Positions 1 through 64,000 of a stretch of 64,000 nucleotides of DNA are shown piece after piece. How positions within the stretch are numbered: the first letter of the stretch is position 1; the number at the start of each line of letters is the position of its first letter. Made by a program: the position numbers and the translations under genes. The DNA lies in assembly GCF_030684315.1 (NCBI RefSeq), contig NC_081360.1:10892599-10956598 (forward strand), written 5' to 3'. Origin of the DNA: Stegostoma tigrinum. Its lineage: Eukaryota. A model generated the notes under the pieces. It made no database searches and was not told the DNA's origin. It saw only the letters and a program-made list of their open reading frames with translations.

Positions 1-1419
1 TAAATGTATATTTGATAGCAGAAGACTTTTGAACTACTTTCTTACCTTTCCTAACAGTAACCCATCTATCTGACTGATCCTCCTGGGTAATAACTTTCCT
101 AAATTTCCTAGCCATCTTACTGTGACCCTTATATATGGCCTTAATAACATCAAGAATACTCCTTCCATTGCCACTGGCCTTAGTCTGCAAGGTCTTTCTT
201 CAAAAATTGATTGGGTTCAAATGAATTCCCAAAATGGTAATCTCATTACCTTATGTAATTACTGTTGGCATAATATACAACTGAAACATTACAGAAACTT
301 ATAATTTTGCACATTCACAACATAATGGACTAAACATTAAAAAGCAGGGAACAAATAATTTTCTTCTGTGCTCCAATTGCAACACCCAGTAATACTATGA
401 TTAAAAAAAACAGAAAATGCTAGAAATACTCAGCAGATCGGCATTTATGAAAAGAGAAACACAGTTAATGGTCTTCATTTTCAATTGCCTGTGGAGAGAT
501 TCAGTGAGGGCATATGTTTCAAATTCCTGGGTTGTTTCCTCATCTTCTCGTGCTTCCAGAGTGCGCTACTGTGTTCAAAATGGAGTGGGGTGAGGTCTAT
601 TAGTTTTCTTACCTCTACTTGCTGCTTGCTGATCTCCTGGAAGAGCCAAAAGGTGACTTTTAAAATTGTAGATTGGATAATGCAAAGAGTCTAGTATGTG
701 TTAATGTGCATCCATTAAGAGTAGTGCGGGAGACTTACGTGACGTTTCTGCTGAAGTAAGATGGTTAGGAAAAAAGGTTTTTCACAGAGAGTTACATGAT
801 TACTTGCTTGCACCATGATACTGGCCATGTGGCCTTGTGTCTATTCTACTCTGCAATGCAACAGAAGGCCCAATCATGCAGTGTTTATTGTTGAGAATTG
901 TCAAATGGCAAAGGCACCAAGCACACCTCTGGCCTACTGAGGGAAGCTACAGTTCAAAGTAGCATTCAATCAACGACAAAGAAAAAACATGAGGCTAGAA
1001 CTTGCAAGTGATCCAGACATCGGGTTCCTGGTGCTTGATTGAAAATCAAATAATGCTATTCAAACAAATCGAAGTGAGGAGGATGGAACAAAAGGATTGA
1101 GATAAATCACACAACTCGTGAGAAATTAAATGACAAAGGGTTGGTGATGCAAGGCCTAAGGGTATGGTAGTAGGACAAGTCACAAAAGAAAAGATGTACC
1201 TAGAGGAAGTGTGAATCACAGAATGGTGAACAGCTACATCTGAAGCAAGAGAAAAACATGAAGGAAACTAAAACCTGCAAAGGTAAAGGAACCAAAATGG
1301 GGGCAGAGGTTACAGTTGAATGAAATTGTTGAACTAAATGTTGAGCCCAAAAGACTGTACAGTGTCTGAGCATTCTGCAATGTTACGAGTATTAAGCACA
1401 GGTTTCATATGACCACAAT

Positions 1420-1642
1420 CTGAAACTTATCCTCACTTTGAACAGCTTCTCGTTCAATAACTCTAACTTTCTTCAGAAGGTGTGGTCATGACTATCAAAG
1501 TAAGAGAGAGATAACAAAGTGTGGAGCTGGATGAACACAGCAGGCCAAGCAGCATTTTAGGAGCACAAAAGCTGACGTTTCAGGCCCAGACCCTTCATCA
1601 GAAAAGGGGGAGGGGGACAGCCCCAGTTATGTCTGTCTTTTG
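1420..1642 (+). mobile_element. Old Penelope-like RT fragment split by a younger Penelope terminal piece (1505-1620, minus strand, with hammerhead)
   Basis: LILTLNSFSFNNSNFLQK-GVVMTIKV lies before 1505 and PSYVCL after 1620, matching the ELVLTLNNFSF...GVAMGTRMGPSYACL of the copy at 55020-55130. Confidence 0.55.
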
Positions 1643-1651
1643 AAAGGGCAC

Positions 1652-2618
1652 ATGGTTGAGTGACTGGAGGCCAGTGTCCAGTGGTGTACATCAGGAATCA
1701 GCGCATGGGCCCCTTATTATTTGTAAATGGAAAGGAAAATGTGCAGAATAATAAGTAAGTTTGTGAATGACTCAAAGACGGCTGGGGCATACAGAGTGAG
1801 GAAAAAGTTCTTAGGCTACAAGAGGGGCATAAGTGAATTAGTCAGATGGGCAGATAAGTGTAAAATTGAATTTAATCCTGATAAGTGTAAGGTGATGCAG
1901 TTTGGAAGAAGTAACAAGACAAGGGAGCGCTCAATGACTGGCTAGGAAGCTCAGAGGAATGGAGAGATCTTGCCATGTTTGTCCACAGATCCCTGAAGGT
2001 GACAGGGAAGGTTAATAGACTAGTTAAAAAGGTAACTGGAACGCTTGTCTTTATCAATTAAGGCTTACATTATAACAGTAGGGAAGTTATGCTGGAGCTG
2101 TATAGGACCTTGTTTAGGCCACAGCTGGAGTACTGTGTGCAGTTCTGATCACCACACTACAGGAAGGATGTGATTGCATGAAGAGGGTCCAGGAAAGATT
2201 TGCCAGACTGTGCTGATTGAGTTTGGGTTGTTTTCTTTGGAGCAGTGAAGGTTAAGGACAGACATGATAGAAGAGTATAAGACTATGAGGGACATAGACA
2301 GAGTGAATGAAAAAAGGGTTGCTCCCCTTATCGAAGGGCCAATAACAAGGGGCCATAATTTTAAAGTGAAAGGCAGATGGTTTGGAGGCAATTTGAAGAA
2401 AGATTTCTTCCCCTGATGAGTGGTGGGCCCTGGAATGCAGTGTCTTTGAGGAATGTTGACGTAGGTAATCTCACAAGCTTTAAAACATATTTGGACAAGC
2501 ACGTGAAGTGTCATAACATTCAAAACTATGAAAGATGGGACTAGTGTATTTAATATAACTTTTGCATTAGCAGACTTGATGGGTTGAATGGCTTCTTCTG
2601 TACTGTATGATGTTATGA
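1652..2618 (+). mobile_element. CR1-clade LINE, decayed 3' part (RT and 3' UTR)
   Basis: SKFVNDSK (degenerate FADD), W...EFNPDKCKVMQFGRSN, RPQLEYCVQF, and a CR1-like tail. Stops and frameshifts throughout. Confidence 0.85.
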
Positions 2619-2829
2619 AAGGAAAGAAAGGCTAGTAACACCGACCCTATGGTCAAAAATGTCTACCTTTCATAGCAACTGCAAACTCATGCCATATAAC
2701 TCTTCTTTGGCCCCTCTGTCTCACACGCTCCTTTCCCATGATGTTTGTGATTTCTTGTCTGAAAAGAGTGTGAACAATAGCACACAAATTGTAATAATGT
2801 ATTTCTAAAATTTTTGACATAAACTGAGA

Positions 2830-3028
2830 CAATCAGAGGCCTGCTCTTTCATCAGAGAGAGATAAATGATGGTATTTTCAAGCAGATGGTTACCATGCCT
2901 CAGACGAGAACGAGGTTGATAAGGTGGAGCTTTTATGGTAGCTCTATTTAGTGCAGGAATTGAATCTGTGATGTTGGTGTCATTCTATATCACATACTAG
3001 CCATCCAGCCAACTGAGCTAATTGAACC
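2830..3028 (-). mobile_element. tRNA-derived SINE
   Basis: The minus strand shows an A box (TAGCTCAGTTGG) and a B box-like sequence (GATTCAATTCC). A related decayed head is at ~45545-45612. Confidence 0.6.
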
Positions 3029-3097
3029 CCTCTGAAGTTATGACAATGTGTACAATGAGTGTTGTAAAAGTGTTTGGTTCAGGGATGTGTATTTTAT

Positions 3098-3176
3098 GCT
3101 TCTTGGCCTGCTGTGTTCATCCAGCTTCACACTTTGTTATCTTAGATTCTCCAGCATCTGCAGTTCCCATTGTCTC
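3098..3176 (+). mobile_element. Extreme 3' tail of a Penelope-like element with a 10-bp TSD
   Basis: cttggcctgctgtgttcatccagc...catctgcagttcccattgtctc is nearly identical to 56670-56745. Flanks are tgtattttat (3088-3097) and tgtgttttat (3177-3186). Confidence 0.75.
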
Positions 3177-4419
3177 TGTGTTTTATAAGTGTCTGTTTCA
3201 GGGGATATTTAGAGGAGGAAAACATAAAGTGTAATTGGGATGATTTGCAAGGGAATAAAGTTCACATGTTACTTGCAGTAGTATTAGTGCAATGAGGGTT
3301 TTCTTGATATTGTTTACTGACAGGTAAGGTATATTGAAATAGAATAAGAAGAAACAGAAGCAGACAAACTTGCATATATATAACTGGCTTGTTGCACCTT
3401 CTGATAAGATCCATTGCCTGTCTTAAACGATTTGCAGAACCACCTCCTTATCAGGAATCAGAAATTCAAGGGGTTGGTATGTTGCATACTTACCCTTTTT
3501 GTTTCTGGTTCATTTATATGAGCGTCGATATATAAAATATTGTCTTTGGTTTCCATGCTAAGCAATGAAAAATCAGATGCTTAGCTTGCAAAAGATTCAC
3601 AAACGAAACTACTTTAGATCCTGCAAGAATCTTGGTAGGATAAATGAATGTTAGATTGTGAGGACAGCGAGCCTTTCCAAATCAAAGCTGAGGTGTATGG
3701 GATATCATGTGACCTATTGGATACTGATTGCAACAACTCAAATTATTTAACACAGCAGGAGAGGTGTGACATTGACTGCCCTGCCTACATCGTTCCATTG
3801 TCTCGGTGGAACTCTGTGGGCCAGGATCGTTGTGTTGCTCTTGTAACCTCACCCAGCAGCAATATGACAGCTGAATCTAAAAACATGCACTGTCAACCTG
3901 CAGAGCACACAAGCATTCATTCTTAGAAGCCTTTGTTTTCAGCTGCTGTCAGTTTGTTTTGCAGGCTTGCACCCTTTTAAGCTGCTAAAGGCTGTTAAAT
4001 CCCACAGCTGCAAATTGCCTTCTAACCCTCAGTGGGCAAGCTTGTAATCACTGGCCTTTCTGTAGTTTTCTCCTAAATTTAATATTTAAATTCAATTGAC
4101 CTCACAAACAAATGGTAGAGCCTCTTCAGATTGGGCAAGCATGAGCAATCATTCATCAGCATCTGTTCTGTTTTCGTAGTTTGGCCTTTATCTCCCACAT
4201 TTTGATATTTATTGGCAGTTACTGAATGGATTAGCTTTCATGCCAATTAAAGATTTTTACAGTTGAGAAATAAGACTTTTCTGTAATGCTGGTTATTATA
4301 TGTGACTCTTCAGATCGAACAGTCAGAGATCTAAGAACAAAATGATGCCAACTATGTCTATTGAATATCTGATGTAGAAATATTTTAGTAGTAGCTAACT
4401 ACAATAGCATTTGATTGTT

Positions 4420-4595
4420 GGGAAACGTGTTGAAAAGCCGTGGAAATCCCTCCCTCACAACATTGTAATGGCTTCTATACCAAATGGACTGCAATAGTGT
4501 AAGAAGGTGGCTCAACACCACCTTCTCAAGGGCAATTAGTGATGTGCTGACATATTGTATAAGTGGAGCCCACATCATTTGAATAAATGAATAAG
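4420..4595 (+). mobile_element. LINE 3' tail, same family as 13950-15225
   Basis: Shares the tggaatccctccct...caccaccttctcaagggcaattag...tgaataaatgaat tail with 15060-15225. Confidence 0.6.
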
Positions 4596-4930
4596 TAAAT
4601 GTTGACTTTGCCATATAACTTTTCTGTTGTTCCATAATGGAGCATTTATACTTCCTGCTAAAATCTGAAGTTGCTCAATGTTTCAAACTTGAAATGCACA
4701 CAGTTTTGTTTTCTCTTAGGAATTACATTGAGGTAGTTGTCTGAAACACACTGTGTAATTTGCATATTTCTGCCTTTTGTTATCATTGAAAGGGTGAGAA
4801 TGTATTTGAAGGTTTTGAAATCAGTGTCCTCATATGAATTATTCCTCAAAGTGGAGTTTTTTTTCCATATCTACTTCCAAGTCTTCTTTTCCAAACCAAA
4901 ACCTCACAATCCAAAAGTTATCTTTACTCT

Positions 4931-6900
4931 GAGAGATAGTAAGAACTGCCGATGCTGGAGTCAGAGTCTGGAGCTGCAAGAACTCAGCAGACCAGGCAGC
5001 ATCAGAGGAGCAGGAACGTTGATGTTTCAAGTCAGGACCCTTCTTCAGAAATGTGGAAGGGGGAAGGGAGCTCTGAAATAAATAGAGAGGAGGGTGCGAG
5101 TGGGAAGGTAGGTGGGATGGGGATAGGGATAGGTGAGGGAAGGTAGGCAGTAGTAAGCATTGGTCAGTGAGGTAGGAGGGGCGGAGAAGTGGGAGAGAAG
5201 ATGGATACGGTGTATCAGGTCAAGGAGTCGGGATGAGAGGGAGGGTTGGTCATGGGAAGGACTGGGGTGGGGAGATTTTGAAAGTGGTAAAGTCCACATT
5301 GAGACCATTGGGTTGTAGGCTCCCAAGGTGGAATCAGAGGTGCTGCACCTCCAGTTCCTGGGTGGCAACATTGTGACACTGGAGGAGGCCCAGGATGGAC
5401 GTGTCACCCAGGGAGTGGGAGGGGGAGTTGAAATGGTTTGCGACTGGAAGGTGTTGTCGTTTGTCACAATCAGAGTGCAGGTGCTTTACAAAGCAGTCTT
5501 CGAGCCTCCGCTTGGTCTCACCAATGTAGAGAAGGCCACTCAGGAGCAGCGGCTGTAGTAGACCACCATTGGTGGGTGTGCAGGTGAACTTTTATCTGAT
5601 GTGGAAGGTTTTTATGGTTCCTTGGATGGAAGTGAGGGGCTAGGTGTAGAAGCATATATAGCACTTCCTGTGGTTGCAGGGAAAGGTGCCAGAGGTGGCA
5701 GGGCTAGTGGGAACTGTGGATCAGACGAGGGAGTCAGGGAGCGAGTGGTCCTTACTGAAGGCAGATAGGGGTGGGGAGGGAAATATATCCTTGGTTGTGG
5801 GGTCAAGACTGCAGGTGGCAGAAGTGGCAGAGAATGATACATTGAATCCAGAGGTTATTGGGGTGATATGTGAGAACAAGGGAGATTCGGTCTTCATTTT
5901 TGTTGTCAGGAGGGGACACAAGGACAGAGGTGTGGGAAATGCAAGAAATGCGGTCAAAAGCATTTCCGACCACTGAATGGGGGGAAGTTGCGGTCCTTGA
6001 AATAAGAGGACATCTGGAACGTTCCGGACTGGAACGCCCCATCTTTGGAGCGGACGCAGCAGAGGTGGAGGAATTGGGAGTAGGGGATCGCATTGTTGCG
6101 GGAAGATGGGTGCAAAGAAGTGTAGTCTAGCTCGCCATGGGAATCCGTGGGCTTGAAATAGATATCGGCTTCAAGGTGGTCACCAGAGATGGAGACAGAG
6201 AGGTCCAGGAAGGGGAGAGAGAGCTTTTAGAGATGGTCTGGGTGAATTCGAGGTTGGGGTAAAAGGTGTTAGTAAAGTTGACAAACTGTTCAAGCCCCTT
6301 ATGGGAGCACCAACCAGCACTGATACGGTCATCGATGTAGCGGAGGAAGAGGTGGGGATAGTGCCAGTGTAGCAACAGAAGAAGGACTGTTCCACATATC
6401 CTACAAAGAAGCAGGCATAGCTTAGCCCCATGCAGGTCCCCATTGCCACCCCCTTAGTCTGTAAGAAGTGGGAGTAGTTAAATGAGAAGTTGTTAAGGGT
6501 AAGGACAAGTTTGGTTAGGCGGATGAGAGTGTTCGTGGAGGGAGACTGGTTAGGCCTGAGGGAGAGAAAGAAATGGAGGGCTTTTAGGCCATCTACATGT
6601 TAGGAGGAAGGTATAGAGGAGACGTCAGAGGGAGGTTCTTCACCCAGAGAGTTGTGAGCGCATGGAATAGTTTACCAGTGGTAGTCGTGGAAGCAGAATC
6701 ATTAGTAACATTTAAGCGACTGCTGGACATGCACATGGACAGCAGTGAATTGAGGGGAATGTAGGTTAGGTTATTTTATTTTTGGATTAGGATTAATCCA
6801 CGGCACAACATGGTGGGCCGAAGGGCCTGTACTGTGCTGTACTTTTCTATGTTCTATGTTCTACCTGGGGAATACAAGTGTGCAGGGATTGGATGTCCAT
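4931..6900 (-). mobile_element. Penelope-like retroelement (Neptune-type RT + GIY-YIG), decayed, interrupted by a CR1 3' end
   Basis: Minus-strand MAMGTCMGLSYACFFVGYVEQ, LFLRYIDD, LVLTYHPNN and Cys-rich/GIY-YIG remnants. Terminal hammerhead at 5021-5048. The RT resumes after the CR1 insert as MDIQSLHTCIP at 6864-6900. Confidence 0.9.
6597..6862 (+). mobile_element. 5'-truncated CR1 3' end with (TTCTATG)n tail inserted in the Penelope element
   Basis: RGRFFTQRVV motif and a gggccgaagggcctgtactgtgctgt tail with ttctatgttctatgttcta. Short tctac duplication at 6592-6596 and 6860-6864. Confidence 0.85.
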
Positions 6901-7815
6901 ATCTTTGCACTGTTGTTTTCTTTACTTTCTTTCTGAGTACTCGTTTTGTCTTATGTGTAGTATAATCCACTTTGGCAGAATAGGTCAAGTGTGGGTCAAA
7001 CATCAGTATTACAAGCTGTCTAAATTTATTTCCCATTGGTCCTAAATGGGTGTCTGAATTCTAAACAGCCCCATTCGGTTCCCAGAGGGGAAAATCAGTA
7101 ACACTTTGAAATGCACATACTGGGCATACAGAAACTACATTTTGAAGTATACAAAACAAGCTAGACCAGTTTGTGTCATTTGCAAGTTTTACAGTTCTTT
7201 TCTTCCTGGGTCAGGAGAGTTTACGTTAAAATAAGGCATTTGTGAACAGAATGCAATTAGAAGTAAGGTTGTGTTAAGTGGTACCATGTATCATTATCAT
7301 ATGTGTATTCTACTTTATTCAAGGCTTCAAATTCTAACATCATATTAGCCTTTCACAGAATCACAGAAGTATTACAGTGCAGAAGGAGGCCACTTGACCC
7401 ATTTTGTTTTCACTGACTATCCAACTGAGTATCATTATTTGGTATCAGTCTCCTGCCTTTCGCCATATCACTTTAGATACCTGAACATTTGACATAGTAT
7501 TGAAGAGCTGAGCATCAAATTTAAAAACCGAACTTCAAAGGTCATAATCTCTCAATTATTTCTCATAACATGCAAATTGACAAAAGACTAACCAATTTAT
7601 ATAGATGAACACATGACTAAACAACTGGTGTGAAAGAAGTGAATTTGTGGGGCACTAACACCAGTCGTGGGGAAAGTGGCTGTCTATTTAATCTCCACCA
7701 CAGCTATGCTCAGAAAGATGTTCTTGTAAGTTACATAACCATGGGAGTGGAGAGGATATCAAACTAAATAATGGAAGCAAGAGATCAAATTTCAGAAGAT
7801 GTAATAAATCAAAAT

Positions 7816-8131
7816 GGGAGCGGCACGGTGGCTCAGTGGTTAGCATTGCAGCCTCATAGTGCCAGGGACCCAGGTTTGATTCCAGCCTCGGGCGACTGTC
7901 TGTGTGGAGTTTGCACATTCTCCCTATATCTGCATGGGTTTCCACTGGGTGCTTCGGTTTCCTCCCACAGTCCAAAGATGTGCAGGTTAGGTGGATTGGC
8001 CATGCTAAATTGCCCGTAGTGTTCAGGTGTTTGTGGGTTATAGGGGGATGGGTCTGGGTGGGATGCATCAAGGGGGGGTGTGGACTTGTTGGGCCGAAGG
8101 GTCTGTTTCCACACTGTAGGGAATCTAATCT
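7816..8131 (+). mobile_element. HE1-like elasmobranch tRNA-derived SINE
   Basis: A box TGGCTCAGTGG, B box GGTTTGATTCC, V-domain-like core (tgtggagtttgcacattctccc...ggtttcctcccacagtccaaagatgtg), CR1-like 3' end and tctaa tail. aaaatg occurs on both flanks. Confidence 0.9.
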
Positions 8132-8679
8132 AAAATGTAGAGATAAGGCAAAAGAGAAGAATATTAACATGCAAAATGATAAATAGACCATGAGAGGAAG
8201 AGTACAAATCTAAGAGTAGATCAACACATAAGGCTACAGGTTTAAAACGAAGATTAATGCTAAAACCTTTCTACTTGAATGCACATAATATTTGAAACAA
8301 AACAGAAGAACTGAGAACATAAACAGAAAATAACAAATACAATCGAATAACCATGACAGAGGCACAGGGTGGAAATAGACCTATTCAACATGTACTATTG
8401 CATGATCTGTGGCAGATTCAAATGAGAAGTCCTGCTAGGCTCTTCTTGGTGTCGGGAGCATCTTGCTACATCTTTTATTCTTTCTCAAGTTTCTGGCTAG
8501 ACAACAGCAGGTTACCAATTAAAAGGGATTACTGCTTGTTAAACATCTTATTGACAGCCATTTTTCCTCATTGGTATTCAGCTTTCCATCTTACCAAGTT
8601 TACCAAACAATCAAGACATCAAGGAAACTTAGTAAAGCAAAACAAGAGCAGGTCATGGTAAATTAAGCCCAATGTTTTC

Positions 8680-9130
8680 GCTGAAGGTCCTTCATGTTGG
8701 ACAGCGGACATCAACAAGTCGTGGCATTCTCCATGGGCACAGGCCACAGGCATCCCACGTGTATTAACATTGACATTTGATATGTGCCAGGCTCTAAACA
8801 CCCTCATGGCACATCTCTAATTTATGTACAGGATTGTTCTGCACTCCGATGTTGCACTAGCAACTATTGTTGTAATGCTGTAGGAAGGACACTGTACAAT
8901 CAGGGACATGCATCTAGCTCATGCACTGGATCACAATGTATCTCAAGGCACTTCACTTACTGTAAACTCGCTCTGAACCTACCTGGATGCTCACAACATT
9001 ACATTGCCTTATCTTGCTTTTTTGTACTTTGCTCCATCAGTCCGATTACTTCTCATATTACTTCTTGCCTTGCCATTTTGTGCAGGTCCAAAGCCAGGAA
9101 GTTTGTCATGATAGGCATTGAACCTCAAGG
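8680..9130 (+). mobile_element. PIF/Harbinger transposase remnant (highly decayed)
   Basis: Frameshifted GIPRVL..ID..YV, F.YR..LHS.V and PGCS echo the HARBI1-type GFPRVQGAIDCTHV / FINRKGFHSLNVQ / YPGSSHD motifs. Confidence 0.4.
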
Positions 9131-9699
9131 AGGATAGTCTCTGCTCAGGAAGTTCCAGCATAGAAAATCAAAGGGGCCTCTCCTATTGGCCCAGCAGCTT
9201 GAAAGTGGCCAGTTAGCCACTCAGGGCAACCAGAGTCAGGCTCCAGAGACAAAAGAAAACTACAGATGCTGGAATCTAAGGTAGATAAACAGGAATCTGG
9301 AAGAACACAGCAGGTCAGGCAGCATCTGGAGGCAAGGAGCAGTCAACATTTTGGGTATTACCCGTCCTCAAGATCTCTCCACCTTAAGGGATGAGAAGCC
9401 TCACCCAACCTATCTTAAGTCTTCTTGTCCTATTAGGGGCTGTTTTCTTCCTAGAAAGAGAAAGTGGCGGCTTGAAGGGAGATGAACGTGTATGGCACAG
9501 CTGTGACTTTTGGTGCAGGTGAAGAGGTGTCTCGCGTGAGGGATAAGGCAGGACAGAATGCATGCAAAATCAGTGGTTTTGGGACAGTGATTTAGTTAAG
9601 GCGTTCCAAGCATTAGAGAGGGTGGTATAAAATGAGCCTTGGTGGGAGGTGGGTGCAGAAGCAATGACAGCATGACCATTAGGTATTGGAGAGAAGATG

Positions 9700-9945
9700 G
9701 AGGCACATTTGCTAGCAGAGTGGAGAAGGTCATTGATCTTCTTTCTATGGATCTTGTCATTCCTCCAGATAGCTGAGAGTGGTTTAACTGGGTGGCAACG
9801 TCAGACCAGGCTGGCACAAGCTGGCGTTGTGGCATCTATTGCTAGTCCGGGGGGTAAAGGGAAGTCATGCATCTATACCACCCTGTCCAGCAGGATCTCC
9901 CGGTCCCTGCTCAGAATGTGGGACACATATTACTCCATGTTTGCC
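9700..9945 (-). mobile_element. PIF/Harbinger Myb/SANT-like ORF remnant
   Basis: Minus strand reads MANME*YVSHILSRDREILLDRVV*...RQLVPAWSDVATQ..SAIWRNDKIHRKKINDLLHSA, matching the Myb/SANT trihelix pattern PRFSDxDLEVLL...AWxEVA...RKKxNDL. Confidence 0.65.
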
Positions 9946-11224
9946 ATGCTCAGAGAAAATATCAGGAAACACGTAGGACGGATCTGAAACGAATACGCTT
10001 GTCTAGTGCACAATGGACTTTTTAACATAGTGTGCACGTAAAGGATGCTGATGAATTCTGGGATATCAGTTGAATGGGTGATTTATTCTGGAAATGGAGT
10101 GTGGAAATATATGATGGAATTGGATCTGAAGGACACCATCGGTTCAGGTAGCTAGTCAATGAGGGAAGAAACAGGAAGAAGAAGTGCTAAGCACGGCAGT
10201 GAAAGTTCCTCCAAAAACTTTGATGCAACTCAGATTTAGTCAAAAAGGTCAGATTCAGCCCTTTGTCTTTTCTGTAAATCTTATTTCCAAAGGCTGGGTC
10301 ATGGATTTCCATTAATTTAGTCTACGTGTATTGACAAAGGACTTCAGTGATGTATGCCAGTGCCTTCTGCAGGATGACTCTCCCGCCCTGAACTGCTAAT
10401 AGGTGCATTGAAAAGACTTTTTTCAATCTTATCAATCAACCAGTTTGACCATGTTAGCATGCAACTTCCATGGCCAATATATCATGGCGTGGCTTCAAAC
10501 CTGAAGTTTCTTACACAGAGATTGGATGCTAGGCTTTTCACCACATGATCTGCTAATAAGGATTGCAAGCCACCTTAATTTCAATTGACCCATGCCAGGC
10601 TGACAGTTCAAAATTGTAGTCCATGTGGCTGATTTTTGATCAGGGTATTGTTGAAATGATCGAATGTTATAAGGTGTCTGAGCTAAACTATTGAATAGCA
10701 CCATGACTACAGGACCTGATATAAAAGGATTCAACTGGCAATTCTGAATAGTGGTCCAGTAGTATTCATAGGATTTCTTTACAGCATGATTAGTCCCTGC
10801 CTTCAACTGCTCTTGTAGTACGTGTCATTGGTTTATGAAATATAATTAGATAACCTTCTGCCTGTTTTATCTGTGCCTGCCATAAAATTAATGGAAACAG
10901 TTCTGTTATCATTACCTAACAATTAAGATAATAAAAGGACAATCCTAGAGATGACTAGTGAAGAAATATTTATCATAAGCTAAGCATTAACAACTGAGGC
11001 TATTAAAGTTTTAAAACTATGTAACACTCTGTGAGCACGAGGTAAATGGATTTGGTCTGAGTAGAACATGAGCAGCAAGGATCAATTCCCATCATGTCAG
11101 TTTCAAAAATTTGAATTCATTTTAAATATCTAGAAATAAAAATTCTAGTATTAGTAATGGTTACTATGGAGCTGTTGGGTTGTGACACCGATTAATTCAC
11201 CAGCATCCGTTAATATTGACAGTT

Positions 11225-11720
11225 TGGAAACATATAGCTGTTTTATCACGGGCCAACAAAATGCTTTACAGGAATGTTATCAGACAAAATTTGATCTAAA
11301 GCCATTTAGGATATTAGGACAGATAATCAAAAACTTGATGAATGAGACAGTGTTAAAGGAACAACTTGGAAAATCAGAGAAAGGTGGAGAAGCAGAAAGG
11401 TTTATGGACTGAATTTTAAATATTAAGACCTAGATAACTGAAGCACATTGCCAGTGATGGCATGGTGGAAAACTGAGCATTGACGGGAGACCAGAATTGG
11501 AGGAAAATAAATCTCAGATGGCCATGGAACTAGAAGAGGTTACAGAGGAACATGGTCTTTGAACATTAGGATGAGAATTTTAAAATTCAAGTATTATTGG
11601 TTAGGGTGTGAATCTAGGTCAGTGGGCACAGGTGTGATAGATGACCAGGAATTAAAATGAGTAGGAGTGTAGGCAGCAGAATCTCAGATAAACTCAAGTT
11701 TGCATGTATTCAAAATGCGA
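11225..11720 (-). mobile_element. L2-clade LINE 3' fragment
   Basis: Purine-rich plus strand with L2-type 3'-end phrases (caaaatgctttacaggaatgttatcagacaaaatttga...; gaatttt...agacctagataactgaag). No intact ORF. Confidence 0.5.
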
Positions 11721-12431
11721 CGTCACCAGGGCCTTATGGAGATAATAGGAACCGCAGATGCTGGCGAATCCGAGATAACAAAGTGTAGAACTGGATGAAC
11801 ACAGCAGGCCAAGCAGAATCTTAAGGAGCCTGATCTACATGTGTCTCCAGGCTCATACCAATGTGATTGATATTTAAATGCCCTCAAAGCAAAAGCACTC
11901 TGTTGCATCAAGTAATATAAAGAATAAGGAGATTACAAAAACAAAATGAGACAGAATGCTTGATTCAGACCTAGGCATCTAATCAGGATACAATGAAGGC
12001 ATAGTTAGTCCTGCCATTCCTGTAGTGTCTTTCTTGCTAACACCTGAGGATTAGTGCTAACATTGGAAAAGAACTGCCAATGGATAAGTCAACCTGGTAT
12101 CTTTTATAATTATATTCATAGAATCATAAATTCTACCCAAATTCATTTCTGTCTTTTCTAGCATTTCACACTCAGAGATACAGGATCAATCGTCAACAGT
12201 CAGAGGGAATACCACTGGCAACCTGTAATTTGACCCAGAGCCATATTGGATATTAGGATTCATAGTTTCAGAACAAGTAGAAGCCAATAAACCTCAGGAT
12301 GATTACCATCTAAAGTCTCCCTCAGCTTGCAAATCAGCATAGTTCATAGTGAGTGTCATTTAGAAAGTGCACCACAGTTAGAAGTGCACACTTGTGCACA
12401 GATTGGTTCAAACCAAGAGAGGTTTGATAGT

Positions 12432-12566
12432 AAAAACCGAAAGAACTGCAGATGCTGTGAAACAGGAACAAAAACAAAGTTGCTGGAAAAACTCAGCAAG
12501 TCTGGCAGCATCTGTGAAGGATAAAACAGAGTTAGCGTTTTGGGTCCAGTGATCCTTGTTCAGAAC
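12432..12566 (-). mobile_element. Penelope-type terminal fragment, second family, with degenerate hammerhead
   Basis: Matches an arm of the 17411-17659 fold-back (gaactgcagatgctg...acaaagttgctggaaaaactcagc...gggtccagtgatcc..cagaac). Similar orphan termini occur at ~405-480, 9248-9372, 11739-11830, 15780-15868 and 47170-47250. Confidence 0.7.
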
Positions 12567-13949
12567 GTGAGGAATGTGATGTTTGATAGTTTCCCTTAAC
12601 TGGCTGAAACCTAGACAGCACAAGTATCAGACTATGCTTCAGTAGATGATGAGAAAATCATTATATGGGAATAACCTACCAGGCCTCATCCCCACCTGTC
12701 CCAGATGCATCAATTCATGGAACCATTGGTGTGAGTATCCATCAGACTGTTCTGTTATGACCCAAACTTATTTTCACACTGCAGATGTTATCCATATAGT
12801 AATAGGGAATAACAGCAGCAGATTTATTCAAGTACTTTATTTTAACAAAAAAGAAAGAGAATAAGATATAAATATAGAAGGAAACCAAAACTAAATTGAG
12901 GAGAGGCATTTATTCTGTTCAATAATAGAAGAGGAAATAACAGTATAGAAAACAACAGGACTATAAACAGATAAATATTCAGGACCTGTTAGTGTCATGC
13001 AAAGTGATGAAAATAAATGGGTGAAGGAATTATAGAAACATTATTTGCAATCTGTCAAAACTCAAATGCATTCCCTTATTTACAAATAGGATGAGAGGGA
13101 AGCCACGTGGTCAGTTTTGAAATCTGTTGTTAGGGATATAGTGACTGTTCTGAAACTATGACCAAGACTTCAGTCGTCTATCCTAATATCCTGTATGGCT
13201 CTGGATAGGGATTCTATGAAATATAGAGCAGACCACAGAGAACTAGTGTAACTTTACGAATTGTTATTTGACTAACCTATTTGAGTTATGTGAGGAAATC
13301 ATTAATGAGGCTGATGAAGGAGAGACCATGGACCTTCCCAGAAAGCATCAATTAGGTTCCACGGAAAGGGCTGAATTTAATATTTGTTTTGTTAAGTGTG
13401 AATTGCATTGAATGTTTTGAAGGGATTCTTGCTATGAAGCCCAATGACATTCTTATCAAACATGGCTTATTGATACCCCACCCCTATGGTGTCCCTCATG
13501 TCTGAATTTATCCCATCTTAACACACATTGTTCCAAGAAACAACCCATAACTTATCAGAGATTCATCATAAAATTTCTTGTGCCCATGCCATCTTTGAAA
13601 GGTTGCTCTGCAACTGGTCAAGCATTGGCAATTCAGAGTTGCCCCTCACCAACAGTGTAGTAGCATAGCAGCCATAAAACCACACTGTTGTAGGCACATG
13701 ACTGCATGGCTGACATGTCCTCGCACATCAAATCCCATTCTCCCATCATAATCGCTGTTTAACAGCCACACCACACAGAATACCTATCATTAACTGCATT
13801 CCGTCTCAACACCTTCTCTTGACCACCACTACTCTGTCCACAGTATCTACTAGACACTTGCATCTTGTCATTATCCAGTAGGGAAATATCATAGATAAGC
13901 AGTTGGGCAAGCCAAAACATGAGCTTTCATTGACAACAGTTAAATGGAT

Positions 13950-15225
13950 CAACAAAGGAAGATGGTCGTGGTTGTTGGAGGTCGGTCATCTCAGATCCAG
14001 GATTACTCTGCAGGAGTTCCTCAGGGTGGTCTCCTAAGCCCAATCATTTCCAATTGCTTCATCAATGACCTTCCATCCATCCATCAAAAGGTCAGAAGTG
14101 GAGATGTTTGCCAATGATTGCACAATGTTCAACACCATTCATGAGTCCTCAGGTACTGAAGCAGTCCGTGTCCAAATGCAACAAGATCGGGACAATTTCC
14201 ATGCTAGGGTTGACAGGTGGCAAGTAACATTCATACCATACAAATATCAGGCAATGACCATCACCAATAAGAGACAATCTAGTCACTGCCCCGTGATATT
14301 CAATGGTCCTACCATCACTGAATCCTCCGCTGTCAACAGCCTAGGGGTTACCATTGACCAGAAATTCAACTGAACTCACCACATAAGCACAGTGGCTGTA
14401 ATAACAGGTTCGATGCTTGGAATACTGTGGTGAGTCATGCACCTCCTGACTCCCCAAAGCCTGTTCAGCATCTACAAAGGCATAAGTAGGGAGTGTTGGA
14501 GATTGTAAGGACTGCAGATGCTAGAAGCTACCGTCCATAAATGTGGAGCTGGAAAAGCACAGCAGATCACATAGCATCCAACGAGCAGGAAAGTCAACAT
14601 TTTGGGCTGACAAAGGATTTTGGCCCAAAACATTGACTTTGTTGCTCCTCAGATGCTGCCCATCAGGCTGTGCTTTTCCATCTGCACATTTTATTGACAC
14701 ATGGCAAGGATGTGATGAAGTACTCCCCAGTTGTCTGGATGAGTGCAGCTCCAACTACACTTAAGAAGTTTGACACCATGCAGGACAAAGCAGCCTGCTT
14801 GATTAGCACAACATCCAAAGCATCCACTCCCTCTATCACCACTGCTCAAAGGAGCAGTCTGTATTCTCTGCAAGATGGACTGCAGAAATTCACCAAAGAT
14901 CGTCAGATAGCAACTTTCAAACTCACGACCACTTCCATTTAGAAGGACAAGGGCAGCAGGTACATGGGAACACCACAACCTTGAATTTCCCCTCCAAGCC
15001 ACTCACCATCCTAGCTTAGAAATATATCGCACCCCCCCCCCTTTCACTGGTGTTGTGTCAAAATCCTAGAATTCCCTCCCTAATGGCATCATGGATCAAA
15101 CCACAGCAACTAAACTGCAAAGTTTCAAGAAGGCACTTTAACCACCACCTTCTGAAGGCCAACTGGGGACGGGCATTAAGTACTGGCCACCAGTGACAAC
15201 CACGTCATACAAATGAATAAATAAA
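13950..15225 (+). mobile_element. CR1/L2-group LINE 3' half (RT), interrupted by a fold-back element at ~14500-14698
   Basis: GVPQG.LLSPI..CFIND, EMFANDCTMF, W..RWQVTF, LGVTIDQKFN and MKYSPVVWMSA, followed by an (ATGAATAA)-type tail. Confidence 0.8.
14500..14698. mobile_element. Fold-back Penelope-terminus mini-element (old, diverged)
   Basis: Left arm aaatgtggagctggaaaagcacagc...gtcaacattttgggc; right arm gcccaaaacattgac...gctgtgcttttccatctgcacattt is its reverse complement. Confidence 0.7.
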
Positions 15226-15239
15226 AAATAAATAGATTT

Positions 15240-15680
15240 TGAGGGGGAAGAAAAGCACTCTGTCCCCTGCAGTGCCCACCTCTTCCTAAAGGCATCAAGA
15301 GCATTGATGGATACATTGGTGCTCTCTCTTCAAGGTTACCTCGGTTCGAATGTAACTATGGAAGGGGGCAGGCAGCCAGCAGAAATGACCCTGTCCACAG
15401 TTTGCCACCTGGACCCATTTATTGCCAGCCCAGCAAGGCTCAGACCTGCAAGGAGGTGCTTCGATCTGCCCACACCTGTCTGTACCAGGTGCCTAAAGAC
15501 TAAGAGTTGGGGCTGAAGTGCAACCAAAATCACAACAGAAGGTTTTTTTCAAAAGAAGGAAGAGCAAACGCCCACAAACAATATATACATGGTCCATGGA
15601 GTCCACAGCACCGCAGAATAAACAGTTCGTCTGGGAGTCTGTGAATTGCCACAATCTACAGTTTTGATTAAACATTGTAT
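15240..15680 (-). mobile_element. Tx1-like (L1 clade) ORF2 C-terminal fragment
   Basis: FTDSQTNCLFCGAVDSMDHVYIVCGRL (CCHC zinc knuckle), followed by FWLHFSP-like and LLAGLSLAGLAINGSR segments typical of Tx1 ORF2 C-termini. Confidence 0.65.
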
Positions 15681-17203
15681 GACTTGGAAAAGAAATAGAA
15701 AGATAATTAGACTTGTCTAAAGGTTGGACAGGCTATCCCACTTTTATTTTTGAAATCAAAAGTAGAGGAGTGATCTAATAAGATAACACAGTGTGAAGCT
15801 GGAGGAACACAGCAGGCCAGCAGCGTTAGTGGAGCAGGAAACTGACATTTTGGGTCAGGACGCTTCAGTGACCTCATAGTTGTCTTCAGTGTTATGAAGA
15901 TGTTTGGTAAAGGAATATAGATGGAAAATTAGAGGGTTAGGAGGTGGCTCATGAAACATCAGAACGTTGAGGGACTATTGAAGTCAAAAATCCCCTTTCT
16001 ATACATTTTATTTAGTAAACATGTTCTGTTTGCCATTTTCATAGGGAGTAATCAAGGGTTGCTTTAAAACATTTTCCCTGTCATTTCATATCAGTTCAAA
16101 AAGCCCCAGAAATCTTCATACAAAAAAAATTCTGATATTCTTCTTTTCATCAAGTGCTTCTCTTGAAGCATTATAACACTCTGCCTGTGACCTAGGCTAT
16201 TACAGGAGATTTCTTTCTGGAAATGTACCAGCATTAAGACCTGAGCAAACTGACAATTTTTGGATTTGTTTCAAAATACAAATTAGAATATGAGATCTTT
16301 TAAAAATTTGTCACCCCTGCCCCACACATATTCTTTTAACCTGGAAAAGACATTTTATTAAAAAATGTTTTAATGAAAGTAGATATTCTAAATTAGACCT
16401 GAATCTACAAAGCAAAATACACTAACTTTTTTCTTGATTTCATTGACTTAAACTTAAGGATATGTTTTGATAAATGTTTCTCAATGGAAAGGATCTATTA
16501 TAGAACTGAATTTTTAATTTAAAAAATTAGTTCCATTTTAGACATTTTTGCATTTAATATCAATTTATAAATATTGATTCATCCTCAGATATTCCTATCT
16601 TGTTGTACTTTACTAATCTGTGAGCCCCTGATATTTATTGAATTGTGGACATCTGGATCTAATCGGTGTCACAAAATGTCAGGACTTGAATATTTAAGGC
16701 CAATGGCCTAGTCCAATGTGTTATTACAAACTTAATTCTGAAGATGAGATACAATATCAATGTCAACATAATAGGATGAATATTAATCATGTTAGTTCTG
16801 CAGGTCATGATCTCAGCTTCAAACTGACTTCTGAAACTCTGTTTCCAGACTGAACAACATATACTAGTTTTTATGTGAACCTCTGAATAACACTCTGGAT
16901 TAATAAATTAAAATCAATTGCCATGAATAATCAAATATTCCATTATCGTTCTCTAATGGTTCTATCAGTTCAATGGATAGTGAACGAAATGGAGCCTGGT
17001 CTATTCTGCCTCAAGGAATTCCTTTCTTTGAATAAAACAATCAAATAAACCAGTTCTTCCCAGAGTTAGACACCTTCTGGCATTCGTTGCGCTTTGATGA
17101 GGTGGATTTCTGATTGAAAAATAAAAATAAAAGAATGCAACAAGACAAAATGAACAAAAAAAATGATACCATAATCTCATTCTATGAATCCTTTTTTCTG
17201 CAG

Positions 17204-17389
17204 TGGCAACATGCTAGCTACCACCAGTGGAGACAAAACAGTGAAGATTTGGGATTTTACAAAAGTTGAATGTGCATCCACATTTACTGGCCATCTTCAT
17301 GCTGTCTGGGGCTGTTCGTGGCACAGCTGTGGTGATTTTGTAGCATCTTGTTCCATGGATAACACTATTAAGATCTGGGATATTAACAG
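17204..17389 (+). CDS. SPAG16: Internal coding exon of sperm-associated antigen 16 (WD40 central-apparatus protein, PF20 orthologue)
   Basis: Polypyrimidine tract and acceptor cttttttctgcag| (AG 17202-17203), donor AG|gtaagg (GT 17390-17391). 186 bp, phase 2 at both ends. Encodes GNMLATTSGDKTVKIWD...TFTGHLHAVWGCSWHSCGDFVASCSMDNTIKIWDIN, i.e. the end of one WD40 repeat plus a complete GH...WD repeat. The WHSCG(D/N)FVAS motif is one I recognise from SPAG16. The ATG at 17184 in the ORF track is intronic. Confidence 0.88.
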
Positions 17390-17410
17390 GTAAGGAATTT
17401 GTTTTTGTGT

Positions 17411-17659
17411 GTACAAAAACAAAGTTGCTGGAGAAGCTCAGCAGATCTGGCAGCATCTGTGAAGGAGAAAACAGAGTTAATGTTTTGGGTCCGGTGACCC
17501 GCCCTCAGAAGTGGGGACTCAGAACCAGTTCTGAGGAATGGTCACCCGACCCGAAACCTTAACTCTCTTTTCTCCTTCACAGATGCTGCCAGACCTGCTG
17601 AGCTTTTCCAGCAACTTTGTTTTTGTTGCTGATTTACAGCATCTGCAGTTCTTTTGGTT
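17411..17659. mobile_element. Fold-back Penelope-terminus mini-element with hammerhead motifs on both strands
   Basis: Arms of about 95 bp (17413-17510 and 17529-17626) are reverse complements. Flanking 13-bp direct repeat tttgtttttgtgt (17398-17410) / tttgcttttgtgt (17660-17672). Confidence 0.85.
17527..17564 (+). ncRNA. Minimal type-I hammerhead ribozyme motif (one core mismatch)
   Basis: agtt-CTGAGGA-a-tGGTC accc GACCc-GAAA-c-CTT-aact. Helix I agtt/aact, helix II GGTC/GACC. The family consensus would be GAAACGTT. Confidence 0.6.
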
Positions 17660-18379
17660 TTTGCTTTTGTGTAGTTCACATAGGATGTTACTTTCCACTG
17701 ACAAATATAAGTAATCAGTCAATGATTTTGCAGGATAGCTCTTAGCATCAGTAACTCAGCTTACACTTGATCTTGGTGTCTGTTCTTATCTCGATCTTGC
17801 AAAAGTATGCATTAAACGTCACTGTCTCAGTGTGAAAAACAGCAAAGAAAATTGTGGCAAGGCATTGTTTTTGAAGGCTTCAAATGAATATTTGTGGAGG
17901 ACCGAAATTTTGTCGTTGTGGTTCATATGCATCTCTCTTGTGATAACTGACTTGCAAGTACTTCAGATTATTCATCATGGAATCATAGGGTAGAATTTTT
18001 CGGAAAATGACATTTCCCACCTCATCACCAGAGATTCATCAAGGAACACACCTATGCCAAAACTAGCTGTCCCACAACCATTTAATGCCCTAAAGTGGCA
18101 TTAAATGCCCTACTTGGCTGGACATGGGATTTCTGCCCCTCACTCAGCAATTGTCCTCTCTCGGAGAACAGGGGTCAATCAGATTGGCCATCAGCTTTGT
18201 AGTCTCAACAGGGCCAATAGTAGTATTGGCCAGATTCAGATGTAGAAGACAGGACCCCCATAAGTCAAGCCAGTTGTAATCTCTCCCATTTTAGTCTTTC
18301 TTTTTGAAGCTTCCCTAATTATGTGCAGGAATGTTACTCCATGGGTCCACAGTGAACACTACCTGACATTTAGAATCTA

Positions 18380-18607
18380 GAGATAACAAGGTGTAAAGCT
18401 AGATGAACACAGCAGGCCAAGCAGCATCAGAGGAGCAGGAAGGCTGACATTTCGGGCCTAGACCCTTCCTCAGAAACTTCTGAAGTAGGGTCTAGGCCTG
18501 GAACGTCAGCCTTCTTGCTCCTCTGATGCTGCTTAGCCTACTGTGTTCATCCAGCTGTACGCTGTGTTATCTCAGATTCTCCAGCATTTGTAGTTCCTAC
18601 TATCTCT
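18380..18607. mobile_element. Fold-back Penelope-terminus mini-element
   Basis: gagataac...agacccttcctcagaa (18380-18475) is the reverse complement of ttctgaagtagggtct...gttatctc (18478-18573), followed by a ~35-nt tail. Hammerhead cores in both arms carry mutations. Confidence 0.85.
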
Positions 18608-18925
18608 CAGTCACTGAATTTATTTCTGCAGTCATCTCTTAACTGTAGCAGTCCTCTTTTAAAATACAGACAGTGAAGTTAAAAGTTCAGTATATTTATG
18701 AGTAGGTTTTGATTCATTGTCATGCTACGTTGGACACTTCTGTTGAATCTTTTTTCAACCTTCACTTCTCAAAGAAGTGTAACCTCAGTATCTGTAATCT
18801 ATCCATATAGATGAAGTCTCCAATATCTTCACATCCTTCCTAAAGTATTGTGCTCAACATTGAACACAATACTGCAGCTGAGGTCAAACCAATCTTGTAA
18901 TTCCTGGGTGTGCTGTTTTCTACAT

Positions 18926-19518
18926 TGTAAGAACTCCATTTGATAATCAGAAAGAGAATGGTGGTAGAGAAGGATCGTATGAATCAGTCAACATCAATTA
19001 AATTCTTTATTCACTGTGTAACAAAATTATTCTTTCTGAAAAGTGACCGAGAAGTTCAACTCTCAGTTCAAGCCTACTCTCGTGGTTTTGGTGCTGATGG
19101 ACAGAACTTTGTTCCCAGAGTGGATGTCTCAGAGATTGACTGGAATGTTATCAGGCCCCGAGTCACCTCTTTTGTGAGCCCCTGCCACCATCACAAGCCA
19201 ATCAGACACTTGTTAAGCCACTGACAGTTGAAGGATTCCAGGTCCACTAGCCAATCAGAGACTAACAGCTCTTTGAACTGCAGTGTCAGTAGAGAGGGTT
19301 TGCTGCTGCTGGAAAGAATCAACTGAGTTCCCTGACCCTGACCACAGCTGGGTGATGGTGGGATGCTGTTCATGGATTTGGAGTCACAGGGGAAGAAGTT
19401 GTGCAAGGGTGATCAGCAAAGTCAGGATGGCTTTCAATATGGCCCTTCCTTATCCATTGCTTTGTCCCTCATTCAACTGAGGATCTCTGAATGCAGAGCC
19501 CCTAGGGGCCACCAGACA
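18926..19518 (-). mobile_element. Solo LTR (593 bp) with perfect 5-bp TSD
   Basis: Begins TG and ends CA, flanked by TACAT at 18921-18925 and 19519-19523. AATAAA on the minus strand at ~19006-19011 and two ccaatcaga boxes. Confidence 0.7.
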
Positions 19519-20873
19519 TACATGCCAAAGTTTTCTTGTCACATAGTGAGCCCTCCTCCTGCCACTAGATTACTACTAATAGAGGCTGCATAAGGGCCTT
19601 AACTAAACGTTAATTTTTTCACTTAAGGGCTTTAAATGGTGGTGGGTTGGCAAAACAACCCATGGGCCTTCCCACCATTTACTTATTTGGATTGAATATA
19701 GGATAGTGATGGATTCCCCACCATCAACCATATGGCCATGTAAACAACCAAATGCCTGATTACATGGCCACCAAACATGTCAAGGAGGAGGGCACAAGTT
19801 TTGATCTAGTGTGTGCAGTAGTTTTATCAGTGCTAGTTTGTGTTTGCATATCGACAATAAATGAAAAGGGGTTCCATGAGATTATGTACTGGAATGGACA
19901 GGTTTAGTTGATCTATATTCAATTTGCCCAAGAAAATTTCTAACAAAATACAGTGGCAAATAAATAAACAGTTTTCCTGATTTACAATTTATGATTGTCT
20001 CGGACATTAGCAACAGTATTGTGGACTTATGTGAATGGTGTTCTAAATTGGAGGAAGGCCAATTTTGTCAGTATTCGGCAAGAACTTTTGAAAGTTGACT
20101 GGGGGTGGATATTCGCAGGTAAAGGGATAGCTTAAAAATAGGATGCCTTCAAAATGGGATAACAAGAGTCCAGAAACTGTCTGTTCCTGTTAGGGTGAAG
20201 GGCAAGACTGGTAGGTGAAGGGAATGCTGGGTGATTAGAGAAGTTGAGGTTTTCTCAAGAATAAGAAGGAAACGTGTGTCAGGTATAGACAACAGGGATT
20301 GAGTGAATCCCTAGAAGTGTGCAAAGGCAGTAGGAGTATGCTTAAGAGGGAAATCAGGAGGACAGAAAGGGAACATGAGATAGCTTTAACAAATAGATTA
20401 ATGAGAATCCCAAGGGATTCTACAAATACAAATTCTACAAATATTAAGGGCAAAAGTGGAACAACGAAAAGAGTAGGGTCCTTTATAAACCAGCAAGGCC
20501 ATCTTTGTGTGGAACTGCAAGAAATGGAGGAGATAATAAAGAAGTATTTTGCATCATTGTTTACTGTGGAGAAGGATATGGAAGATAGAGAACATGATCA
20601 AATAAATAATGACATCTTGAAAAATGTCCATAATACAGAGGAGGAGGTGCTAGACATCTTAAAAAGGTGTAAAGGTCGATAAATCCCCAGGACTGATCAG
20701 GTGTACCCTAGAACTCTGTGGGAAGCTAGGGAAATGATTGCTGGGCCCCTTGCAGAGATATTTGTATTATCAGTAGCCACAGGTGAGGTGCCTGAAGACT
20801 TGAGGTTGGCTAACATGGTGCCACTATTTGAGAAAGATGGCAAGGAAAAGTCAGGGAACTATAAACTAGTGAG

Positions 20874-21703
20874 GTTAAAATTGTGCACCTTCCCCTGCAA
20901 CCGCAGGAAGTGCTACACTTGCTCCCACACCTCCTCCCTCACCCACATCCCAGGCCCCAAGATGTCTTTCCATATTAAGCAGATGTTCACCTGCACATCT
21001 GCCAATGTGGTATACTGTGCCCACTGTACCCGATGTGGCTTCCTTTACAGTGGGGAAACCAAGCGGAGGCTTGGGGACCGCGTTGCAGAACACCTCCGCT
21101 CGGTTCGCAATGAACAACTGCACCTCCCAGTCGCAAACCATTTTAACTCTCCCTCCCATTCCACAGACGACATGTCCATCATGGGCCTCCTGCAGTGCCA
21201 CAATGAAGCCATCTGAGTTTGCAGGAACAGCAACTCATATTCCGCTTGGGAACCCTGCAGCCCAATGGTATCAATGTGGACTTCACAAGCTTCAAAATCT
21301 CCCCTTCCCTAACTCCATCCCAAAACCAGCCCAGCTCGTCCCCTCCCCCCACTGCATCCCAAAACCAGCCCAGCTTGTCTCCGCCTCCCTAACCTGTTCT
21401 TCCTCTCACCTATCCCTTCCTCCCACCTCAAGCCACACCTCCATTTCCTACCTACTAACCTCATCCCACCTCCTTGACCTGTCCATCTTCCCTGGACTGA
21501 CCTATCCCCTCCCCACCTATACTGTCCTCTCCACCTATCTTCTTTTCTCTCCATCTTCGGTCCGCCTCCCCCTCTCTCCCTATTTATCTAGAACCCCCTC
21601 CCCATCCCCTCTCTGATGAAGGGTCTAGGACCGAAAAGTCAGCTTTTGTGCTCCTGAGATGCTGCTTGGCCTACTGTGTTCATCCAGCTTCACACTTTGT
21701 TAT
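20874..21703 (+). mobile_element. 5'-truncated Penelope-like element (GIY-YIG and terminus) with 15-bp TSD
   Basis: FPCNRRKCYTC...NVVYCAHCTRCGFLYSGETKRRLGDRVAEH; hammerhead motif at 21613-21640. TSD ctataaactagtgag (20859-20873) / ctataaaccagtgag (21704-21718). Confidence 0.92.
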
Positions 21704-22538
21704 CTATAAACCAGTGAGCTTGACATCAGTGGTGGGCAAGTTGTTGGAGGAATCTTGAGGAACAGGATTTACATATATTTGGAAAGGCTTGGATGGATTA
21801 GGGATAGTCAACATGGCTTTTTGCATGGGAAATCATGTCTCACTAAATTGATTAAGTTTTTTGAAGAAGTAATGAAGAGGATTGATGAGGGCTGAGTGGT
21901 GGATGTGATCTACATGGACTTCAGTAAGGCATTCAATGAGGCTGTTTGTGGTAGACTGTAATTAGCAAGGATAAATAACCTGAAATACAGGCAGAACCAG
22001 CCATCTGGATATAGAGCTGGCTTGAAGGTAGAAGACAGAGGGTGGTGGTGGAGGGTTCCTTTCAGACTGGAGGTCTGTGATCCAGTGATGTGCCACAAGG
22101 ATCGGCCCTGGATCCAGTGCTTTTTGTCATTTATACAAATGACTTGGATGTGAAAATAGGAGGTATGGTTGGTAAGTTAGCAGATGACACCAAAATTGGT
22201 GGTGTAGTTGACAGCAAAGAAGATTACCTCAGAGTTTGGTGGGACCTTGATCAGATGGGCCAATTGGCCAAGGAGTTGCAGATGGAGTTTAAACTGGATA
22301 CATGTGGGATGCTGCATTTTGGAAAGGCAAATCAGTGCAGGACTTATGTACTTAGTGGTAAGGTCCTGGGGAGTATTGCTGAGCAAAGAGGCCATAGAGT
22401 GTAGTTTCATAGTTCCTTGAATGTGAAGTCCCAAGTAGATGGAATAGTGAGGAAGGCTTTGGTATGCTTGTCTTTATTGGGTCAGTGTGCATTGAGTATC
22501 GGAGTTGGGAGGTTATGTGGCGGCTGTACAGGATATTG

Positions 22539-25350
22539 AACAAAGAACAAACAAAGAACAGGGCACAAAACAGCTAAGGAACAGGCCCTTTTGCCCGCCA
22601 AGCCTGCTCTAACACATTTTGCTCTTCCATGTTAAAATTGTCTTCACTTTCAGGACCCATATCCCTCTATTCTCTTCCTATTCATGGATTCACCCAGATG
22701 CTTCTTGAATGCTGCTTTTGTGTCCACTTCCAACACCTCTTCTGACAATGTGTCCCAGGCACTCACTACCTTTGTGTGAAAAATTTGTCTCACACATCTG
22801 TTTTAAACTTCCCCCTCGCACCTTGAACCTGTGTCCTCTCGTAATTTATCCCTCCACCCGGGGAAGAAAACCTCATACTTTACATTCTATCCATTTGGGC
22901 AGCACAGTGGCTCAATGGTTAGCACTGCAGCCTCACAACGCCAGGGACCTGGGTTCGATTCCAGCCTCGGGTAACTGTGCAGAGTTTGTACATTCTCCCC
23001 GTGTCTGCGTGGGTTTCCTCTGGGTGCTCCGGTTTCCTCCCACAAAGATGTGCAGGGTAGGTGAATCGGCCATGCTAAATTGCCCGTAGTGTTCAGGGGT
23101 GTGTGGGATGCTCCAAGGAGCAGTGTGGACTTGTTGGGCCAAAGGGCCTGTTTCCACACTGTAGGGAATCTAATCTAATCTCATCCATACCATTCACAGT
23201 CTTATAACTTCTATTAGGTCTCCCCTCAATCTCCTGCATTCCAGTGAAAATAAACCCAGTCTAACCAACCTTTCTTCATAGCTAAAATCCCCCATAGCAA
23301 GCAAGATCCTGGTAAACCTTTTCTGTACCGTCTCCAAAGCATCCACATCCTTCTGGTAGTGTGGTGATCAGAACTGTACACAATATTCCAAGTATGGCCT
23401 ATCTAAAGTTCCATAAAGCTGCAGTGTAACTTATACTCAGTACCCCTTCTAATGAAGTCAAGTATGCTATAAATGTTTTTACTGCCTTATTTTCCATGTG
23501 CTGCCACCTTGCATGATCTGTGGACCCACGAACTCAGATCTCTCTGCATATCAATACTCCGAAGGTTTCTCCCATTCACCATATAATTTCCACCAGTACT
23601 CGACCTTCCAAAATGCATCACTTCAATTTGTCCAGATTAAACTCCACCTGCCATTTTTCTGCCCAGGCCTCCAACTGGCCTGTGTCCTGCTGTATTTTCT
23701 GAAAATTCTACCCAGTATCTGCAACTCCACCAATCTTTGTATCATTCACACCCTTACTAATTAGCCCAGCTATGTTTTCCTCCAAATCATTTATGTTGAT
23801 CATGAACAACAGAGATCCCAGTACTGATCGTTGTGGAACGCCACCTAGACACAGCCCTCCATTCCAAAAAGCATCCTTTCACTGCCAAACCCTGCATCCT
23901 ATGACTAAGCCAGTTCTGTATCCATCTTGCTAGCTCACCCCGATACCATGTGACTTCATCTTTTGTACCTGTCTGCCATGAGTAACCTTGTCAAAGACTT
24001 TACTGAAATCCATGTAGACATCAACTGTTTTCCCCTTATCAATCATCTTTGTCACCAAAAAACTCAATCAAGTTAGTGAGGCATGATCTCTCCTGCACAA
24101 AACCATGCTGTCTATCACTAATATGTCCATTTGATTCTAAATGCATATAGATCTTGGCTCTGAGAATCTTTTCCAATAATTTACCGATCACTGATGTGAG
24201 ATTCACAGGCCTGTAATTTCCTGGTTTATCCCTGCTGCCCTTCTTAAACAACATTCGTTATTCTCCAGTCATCTGGGACCTCACCTGTGCCCAAACATAA
24301 TACAAAGATGGCTGTCAATGCTCCAGCAATTTGTTCTCTTAGCTCTGTCAGAATACTGGGATAGATCCCATCAGGACCCGGGGGCTTATCTATCATAACA
24401 CTTCTTAAGACACACAATACCTCTTCCGTTTTAATAGCAACTTGGCTTAAAAGCTCAACACTCCTTTCCTGACATCGTCCTCTGCCAATTTGTCCTCTTT
24501 GGTGAATACTGACACAATGTATTTGTTTAGGACCTCACCTACTTCTTCTGGTTCCAGCCATAGATTCCCTCCTTTGTCCTTGAGTGGGTAAACCCTTTCC
24601 CTGCCTACCCTCTTGCTTCTTATATATGTATAAACAGCCTTGGGATTCTCCTTAATCCTGTTTGCTAATGACTTTTCAGACTCCTTTTAGCCCATCTAAT
24701 TCCTTGTTTACGTTCTTTCCTACTTTCCTTCTCTACTTCAAGGGCTTTGTCAGTTCCCATCCTCCCAGACCATACGTATGCTTCCTTTTCCTTTCTGATC
24801 AAGGTCATAACATCCCTGGTCATCCAAGGTTTACATAACTTGCCATACCTAATTTTCATTCTCACAAGTAATGTGCCTCTCCTGAACTCTTTATCAACTG
24901 CCATTTGAAATATTCCCACATATCTGATGTAGATTTACCCTCAAAGAGCCGCCTTCAATCAAAATTCTTCAGTTCTTGTCTAATATTTTTGTAGTTCATC
25001 TTTCCCCAATTTAACACGTTCACCCAAGAACTGCTGTTATCCCTATTCATGAGTATCTTAAAATTCACAGTATTATAGTCACTACTCCCAAAGGGCTCCC
25101 CCACCTAAACTTCACTCACCTGGCCAGACTCATTTAGCAAAAATAGGCCCAGTATAACTCCTTGCCTGGTTGGGTTGTTTACATATTGTGTCAAGAATCC
25201 CTCCTGAATGGTCCTTACAAATTCTCCCCCATTCAATCTCTCTACATATTCTCTCCTCTAACTCCCGCCAGCTCTTGGGGGGCCTGTAGTGTATCCCGAG
25301 CATTGTGATTTCACCTTTCCTATTCCTCCTCTGAGAAATCCTTCCTCCGC
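22539..25350 (-). mobile_element. CR1 LINE (antisense), endonuclease through 3' tail, containing an HE1 SINE
   Basis: Minus-strand LFKKGSRDKPGNYRPVNLTSVIGKLLEK...QHGFVQERSCLTNLIEFF. (TTCTTTGT)-like tail at 22539-22560. Confidence 0.88.
22897..23180 (+). mobile_element. HE1-like SINE nested in the antisense CR1
   Basis: Same head and core as 7816-8131, with B box GGTTCGATTCC. atccat duplicated at 22889-22894 and 23183-23188. Confidence 0.9.
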
Positions 25351-27829
25351 ACAGCTGTCAGATACTGTATTTGACCAGTTTTGGAATACTGCCTACAACT
25401 CTGGTCTCCTTGTTATAGGAAAGATGTTGTTAAACTTGAAAGGGTTCAAGAAGGATTTACAAGGATATTGCCAGCTTTAGATGGAGGGTTTGAGCGATAA
25501 GGAGAAGCTGAATATACTGAGGTTATTTTCCCTGGAGCATCAGAGACTGAGGGTGACCTTATAGAGGTTTACAAAATCATGAGGGACATGGATAGGGTGA
25601 ATAGACAAGATCTTTTCCACAGAGTGGGGAAGTCCAAAAATAGAGGGCATAGATTTAAGGTGATAGGGAAAAGATTTAAAAGGAATCTAAGGGGCAACGT
25701 TTTCATACAAAGGGTGGTGCGTGTATGGAATGAGCTGCCAGCGGAAGTGGTGGATGCTGGTACAATAACAACATTTAAAAACATCTGGATGAGTAAATGA
25801 ATAGGGTTTAGAGTGATATGGGATAGATGCTGGCAAATGGGACTAGATTAATTTAAGACATCTGGTCGTCATGGCCGAGTTGGATCGAAGGATCTGTTTC
25901 CGTGCTGTACAACTCTATGGCTCTATTGACTCTAAAAGAAATTGTGTTTACCTCTTTATAAAAAATTATTTTGTTGAAAGTCTGACCCTCATACAGAAGA
26001 GTGTTTCCTTGACTGTTAGACTGATTACCAATCATTTTCATTTCCTTTTTATTAACATTTATATTAATTTTTAATTCGGTTGTGTTACATGTTCAGAACC
26101 ATGTTTGCACCTGACCTTCAATACAATACACAGATATTTACTTGCAATTTAATCTAATGAGTGTGTGGGCGATAATACAGCTATTCACCTAAGAGGCATG
26201 AATCCTGACCAGAGAAACCTAGTTAACTTAAGTTCTTATATCATGCTGCCAGGAATTTAGACATTCCAAAGTCAAAAGCTACATATTTAGTATACCCTAT
26301 ATTTCTGTCCTGCCTTACTGTTTAGTGCATGCACAAAGCCAAAGCTTGTCATGGTTGTCAGCAACGATCAGTCAAGGGATTGACATGTTGCTGTGTGGCA
26401 TTGTGCTCCATCAATATCACATCTACTTAACGCTACTTGTACTCAAGCTAAATGGCTTCATCTCAAAATATAAGCAGAATAGGTCAAGTCAAGGAGGACT
26501 CATATTCTGGGTGTAGCCACAGTCAGACAAGAGTATGATCCAATCTCAGTCCAGGGGCTTGGACATTGTCAGTTGGCTGATCAAGGTGGTCAGAGTCAGA
26601 TGTTCAAAATTGTTACAGGAATGACCTTGACTAAATTGTAAGTCCAGTGCAAACAAGTCTAGGGATTCAGTAAATTCAGAGAGCATGCAAAAATTAGCCT
26701 GGGGTCACTTATCAGTCCGAACTGTCGTTTCAAGTCAGTGGAGAGTGTCAATCCTAGGTGTCTGATGTGGATGCCAAGTTGGGGAAGTCAGTTGTGTGGA
26801 TTGGAGGTAGCATGTTGAAATGCAGAGACAGCAACAACTGTGATGGGTGGCAACTCAACATATTAGGTTGGGAGACGATAAAGGATATAAATTACGAGAA
26901 GATGATCAGGGATCAACAGTCATATCGCTCTGGCTATCTTGGGGTACAGTACACCATGATGATGTTTATGACTACATTCTAAAGTTGGGTCTTGAAGATA
27001 ATGCTGGGAGATAAAACACCCAATCTCGTCTGAAAAAGCACCCAGAATGCGCAAAGTAAGTGGTTTCTCCCTGTCCGAGCATACTGGTTCCACTAGTGGG
27101 TGGTTCGAGGCCTTTCAAGGGGCAATTGCATTCAATACCCACTTAAGTTGTGCAGGTTGAAGACATCTGTAATCATAGCATTCTACATGTGAAATACACA
27201 CAGTGAACAAGTATGTTGGATACACATCCTGACCATGAGCAATCTTGAGCATGTCATTGCAGATTATCCATGAAGTTGAAGTAATCACAAGTAACATTAA
27301 TAATGTGGGCCATAATTCACAAAGACAATGTAAAGTCTCATAGGCTGCACAAGGGCATGGAGTAGCTTTCCTCTCACCTTGACTTCCAAGTATTCGCCAA
27401 CATAATCTTATATACAATACTGTCCTTTTTGGGTAACAGGGATGGGAGTAATGAGGAAGTACGTTTCCAGTAATCCTACTGAATTTACAATCTCCTGCTT
27501 TATGTTTGTGACATGACATGATACATACATCAGAATTAGGTATGCTCTGTCAAAGGGCCATGTAGAAGCATTTCATGGTGTCTTTGTCAGAATCCTCCAT
27601 GGTGCACTGTAAAGAAGGCTATGCTATATTCTGAGTGTTGCGAATGTTGAGTGCTCACAATACTAAGGATATGTTCCATTTGTGATATTCCTGACATAGA
27701 TTTATTGGAACAATGAGTCAGCCACAAAAGGCATCATCATTGCTGTTGCCATGGTGGAATGTATATGCCAGCTCGCTCAGGACCAGCAGCTGTCAAACAG
27801 TCTCCAAATGAGAAAATTGCAGTTGATCT

Positions 27830-29690
27830 GATGTGAAGGAGATGCAGGAGGCTCATAAATATTGTTGTAATTGGGGATAGTATAATTAGGGGCATAGACA
27901 CTGCTCTCTGGGACCAGGATTGAGAGCCCAATGGTTGTATTGCCTACCTGGTGCTCGGGTTCAGGATATCTAAACTTGGAATGGGAGGGTAAAGATCCAG
28001 TTGTCATGGTCCATGTAGGTACCAACGACATTGATAAAACTAGGACAGAGGTTCTGCTGAGGGATTATGAACAACTAGGAGCTAAATTAGAAAGCAGAAC
28101 CAAAAAGGTAATGATCTCTGGCTTACTACCTGAGCCACAAGTTAATTGGCACAGGGTAAACAAAGATTATTCAGGTAAATGCATGGCTTAAAGATTTATG
28201 TGGAAGAAATGGGCTTGAATTCATGGGACATTGGCACCAGTACTGGGGATGAAGTAACCCGTTCTGATGGGATGGTCTTCATTGAATTATGCTGGGACCA
28301 GTCTCATAGCAAATCACATAACTAGAGCTGTAAACAGGGCCTTTAAACTAAATGGGGGGTTGGTGGAGGTGGGGTGAGGTGCGTGGGGAAGGTTTAGTTG
28401 TAGGGGAAATTAGAAAACCCAAATTAAAGGAGATAAGAGTACAAGTTAGTGATGTGACAGATGGTTACCAGACAATAAAGGTGAGGGACAGAACGGGTGA
28501 TTGTCTTTATGCACCAAGGACTTATAAAAGAGTAGGGAAATTTACCAGCAGAATAAATTTAAAAGCATTATCTGTAAATACACAAAACATTCAAACAAAA
28601 TTAATGATTAATGATGCAAATGGAAACAAAAGGGTACAGTTGATGGGATATGGTTACAGAGTGACCAGGTCTGGGAATTTAATAACCAAGGGTACTCAGC
28701 ATTTTGGAGGGAAAGAGTGAAAGGACAAGGAAGTGATGTAGCTTTGATGGTGAAGGAACAGATCGGTGCTGTAATGAAAAATGACATAAGCATTGGAGAT
28801 AAAGATGTGGAGTCAGTCTGGATAGAAATAAGTAATTGCAAAGGGAAGCAGTACTTGGTAGGAGTAATCTGTAGGTCTCCAAACAGTAGTTCCACAGTAG
28901 GGCACGGTATAAAATATTAATATTAGAGGCTTGCAAGAAAGGTATGACAATAATCATGGGTGACTTTAACATGTACATAGAAAGGAAGAATTTAATTGGC
29001 AAGGGGAGCCTGGAGGCAGAGTTCATTGAATGTATGAGAGTTTGTTTCCCAAAGCAGTATGTTGTGGAATTGACTAGGGAGCAGGCTACTCTAGATTTGG
29101 TATTGTGTAATGAGGAGAGATTAATTGATGACATTGTAGTTAAGGATCCTCTAGGGAGTAGTGACCACAATGTGATAGAATTCAAAATTCAGTTGGGGGT
29201 GAGAAAGTGCAGTCCCACAGTGGTGTTCGAGAATTAAACATAGGAAATTACATAGGCATGAGGACAGATTTGGCCTGAGTATCCGGACTTCTGGCAGACG
29301 TTTGATAAGGTGCCACACAAAAGGTTAATTCACAAGGTTGGATCATGTGGGATTAGGTGTAATTTATTAGCTTAGATAGGTGACTGGCTAATGGACAGAG
29401 GGTAGAGAGTTCGATTAATGGGTCTTTTTCTGATTGCAAGAAGTAACTGGTGGTGTGCTTCAGAGTTTTATCCTTGGGACCCAGCCATTTACAGTCTACA
29501 TTAACGACTTAGATAGAGGGATAGAAGGCATTATAGCCAAATTTGCGGACAATACAAAAATAGGCGGGACAGTAAACTGCAATGAACAAATAAGAACCTT
29601 ACAAATAGATATAGCTGTTTAGGAGAATGAGCCAAAATGTGGCAGATGGAGTTTAACGTGGATAAGTGAGAGATCATGCATTTTTGACTA
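27830..29690 (+). mobile_element. CR1 LINE with ORF1 SGNH esterase, APE endonuclease and internally deleted RT
   Basis: VVIGDSIIRG and VVMVHVGTNDI...VMISGLLP (esterase); ESVWIEI..VGVICRSP, IIMGDFN, LDLVLCN and SSDHNVIEF (APE); AKFADNTKIGG (RT). Confidence 0.85.
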
Positions 29691-29759
29691 AGTCTGCCCC
29701 GATATCTCATGAACTTATGAAGTCAGAGTTTATGGTTCTCTATACCATTTCCTCCTGAT

Positions 29760-31990
29760 GAGAAAGGGACATTATCACCATAGACTAAGGAAGTCCCAGT
29801 ATGCTGTCACAGAACTATGCCATCTGCTGGACTAAGACCTGCGACCTGACCAGGAGGGTGCCTATTCTATTACAGTGGCTGTCAAGGTGATAGCTGCATT
29901 AATTTTTATATAACTGGCTGCTTCCGAGTATCCAGTCAGAACCTTACTAGAACCACTCAGTTCTTAACCCACAAATTTTTCAAGGCTTTTTCAAGCAATT
30001 TACGATGGATCACACTTCATCTCGTTTCCCCAAAATGATGTCCATATTCAACCAAGACAACTGGCTTAGCCAACCAAAGTATAAGCTATTACTACAAAGT
30101 AATAGGCTTCTCTGGTAAAAAAGGTGTTCCATTCTATCAGTGTGCAAGTCTCCTACAATCATCGTAACCACCTTTTAGAAGACAGCACCATCATGTCTAC
30201 ATCGTACTGCAATGCCTACATCCTTGAGAACTCACATGTTCCTGTTTCATTTAAAGGGCTAGATAATTTGCAAGGATGGTTTTTGGGAGATCAGGACTCC
30301 TTCTGCAGATGACTGCATCACACAATAGTCTGACAAAGGCCAAATGGAGGCACAATGCAGTCTATACTTCTACCAGGGCCATAGTGAAGCAGATCAGAGG
30401 GCTACAGAAGATGAGGATCCAAAATGTGAATTGTTTGTGAGAACAGGAATGGGAGTTTTGAGATGGCGCATATAGTATTCCCCTGTTCAAGAAGGGGAGT
30501 AGAGACAACCCTGGTAATTATAGACCAGTGAGCCTTACCTCAGTTGTTGGTAAAGTGTTGGAAAAGGTTAGAAGGGATAGGATTTATAATCATCTAGAAA
30601 AGAATAAATTGATTCGGGATAGTCAGCACGGTTTTGTGAAGGGAAGGTCGTGCTTCACAAACCTTATTGAGTTCTTTGAGAAGGTGACCAAACAGGTAGA
30701 TGAGAGTAAACCGGTTGATGTGGTGTATATGGATTTCAGCAAGGTGTTTGATAAGGTTCCCCACAATAGGCTATTGTACAAAATGCGGAGGAATGGAATT
30801 GTGGGTGATATAACAGCTTAGATCGGAAATTGGCTTGCTGAAAGAAGACAGAGGGTGGTAGTTGATGGGAAATGTTCATCCTGGAGACCAGTTACTAGTG
30901 GTGTACCACAAGGGTCGGTGTTGGGTCCACTGCTGTTTGTCATTTTTATAAATGACCTGGATGAGGGCGTAGAAGGATGGGTTAGTAAATTTGCAGACGA
31001 CACTAAGGTCGGTGGAGTTGTGGATAGTGACGAAGGATGCTGTAGGTTGCAGAGAGACATAGATAAGCTGCAGAGCTGGGCTGAGAGGTGGCAAATGGAG
31101 TTTAATGCAGACAAGCGTGAGGTGATGCACTTTGGTAGGAGTAACCAGAAGGCAAAGTACAGGGCTAATGGTAAGATTCTTAGTAGTGTAGATGAGCAGA
31201 GAGATCTCGGTGTCCATGTACACAGATCCTTGAAAGTTGCCACCCAGGTTGACAGGGCTGTTAAGAAGGCATACAGTGTTTTAGCTTTTATTAATAGAGG
31301 GATTAAGTTCCGGAACCAAGAGGTTATGGTGAAGCTGTACAAAACTCTGGTGCGGCCGCACTTGGAGTATTGCGTACAGTTCTGGTCACCGCATTATAAG
31401 GAAGATGTGGAAGCTTTGGAAAGGGTGCAGAGGAGATTTACTAGGATGTTGCCTGGTATGGTGGGAAGGTCTTACGAGGAAAGGCTGAGGGACTTGAGGC
31501 TGTTTTCGCTAGAGAGAAGAAGGTTGAGAGGTGACTAAATTGAAACATATAAAATAATCAGAGGGTTAGATAGGGTGGATAGGGAGATCCTTTTTCCCAG
31601 GATGGTGACGGTGAGCACGAGGGGGCATAGCTTTAAATTGAGGGGTGAAAGATATAGGACAGATGTCAGAGGTAGTTTCTTTACTCAGAGAGTAGTAAGG
31701 GAATGGAACGCTTTGCCTGCAACAGTAGTAGATTTGCCAACTTTAGGTACATTTAAGTCGTCATTGGATAAGCATATGGACGTACATGGAATAGTGTAGA
31801 TTAGATGGGCTTGAGATCGGTATGACAGGTCAGCACAACATTGAGGGCCGAAGGGCCTGTACTGTGCTGTAATGTTCTATGTTCTATGTTCCCTAGACAG
31901 TGTAAGTCGCATGATCCTTTCATGCTGTTTTCTGCACACCTGGTGCAGGCAAAGAGAGGATGCAATGGATGTTGAAGAATTTGGAAGACC
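29760..31990 (+). mobile_element. PIF/Harbinger (HARBI1-like DDE) transposase remnant split by a CR1 (30465-31888)
   Basis: VTELCHLL, VAVKVIAAL..F..TGCF, FHSISVQVSYNH, AYILENS..LQGWFLGDQ and STRAIVKQI.GL.KMR lie before the CR1. DSVSRMILSCCFLH resumes right after it. Confidence 0.75.
30465..31888 (+). mobile_element. Relatively young 5'-truncated CR1 LINE (RT and 3' UTR)
   Basis: Near-intact RT: ORF 30855-31538 with SGVPQGSVLGPLLFVIFINDLD...SKFADDTK...LVRPHLEYCVQFWSP. Only isolated stops; (TTCTATG)n tail. Confidence 0.95.
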
Positions 31991-32639
31991 TGTAGCATTC
32001 TACAGAGGCACACATTGAGCTGGAGGAGCATCACCTTCAAAGTGACAGAGCAGTGCAACATCGGGCACTAAACAGGATAAAGCTGACACTTGGGGTTCCA
32101 ATTAATGTGAGTTGGGTGAAGAGACCATTCAACATTTGTTACTGAGTGAAAAAATATTTTCTTGTAAAATCCTTGCTTCTTTTGAAAATCACTTTAAATC
32201 TATGCTGACTTGTTCTGCTTCCTTTTATGAATGGGGACAGTTCTATCTACTCTACCCGTCCTGCTCCCAATTTTAAAAATCTTTGTCAGATTTCAGTTTT
32301 ACTCCCAGGGTTCTTCAGTCTATGCTCATACACAAGTTTCCCATTCTTGGAATCAATTTTGTAAATTGCATCTGCATTCTCTCCAATGTGTTCACATATT
32401 TCCTATTATGTGTTGCGCGAACTGTACACAATACTATAGCTGATGTCTAACAAGTGTCTTATGCAAGTTCAAAGTCATCACCCTGTTCTTTGACTCCATG
32501 CCTGTGTTAATCAACCCATATATACTGTATGCTTTACCTAGTGCTCTCTTCAGGTGCCCTGCCACGTTCAATGATACGTGCACATATACACTCAATGTTC
32601 TTCCTACCAAACAGCATCTCCTCACACTTCTCTGGTATA

Positions 32640-32820
32640 TGGAAAAAGTCCTCCTGGTTCACTAATATCCTTTAAGGAAGGAATCTGCCCTCCTTACCTG
32701 GTCTGACTGTCGGTCACAGCAATGCAACTGGTATTTAACTGCCCTTTAGGCAATTAGGGATCAGCAATAAATGCTGGTCCAGCCAGTGACACCTACATCC
32801 TATGAATGAATTTTTAAAAA
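32640..32820 (+). mobile_element. SINE 3' portion sharing its tail with the LINE at 13950-15225
   Basis: ctggttcactaatatcctttaaggaagg...ggcaattagggatcagcaataaatgctggtccagccagtgacacctacatcctatgaatgaat. Confidence 0.6.
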
Positions 32821-34348
32821 CGCTTCGCCACCATAAAAGTTAAACTGACTGGTCTGTATTGCTGGGATTGTCCTTACTTGAACAATGCTGTAATGCTTAC
32901 ACACGTCCAGTCTTATGGTTTTTCACCAAACTGAGATTATGGAAAGTGCCCCTGTAAAACTGAATTTCAGGTTTTTCCAATGCATGCATCTTGAATGCAT
33001 CTGACCTGGTCCTGGTGCCTTGTCAGCTTCAACTACCATCAGTTTGTCCAACACTTCTTCCTTACCAAGTTTGAACCTTTCTGGTGATAGAGTTTCTTTC
33101 CCACTATGTTGTCACTGTGATAACATCTGTCTTTTAGGTAACGAACAGTACAAGCGATTCACTTGTCTCCTGTCCCATGTGCAAATCCCCTTTTTGACCT
33201 GTAATTTGCCCTATTCCTCCTTTCATTATTGATATGCAGAGAGAAGACTTTGAAACATGCATGTTTACTATCAGTCTTTTCTCAGAATTCCTCTTTGCTT
33301 TTCTTGTTTGCTTCCTCACTTCCTCTTTCATGTTCTTCTTGGTTCTTAATTTTATTTGCTTGTTGACACCAATCATAAGCATGCTTGTTCTTCTTTATCT
33401 TCGTTTCTACCTCCTTTTTCCTACCTTTCTATTTGTTGGTCCTACTTTTCTCATTTGAAGGAATACATCTTGACTATACCCAAACTATTTCCCCTTTGAC
33501 TGTACCCCACTTTTCATTTACTGTTTTTTTTTCATCAGCTTCTCATTTCCAGATCAATCCTGCCTAATTCTGTTATTGCACCGTTGAATTTTGCCCTTTG
33601 CCAATTGATTTTTCTCATTCCACATTCCTCTTCACGATCAAGCTGAACAGTACGATAATGACCACTGACCCCTAAATGCCCATCACTGACATTTTATCAA
33701 CTTGGCTCACCTCATTTCCAAGTACTAGGTCCAACAATGCATCCTTTCTTGTTGGACTTGATACATACTGCTGTGGAAAGTTCTCCTTCATGAAATCCAG
33801 GAGCACTTGCCTCTTGCTATCTTCTACGCTATCATTATTCCAGTCCATATTTGGGTGATTGAAGTCTCCTTTATTATTACTCTATAATGTTCATCTTTCT
33901 GTAATTTCCCTGCGGATTGGTAATGAACAGTACAAGTGATTCACTTGTCTCCTGTCCCATGCCATGCCTTTCTTGATGGTTGTTCCTTTCCACTTGTTGT
34001 GGTCAAAAAATTACACCAAGTAATGTAATTATATACTTTTTGTTCCACAGCTGTAGACAAATTAGTTCTGTTGTTGGATCTGCTGAGACATCCTCTTGCT
34101 CCAGCACTCAATACTGCCCTTATCCAACACTGCTCTGCCTTCTCCTTTCCTTCTTTTTCTGTTGTTTCTGAGCACCTTATATCTAGGAATATTTAACACC
34201 TAGTGTTGCCCTTCCTTGAGCCAGATCTCTGTAATCACCACAACATCTTACTTCTCCTTAGTAATCTGCACCTGTAACTCCCCAACCTTATTCACTATAC
34301 TTTACATTCACATATGTGCACAGTAACTTTGAATATATTATTTTTCTT

Positions 34349-34660
34349 GGGCAGCACTGTGGCTCAGTGGTTAGCACTGCAGCCTCACAGCGCCAGGGAC
34401 CCAGATTTGATTCCAGCCACAGGTAACTGTCTGTGTGGAGTTTGCACATTCTCCCCGTGTCTGCGTGGGTTTCCTCCAGGTGCTCCGGTTTCCTCCCACA
34501 GTCCAAAGATGTGCAAGCTAGGTGGATTGGCCATGCTAAATTGCCCATAGCGATCAGGGGTGTGTGGGTTACAGGAGTATGGGTCTGGGTGGGATGTTCC
34601 AAGGGGCGGTGTGGACTTGTTGGGCCGAAGGGCCTGTTTCCACACTGTAGGGAATCTAAA
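34349..34660 (+). mobile_element. HE1-like SINE
   Basis: Close match to 7816-8131 over the full length. Confidence 0.9.
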
Positions 34661-35234
34661 CTTCAATTCTTTTTCCCTTACTCCAACTTCACCTATCGAC
34701 TTGCCATTCTCTAAGTTAGTGCAAATTGTATCCCCAGTTTTTTTGTGAACCATTTACTATTCTCTCTTGGCCCCTAGACACCTGCCAAATTAGTTTAATG
34801 CCCTCTCAACAACACAGATGCCATCTTTTCCAGAGCTGGTCCCAGTGTCCCAGGAATTCAAAGCTCCTCCTCTTGCACTATTTTTTCTAACCACACATTC
34901 ATCTGACTTAAGCCTTCTATTTTATACACACTTGTGCCTGGCACTGGGAGCAGTCAGAGATTTCTACATTTGAGGTTCTGCTTGCTAACTTTCCAAACAG
35001 CTTCCTAAATTCTGATTGCAGGACCACATGTCCTTCCAAACTGTGCAGTAAGTACCAATGTAGGTCACAGCCGCTGGCGGTTCACCTTCTGCCAGAAGAA
35101 TACACCGCAGCCTCTCTGTGATACCCCTGACCCTGGCACCAAGGAGGAAACTTAGCAACCTGGAACTATGTTGATAACCACAGAGATGTCTGTATGTTCC
35201 CCTTGGTGTTCCCTCTTCTTGTTCTTCTCCTGCA

Positions 35235-35765
35235 CAGCTGATCTACCCATAACTGTGATAACTGACAATTTTATACTTTGGAAGCAGAAAGATCTGGTCC
35301 TGGCAAAATGGAAACAGCTAGTGGTATTGGGGGAAATCAAAGGGCCATTGCATCCAGAATTGAAATATTTCTGGACCCAGAGAAACCAGGTCACAGTAGA
35401 AGACGGCATACTATTATGGGGAGCAAGAATGATTGTCCTGAGCAAATATCACTGCCAAATACTGACTGAACAACATCCGGGTATTTCTGAAATGAAGGTG
35501 TTGGCGAAATGTTATGTCTGGGGTAGCCAGGCTTGCATGGATACATAATGGCATTGGTAGGGAAGTGCCCAGAGTGCCAGAGTGCCAATGACGACAATGG
35601 TTTTCACCAACAGCTCCCAAACATTCATGGGAATGGCTGGGTAAACCATGGACTTGGTTACACATCGACAGTGTAGGACTTTTCATTGGTACTATGTTCT
35701 TAGTCATTACGGATGCCCCATCAAAGTGGCTGGATGTGCACACAGTTCATTTATTAAATATGGGA
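35235..35765 (+). mobile_element. Ty3/Gypsy pol fragment (integrase H2C2 zinc finger and start of the catalytic core)
   Basis: EDGILLWGARMIV...HPGISEMKVLAKCYVW...CPECQ...WEWLGKPWTWLHIDSVG.F.GTMFLVITDAPSKWLDV. Confidence 0.8.
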
Positions 35766-38700
35766 ATAGTTAAGTAAAGGGTGACTTTGTGATGGGGTAT
35801 CAGCATCTGTAGAGTTATTTCTTCACCAATACCTCCAATCAGAATTCAAGAGGAAGTTATTTATTCCAAGCCCAATAATAATGTGGAATTCACTGCTGCA
35901 TCACGTAGTAAGCATGGATACATTTAAGGACAAACTGCTGCATGAGGAAAATAGTAAAGAAAGGAAATGTTGGTACATGAGATGAAATTGAGTGGTAGAG
36001 GCTTGCACAGGGCAGACATAACGACACAAACCAGGTCAAAGTACTTGTTTGTACTTGTTTAGCTGCTGAAATCTACTGTGTGATTTGGCCTGTTCTCAAT
36101 GAAGTTCGTTTGTGTTACCTTAAATTTCAGGCATACTCAAAAGCATTTTAGAGTCTGTTTATCAACTTCACCAAGGAAGTTGGTGTCCTGCAGATTGGAA
36201 ACTCAATATATGGACATACTATTCCTGAATAATTTCTTTGGTCTTGCTTTGGACCTCAACCAGAGGAAAATTCAATTCTATACAGGCATCCTTTCACAAA
36301 TGTCATGAGCTTGAGTCACTGGCATATGAATGTACTTTAAGTTTTAGTGCAATTAAAGCTGTTCTGCTGACAATGAAAAAGAAATTGAACTTGAAGGCAT
36401 TTTTAGACAGTACAGAAGATTAGATGAATATGAATTAAAAGTCAAACTCAAGACTTCAAGACAAAGGGCCACCTGGGATCTTCACTTTGCCTGAGTTGCT
36501 GCTTTACTTTTTACTTCTTGTATTTCAAACAATTTAATTCTATGCAGAAAACTGTGAGAAATAGAATAGCCTACTGTACAAATGCCATTCTTTCTAGCAG
36601 AAGAAGTAATCTGACTATATTATCTGAAGGTGATCTCACACCATCACCTCATTATTTTATTTGCCAGGGTGTTGACATAACTAATTCACATGAACCAAGT
36701 CATGGACAGCACTCTCAAGAGATTCTGTGTCTGTGGAGCTCCAGCGACACTTGACAAGGTCTTTTTGAAATAAAGGCCCAATATGACAATAGCTTCCCAC
36801 ACCTGCATTCTAAACCTTCTCTCCGATATCACAACAATGACATAGTCTGTTTGCTCCAACTTTCTGGATTTGTCGTTTTGTTTTTGTTTTAATCTGTATT
36901 TTCTCACAAATACAGCATTTCCCACCACTTTCACTCCCTATCACTCAACCTCCTGTTCCCTAAATCGAGTACTGTCTTTAGGAGATGCTTAATGTCTAGT
37001 TGTTGTGCTTCTTTGCTGTACAATCATAGATGCTACCTCTTCCCATTCTACTGGGTTCATTACAGTTATTAATCAAAATTTTCACCATGCAGTGCAGCCG
37101 GCAGTCCAACTTCAGCAATTACTCCGTCACCATACCACTCCTAGAATTGACAGCAGTTGTTCTTTCTGAGCCATTGAGGGTCCTAGGAAGGCAGCAGCTG
37201 GGACCCCACTCCACTTCATGCACCAGGTTCCATAACAACTGAAGAAAAGCTTCATACTCAGCAGTAATACTCTAGCACCAAAATTAGAGATGGAAAAAGG
37301 AGGCTACCTCCACAACTTTCAGAGATACAGTATGTGGAAATTTTACAGCCAAATTGCTGCCCTGTTGAGTAGATCCTGAGAGATATCAGTATTTGGCAGC
37401 ATGAACTCAGTCTCAGTGAACTTACTTGCCTCAGCTTCCAGAACAATTGAATTGGTGACAAGTAACGGACTCATACCAAGTAAATCATGCTCTCACCTCT
37501 TTCTCCTTATGCAAGAGTCCTTCTCCCTGGGAGGTACAGAAGGATCTGTCATAGGGATGGGCCAATTGCATTGGAATTTCAAAGTGGTAGGATTAGAACT
37601 CACATCTACTTTGGGGTTCCTCTTTCACAGAGGTAAATCCTAATCCAAGCTTTTCACCATTTTTTGAAGAATGCCTCCTGCTTCCTTTTTAGCACAGTTG
37701 AAGAAGGAGACCTCCATGTAAGTTGCAGTCTCTGACTCCACAAACCAAACTCTCTCCATCATCCCTACACCCAAAGGCACAGTCGCAGGGTCACATAGGA
37801 CACTCTTTTAAGCATGGGGGTACACACGAGCAAAGGCTCATGGGCAGGCTCACTATCTAGGAACTTGCCTCAAGGTGTTTGGTTTTTCATTGTGCATTTC
37901 AGGTATAGGTAAGTCCCATTATCTAATTGGAATGATTAACGTTTGAGGGTTCAGATGAAGAAATGAGACTAGGGAGAGGTGCAGCAATGACAACTTTGGC
38001 TGTCTAAGTTCTTTTGTCACAAAAGATAGATAGCTTTTTTTCATCTATGCCCCATCTCTTTACAGTATGTCACCGCACACTGTCTGAGATACAGAAGATA
38101 CTGGAGGTGGCTCCTTAATGCTGGATGGTGAATACATCCTCTGTGTCTTCCTCCCACATCATTTTCTCAAAATACTTTATCCTTTGATGGAGAAGATGTG
38201 CAAAAGGCTAGTCTTTCTGATGCAAAACAGGATTATCACTGTACATGATCTCACTGTCCAAGTTGCAAAGATGGGGTACTTGAAGAATATAAGTGTAATA
38301 AAGGATGGGACAATTGAGATGTCTGATTACTGCACAGTGGCTTTTACAGTAGCCACTGGGAGGGTAGTGTCTCCTGTGTTATGTTCCCTCTCAAGGACCC
38401 CATTCACACAAGATGCTCATAAAGCATTCTGCCTTCATGTATATTTTTCAGTTGGCTTCATTGGCTGAAGGACTGACAACCTCACCGTAGCTTACATGTC
38501 GACAGGGTTGCCAGAGCAGGAATAACATAGCAGCCACTGCCGCTGAGTTCCTGGAGGACCCAACAGACAAATTTGGAGTAGCCAATTAAAACATTGTTGC
38601 CACTCAAGTCGCAGGCCTAATGTTCCTAATGATGTCCTCAAAAGGCATAAATGTAAATGGAGAACAAGAAAATAAATCTCCCTTTGTAATGGAAGAGTAA

Positions 38701-40687
38701 CTTACTCTGTTCAGTTCTAAAAGATCCTACAGCAGTTACAAGAGCCGTTGTTGCATAGGTTGCTGCCAAACATTATTAAAACCGAGAGGACTATCTTTTT
38801 CTGGGCTATGTTTTATTGCTGCCATTCCCATTCTGTTCTGAGGTGAATGAGTTGAATGCAACATCTGAAACCTACTCCATTTAGAAGCCCTGCCTATTTG
38901 CTTTTGCAAATGAGACAGGGACCCTGTCACTCCTAACTGATTGAATCTACTCATTTTGCAAGAGCTCACTGTCTTCCCCTCAATGGGTCATCAAGATGTA
39001 CAAAGGTAATGTAAAAGGGCAGTGACCCGTATCATTCAACATAGTGATGTCTGGAACTTCGGAAAGGAAAGTAAATGTTCTTATTTTTCATGACCACCGC
39101 ACCCCCTCCAACCAACCCCATTCCTACCAGCCTCTTTATCTAGTTAAGTTAAATATCTTATTCATCTGCTACTTCTGAGTTCTGATAAAGGTCCCAGGCT
39201 TGAACATATGAACCAGTTTTTTTCACTTTATTGATTCTGTTGGAATGCAGAATATCATGATTTTTTAATATTTATTTGTGCTAAAATAAATTGTTGTGCT
39301 ATGCACTTTACATCCACAGGCACAAGGTAATGCATATGAGAAATTTGTCTCATTTTAATGAGCTTTCTTTGATAAGATTCAATGTTGAAACTTGTTAGGG
39401 ACTGTCAATCATTGTGTTATGTTAAACCTGATTTAGGAAGCTAGAACCAGATTTTGGAACTGACATGTAAATATTTTGACAGATAAATGTGTAATATTTA
39501 CTTGATACATCAGCAGATCAGATTGTGAATGATGTTAATGAAGGTATCGCATCGCTACCCAGATGTGCCAGTAAAATGTTTCTGAATATCTATGAATTTC
39601 TGCCAGTGGGGCTCATTTAACTCAGAGCTGGTTTGTACTTCTTTAAGACTCCATGCCAGAAATGTAATATTATTAAATCATAGTATCATTTAACAGAGCC
39701 ACTCAACCAGCCCATCTTTTGAAAGAACTATCCAATTGTTGCTCTGCTGTTGTGTAAGGAGTGGAAAGTGGCAGTGGGGAACTTCAAATTGGTGAATGCT
39801 TGTACACAGTCTTCCATTCTAAGGCTACAGATTGCTGTGGACTATACAATCCTAAGGTTCATGGAATTATCTGCTTTATTAAAATAGTGTCAGAGCAATA
39901 TAAAACAAAAATGGTGATCGTTTCAATTGACTCTGGTGCAAGGGCTAGTGTAGTTCTATTCCCAGCTCCCCACAGTGACTGTTTACAATGTTCGTAAATA
40001 AAGTTCATAAATAAAAATATTTTACCATGTGGAAGTAACATTTGGAGAAACAATGGCCTAGAAGTTAGATTGCATTGTGCCTCTCTTACAAGTATAGACT
40101 TGCAACCATGTTCCTAAAGATCCAATTTAGCAGAAAATAGCTGGAGTTATGGCATCCGTCACATGCATTAAGACTGCATAGTTGGTCCAGGCAACCTCCT
40201 GAAACTGGCATCAGGTTCTCTACACATGCAAACAAAGCGTCTAACACTTGTTTGAGACCATTCCAAATTGTACTGCAGACAATCGCAGCATCTGCACTGA
40301 ATTCTGTGGTTGGTTTCTTGAAGTGCTTAGCTTTCTGCTGTGTGCTAAAATCTGACTTGCTTTTGATCACTGTCTTTTCCCACTTGTCCTACCTTAATTG
40401 GACTCTCTCAAATCCTCTTGCTAACCCCAAAAGGAACAGCAGTGGCTGCCACTGGAGATGTAAATGATACATGTAGCTGGGCTGCTGTTCTTCTACTGAT
40501 GTGCCTTACGTGCATTGAGTACTTGCAATGTTCCGTCTGCTAGGATCTCACCTTGATTCGAGTCAATTTCTTGGCTGCTACAGTTGTAAATAAGGAAAAG
40601 TACCTTTTAGGAAGACGTAATGAGACAATAATTTCTGTGCTAATTTTGAACATTCTCTGCAGAAGTCCAGAAGATACAAAGCTAAAA

Positions 40688-41592
40688 AGACAAGGGTGGG
40701 GTGGGAAAAATTTTCCTTGTCTGCCTTCCGAAGAGACCACTCTGTCCGCGACTCCCCTGTCTGCTCCATACTCCCCTCCAACCCCACCACACCTGGCACT
40801 TTCCCCTGCAACCACAGGAAGTGCTACACCTGCCCCCACACCTCCTCCCTCAACCCCATCCCAGACCCCAAGATGACTTTCCACATCAAGCAGATGTTCA
40901 CCTGCACATCTGCCAATGTGGTATACTGCATCCACTGTACACGGTGTGGCCACCTCTACATTGGGGAAACCAAGCGGAGGCTTGGGGACCACTTTGCAGA
41001 ACACCTACGCTCAGTTCTCAGTAAACAACTGCACTGCCCAGTCGGGAACCATTTCAACTCCCCCTTCCATTCCTTAGACTACATGTCCATCCTGGGCCTC
41101 TTGCAGTGCCATAATGATGCCACCCGTAGGTTGCAGGAACAGCAACTCATATTCCGCTTGGGAACCCTGCAGCCCAATGTGTCAATGTGGATTTCACAAG
41201 CTTCAAAATCTCTCCTCCCCCCACTGCATCCCAAAACCAGCCCAGCTCGTCCCCGCCTGCCTAACCTGTTCTTCCTCTCACCTATTCCCTCCTCCCACTT
41301 CAAGCCGCACCTCCATTTCCTACCTACTAACCTCATCCCGTCCCCTTGACCTGCCCATCCTCCCCAGACTGACCTATCCCCTCCCTACCTCCCCACCGAT
41401 ATTCTCCTCTCCACCTATCTTCTCCTCTATCTATCTTCAGTCCGCCTACCCCTCTCTCCCTACTTATTTCAGAATCCTCTCCCCATCCCCCTTTTCTGAT
41501 GAAGGGTCTAGGCCTGAAACATCAGCTTTTGTGCTCCTGAGATGCTGCTTGGCCTGCTGTGTTCATCCAGCTCCACACTTGGTTATCTTGGA
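40688..41592 (+). mobile_element. 5'-truncated Penelope-like element (GIY-YIG and terminus) with a short inverted 5' segment
   Basis: ORF 40696-41349 has CNHRKCYTC...NVVYCIHCTRCGHLYIGETKRRLGDHFAEH. Hammerhead motif at 41496-41523. Confidence 0.92.
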
Positions 41593-41599
41593 TTGTCCA

Positions 41600-42390
41600 G
41601 TAATAATGGTCCATTATTAAGGATGAGTTGCAGAGTACTTGCAAGTACATGGTAAAATAGGGTTGAGTCAGCATGGCTTTGTCAAGGGGTGCTCATGCCT
41701 AACAAATCTGTTAGAATTCTTGAGGAGGTAATGAGCAAGTTAGATAAAGAAAGCCAATGGATGTGACCTATTTGGATTTTCAGAAGGCCTTTGACAAGGT
41801 GCCTCACAGGAGTAAATATGACAAGAGACCATTGTTTTTGGGACTGGGTACTCCATGGATAGAAGATTGGCAGAGAGTGGGGATAAAGGGGTCTTTTTCA
41901 GGACAGAAGCTGGTGACTAATGGAGTTCCATGGGAGTCAGTATTGGCACCACAGTTATTCACGTTACATATTTATCTGGATGAAGGAACTGAAAGCATTA
42001 TTGATAAGTTTATAGATGGCACAGATAGGTGGAAAGACAGGTAATGTTAAGGAAATGGGAAGGCTGCAGAAGGACTTGGACAGGCTAGAAGAGTAGGCAA
42101 ATAGTGGTAGATAAAATACAATGTAGGAAAGTGTGAAGTTATACACTTGGTATGAAGAATAAAGACATTGACTATTTTCTAAAAGGGGATAGGCTCCGGA
42201 AATCTGCAGTACAAAGGGAATTTGGAGTCCTGGTTTAGGAATCTCTTATGGTTAACTTAAAAGTCCTGTTCACAGTTATGAAGGCAAATGCAATGTTAGC
42301 AATCGTTTCAAGAGGGCTAAAATGTAAGAGCAAGGATGTACTACCGAGGCTGTATAATGCTCTGATCAAACCATATTTGGAATACTGTGA
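41600..42390 (+). mobile_element. CR1 RT fragment
   Basis: QHGFVKGCSCLTNLLEF, DVTYLDFQKAFDKVPH and LIKPYLEYC. Confidence 0.8.
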
Positions 42391-42537
42391 TGAAAAGAAT
42401 ACTTATTATTTCACATTAGAATCCATCATTAAATAAATATCTAAAAAGTATGTAACACATTAGTCCCATGACTTGTTTGAAAACAGAAGTGTTCGAGGCC
42501 AGACATTATCTCACAAACTAGTGTGTACTGTCCATCT

Positions 42538-42726
42538 AAGTGTGAAGCTGGATGAACAGAGCAGGCCAAGCAGCATCTCAGGAGCACAAAAGCTGACGTT
42601 TCGGGAAGGGTCTAGGCCCAAAACACCAACTTTTGTGCTCCTGAGATGCTGCTTGGCCTGCTGTGTTCATCCAGCTTCACACTTTGTTATCTTGGATTCT
42701 CCAGCATCTGCAGTTCCCATTATCTC
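42538..42726. mobile_element. Fold-back Penelope-terminus mini-element with 14-bp TSD
   Basis: aagtgtgaagctggatg...acgtttcggg pairs with cccaaaac...ccagcttcacactt. TSD tgtactgtccatct (42524-42537) / tgtactatccatct (42727-42740). Confidence 0.88.
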
Positions 42727-43725
42727 TGTACTATCCATCTGTACCCTTATCTTCAAATAAAGAACCCACATTATCGTTTCAAAGGTCCTTATACACAAAC
42801 ATACCAATGATACCTAATAGCAGAAAAATGTAACATGGTGTCTATTAGTGCTAGCATGGTTTTGAAGATTTCATTGCAAAATACACAGATGTCAATCATT
42901 CATGTATGAAAGAAAGAAGACTTGATGTGAAAGTGCAACAACTATCAAAAGACATTGCGTGTAATGATTCTGCAGCTTTTTTGGAATTCTACACACCATA
43001 CTTATGATCTGGGATTGCATCTCTCTCCAGACAGCAATCATTGAGCCTTGCTAAGATTTTTAGTTAAAGTCTGGCTGCTTTAAAGGCTAAACAGGAACAT
43101 AACAACAGGCTACAGACGCTCTTACTATATGTAGTATTTCAGAAAATATCTCTCATTGCTGACTATCCTTCCAGGAGGTCAGGTAAAGAAAAGGTACTAT
43201 CTGGGATAGAATCTATCTGGGAAGAAGAATCTATGCATTAAAAGCTCCTAACAGCTAAAACAAACTTATTTTTTTTCCTCAGTTTGCTTTGACTTTAGAA
43301 CTATAGACTGTACTGCCTGCATTGCTGATTAAGTTTGCATTAGATATTGTGCCAGTGATGGAATAATTTATGAATAGCCTGTAGACTGTGTCTACCCATT
43401 TTTAAGGCTTTAAACTTGCAACTACTTCATTATAATTATTCTATGGTGTAACATTTGGGTTGGACCAAGAAGTTTTTTTGATATGCTTTTATTGGGGTGG
43501 AGGCTAACAGGAGTTTGATTATGTTGCAGACTTGTTCAACTGCAATGAAGTCATAATCGCACTCCTTGTCACTGCATCTGCTTATGAATTGGTCAGTGGT
43601 CTCTGTTGGATTTCACATCCAAACTGTATTCTGAAGTTGAGATTCATTTATAGTTCATCTTCAAGTCTTGAGAATCTTTCACCTGGACTTTTAAGATGAT
43701 TGAACAAAACGTGAAGGCTCTCACT

Positions 43726-44040
43726 GATTAGATTCCCTACAGTGTGGAAACAGGCCCTTTGGCCCAACAAGTCCACACTGCCCCTTGGAGCATTCCACCC
43801 AGACCCATACCCTTATAACCCACACACCCCTGAACACTACGGGAAATTTAGCATGGCCGATCCACCTAGCCTGCACAGCTTTGGATTGTGGGAGGAAACC
43901 GGAGCACCTGGAGGAAACCCACGCAGACACGGGGAGAATGTGCAAACACCACATAGACAGATACCCAAGGCTGGAATCGAACCTAGGTCCCTGGCGTTGT
44001 GAGGCTGCAGTGCATACCACTGAGCCACCGTGCCACTGCC
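43726..44040 (-). mobile_element. HE1-like SINE
   Basis: Reverse complement of the 7816/34349 copies. Confidence 0.9.
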
Positions 44041-44400
44041 TGCAGAAATTTTAGTTTCTTTTCCTTGCCTTATTTGGAAACATTGAGGTACAGAAAACAT
44101 AGCTCTTCACAATGTCAGAACGCAATAAATTCATATAGAAGACCTATTGCTTTCCAATTGAAATTTTATGGTACCTGTTAGCTTTTTGCAGGATTTCAAA
44201 TGCTATCTGACACTAATAATGTTCCTTCAGTAAATTTCATCAAGGTCTTTTGGGGTTAATTTTCCCCGAATTTGTACCCTTAGAGATCACTGCCTTAGCT
44301 GAATATTTTGCTGCCTGAGGGCAATTTTAATACTCGACAGCTTGCTGATTTTTGCCGGGGTTAGGAAAAATGGCTGCAGGATTTCTAACTTCCACCAGTT

Positions 44401-44662
44401 GGGACAGCATGGTCGCTAAATAGTTAGCACTGCTGGTTCACATTGCCAGGAACTTGGTTTGGTTCCACCCTCAGGCTACTGTCTGTGTGGAAGTTGCACA
44501 TTCTTCCTCCGTCTGCATGGTTCCCACTGGATGCTCCAAGGATGTACAAGGTAGGTGGATTGGCCATGCTAAATTGCCCACAGTGTTCAGGGATGCTCTT
44601 CAAGGGTTGGTGTCAACTCGTTGGGCAGAATGGCCTGTTTCCTCAGTGTACGGATTCCATGG
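44401..44662 (+). mobile_element. Degenerate HE1-like SINE
   Basis: ctgtctgtgtggaagttgcacattc...ggtggattggccatgctaaattgcc core. Confidence 0.75.
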
Positions 44663-44769
44663 AATAGAGACTTCCAGTGAAACTTTATATATATTCTTAA
44701 GTCAAATGAAGAACCAGCAACATTAACTCACTAATCATTATGTATGATTGGTACGCTTACATGTAAAAG

Positions 44770-45160
44770 AAGAATGTAACATCGACCATGAGTAACATTC
44801 TTGTCTTTGAGCCAGAAAGCTGTGATCTCAAGCATTTAAGCAGAACATCAAAGTAATGTTATAGTGTCGTCCTGGCAGCATACCATGATTGAACGTCCTA
44901 ACTTTTGGGTGACTTGTTGAACTGAGGCCTCAGATGGGACTGAAATGTCTCAGAACAGTTACTAGAAGAAAATGACTTCTCCTTGCCAATATTTATCAAT
45001 AAAAGAGATGATTTGGTCATTATTTCATTGTTACATATGACATCTTGCTGTACACAAATTGGCTGCAGCATTTCCTGCATTACATCAGTGACCCTGCTTC
45101 ACAGAAATGCCATTGACTGGAAAGCACTCTGCGATGTTCTAAAGTCTTTCTTATTTATAT
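44770..45160 (+). mobile_element. DeuSINE (SacSINE1/AmnSINE1-like) with Deu domain
   Basis: tggtcattatttcattgtt...cttgctgtacacaaattggctgcagcatttcctgcattacatcagtgac...cattgactggaaagcactctgcgatg resembles the DeuSINE core and tail as I recall them. Confidence 0.65.
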
Positions 45161-47352
45161 CATTGGAATGAATTCAGAGAATAATAACAAGGATGACTTA
45201 TGTCATTTGTTCAGAGAAAGATAAAGAGGAGATATTCATGTTTTTAACATGCTCAAGTGAAGCAGATGATGTAGATTTAAATCCCATTTTTAAATTTGGA
45301 CTGTGTGTAAAGTACTAGAGGGCACAATACACTTCAAGCAGTACATCAACAAAGGGGAAGCTTGACACTTGGAGCAATGGATATGCAAAATAGGCTCACA
45401 ACTGAAGTAATTAATGCTATACAAGTTCACTTCCTCTCTAGATAACATACTTACTTATTTGAAGTTCATCGAACTGTAGATTACACCGTGATCTTACAAT
45501 GGGCGGAGTGAGAAAGCATATTCCAAATTTATCTCAACAGCATAAGGAATTGAACCCTGGTATGTTATTGGAAGTCACATGCTTTCTGTCCAACTAATTA
45601 AGCTAACTGGCCCCAGCTGTGCCAGTTAATCCTGTTTAAAAAATGCAAAATGTATATTTGTTTCTGAATGCATTTGACAGTTAAGAACAGAAAGGCTAGA
45701 AATGATCAAATGCTGTGTTTAATCATTAAATGTTTCCAATGGCAGCTGTATTTTGATGCAAAATGCACTTTAAAGTCATTACTTGTATGTGAAGCATTTT
45801 TGTCCATTTAATTAATTTTGATATTACGTTGGTTTTTTTGTTGAATTAAATTCTTGTTTCCACATTTTGATGCTGTCATCCTGGGAGTAAGAGAAAGAGT
45901 CGTAGGGAACTTTGTCAGTGTAAAGGGAGGTACTAGAATAGACACCAATTAGACTTCTCTTTCCACTATTGGTACTATCAAAGTCAATGAAATGGAAAGT
46001 AGAGAGTGATTTTAGCTGCCTGTTTCTTCAACATTTTCATTGCAGCCTCGGTGTCCCTGAAGGGTTTACTATGTATAGTCATGAGCCATCCTGCACTTGA
46101 AACTGTTGTCACAATGAAAATTAAAGGGATTTTGCACAGAATATGCTTCCAATATATCTAGCGTAATACATTACATATTCAGTCACAAGACCTCAACGTC
46201 TCAATGTGCTTGCTGGACAAGATAATGAATGCAGATGCATCCAGATGAACTCAAACTTGTCAAACTTGATTCCCCTGACTCATTTTGAGCAAGCTACAGT
46301 GGAACAAGTTGAGGAATTTCCTCTTGAAATCTCTCAAATTCACACTCTTCCATTCACTCAAAAATTCCTCAAAAAATGTTATCTCTTTGAACATTGTTTT
46401 GGTCACCATATGTGGCTCAGTGTCAGGTTTTATGTCTGGTAATATTCTACAAAGCTTGAAACCTTTATCTACATTAAAGGTGCAACATTAGTATTTTGAA
46501 ATGTATGTTAAAGTTGCATATTAACGCAAGCCTATCATTTGATGTTTGAGAAAAGAAGTTCAGTAATGTGGAATACAAGTTTAAATAGATATTTTACAAA
46601 ATAACAGCATTGAGCAGAAGAAAACTTTGACTTCAGCCAGTCCACAATTCACAGTATTTCTTGGTGCATTTCAAATAACTTCAAACTTCATTCATCAACA
46701 AATTACTTCTTTATTCATTCTTGATGTCCATGAATGTCTACTGATACATTGAATCAGTACATAAATCACAGTATAAGAGGGTTACCAATTTCAGTTTTTT
46801 TGGGGCCTATATAAAGAACCTGGAGAAAACATTCCCATTCTTCCTAACCTACAAACAGTGTTATAATTATATAGATCTGACCCTCTCAATTCTTTTAAAA
46901 TTCATGTTAAAATAGTGTCACATATCCCACCAGCCCACTTCCACCAGATAATTGATTGGTCATGAACACCTTGCCATACCACAAAAAAAGTAGAGGTGGA
47001 TGAGTTAGTAGGGAAATTCGGTCAATGTTTGAAAATGTTACCCTTTTCTTACTCCCTACCCACATGAAACTGTCACATTTATTTTGAAATGTAAAATGGA
47101 TAGATATGGACAGGATAGTTTGCAGCCACTAAGGGAATCTTAATAAGAAGACAATATTCTGACAGTCACTAGACTTGAAGCATTAGCTGCATTTCTGACT
47201 GCAGATACTGCCAGACCTGCGGCCTGTTTGTCCAGCAGTCTGTGTACTTGTTAATGAGAAGAGAATTTTGTCTTAAACGTGATGTTATTACATGTTTGCA
47301 ATTATGTACAAAATTACATTATTAAGTTAAAGATTGTTACCAAGACAATGAG

Positions 47353-48040
47353 TGTAATATTTGTAACAAGGTCACTCAAGTGAACCTCATAGAATATGAG
47401 TTCTGCGATTGGCAATGTTAATTTGGTCCAATCAGGGAACCTTGCCTGACAGATGTAAGCTGGAGTGTCAGAGGTCTTGTTTGCTTTGAGAGCTAAATCT
47501 AAGGGAGCAGGATTGTGTTAAGGACTAGTCACATGTTAATAAAAGGTGACTTGGTGACGAGAAACCAGCCTCTATATAGTTACTTCAGCAGTGACGAGAG
47601 AAAAACGCACTCGTGAAGATGTTCACTTTGAGTTGGGGTAAGCAATTCTGACATGATACTATTATTTAAGAAATTAGACTCATTCAATCCTGCTGTTGAA
47701 GATTGGACCCATTATTTGGAAAGAATGTCTTATTTTTCCAGGCAAATGACATGGCAGGTGAAAAGTAATAAGTAATTCTCCTGATAGCTTGTCGACTGCG
47801 GCTGTTTTGGTTATTACGTGCCTAACTTTCTTTGAGGAACCAGATACTACAGCCTTTATGACTTGATAGATTTAGTTAAGGAATATTACAACCTCAAACC
47901 ACCTCTAGTTCTATTTTACCCAGCAATTTGAGAACCAGGGGAATCTATATCGGGATTTTTGACTTGTTTAAGATGACTGGCAGAGGAATGTGACTCTGGT
48001 CTGATCCTTAACGAGATGCTGAAAGATCATTTGGCATGTG
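47353..48040 (+). mobile_element. Gypsy element 5' end: LTR (47353-47587), degenerate PBS and start of gag
   Basis: TG...CA LTR homologous to 59755-59966 and 60777-61010. gcagtgacgagag is a degenerate TGGCGACGAG-type PBS. gag reads KLDSFNPAVEDWTHYLERMSYF...EPGESISGFLTCLR*LAEECDSG..LNEMLKD. Confidence 0.8.
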
Positions 48041-48043
48041 GCA

Positions 48044-48137
48044 CTCTCTGATGAAGGGTCTAGGCCCGAAACGTCAGCTTTTGTGCTCCTGAGATGCTGC
48101 TTGGCCTGTGTGTTCATCCAGCTTCACACTTTATTAA
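48044..48137 (+). mobile_element. Penelope terminal piece with intact hammerhead core (48048-48075)
   Basis: CTGATGA-a-GGGTCtaGGCCC-GAAA-C-GTC followed by the family terminus. Confidence 0.8.
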
Positions 48138-50220
48138 CTATATTTTTGCATTGTTCCTGGCAATGGCTCTTGAGGGGAATGGTTGGTGGTATTCTTGATC
48201 ACTTGATCTTCCCTGGACCTCTGTGGAGTTCCCTTTAGCATGGGTTTTGCACTTGAGGATTGATACCTCCTAGGGCAACTGAATAGCATTAAGTAAGTCA
48301 GAACTTCATTTCCATTTTTGATGGGTGTTCTGGGTGCTATAAGAAACCCACCTTTCAGCTATGAGAGGCCAAAGTGATAGGCCACTCCAAAAGCATATCC
48401 AGAGTCTGTGTAAATATTGGCTTTCTTCCCCTTAGCTAGCTTACATGCCCCCATCGGAGTTCTTAATTCAGCCTGCTATACTGATGTACCAGATGGGATG
48501 CTACCCTGGGCAAGTGTTTCATGTGGTCTTGTTACTGCCAACACAGCCGTACAGATCCAATTTTTTGCAAAGGAGGGCCCATCCATAAAAAGGATCAGGT
48601 CTGGATTCTGCAGGATTCCTCGGATGCCCAGGTGGCTTCATCAAGCTGCAGCAATATTTCAATTTAACATGCTCCCCGTGCTCCCCCTCCTCCCCACTTT
48701 CATCTAACGATACGGGCAACAGTGGCGGAAAAATATGACTAAGATGGATTAGGTGAATATTCAGGGCCTCTAAGACGTCCAGCAGATCCACCAGGCAGCA
48801 GTAACATGAGAGATGCAATACATGGAGAGCATGGCATGGACAGTGTGAGGGCACTTGACAACCAACTTTTGGTCAAGGACAATAGGAGCAGTTACCCTAA
48901 CACCACGACAAGTACATTCCGTAGCCCATAAACAGCTGCCCCAATCCAGAGACACAGGATCCAGGCAAGCAGAGTCGTATCCGTTGAGATGCTGCCTGTT
49001 ATCGTACTCTTGTGTTGGAACAGTTTTCATGCCATCCTGCTCATGGACATGGAGAGTAAAGGGGCACAAAACCAGGCCAGAACATAGAACAGATTTTACA
49101 GCCTGGAACTAGAGCACTGTTCATGGGAGAAAATAACAGAGTCCCAAGAGTTTTTAGAACTCTTAAGGAGATCAGAGAAAGGTTGCACAAGTTGAGAGTA
49201 ACTGTCAGTCCGAGATCTATTAAAATTACAAAGGCCCAAAAAGGATCTTGGGTCTCAGATGGTGGTGGGCTCCTTCATGGAGCGAATGACAGCAGTTCTG
49301 TCCTGAGTAATTTCACATTTGCCAGAGAAGATTTTCTGCCCCAGATAGATGACCTTGCGCTGCACAAGTCAGGCTTTGTGACCTCTAGAATTTATGTGGT
49401 CAAGGAGGGGGCAGAGATCCTGTTTCTGTTGTTCCACTGTGGGAGAGGACATCAGGATGTCATCAACATATTGGATAACGGTAGAGTCCTTAGGACAGAT
49501 CCCCTGCAGATGTTGCTGTACAGCCACATGAATAATAGTTAGACTGCTGCAAAAACCCTGGGGCAGGCTTGTCCAGATGTATTGCTGGCGCTGAATAGTG
49601 AAGGCAAACCAAGGCTGTACCTCAAGGGTGACGGGAACCAACCAAAAACATTTGCCTTATCGATAATAGAGAAAAATTTGTGGTTCGGCGAGAGGTCTTT
49701 AAGAATGGTGGAGGCGTCAGCCACAAGTGGTGGTTTCTGATTTATACATTGATTAGCTTTACAATAGTTGACAGTCAATTGCCAGGAGCCATCAGGTTTC
49801 TTACCAGGCCAAACAGGACTATTAGATGAACTGTGGGTTTTGACAAGGTACCCTGCTGTTCCACGCGTTGGATGACAGGAAGAATGCCAATGATTGAGGC
49901 CAGGCTGATGGGGTATTGCTTAATGCATGGAAGTGCAACCCCCATAAAGGAACAGGAGGCATCTACAAAAGGCCGCAGCCATTCTTAGATTTAACCCCGA
50001 TGGCGTGGTTGTGCCATTCTTCAAGGGACAGTTGTCAGATGGACCAGGTTGTGTGGCCATCGTCAAAATGGATAGATAAATTTATCTGTGTAAGGACATC
50101 CATTGCTAAGAAGGCCTGTTGGACCAGGCCAATGCACAAGGGAGTGACAGTTTCATTAGGGCCCATCTGACCAGGGCAGGTATGGCCTTAGACTTGCGGA
50201 GTCTGTCCCTGCCAGGGCTA

Positions 50221-50465
50221 ACAGTCACTCTGATCCCTCAATCCCAGTTCAAATGAGGTGCTTCAAATGCAAAATGGAGATATGTAAATTTGGCCCATGT
50301 GACAGTCACTCTGATCCCTAAATCCCAGTTCAAATGAGGTGCTTCAAATGCAAAATGGAGATATGTAAATTTGGCCCATGTGACAGTCACTCTGATCCCT
50401 AAATCCCAGTTCAAATGAGGTGCTTCAAATGCAAAATGGAGATATGTAAATTTGGCCCATGTGAC
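50221..50465. repeat. Tandem repeat, 3 x 81 bp
   Basis: Units start at 50221, 50302 and 50383. The only difference seen is ccctca versus ccctaa. Confidence 0.97.
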
Positions 50466-52207
50466 GAGGAAACAATCAATTCCTCTACCTCCTGCTCCCA
50501 CTCATACATAGTAGCCATCACTCCGTTCTTCTAAGGCTGCATATAGAGGGGCCAAGAGGGAGAGGGAGGGTGGCTCCGGTCTTTTGTGAGATCCATCTGC
50601 TGTTTCAGCTGATCACTGGAGCAGTCTTTGAAGTCGTTTCTGCAACGTCATGGAATTCCAACCACAGGGGTTTTGGGAGGGGCACCCCCTTTGGAAACCT
50701 TCCATTCTGTCTGCAATTCATTCCCCAGTGGCCACCATGGCTGCATTTAAAACACCATCAGGGGCATTTATCAGGATTGTTCTCAGGTATAGGGGAGGGT
50801 GCTGCTGCTCGCATAACACACATATTTGGATTCCATATATCTTTCCAAGTGACTGGCTTCATTAATCAAGAAGGCTAAATCATGTCCCAACTCATACTTA
50901 CAGTCTCTATGTTGTTGATTAAGTATTTTGGAAAGTTTAAGCTTCAAGCCAGCTACAAAGGCTGCTTTGATGGAAGCGTATGCTTGCTCCTCTCCTTCCT
51001 CTGGAGTCTCTTTGTGGGCCAAGCCCAAATGTTCAATCCAGGTATCAATAAATCTTTGAGCAAAATTTCTCACATCCTCTGAGCCTTTTTGTTGGCAAGA
51101 TGATATTTTTGTCCAGTCAGTTTTAGGTGGACAATATTCATGTAGCCAATCACAGAGGGCTTCCCATCCCTTATCCAAATCTTGGTCATTTTGTCCCAGC
51201 CTGTCCTTCACCTTTCTAAGCAGTCTTGCTCCAACAGTGGAGCCTTCCATGGCTGTAAGAATTTGGATCCCATCAAATGGATGGAGACGGTAAATGTTTT
51301 TGAATTTCTCCAATTCTGACCATGCCTTGTGACCTTTTTTTGGTGATGGCAGTTCTTTCGAACATTGTTTGCCAATTTGGGATTGGGAGGTTCATGGAGG
51401 CCCAGTACCTAAAATCATAAGGGGTTTTGCTTGTCAGTTTGTCATCTACCAGTTTCCATGTAACCTTTAGTCTGCTGATATCGGACCGTTCGCATCTGGC
51501 TGAGGGTTCCTGTCCTCCTTCCTTTTCAAAGTTGACTTTGAAACAGGACCTATTGGGGCGTTGTGTCCACTTGGGGAATGTTTATAGAGTGGAGGTCTGC
51601 AAATAAGGCTAGGATATGGGCCTTCACCTGATTTAAGGTGTTCTATTTCCTTTAATGCTTTTCTCAGTTCTTCGTTCATTTTTAATTCACTACAGATATC
51701 CTGGCTTCCTGTCTTTATCTTAGTTGTTACATGGCACACAGGGACCAAAGGATTTGTTTTTTTATCCCTGAGTCGGGTTGTTTCTCCCCAGACTTGTTTT
51801 ATATCGTCCAGAGACCATTATCTCATGGAGGCTCCATATTTCTTTGAGATTTCCTTTAAGGTTGAAGAGAGGGCGAATTGTTCAATTTTTTTTTTGTTTC
51901 TGTAAAAGTTCCCTTTCCAATGTATCCAGCAGTGCTTGCCCACCTTTTACTGTGTTGGTAGTTTCTTGGCCATTATTACCACTCTCTTATGTCTCTCAGC
52001 TGTGAAATATTATAGATAATTTTTATTAAATTACTGACAGGGACATCTCCCTTTAAGTAGAGTTCACTGGGAATAGATTCAGGTTTTATCTCTGATCATA
52101 TTGGATGGTATTTTCCAAAGAAAAAGGGTCTGGCCGTCACCCGCAGTCTTTTAGAAAAGAGAAGTTCTTACCTCACTGTTGAGTGAAGCAATGACACTGG
52201 AAAGTGG

Positions 52208-52225
52208 ATCCTGCCACCTACGCCA
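52208..52225 (-). other. Primer-binding site, tRNA-Ser type
   Basis: TGGCGTAGGTGGCAGGAT lies 3 nt after the LTR end. It is 16/18 identical to TGGCGTAGTCGGCAGGAT, the complement of the vertebrate tRNA-Ser 3' end. Confidence 0.8.
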
Positions 52226-52228
52226 AGT

Positions 52229-52625
52229 TGTTGGGATTTTTGTTATGTGAACCAGAGTGAGGGACAGAGAGACACGAAAATATCCTTCATTGTCTTTATT
52301 CAGACAACTTGGTATTATATCTTTCTGAGCTTAAGCAATTCCAGAGTGTAGAAGTGGCCTTCTTATACAGTATTGTAACAGATGCTTGTGTACACAGCAT
52401 TTTTATAGTCATCTGTTTCTTACAACAGACTTCTTTTTTACAGAGTACTGAGTTTATTTACACCCTTAGCATCTAACTCCACCAAATGCTGATATAATCA
52501 GTTCCCCTCCAATGGTACAAAACTACTATTGTTGCCCTGCAAATAGCCATTAAAGATTTTATTAAAGATCTTATTAAGTCCCCTTTAAATATTTCCTGCT
52601 TTGTAGGTTTCCACCAAACCCCACA
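52229..52625 (-). promoter_or_regulatory. 5' LTR of the ERV (~397 bp)
   Basis: The minus strand starts TGTGGGG and ends CCCAACA (imperfect terminal IR). TATAAAAA at 52400-52407 and AATAAA at 52295-52300. Confidence 0.8.
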
Positions 52626-53699
52626 CCAATATGCCATCATACAATTAGGTGAAGTTTAAAGCAGTCTTCAGCATTAACCCATAAAACTATTGATCTGAAT
52701 CTCATATTTTCTTTTGGGTAAGTATCAGTTTTGTTGAATTTTATAGAGTGTAAAGATTAGCCTAATCTCTCACCATATCTTAACAATGCAATTCATTAAT
52801 TACCCGTCCTATCCTTTGGTGCGTTCTCACCCAATTCTAGTTCTGTTGAACCACTCACCATACCCAGAAAATCGCACCACAGTTGGGATATTCCAGAACT
52901 TACTGGCAATCTTTAAGAGGCCATTGTGCACTTGAACACGCATTGTCAGTCGAAGCTGCATGAGATGACTATTTTTAGCAAAGCTTCTACCCCTGATAAC
53001 TGTGGATACTCGATTGTTGTGTTTTAAAATCTGACCTAAAAAATATTTGAACAGTCAAAGAATGAAGTCTTATGACATAAGCTGAGAAAGTTGAGTAGCA
53101 GTAGAACAAATCATTTAGCAGAGCAGGCTGCTATTGCTTATCTCCTTACAAGGTGAAGCTGACACTAGCTAGTAGATCCATACATTTATTTATTAAAACA
53201 TGGATGCTGGGTGACTTTTGAATTATAAAGCAGCAAGAATAATAAAATTGGGATATTCTTCAGTTTAGATTGTAAATAAGGATACTGACCCAGGCTGTCT
53301 GAAATTCTAATCAATTTCAGATCAAATTAAACAACCCGTGGCAACAAAGAAAGCATGGCAATTTGTTTATTTAAAAATCTTTAGTAGAAGAATATTAGCA
53401 AAACATGAAACTGGAAATAATCCATTTTGAGCGTTATTAGGTTTCAAGTCTTTCAGGATGCTTTAAAATACGTTCAGGTTAGTTGGAATCAAGCAATAGG
53501 CTCAGGGGAGCTTGGGCGTCTTATTTCTTCCTTTCTCTGTTATTTATGGTAACCAAAAGGTTAGTAAAACATCAAATTTTGAGGTGTGAAATTAATTTGA
53601 TGTACATAACTCTGACAAATACAGTAAAAATCTCTGTAAACAAAAATACTAAAAATCCTTGGTCTTTTATGCAGAGAGAAAACAAATAAGGAGCTTAGC

Positions 53700-54145
53700 A
53701 CACAATTCCCAAACCTTTCCATAAGACACAAGTTAGCAGTGTGATGGAAGACTCTGCATGGGTGTGAGGTGCTACAACAACACCATCCAAGTAAAGGCAG
53801 CCTGCTTCATCTGCAGCCCATGCACAGCCTTAAGTAACTGTGGCCTCCCCAATTTACAATATCAACACACTGCCATGCAATTGTTCACCAGGGTTTCTTC
53901 AACAGCACCTCTTAAGCCTGCAACTTCTACTCAGGACCTGGGCTATAGGTGTAAGGGAAGCACATTACCTTCAGAGTTTTTCCCAATTCTCACATTATCC
54001 TGACTTCCACTTTGAACTTCATGATCGCCAGATCAAAATTCAAGAATTTGCTATCTAATAGCAAACAGACGGCAGTAGTTCAAAAAGAATGTCCACCACC
54101 ACCCTCATAAGAGCAACTAGGGTTCAATGTTATTCCAGGCCTTAG
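53700..54145 (+). mobile_element. Decayed LINE 3' end, family of 13950-15225
   Basis: caaaccttt..agacacaagttagcagtgtgatggaagactctgca...aaaggcagcctgcttcat...gtagttcaaaaag..caccacc. Confidence 0.55.
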
Positions 54146-54819
54146 CTCTTCGAAAGACAGAATCATACAAGATGGAAGAGGCCCTTTGGCCCACCAAGTC
54201 TGTATTGCCAAAAATATATTACTACTCACACAATTCTCACTTTTCTGCACTTGGCCCTTAGCATTGAATGCTATGACATTTCAGATGCTCATGCAAGTAC
54301 TTTTAAAAAGTTGTGAGGTTTCATATCACAACCACCCTCCCAGGCAGTAAGTGCATTCCAGGCCTCCACCAACCCCTGGGTGAAAATGTTTTTCCTTAAA
54401 TCCCCTCAAAACCACCTGCCTTTCACCTTATTATTGAACAGTAATCTCATATGCAAAAAGAACTCAAAGGCAGGTAGTAAAGACAACCTATGACAACTGT
54501 AATGCTGTGTGTTTTATTGAAAGCTAAGAACTATGGTGAAAACAGGTGTCACAGCATTGCTTGTTTCACATAGTGAAAGCTGGTGTGACTGAACAGTTAC
54601 TTCAAGTTTTGCTCAAATGCTGTTGATCAGTATGAGGTAAGATAACATTGTGACTTTTACGTGTGACAAAAATGACTGTGAGGGATTCTAACATTTGATT
54701 TTAAATAAATAAGGTGACCTTGCATTGTAGTTCATAGGGAGGACAGAAACTGCAAAGCCTGATCACTGCGTCAGGAGCGTATTATTGGCCCAGATTTTGA
54801 AGTGGGAATAAACAGAAAG

Positions 54820-56745
54820 CCTACCTACGTCCGTGACACCACCCACGCCCTCCACCTCCTCCAGAACTTCCAATTCCCTGGCCCCCAACACCTCATTTTC
54901 ACCATGGACCTCCAGTCCCTACACACCTGTATTCCGCATGCAGATGGCCTCAAGGCCCTCCGCTTCTTCCTGTCCCGCAGGCCCAACCAGTCCCCGTCCA
55001 CCGACACCCTCATCCACCTAGCCGAACTCGTCCTCACCCTCAACAACTTCTCTTTCGATTCCTCCCACTTCCTACAAAGGGGGTGGCCATGGGCACCCGC
55101 ATGGGCCCAAGCTATGCCTGCCTCTTTGTAGGTTATGTGGAACAGTCCCTCTTTCGCACCTACACAGGCCCCAAACCCCACCTCTTCCTCCGTTACATTG
55201 ATGACTGTATCGGCGCCGCCTCTTGCTCTCCAGAGGAGCTCGAACAGTTCATCCACTTCACCAACACCTTCCACCCCAACCTCCAGTTCACCTGGGCCAT
55301 CTCCAGCACATCCCTCACCTTCCTGGACCCCTCAGTCTCCATCTCAGGCAACCAGCTTGTAACTGATGTCCATTTCAAGCCCACCGACTCCCACAGCTAC
55401 CTAGAATACACCTCCTCCCACCCACCCTCCTGCAAAAATTCCATCCCCTATTCCCAATTCCTCTGCCTCCGCCGCATCTGCTCCCAGGGTGAGGCATTCC
55501 ACTCCCGCACATCCCAGATGTCCAAGTTCTTCAAGAACTGCAACTTTCCCCCCACAGTGGTCGAGAACGCCCTTGGCCGCGTCTCCCGCATTTTCCGCTA
55601 CACATGCCTCACACCCCGCCCCCGCCACAACCGCCCAAAGAGGATCCCCCTCATTCTCACACACCACCCCACCAACCTCCGGATACAACGCATCATCCTC
55701 TGACACTTCCGCCATCTACAATCCGACCCCACCACCCAAGACATTTTTCCATCCCCACCCCTGTCTGCTTTCCGGAGAGACCACTCTCTCCGTGACTCCC
55801 TTGTTCGCTCCACACTGCCCTCCAACCCCACCACACCCGGCACCTTCCCCTGCAACCGCAGGAAGTGCTACACTTGCCCCCTCACCTCCTCCCTCACCCC
55901 TATCCCAGGCCCCAAGATGACTTTCCATATTAAGCAGAGGTTCACCTGCACATCTGCCAATGTGGTATACTGTATCCATTGTACCCGGTGTGGCTTCCTC
56001 TACATTTGGGAAACCAAGCGGAGGATTGCGGACCGCTTTGCAGAACACCTCCGCTCGGTTCGCAATAAACAACTGCACTTCCCAGTCGCGAACCATTTCA
56101 ACTCCCCCTCCCATTCTTTAGATGACATGTCCATCATGGGCCTCCTGCAGTGCCACAACGATGCCACCCAAAGATTGCAGGAACAGCAACTCATATTCCG
56201 CTTGGGAACCCTGCAGCCCAATGGTATCAATGTGGACTTCACCAGCTTCAAAATCTCCCCTTCCCCCACCGCATCCCAAAGCCAGCCCAGTTCGTCCCCT
56301 CCCGCCACTGCACCACACAACCAGCCCAGCGCTTCCACTCCCCCCACTGCATCCCAAAACCAGCTCAGCCTGTCTCTGCCTCCCTAACCTGTTCTTCCTC
56401 TCACCCATCCCTTACTCCCACCCCAAGCCGCACCTCCATTTCCTACCTACTAACCTCATCCCACCTCCTTGACCTGTCCGTCTTCCCTGGACTGACCTAT
56501 CCCCTCCCTACCTCCCCACCTATACCCTACTCTCCACCTATCTTCTTTTCTCTCCATCTTCGGTCCGCCTCCCCCTCTCTCCCTATTTATTCCAGAACCC
56601 TCACCCCATCCCCCTCTCTGATGAAGGGTCTAGGCCCGAAACGTCAGCTTTTGTGCTCATGAGATGCTGCTTGGCCTGCTGTGTTCATCCAGCTTCACAC
56701 TTTATTATCTTGGATTCTCCAGCATCTGCAGTTCCCATTATCACT
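54820..56745 (+). mobile_element. Longest Penelope-like (Neptune-type) copy: RT + GIY-YIG + hammerhead terminus; inactivated
   Basis: YVRDTT, FTMDLQSLHTCIPH, MAMGTRMGPSYACLF, LRYIDD, FLD.SV, KPTDSHSYL, IPYSQFL, CNRRKCYTC and NVVYCIHCTRCGFLYI(W)ET. Frameshift at ~55078 and stop at 55701-55703. Confidence 0.95.
56618..56645 (+). ncRNA. Minimal hammerhead ribozyme core
   Basis: CTGATGA-a-GGGTCtaGGCCC-GAAA-C-GTC: complete catalytic core, helix II, and a 1-2 bp palindromic helix III. Confidence 0.75.
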
Positions 56746-57831
56746 TTCCCTCATCTTACTTCTTAATCTAGCAGCAACATTGAGAGTCCATACAGGTATT
56801 GTTGAACACATCCTATAATCAATTAAAATTCATTGAATTGATAAGAGCGGTCCCTTTTAATTGTAATATCAATGTTAAAAACTTCCTGAAAAGGTCTTGT
56901 TAATGACATTTAACTGGATTTTGATAGCATACTGTCATTACTATTACTGATGAACTGTTCTGATTTTGGAAAATCAATTTTATGTTCATATAATGTTACA
57001 TTTTCCATTGTAATGTTAAAATATCTACATTTCTTAACTAAATATTTGATTATAGTAATTGAAGAATATATAAATCCTTGAAGTTTATTGGTGATTTTTC
57101 AGCCTGTAATGTATTCCGATCATTTATTTCGTTTCATGTCAAATTTATATGAAGTGAAGGATAATCGGTGCATTTTACTTCCCAGTTTGTTCTCCATGAG
57201 TTTTCTAGAGTGTGATTAGCTCCGTTCCCTGCTTGAAAAACCTTGTACCTCTGAGAGATGCTAATGATATAATTGTCGTGCAGCAGATTCCAACTAATGT
57301 CAGAAATTGGCACTTGTAAGCATTGTTAAATCTTTGTGTGGAACTTTCTTCACGTTAAATAGCAAGTGCCATTGTGTCACCTCTGACCCAAAAATGCAGG
57401 CCACTGTGTTGACCACACCAGATAATACCAGTCAATATAATCCATGGAGGTATATCACAAACTTTTCAGAGATATAGGTGATACTTAGCAACAGGGTCAT
57501 GTTTATTTATATTTCAATTACCTGGATTTTATGATCAAACACAACCAAATTTACCCAGTATTGGTCAACCAACTGGGAGTAGAAGACACAAACTCAGTGG
57601 ATCTTCCAGTCTTTGTCTGTGCTATGTGTTTTATGATATGAATATTATGAAATTATAATTATCAAGAAGACCAACAGAGTAAGGCTCACAGCTCTAGAAA
57701 AGAGAAGGCTGTTGGTCTACTGAATAATGTTAGTTAGAATCATGAGAAAATTTGCTAGGATAGTCCCTGAAAAATTAATAGGAAATTCACAGAAACTTAT
57801 TTTTTGCAGAAGTAGCTAGAATGTTAGATTA

Positions 57832-58501
57832 GAGATAATGGGAACTGCAGATGCTGGAGATTCCAAGATAATAAAATGTGAGGCTGGATGAACACAGCAG
57901 GCCAAGCAGCATCTCAGGAGCACAAAAGCTGACGTTTCGGGCCTAGACCCTTCATCAGAGAGGGGGATGGGGGGAGGGAACTGGAATAAATAGGGAGAGA
58001 GGGGGAGGCGGACCGAAGATGGAGAGTAAAGAAGATAGGTGGAGAAGGTGTGGGTGGGGAGGTAGGGAGGGGATAGGTCAGTCCAGGGAAGACGGACAGG
58101 TCAAGGAGGTGGGATGAGGTTAGTAGGTTGCTGGGGGTGCGGCTTGGGGTGGGAGGAAGGGATGGGTGAGAGGAAGAACCGGTTAGGGAGGCAGAGACAG
58201 GTTGGACTGGTTTTGGGATGCAGTGGGGGGGGGGGTGGGGAAGAGCTGGGCTGGTTGTGTGGTGCAGTGGGGGGAGGGGATGAACTGGGCTGGTTTAGGG
58301 ATGCAGTGGGGGAAGGGGAGATTTTGAAACTGGTGAAGTCCACATTGATACCATATGGCTGCAGGGTTCCCAGGCGGAATATGAGTTGCTGTTCCTGCAA
58401 CCTTCGGGTGGCATCATTGTGGCAGTGCAGGAGGCCCATGATGGACATGTCATCAAGAGAATGGGAGGGGGAGTGGAAATGGTTTGCGACTGGGAGGTGC
58501 A
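57832..58501 (-). mobile_element. 5'-truncated Penelope-like element with 9-bp TSD
   Basis: Minus-strand GIY-YIG C-terminus (HCHNDATRRLQEQQLIFRLGTLQP.GIN) and intact hammerhead core at 57931-57958. gttagatta at 57823-57831 and 58502-58510. Confidence 0.92.
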
Positions 58502-58756
58502 GTTAGATTAATTGTTAGATTAATTACCTTAGGGATTGGTTGAGGTGTAGCATAAAAATACATTCAAGGGGGAAGCCAGACAGGTATATAAGGAACAAAG
58601 AAAAGGAAGGGTATACCTATCGGGATTCATTAACTGAGGTTGGAGGAGACTTGTAAAGGACAAACACCAACAAAAGGCCTATTGCTAAGTGGTAAAATGT
58701 CGTATTACAAAGCTGAACTTTCTAAAGACTGTTATAAAATGCCCTGTAGGTTTTAT

Positions 58757-58966
58757 GAGTGATAATGGGAACTGCAGATGCTGGAGAATCCAAGATAACA
58801 AAGTGTGAAGCTGGATGAACACAGCAGGGCAAGCAGCATCTCAGGAGCACAAAAGCTGACGTTTCGGGCCTAGACCCTTCATCAGAGTCTAGGCCCAAAA
58901 CATCAGCTTTTGTGCTCCTGAGATGCTGCTTGGCCTGCTGTGTTCATCCAGCTTCACACTTTGTTA
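58757..58966. mobile_element. Fold-back Penelope-terminus mini-element with 15-bp TSD
   Basis: A full terminus on the minus strand (intact hammerhead 58858-58885) is joined to a partial plus-strand copy. TSD ccctgtaggttttat (58742-58756) / ccctgtagtttttat (58967-58981). Confidence 0.92.
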
Positions 58967-59754
58967 CCCTGTAGTTTTTATACTGTTTTGATATTCAACT
59001 AATGGTGATGCTTAACATGTTTGGCCACTGAGTTTTAAGATCTTTTAAGACAACCAGGATGAATGCAGATCTCTAATAGGCTTGATAATGTCTGTCAGAC
59101 TTTTGGAACCCACATATTTGCTGACCCCCTTGCCTGCAGGATAGCAAATTGCACTGCCAGCCTAATCCCAAAAACACCGCCTTTGTTATCTTGACCGATT
59201 CAGTTAACAGTCAGAATAAGCCGATAAGCTTTTCAGACATGTTTCTTTCTTCTGAAATAACCAGTGAAAAGCAAAACCAATACATTATTTTTACTGGATA
59301 AACCTTGACATATAATACAACGCGTGTCATTTTTAGTGTAAAGATGAGAGATGTATCACCATAGACTGCAGACTATTCATAGCATAAATCAATTATATTT
59401 ATTAAAGATTTTTATCTAGTCCTTGTATATCACATGCTGCAATTACATTGTTACAGAAGTAATCTTGACAATGAAAAGAAATAAAATGCCAATCATTTCC
59501 TGATAGGAACCACAGAATTACACACACTTACAGATGCACTCTGTTTTCAGAAACTACTAATCAGCTTCACTTATCTGTATTTGCCATGTTTTGACCACAT
59601 ACCCCACAGCACTGATCTTCAAAAATAGGGGAGATTAGTAGCCAGATATTAGAACCATGCTCCAAACAACCTATGGGCAGTATGGCTTCAGGGAAGCTGA
59701 AAATTAAAACATGGAATTTGTACAGAATGCCTCTGAAAAATTAGGCTTTCTCAT

Positions 59755-59966
59755 TGTCGTGATTGTAGCAAGGTCAGCCAGGTGTGCCTCATAGAATATG
59801 AGCTCTCCAATTGGGGCTAAAAATCTGTCACCTCACTGACAGATATAAGCATGAGTGCCAGAGGTTCTGTTCACTCCAAGAGGGAGCTGGATCAGTGTTG
59901 AGGTCTCTCCATGTGTAAATAAACGGTGACTTGGTGTGGGATACCAGCCTCAGTGGAATTATTTCA
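59755..59966 (+). mobile_element. Gypsy solo LTR
   Basis: tgtcgtgattgtagcaaggtcagc...cctcatagaatatgag...aataaacggtgacttggtg...ccagcctc...atttca, homologous to 47353-47587. Confidence 0.78.
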
Positions 59967-60569
59967 CTAGTATATGAGACAATAAAGTAATTTTCAAACA
60001 AATGATCAAGTTTCTACTGATAAACTTCTCCTATGTAGTTTTTTTAATGATAACTAGTTGTCAGTCAATAGGAAAAATAATTCATGTAAATCCAAATGTA
60101 GCACTCTGTTTAAATTCAACATCATGCCCTGTCAACATTGATTAATTTTTACCACGGAATGTCAAAAGGTTTATTTGTATCTACTTTTCTGCCTCTAGAC
60201 TGCTTTACAAAGACTGTCCTTTGATTAGCTTTTGTATTTGTGTTTCCTAAGTGTTCGTTTGCTAAAATGTACAAATATATCTCTGTAATTTAGTTGCCTT
60301 GAAGTAAATACACTGTTCAGCATATGCTACAGTCTCAACTTTAAGATGACTCTCTAGCAACAGAAAAACCTTGGATTATGCAACAGAGTAAGCATTTGAT
60401 CTACCCAGTTCCAACTCTGCTTGATTTTGTGAGATGCAATTGTTGAGAGCTAAAGAATGCATTGATCTAAACAAGCAGAAATCAATTTGCCTTTGACCAA
60501 AGTATCACACGTTGTTTGCACCTAAAGTGTGCAAAATGTAAAGGAAAGCTGCTATTTACGTCACAGTTG

Positions 60570-60730
60570 CACGATTGTAGGAAGTATGTTACAGCCTACA
60601 CAGTATTTTTGAAGAGTAGTCACTGTCGCAATGTAGAAAGCATGGCTGCTAAATGGTATACAGCAAGTAACTCAAAACAGCAACGCAAATATATGACCCA
60701 ATATTGTTTTAGTGATATTGCTTCAGAGTT
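60570..60730 (-). mobile_element. DeuSINE core fragment
   Basis: The reverse complement matches 45015-45125 (ggtcat...ttgctgt..ccatttagcagccatgctttctacattgcgacagtgactactcttcaaaa). Confidence 0.6.
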
Positions 60731-60776
60731 AACTATTGATAGGGTCATCTTCCCTGCTCTTCTTTGACATAGAGGA

Positions 60777-61010
60777 TGAAATAACTCCACAGAGGCTGGT
60801 ATTCCGTCATTAGGTGTCCCTTTTTTGCGCGTGAACTGTCCTTGACTTTAATACTGCCTCATTCAGAGCCAACTCTCAGAGTACCAGTACCTCTGATAAT
60901 CACCTTTTTATCTGTCAGCCAAACTCTCTGATTGGATCAGATTAACAGCCCCATGCAAGGAAGTCATATTCTATTATGTCCAGCTAGCTGACCTCGTTAC
61001 AATCACTACA
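60777..61010 (-). mobile_element. Gypsy solo LTR with near-perfect 5-bp TSD
   Basis: Minus strand tgtagtgattgtaacgaggtcagc...ccagcctctgtggagttatttca. Flanks gagga and gaggg. Confidence 0.8.
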
Positions 61011-61729
61011 GAGGGAAAAATAATCTTTGAGGTAAACATTTCATCCAAAACATGGAACTTGTAACACCCCAAACAAGAACCTCATCAAGTACTACACTAC
61101 AAATGGCAACCTAGACTTTAGATCTGGTCTGGGGAACCCATAAACTTAATTATGACTTCAAGGTAAGAGTTGTACCTTTGAACCACAGATGAGTGAAATA
61201 ACTGAAAAGGCCTGGCCTGATTCAGTGCCATCTTTAAAAATTGCTGCTAATTGAGTTAATAATTTCCTTTCATAATGAATGTCTGTAGCCATTTGACACC
61301 CTGCACATTTTTTTTAAATCTGTGCTTTTTGGCATAAGGAATGAAACTGGACTGAACACTCAGCATCAGCCTAGGACCAAAATAACCACTATAAACCCAA
61401 CTACTGACTCGCCACATCCTCTTTGTCTGTGTATGGAGCTCAGTTGTGAGAACTGTCCCACAGATTAGTATGGAATAACCTGTCACATTCATATTCATGA
61501 AATCATGCCTCATGAAAATGGGTGGAATTTTCCCACTGTCAGTTAAAGTTAGAGTTTGTCAGGTGAGATGTATGTTGCCATGGTTTGGAACAACTTTGCT
61601 CACACTATCTCCTGGTCCTCATTAATTAAGCAACCACACTCCTTGGCACCCTTTGCTTAGAATTGCACCTCAGAAGAGGTAGATGTATTCACCAATGCAG
61701 ATGTTCATGCCATTGGTGTAGGATGGTGG

Positions 61730-62040
61730 AGGATGGTGACTTGGTGGTTAAAACTGCTGCTTCACAGAACCAGGGACTCAGGTTCAATGCCACTCTCAGG
61801 CAACTGTCTGTATGAAGTTTGCACATTCTCCCCATGTCTGTGTGGGTTTCCTCAAGATGCTCTAGTTTCCTTCCACAGCCCAAAGCTGTGCTAGTTATGT
61901 GGATTGGCCATGGGAAAAGCAGGGTTTTAGAGATATGGTCTGGGGCGGGGGGTGAGTCTGGATACGTTGCTCTTCAGAGGGTTGGTGTGTACTTGATGGG
62001 CCAATTAGCTTGCTTCCACACTGTGTGGATTCTATGATTT
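61730..62040 (+). mobile_element. Degenerate HE1-like SINE
   Basis: ggttcaatgcc B-box-like sequence and an aagtttgcacattctccccatgtctg...ggattggccatg core. Confidence 0.75.
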
Positions 62041-62129
62041 ATTTCAAGCCAAGCTGCACACCACTTCAGGCACTGCAAGGCAGAAACTGTCTCTCATACA
62101 ATAATGTTCCATCATTTTCATTGAGGAAA

Positions 62130-62335
62130 TGATCCAAAGAGTCAATTTATTTTACCACTTTGCTGACAGGAACCTGGAGGTGGTGGTGGATAAGGTGGTG
62201 GAAAGGAGGACTGACCTATTCCTGAAACCCACTAAAGGTGGCCACATACACTTCCAGAATCAGTGGCCTGAGTCAGTGCTGTGTCCCATGTTAAATGCAG
62301 TACACAGAACTGCAAGAAGAAGGTCAAATATTGTT
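62130..62335 (+). mobile_element. PIF/Harbinger Myb/SANT-like ORF remnant
   Basis: HFADRNLEVVVDKVVERRTDLF, then a frameshifted VSAVSHVKCSTQNCKKKVK; same pattern as 9700-9945. Confidence 0.6.
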
Positions 62336-64000
62336 TGCACTTTACTAGTGTTAAGTGCCACTATCTCTTCTCTGATACTTACCCTCACAAGGCCACCACT
62401 TATACTAGCTCTACGAATACACACAACTTTCAACAAGGCTCATAGATGATGATACTCATGATTGCATGCATCATGTCCACTCAACAACTCTTACCAATCT
62501 TTTCCCCCAAACTATTAACCATTCCTGCCCTTTTATACTCACTTACTGGGATGACTTCACCATCTCTCCTAGTCCTGCATCACCACTGCTACTGTTTTTC
62601 CTTCCACATCCATCGTATTCAATCCCTCCCTTTCTCTCATTCCAGGAAAAAAAAACAAGCCTACACCCAGACTGAGAGGGACAAGACAAACAAAGGAGTG
62701 ACAACATAAGGCTCCTCATAGTATATGAGTAGAAAATACTCAAATTGGCCACAGAAGAGCACAACTGCTATGAGCAGGTGGGGAGATGTCACTAGTGAAG
62801 CAATACAATATTGTGCTATGCTCTACTGCCCTCCCATTAATGCCTTAGTGAAGCCTTGGAGAGTGCACTGCAAGGCTTTCAATTACATCCTCTGCTAAAT
62901 CAGAGACTTTCACCTCGGTGAGCACTTTGTCTAGATTTGACTCAGGAGCATAATCTTGTGAGCACATCACTGGTATGTCTGTGCATCTGATTGTGGAATA
63001 AATGTCATAGGTCTCTGTCACCCAGAGGACTGTTAGAAACCTGGAAAACACTCAGCAACAGGAAGAATTCAATTCTATGATCTCAGCTATTAAAATTTTG
63101 TCAAAATGCACAGATAGGCACAGAGACTGGACAAAGGTTTGCCAGAGTCAGTTTAGTATACTGAATCAAAGTGCATTTACTGTCTCCTTGGGGCGGGCCG
63201 GGTACCACCACGGAAACCCAGATCCAGCATATTCAGTGTCTGTCAGCCATATGCATGAACCTACATTTCAGCCATTGGTGGTAAGTATTAAGGGCAATGA
63301 GAGACAAAGGAGACCAACCTTACTCCAAGTGTCCAAGTTTCACAGAAGCAGAGGGTGTGCCAGCAGCCTTCAAGTGGAGGAGGAGCCAAACATAGGCTTC
63401 CTAAGACATTCTTTTCAGGATATTCAGAAGTACCTGTTTCTCCTGAGCTGTGGTGCCAAAGTGCCAGATACCCTCCATATGGGCAGAATACTCACAGCCG
63501 GCCTGGGCCCTCTCAGCCCAAAAGCTTCAGAGGACAAATGTTCGAGTCTTCTGGGTCAACAAGGCCATCTACAAAACAGCTGTTATTTACCTCACCTGAC
63601 AGATGTCAATCCTGCACTTAGTAGGAAGGAGGGGAAGAAAAAAGCTTAGTGAAAATATATAACTGGCACGTAACTGACATACACTTCACAAAATCACAGA
63701 ACTGTTTCCCTCCAGTGTTCTGTACATTAATTTCAGATTTCCAACATTCTCAGCTTTTTGCTTTTATTGTAAGTTGAAGAGCAATTTGGAGATCTTTGGA
63801 CATAGAAAATATTCCCCTTCATATTTTATCTCTATTGTATTAAATATAACAAAACTGTAAGTATATTCAATATGCATATTTATGATGCCTTTCTAAATAA
63901 TATTGAACAAAAATAAATTTCTGCCCACATTAATTAATTTTAAAAGGGAATGCTTCACCTAGGATTTAACATTTTGATTTGATTTGATTTATTGTTGTCA

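Follow-up and report, generated by a model that had tools for sequence, protein, structure and literature searches.

The minus strand of the window (the whole 64-kb stretch of Stegostoma tigrinum DNA that was analysed) carries at 48140-52625 a decayed provirus composed of LTR, primer binding site (PBS), gag, pro, reverse transcriptase (RT), thumb, tether and RNase H, whose domains resemble different classes of retroviruses. The initial annotation of this locus had set a class III/spuma-like RT against a class I-like RNase H and proposed either an ancient inter-class recombinant or a deep-branching lineage of cartilaginous fish. Which of the two does the locus record?

A truncated provirus with a mixed domain signature

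The RT, RNase H and Gag motifs and the CCHC knuckle quoted in that annotation were all found on the minus strand where it had located them, in a provirus with the following features.

52229..52625, minus strand: 5′ LTR of 397 bp (TG...CA), matching both LTRs of other copies at 72-79%
52208..52225, minus strand: PBS for tRNA-Ser, 3 nt past the LTR, 16/18 bases complementary to the end of the genome's tRNA-Ser(AGA)
50576..51973, minus strand: gag remnant with stops and frameshifts, read from frames; start approximate
50713..50754, minus strand: single CCHC zinc knuckle (CX2CX4HX4C), by direct reading, on a piece without Pfam hit
50576..50585, minus strand: decayed gag-pro junction and predicted -1 frameshift site, with an A-rich slippery-type heptamer and the pro leader in frame -1
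50150..50575, minus strand: protease remnant broken by an 81-bp triplication (frame reading and copy comparison)
50221..50465, no strand assigned: tandem triplication inside pro, 81 bp x 3.0, 99% matches
49330..49925, minus strand: RT core in three frame pieces (Pfam RVT_1; clusters with lineage X, defined below, 100/99)
49109..49329, minus strand: RT thumb/connection (tblastn with P0181 and P0001)
48720..49108, minus strand: tether, a degenerate first RNase H, class I-like (PDB scores and trees)
48185..48600, minus strand: RNase H (Pfam RNase_H, PDB scores and trees)
48044..48140, plus strand: unrelated repeat tail cutting the provirus (repeat family D6, 8 copies in the window)

The RT carries NSPVWPGKKPDGSWQLTVNY near 49823, IDKAN followed by FW, split by a frame break, near 49650, and YVDD at 49470-49459. 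RNase H carries ANIYTDSGYAFGV...GFL...TPIKNG near 48420-48320, and Gag, whose longest open piece (51391-50786) is the capsid/MHR region, carries DWTKISSCQQK near 51115. Pfam recognized RVT_1 (E 3e-12) and RNase_H (E 1.4e-5). The previous assignment of the PBS to tRNA-Ser held: its complement is the 3′ end of tRNA-Ser(AGA), CCA included, the gene for which is present three times in the genome, and PBS-like sites were also seen in copies L013, L016, L020 and L022. The 3′ end of tRNA-Ser(AGA) is common to other Ser tRNAs.

The 81-bp triplication is peculiar to the window locus; other copies align around it, and an intact DTG-type protease motif is found in copy L022. At the other end, homology of the copies to the window stops at 48130-48145. 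No match to integrase or env was found anywhere in the 64-kb window, nor was a second (3′) LTR, and the repeats flanking the provirus received no identification from Pfam. The window element is a 3′-truncated, dead copy that has lost everything 3′ of RNase H; the locus is a functionless fragment, and its value lies in the lineage to which it belongs. The claim that this lineage is retroviral and not Gypsy is borne out by the tether plus second RNase H, the LTR, the PBS and the env remnants of other copies.

Comparison with solved structures reproduced the contrast between domains. The RT piece of the window scored 36 bits with foamy virus and 28 bits with MLV, and the RT of copy L021 scored 70 and 41 bits, respectively. 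In contrast, the tether of copy L022 matched MLV/XMRV chains only (77 bits), and the window RNase H matched XMRV/MLV at 61 bits and foamy virus not at all. In sum, RT fits foamy viruses best, and tether and RNase H fit MLV best. For Gag, the best and sole significant match among 34 Gag-bearing sequences was P0226, an epsilon-type fish Gag (33% over 123 aa, pairwise E 1e-9); Pfam reached only E 0.12, the top Atlas hits were mixed (0.83-0.86), a Gag homolog search returned nothing, and the single-sequence structure model had a pLDDT of 38.9.

A chimera formed at this locus was ruled out on two grounds: other copies align collinearly with the window, at 70-75%, and the window's RT, tether and RNase H all find their best or near-best match in one unnamed intact Pol, P0181. 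The mixed signature is that of the whole family and is not peculiar to the window.

Copies and relatives of the family

The 3.2-Gb genome contains at least 21 matches to the RT DNA and at least 37 to the LTR. Ten genomic loci were compared, seven of which align with the window at ~70-75% over long stretches and three at 66-70% over shorter ones. LTR pairs (n=4) differ by K2P distances of 0.15-0.18. Two substitution rates taken from the accessible part of Han 2015 (PMC4422223) turn this divergence into an age anywhere between ~35 and 410 million years, which marks the family as old without dating it. The flanks of the copies favour 4-bp target site duplications (TSD), since matching bases amounted to 21/32 at 4 bp, 13/40 at 5 bp, 15/48 at 6 bp and 4/24 at 3 bp in a small and decayed sample. 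Of 10 candidate sites, 8 were anchored and counted, and L049, one of these, is probably not a solo LTR. One unanchored LTR, L044, fits a 5-bp duplication by eye. Remnants of env were detected in 5 of the 10 copies tested and match the env of a relative, L071, which is of the TLV_coat type and matches copy L022 with an E of 2e-16. L071 and L072, both metagenome relatives, carry neither RT nor gag-pro junction, and a search of IMG/VR found no relative.

In a HMMER search, the first match to the L021 RT was the spotted-gar protein P0001, at 48%, while a word-based RT homolog search found nothing. P0001 is nearly identical, over the part shown, to le_oc_ERV2 of Xu et al. 2018 (PMC6001957), and it clusters with the window in RT and tether. 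According to the accessible parts of that paper, elements were classified by RT only; its S2 Fig, where tip labels alone are available, lists le_oc_ERV2 under the clade Huo label beside the pike element Es_lu_ERV3, whose Gag passage resembles window Gag by eye and has one CCHC knuckle. P0004, another close relative, is from catshark. The window, its in-genome copies, P0181, P0001 and P0002 are hereafter called lineage X. As the gar protein and the pike element of Xu et al. show, X is not confined to cartilaginous fish; it is present in sharks, gar and teleosts and is not shark-specific. Judging from the same parts of Xu et al., its RT was already catalogued with the gar element, and the family is a known lineage. 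Class III ERVs in cartilaginous fish are also already in print, as far as the accessible part of the source goes.

Position of lineage X among retroviruses

The deep nodes of the retroviral tree have been drawn chiefly from RT by itself and are called unstable in the reviews that could be consulted in part (PMC8922424). We built trees for the Pol domains, with 29-71 rows drawn from ~280 proteins and 26 genomic copies; domain trees left out rows with less than 70% domain coverage or at least 30 X characters. The named anchors were P0006 and P0088, which match the SnRV and FFV rows, respectively, of the Ovex1 paper alignment (PMC2717909, supplementary file 7, available in part). WEHV1 (P0091) was the sole true epsilonretrovirus sampled and class II was one sequence; other gamma, epsilon, ERV-L, class II and outgroup labels were assigned from RT motifs.

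Lineage X formed one clade with RT (100/99), tether (100/98), RNase H (100/91) and integrase (99/99, from other copies only). It came out as sister to class I with the tether (97/81), with the whole Pol (100/98), with RT plus thumb under a mixture model with class II (97/93) and, weakly, with RT under LG+G4 (65/91); integrase grouped it with class I (89/97). Class I without X was recovered in the RT tree at 100/99, so X lies outside the gamma plus epsilon crown, and a position inside epsilon was rejected by RT (p 0.021, 0.014). Two further LG+G4 trees included class II: in one, of RT plus thumb, it was ERV-L, not X, that adjoined class I+II (78/41), and in another X was sister to class I+II jointly (58/91). 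Beyond X, the eel-cluster protein P0172 branches next and a second shark/fish group after it; their RT motifs are likewise ancestral, and this order is the same in tether, whole Pol and, weakly, RT.

We also placed X on every branch of a fixed backbone, a test that is partly circular as the backbone tree included the same domains. The best place was sister to class I for RT, both RT halves, tether and integrase. With RT, 3 of 70 places were not rejected, and those beside SnRV (p 0.004), ERV-L (p 0.0015), foamy virus (p 0.0008) and WEHV1 (p 0.002) were rejected; the thumb alone was uninformative, SnRV being nominally best. The class I-sister position of X was rejected by no Pol domain.

These results make it probable, in our judgement, that the window holds a copy of an old shark ERV family belonging to a fish lineage whose sister group is class I (gamma plus epsilon), and that the mosaic arose without recombination, which is not needed because the class I-sister position is best or unrejected in every Pol domain. 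The class III-like RT motifs are ancestral, because the RTs of SnRV, ERV-L and foamy viruses, and to some extent those of Gypsy elements, have them too. The motifs WPV, I/V-DY and NGFW would have been retained from the ancestor, the QDLR pattern would be a later gain of the class I stem, and the resemblance to class I in tether, RNase H, integrase and capsid would reflect shared inheritance. The progenitor may have been a simple retrovirus (LTR-gag-pro-pol-env) that used tRNA-Ser as primer, made 4-bp target duplications and had a gamma-type envelope, its Pro-Pol predicted to be expressed by a -1 frameshift at the end of gag. It would have seeded at least tens of loci that later decayed, the window copy losing all 3′ of RNase H.

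The inter-class recombinant of the initial annotation would have combined a protease-RT cassette of Huo/SnRV type with gag, tether, RNase H, integrase and env of class I type in a virus ancestral to the whole lineage. The contrast in PDB scores speaks for such an event, and RT trees of free topology do not reject a Huo-like clade holding X (p 0.23, 0.19), X with the SnRV group (p 0.23, 0.22) or X with ERV-L (p 0.25). The Huo label of the gar relative (PMC6001957, in part) and the domain replacement known in retroviruses (PMC7947760, in its accessible part) point the same way. However, two crossovers are required, RT itself favours the class I-sister place in several tests (RT tree, regrafts, mixture model), and the adjacent lineages (P0172 and the P0175 group) display the same mix in graded form, the order being consistent. 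We regard this recombinant as unlikely, and it is not needed to account for Pol.

RNase H raised a narrower alternative, namely that a stem class I lineage swapped only this domain with the line of the walleye epsilonretrovirus (WEHV/WDSV), in either direction. RNase H trees joined X to WEHV1 (99/80; 98/92 under the mixture model), a pairing that RT rejects, and this was the best regraft, 16.5 log units ahead of the class I-sister place, which was barely kept (p 0.072). On the other hand, RNase H does not reject a class I monophyly that excludes X (p 0.27, 0.26), the 147 columns of this domain fail to resolve class I, and a single true epsilonretrovirus represented that side of the tree. Such a swap seems improbable to us.

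We consider it highly improbable that X is an ordinary SnRV-like or class III (clade Huo) element resembling class I by convergence or slow evolution: in the accessible parts of the sources, a Ser PBS is known in the class III element XtERV-S (PMC8278194), and zinc knuckle and GPY/F motif are possible in SnRV/Ovex1-related ERVs (PMC4299795), but a Huo-like clade holding X was rejected by tether (p 0.008) and whole Pol (p 0.005), if not by RNase H (p 0.115), SnRV reached only 0 and 22 bits with the window in tether and RNase H against 90 and 127 bits for P0181, and the target duplications are of 4 and not 5 bp.

The view that the lineage branches deeply is thus retained from the initial annotation, and its restriction to cartilaginous fish is not. 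Of the relatives suggested there, SnRV proper is contradicted by the tether, which rejects the grouping. A lokiretrovirus-like origin is at odds with the TLV_coat, gamma-type env and with an RT that nests among canonical retroviruses in trees built without any named loki reference. From what is accessible of PMC7947760, lokiretroviruses share with X the dual RNase H only, and have an env like the fusion proteins of negative-strand viruses and an RT sister to that of all other retroviruses. The annotation had also held that congruent grouping of the domains within one described clade would speak against its mosaic; in Pol this is largely what we observed, all domains grouping with lineage X and its RT being already catalogued. 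A spumavirus (clade Tu) was rejected as well, as the RT lies outside the foamy clade and the Gag has a knuckle.

Like class I viruses, both Epsilonretrovirus (WEHV1) and Gammaretrovirus, X has the tether, the RNase H, an integrase with a GPY/F-type MLVIN_C tail (in P0181), one Gag knuckle (in the window), 4-bp duplications and a gamma-type env; unlike them, its RT lies outside the crown and lacks QDLR. SnRV (P0006) shares with X the ancestral RT motifs, one knuckle and a fish host, but its tether and RNase H are distinct and it stands several nodes off in the whole-Pol tree. XtERV-S combines Ser PBS, class I-like TM and the RT motifs (PMC8278194, in part); these motifs are likewise shared by ERV-L/ERV-S (class III) and crocodilian ERV4, but in the sources as far as available all of these elements are without the Gag knuckle, and ERV3/ERV4 differ further in having 5-bp duplications and no GPY/F motif (Table 1 of PMC4299795, in part).

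The gag-pro junction and the order of class I traits

The junction between gag and pro could be read in 11 copies, all related and decayed and none intact. In 10 of them a heptamer departs from the A-rich slippery type by at most one mismatch, and in 6 copies a stop lies next to it. Relative to gag, the pro leader lies in the -1 frame in 8 copies, in +1 in 2 and in 0 in 1, and a further stop follows in the zero frame within 15 codons in 9/11. No conserved stimulatory RNA structure was detected downstream of the heptamer across the 11 copies (z -2.05 to +1.58). A-rich slippery heptamers are used in betaretro- and deltaretroviruses. The reading frames predict that Pro of lineage X is expressed by -1 ribosomal frameshifting at the end of gag. 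By comparison, readthrough is the mode that a 2026 review (PMC13517186, in its accessible part) gives for gamma, epsilon, SnRV, SSSV and ZFERV, which would set X apart from class I and from SnRV. The class I type of organization, gag and pro in frame with readthrough of a stop, was not matched, as the decayed copies mostly show the pro leader in the -1 frame.

The literature searched, which comprised openly available papers, contained no statement of X as class I sister or as frameshifting, and none on class I-sister position, TSD or gag-pro mechanism was seen in the accessible parts of Xu et al. 2018 (PMC6001957). The new parts are the placement and the predicted frameshift; the lineage itself, knuckle and GPY/F motif in SnRV/Ovex1-related ERVs, and a Ser PBS with class I-like TM were known, as far as the sources could be consulted.

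There is about an even chance, in our estimation, of a broader proposal: that several fish ERV lineages filed by RT as class III/Huo form a graded stem series of class I, with X as the immediate sister of gamma plus epsilon, combining class I integration and envelope with an ancestral RT and with -1 frameshifting in place of its neighbours' readthrough. If true, Huo would be paraphyletic and the order in which class I traits originated would be revealed. A class I-sister lineage separates the traits that came earlier, namely tether, RNase H, integrase and 4-bp duplication, from the RT motif, which came later, and the junctions suggest that the mode of gag-pol recoding switched near the node uniting class I and X.

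Features connected with the repeat at the 3′ cut of the provirus, and a triplication within it

The provirus is cut by a repeat at 48044-48140, with which two other features of the window are connected:

54760-56750 (+): retroelement that carries RT plus a GIY-YIG-like motif and whose tail is this repeat
47600-48040 (+): decayed frame, cut at the same repeat tail as the provirus

Neither gave a Pfam match. Going by motif, we take the retroelement to be Penelope-like. The decayed frame resembles the N-terminus of a Gypsy gag, and its being cut at the same repeat tail as the provirus suggests a deletion junction. Within the old provirus, an 81-bp unit is triplicated at 50221-50465 with 99% matches, and represents either a local duplication much younger than the provirus or an assembly artefact.

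Defective lineage X relatives in metagenomes

The defective lineage X element L071 (2690-7676, +) lacks RT, its tether-RNase H-integrase being joined in frame to a Gag-like N-terminus, and also carries an env of gamma type that is open. L071 and L072 have near-identical pol parts. L072 is a metagenome contig in which a single 857-aa frame (539-3112, +) combines the RNase H and integrase of lineage X with a Bicaudal-D coiled-coil domain (Pfam E 4e-120). This fusion may have arisen when a defective ERV captured a host gene, or may be a misassembly.

Other endogenous retroviruses

Loci L026, L028, L033 and L034 (G000) belong to a second family of shark ERVs, whose RT motifs are ancestral. In the RT and tether trees this family grouped with the horn-shark protein P0014, roughly two nodes more distant from class I than lineage X. 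Adjoining a copy of the provirus family, locus L018 (291-1550, -) contains an open gamma-type gag of 420 aa with Gag_p30 and zf-CCHC (Pfam), which belongs to a class I ERV unrelated to the neighbouring copy.

Follow-up and report, generated by a model that had tools for sequence, protein, structure and literature searches.

Five short inverted repeats, each built from two copies of the terminus of a Penelope-like element (PLE), were identified in a 64,000-nucleotide stretch of repeat-rich vertebrate DNA from Stegostoma tigrinum (hereafter the window). Each of these fold-backs is probably an independent, one-off insertion of an endonuclease-bearing (EN+) PLE, generated by priming from both ends of the target site and corresponding to a minimal, body-less form of the published inverted-pLTR structure. 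An initial annotation of the sequence had put forward two readings. The first, a non-autonomous hairpin family mobilised in trans, is unsupported in the window, where none of the ten possible pairs of fold-backs has a common junction and four sequence groups are represented. The second, a recurrent by-product of insertion, is supported in substance but not in its details, as none of the ten arms stops at the ribozyme-cleaved end.

The terminus that forms the fold-backs also ends longer copies whose frames match reverse transcriptase (RT) and GIY-YIG proteins, and the fold-back termini are therefore those of an EN+ PLE. Broken frames at 54.8-56.4 kb and in four further places match proteins that carry RT and GIY-YIG annotations; among the named matches, Stegostoma tigrinum comes closest (93%), followed by Rhincodon typus (83%) and Chiloscyllium punctatum (64-69%). 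A direct Pfam scan of four broken PLE frames returned 0 families. Judged from the protein matches, the source would most likely be a carpet shark and the parent an EN+ PLE. A Cys-rich linker separates the RT from the endonuclease in the window frames and their homologues; a zinc-finger-like motif at this position is a trait of the Neptune and Nematis clades (PMC8557442), and this feature points to one of these two clades. When the PLE N-terminus was sought in the terminus (tblastn, 120 homologues against four termini), the one real match was a C-terminal read-through in the Stegostoma protein.

A profile search recovered 23 PLE termini in the window, ten in fold-back pairs and 13 non-inverted, the latter comprising five at the ends of long copies and eight that stand alone. 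The decayed terminus at 47169 was omitted from the 22-row alignment, which contains 12 non-inverted copies. Positions in the terminus are numbered with C3 of the hammerhead core as +1, cleavage falling after +28; TSD denotes a target-site duplication. The non-inverted copies are:

54808..56746, plus strand: longest parent PLE copy, 5'-truncated, with broken RT, Cys-rich linker, GIY-YIG-type endonuclease and C-rich tract, followed by a tailed terminus
57831..58504, minus strand: parent PLE copy, 5'-truncated, tailed, with a 9-bp exact TSD (57823-57831/58502-58510)
20885..21705, plus strand: parent PLE copy, 5'-truncated, tailless, within a LINE, with a 15-bp TSD (20859-20873/21704-21718)
40715..41600, plus strand: parent PLE copy, 5'-truncated, with an intermediate outer end (+105)
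4930..6599, minus strand: older parent PLE copy, 5'-truncated, tailed
12432..12580, minus strand: single group-B terminus (12429), tailed, with a 10-bp exact TSD (12422-12431/12581-12590) and a 9-nt inverted stub 5' of the arm
48044..48139, plus strand: single tailless terminus, beginning at -4
1509, 3096, 9248, 11739, 15780 and 47169 (decayed): other single termini

The longest copy is devoid of an inverted 5' copy. Around the copy at 20885, a LINE paralogue at 30519 aligns across the duplicated stretch. About 11 nt of unassigned sequence, possibly filler DNA, lie between the candidate TSD and the 5' end of the PLE copy at 20874-20884 and 3085-3095, and the 57831 copy has two tandem repeats of its TSD sequence at its 5' end (58500-58525). 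LINE reverse-transcriptase fragments were noticed at 30462-31538 (+), 14038-14942, 20248-20873 and 22081-22404, with a Pfam RVT_1 match for 30822-31535; they host the PLE insertion at 20885 and apparently a second one, the fold-back at 14500.

The five inverted pairs of PLE termini claimed in the initial annotation are all present in the sequence, measure 189-249 bp and are oriented head-to-head in every case; a profile search of the window returned no fold-back beyond them. Random placement of 22 termini did not give even three close head-to-head pairs in any of 20,000 trials, which rules out chance adjacency. The element annotated at 18380 actually begins at 18372, and the description of the elements as two inverted copies only does not apply to 17411, which includes a 10-nt insert (17518-17527). 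Arm ends were placed manually at the limits of BLAST matches, with an uncertainty of a few nt in old copies. The layout of the elements is:

58742..58756: left TSD of fold-back 58757, 15 bp, one mismatch to 58967-58981
58757..58887, minus strand: tailed arm, PLE terminus from -2 to +129
58757..58795, minus strand: 39-nt tail, present on the tailed arm only
58858..58885, minus strand: minimal hammerhead motif with intact core (CUGAUGA, stem II, GAAA, cleavage triplet)
58887..58966, plus strand: tailless arm, +11 to +90, starting within stem II and without CUGAUGA, with a 1-nt overlap at the junction
58967..58981: right TSD, 15 bp
42524..42537: left TSD of fold-back 42538, 14 bp, partner 42727-42740, one mismatch
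42538..42726: fold-back from the sequence group to which 58757 belongs, with no complete hammerhead core in either arm
42538-42605, minus strand: its tailless arm, +18 to +85
42605-42726, plus strand: its tailed arm, +6 to +127
42727..42740: right TSD, 14 bp
17398..17410: left TSD of fold-back 17411, 13 bp, T-rich, partner 17660-17672, one mismatch
17411..17659: fold-back of group B
17411-17517, minus strand: its tailless arm, -9 to +92
17518-17527: inverted stub
17528-17659, plus strand: its tailed arm, -3 to +125
17660..17672: right TSD, 13 bp
18372..18609: older fold-back whose arms are 81% alike; the tailless one spans 18372-18476 (minus strand, -3 to +102), the tailed one 18478-18609 (plus strand, from -2)
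14499..14697: oldest fold-back (14500), arms 67% alike; tailed arm 14499-14608 (minus strand, from +16), tailless arm 14607-14697 (plus strand, from +1)

The tailed arm of 58757 is 95-97% identical to the termini of the long copies 56745 and 57831. Close to fold-back 17411, a coding exon (17202-17389, plus strand) specifies a WD40 protein with a full-length match to SPAG16/PF20, many other WD40 proteins matching too. The left TSD of 17411 begins 8 nt past the GT splice donor of this exon, which would put a 100-bp hairpin downstream of the splice site in the pre-mRNA.

The three long direct flanks reported in the annotation, of 13, 14 and 15 bp with one mismatch each, are as stated, and each was significant when compared with 600 random flank pairs (p about 0.002). 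A TSD was also sought at 14500 and 18372 and none was found, giving a total of three of the five fold-backs. Ordinary, non-inverted copies likewise have TSD-like flanks of 9-15 bp (57831, 20885 and 12429): the exact 9-bp flank of 57831 reached p about 0.002, and those of 20885 (15 bp) and 12429 (10 bp exact) were found with a wider search margin and without a null. Since ordinary copies are flanked in the same way, a TSD indicates that both arms came in during one event, and not that the elements form a hairpin family. Examination by eye of the TSD ends revealed no consistent cut-site motif. No paralogous empty site was present in the window for any of the five fold-backs, a LINE paralogue being available only for the long copy 20885.

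The outer ends of the arms fall into two classes. In tailed arms they lie at +125 to +129; in tailless arms they lie at +85 to +92, apart from one at +102. Every fold-back combines one tailed and one tailless arm (length difference 28-42 nt), which bears out the claim that only one arm keeps the tail; such a mixture in 5/5 elements has p about 0.03 under independent arm draws. Both classes occur in plain copies, since the 12 aligned non-inverted copies comprise 7 tailed, 4 tailless (+93/+94) and 1 intermediate, in keeping with the optional 30-40 nt tail at one end of EN+ PLEs.

The inner ends cluster as well. For the tailed and the tailless arm, respectively, they lie at -2 and +11 in 58757, +6 and +18 in 42538, -2 and -3 in 18372, +16 and +1 in 14500, and -3 and -9 in 17411. 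Of the 22 termini in the alignment, 15 have their start between -15 and +18, 5 extend into the body, 2 begin at +44 and +47, and none begins at +29. Five single termini begin at -15 to +4, in the same zone as the fold-back inner ends. As +29 is the end of the cleavage product, the junction does not correspond to a ribozyme-cleaved end; all ten arms extend 11-37 nt past the cleavage site, and a junction at the ribozyme cut is ruled out. The two tailed single termini beginning downstream of the cleavage site, 3096 (+47) and 11822 (+44), could mark a second possible stop point.

The assignment of a minimal hammerhead relies on the core motif and stem II read in the sequence, together with the description by Cervera and De la Pena (2014); by these features the parent termini would carry a minimal hammerhead in the pLTR, as EN+ PLEs do. 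Rfam reported no hammerhead in the window at the gathering threshold, nor in 56400-59200 when E values up to 10 were admitted. An intact core was found by pattern in three of the ten arms (17411, plus strand; 18372, minus strand; 58757, minus strand), and 42538 has no CUGAUGA on either arm, this half of the core having never been present. The label "hammerhead-bearing" given to the elements was thus overstated: it suits three of the five, on one arm each, and one element never had an intact core. A rough folding estimate put the cost of opening the core at 23-28 kcal/mol in three fold-backs versus 4-5 in three plain termini. In 58757 the value is 23.3 kcal/mol and the motif is predicted to be buried in the hairpin; such predicted burial argues against self-cleavage and a retrozyme-like cycle. 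The tail is predicted to lie outside the long hairpin in all five folds. An Rfam mir-191 match on fold-back 58757 (31 bits for a cut-off of 54) was rejected, as it reflects the long hairpin only.

The annotation had noted that junctions differ between copies, and all five are indeed distinct. Three of them overlap by only 1 nt, none exactly uses the stem II hairpin, the one of 18372 is a near-perfect palindrome and, in 17411, the 10-nt insert and the beginning of the tailed arm together form a palindrome of 18 bp. At least two sequence families had been proposed; there are several, and the actual number is four. In the sole same-group pair (42538 and 58757) both breakpoints differ. Copies of an amplifying family should have one structure and one junction, which was found in 0/10 pairs. 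In 58757 and 42538 the two arms of each element are 93-96% alike; these arms are 92-99% identical to the non-inverted copies 56745, 57831, 21705, 41600, 48044 and 3096, and 90-93% to 1509; each fold-back is about as close to ordinary copies as its own arms are to each other.

A tree of the 22 termini, in which 1/19 branches was starred, is based on sequences too short for subfamily resolution. In this tree, the 17411 arms cluster with the single copy 12429 at 100/100. The tailless arm of 58757 and the tailed arm of 42538 have two G>A changes in common and form a weak grouping (80/75); both sites are CpG and are mutated in other copies too. With regard to an A-to-I signature, 0 A>G and 1 T>C were counted among the 9 changes of four young arms, a comparison of low power, and 2 A>G and 3 T>C among the 25 changes of seven plain copies. 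An open frame runs through the 58757 junction, and two protein searches (E up to 0.01, 44 and 9 candidates) retrieved no other copies, which is weak evidence. With five elements only a dominant family is excluded: one representing 30% of fold-backs would be missed with a probability of 0.53, and a share of at least 70% is unlikely (p at most 0.03).

From the anatomy of the elements, their two outer-end classes, their clustered inner ends and their unique junctions, we infer a two-ended target-primed reverse transcription, in which two priming events would take place at one site in vivo. The PLE protein would make a staggered target cut, 13-15 nt apart, and both free 3' ends would prime cDNA synthesis on uncleaved PLE RNA, one cDNA starting at an outer site (about +127, which would yield the tail) and the other at an inner site (about +90). 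After 70-130 nt, close to the hammerhead's 5' edge (-9 to +18), both cDNAs would come to a stop, possibly because they reach the RNA 5' end (transcript start) or a pause site. Joining of the two cDNA ends would then rely on 0-1 nt of overlap or on a short palindrome, followed by fill-in, and would leave a dead-on-arrival hairpin that has either no ribozyme or a buried one.

Several of these steps have been described in vitro for a lizard PLE, the Poseidon element of Anolis (PAc; Frangieh et al. 2024, PMC11167929): each of the two target strands is cut and extended, RT begins at two sites that correspond to the ends of the tail, the template's 5' end sets product length, and hammerhead mutants insert normally, cleavage being dispensable. 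The PAc enzyme belongs to the Poseidon clade, whereas the element studied here has a Neptune/Nematis-like linker. Moreover, joined inverted products are not described and inverted pLTRs not discussed in the available text of that report, and start-site use was not seen to differ between the strands, so that it gives no account of why one arm is always tailed. An inverted pLTR, an optional tail and an 8-10 bp TSD make up the typical PLE structure (PMC3846280), which is found across clades (PMC8557442). For new PLE insertions in Chlamydomonas, the median length reported is 128 bp (PMC9977147), and the Penelope element of D. virilis has an internal promoter (PMC2377424). The body-less form, which accounts for 5 of the 17-18 PLE insertions in the window, is the limit expected from these published facts. 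An inverted 5' partner was found in 0/5 long copies versus 5/12 short insertions (Fisher p = 0.24), meaning that two-ended priming is unseen here for long inserts.

The tailless arm could also arise by snap-back, as in the second reading of the annotation: a single cDNA would fold near the hammerhead and copy itself, and the copy would end before reaching the tail and then be linked to the other end of the target. The palindromes at the junctions of 18372 and 17411 agree with this, junction palindromes having been interpreted as self-priming (PMC3846280), and in 58757 and 42538 the tailed arm extends further upstream, as snap-back requires. In 14500 and 17411, however, the tailless arm surpasses the tailed arm on the upstream side, by 15 and 6 nt respectively, and this surplus in two of the five elements cannot come from simple snap-back of a tailed cDNA. 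Nor do the 1-nt overlaps at three junctions, the failure of all five to use exactly the ready-made stem II hairpin, or the absence of junctions at the cleavage site fit well with it, and the tailless ends match the tailless non-inverted copies in position (+85 to +94), a sign of fresh priming. We therefore hold snap-back to be an unlikely general origin. It does gain from the short inverted stubs located directly 5' of two group-B termini, at 12567-12580 (9 nt) and 17518-17527 (8 nt), both of which begin at -3 (12429, p = 0.002; 17411, p = 0.006; two of the 14 ends tested, uncorrected, extra reference arms having been given to 12429 and 17411 only). Two-ended priming does not explain these stubs, because priming at the inner start site cannot make them; they need either brief snap-back synthesis or copying across an older inverted junction. 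They are the best hint of an occasional re-copying of fold-back RNA, and as cDNAs copied through an existing inverted junction they could also speak for hairpin families, in which transcripts of some fold-backs would be inserted anew by the PLE protein acting in trans, with the unpaired tail as RT start. The presence of TSDs on 3/5 elements, the position of the tail outside the predicted hairpins and the weak grouping of two arms from different elements are compatible with such families, as are the reports that pLTRs suffice for trans-mobilisation in a rotifer (PMC3846280) and that non-autonomous PLE derivatives exist (PMC8557442; bioRxiv 10.64898/2026.07.22.740005). The two stub junctions are not alike, though, no junction is common to two fold-backs, the share of any family is bounded as above, the TSDs are not peculiar to fold-backs and the editing signature is missing (with low power), which leaves this origin improbable.

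Two further explanations carry less weight. The fold-backs might be secondary products of longer inverted-pLTR insertions which lost their body, the outer repeats remaining between the original TSDs. The long form is well documented (PMC3846280, PMC2377424, PMC8557442), microhomology-mediated deletion of Penelope copies has been reported (PMC3846280), and such deletions would yield unique junctions and one tail. But the five long copies of the window lack an inverted 5' pLTR, the ten breakpoints all lie within 27 nt with no body remnant, and single termini truncate in the same zone, making this very improbable. Assembly artefacts, or neighbours brought together by chance, can practically be dismissed: tandem and inverted PLE structures do trouble assemblies (PMC8557442), but the arms differ by 4-33% with ordinary substitution patterns, and the TSDs bracket both arms.

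Among known systems, we regard the fold-backs as members of the PLE inverted insertions, working in the same way, and as neither retrozymes nor MITEs nor, in the window, an amplifying family. EN+ PLE insertions such as Pen2a/Pen2 of Adineta vaga and Penelope of Drosophila virilis show a head-to-head, inverted 5'-truncated copy with the whole unit within a TSD (Craig et al. 2021, Fig. 2); here the arrangement is head-to-head in 5/5 and lies within a TSD in 3/5. Inverted-pLTR insertions also have a one-sided tail of 30-40 nt, a shorter inverted copy and junction palindromes (PMC3846280, PMC8557442, PMC2377424). They differ from our elements in that no ORF or body lies between the repeats here, and the TSDs measure 13-15 bp compared with 8-10 bp in rotifer PLEs (PMC3846280). 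Dual minimal hammerheads located nearby on opposite strands were described in Schistosoma, where the authors took them for truncated PLEs (Cervera and De la Pena 2014, PMC4209133). These motifs are about 100-700 bp apart, whereas ours abut or overlap, and arms, tails and TSDs are not analysed in the available part of that study.

Metazoan non-LTR retrozymes are similarly short, non-coding and PLE-pLTR-related, with a hammerhead motif and TSDs longer than 4 bp, but they consist of head-to-tail tandem units with working ribozymes and circular RNA (PMC7229834; bioRxiv 10.64898/2026.07.22.740005). Our units are head-to-head, and instead of each having a complete type I hammerhead, only 3/10 arms are intact by pattern, the core being otherwise missing, or predicted to be buried. 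MITEs have in common with the fold-backs a short, non-coding, inverted-repeat shape and a TSD (PMC8969392). In contrast to MITEs, the repeats here derive from a retroelement, are unequal and do not reach both ends as DNA-transposon TIRs would, a 28-42 nt unpaired tail lying between one arm and the TSD; there is no family consensus, and the TSDs are long and variable.

In L1 twin priming, which produces 5'-inverted L1 copies, both target strands prime, the inversion lies within one TSD and microhomology is seen at the join. Twin-priming cDNAs cover different parts of the RNA, whereas both cDNAs cover the same 70-100 nt here, which would call for a pair of templates, for one RNA with two pLTRs, or for strand displacement. 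Within the literature searched, outside subscription papers, Repbase, Dfam and supplements, no description of pLTR-only fold-backs or of their mobilisation was found.

The origin of inverted pLTRs and one-sided tails in PLEs has been described as undefined (PMC8557442). As stubs of the parent element, the fold-backs would be the simplest natural products of PLE insertion, and they make its mechanism countable genome-wide: there should always be one tailed and one tailless arm, and the inner ends should lie at the hammerhead's 5' edge instead of the cut site. If these predictions hold, the two start sites found in vitro (PMC11167929) would be tied to a genomic structure. A new mobile family would matter more, and the evidence here points away from it. 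The density of five in 64 kb (Poisson range 1.6-11.7) would, if typical, imply very many hairpins per shark genome, and repeat pipelines could mislabel them as MITEs or microRNA precursors. A broader generalisation, which we judge improbable as a whole, would be that in carpet sharks body-less fold-backs are a major PLE product (about 30% in the window; 25-180 per Mb if typical) obeying a fixed strand rule for the outer and inner sites, with both cDNAs stopping at the hammerhead 5' edge, a group-B subset re-inserted as a ribozyme-independent hairpin retroelement, and intronic copies giving abundant 70-100 bp dsRNA.

Other repeats were noticed in the window. On the minus strand, 49500-51800 contains Gag-like and RT-like broken frames which by eye suggest an LTR element or endogenous retrovirus, two frames giving no Pfam match; three 81-bp tandem copies, 99% alike, lie in this LTR-element-like region (50221-50465). 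A SINE-like repeat of about 300 bp with a tRNA-like head occurs at 7816, 22895, 34347, 43730 (minus strand), 44400 and 61724, the copies at 43.7 and 44.4 kb forming an inverted pair.
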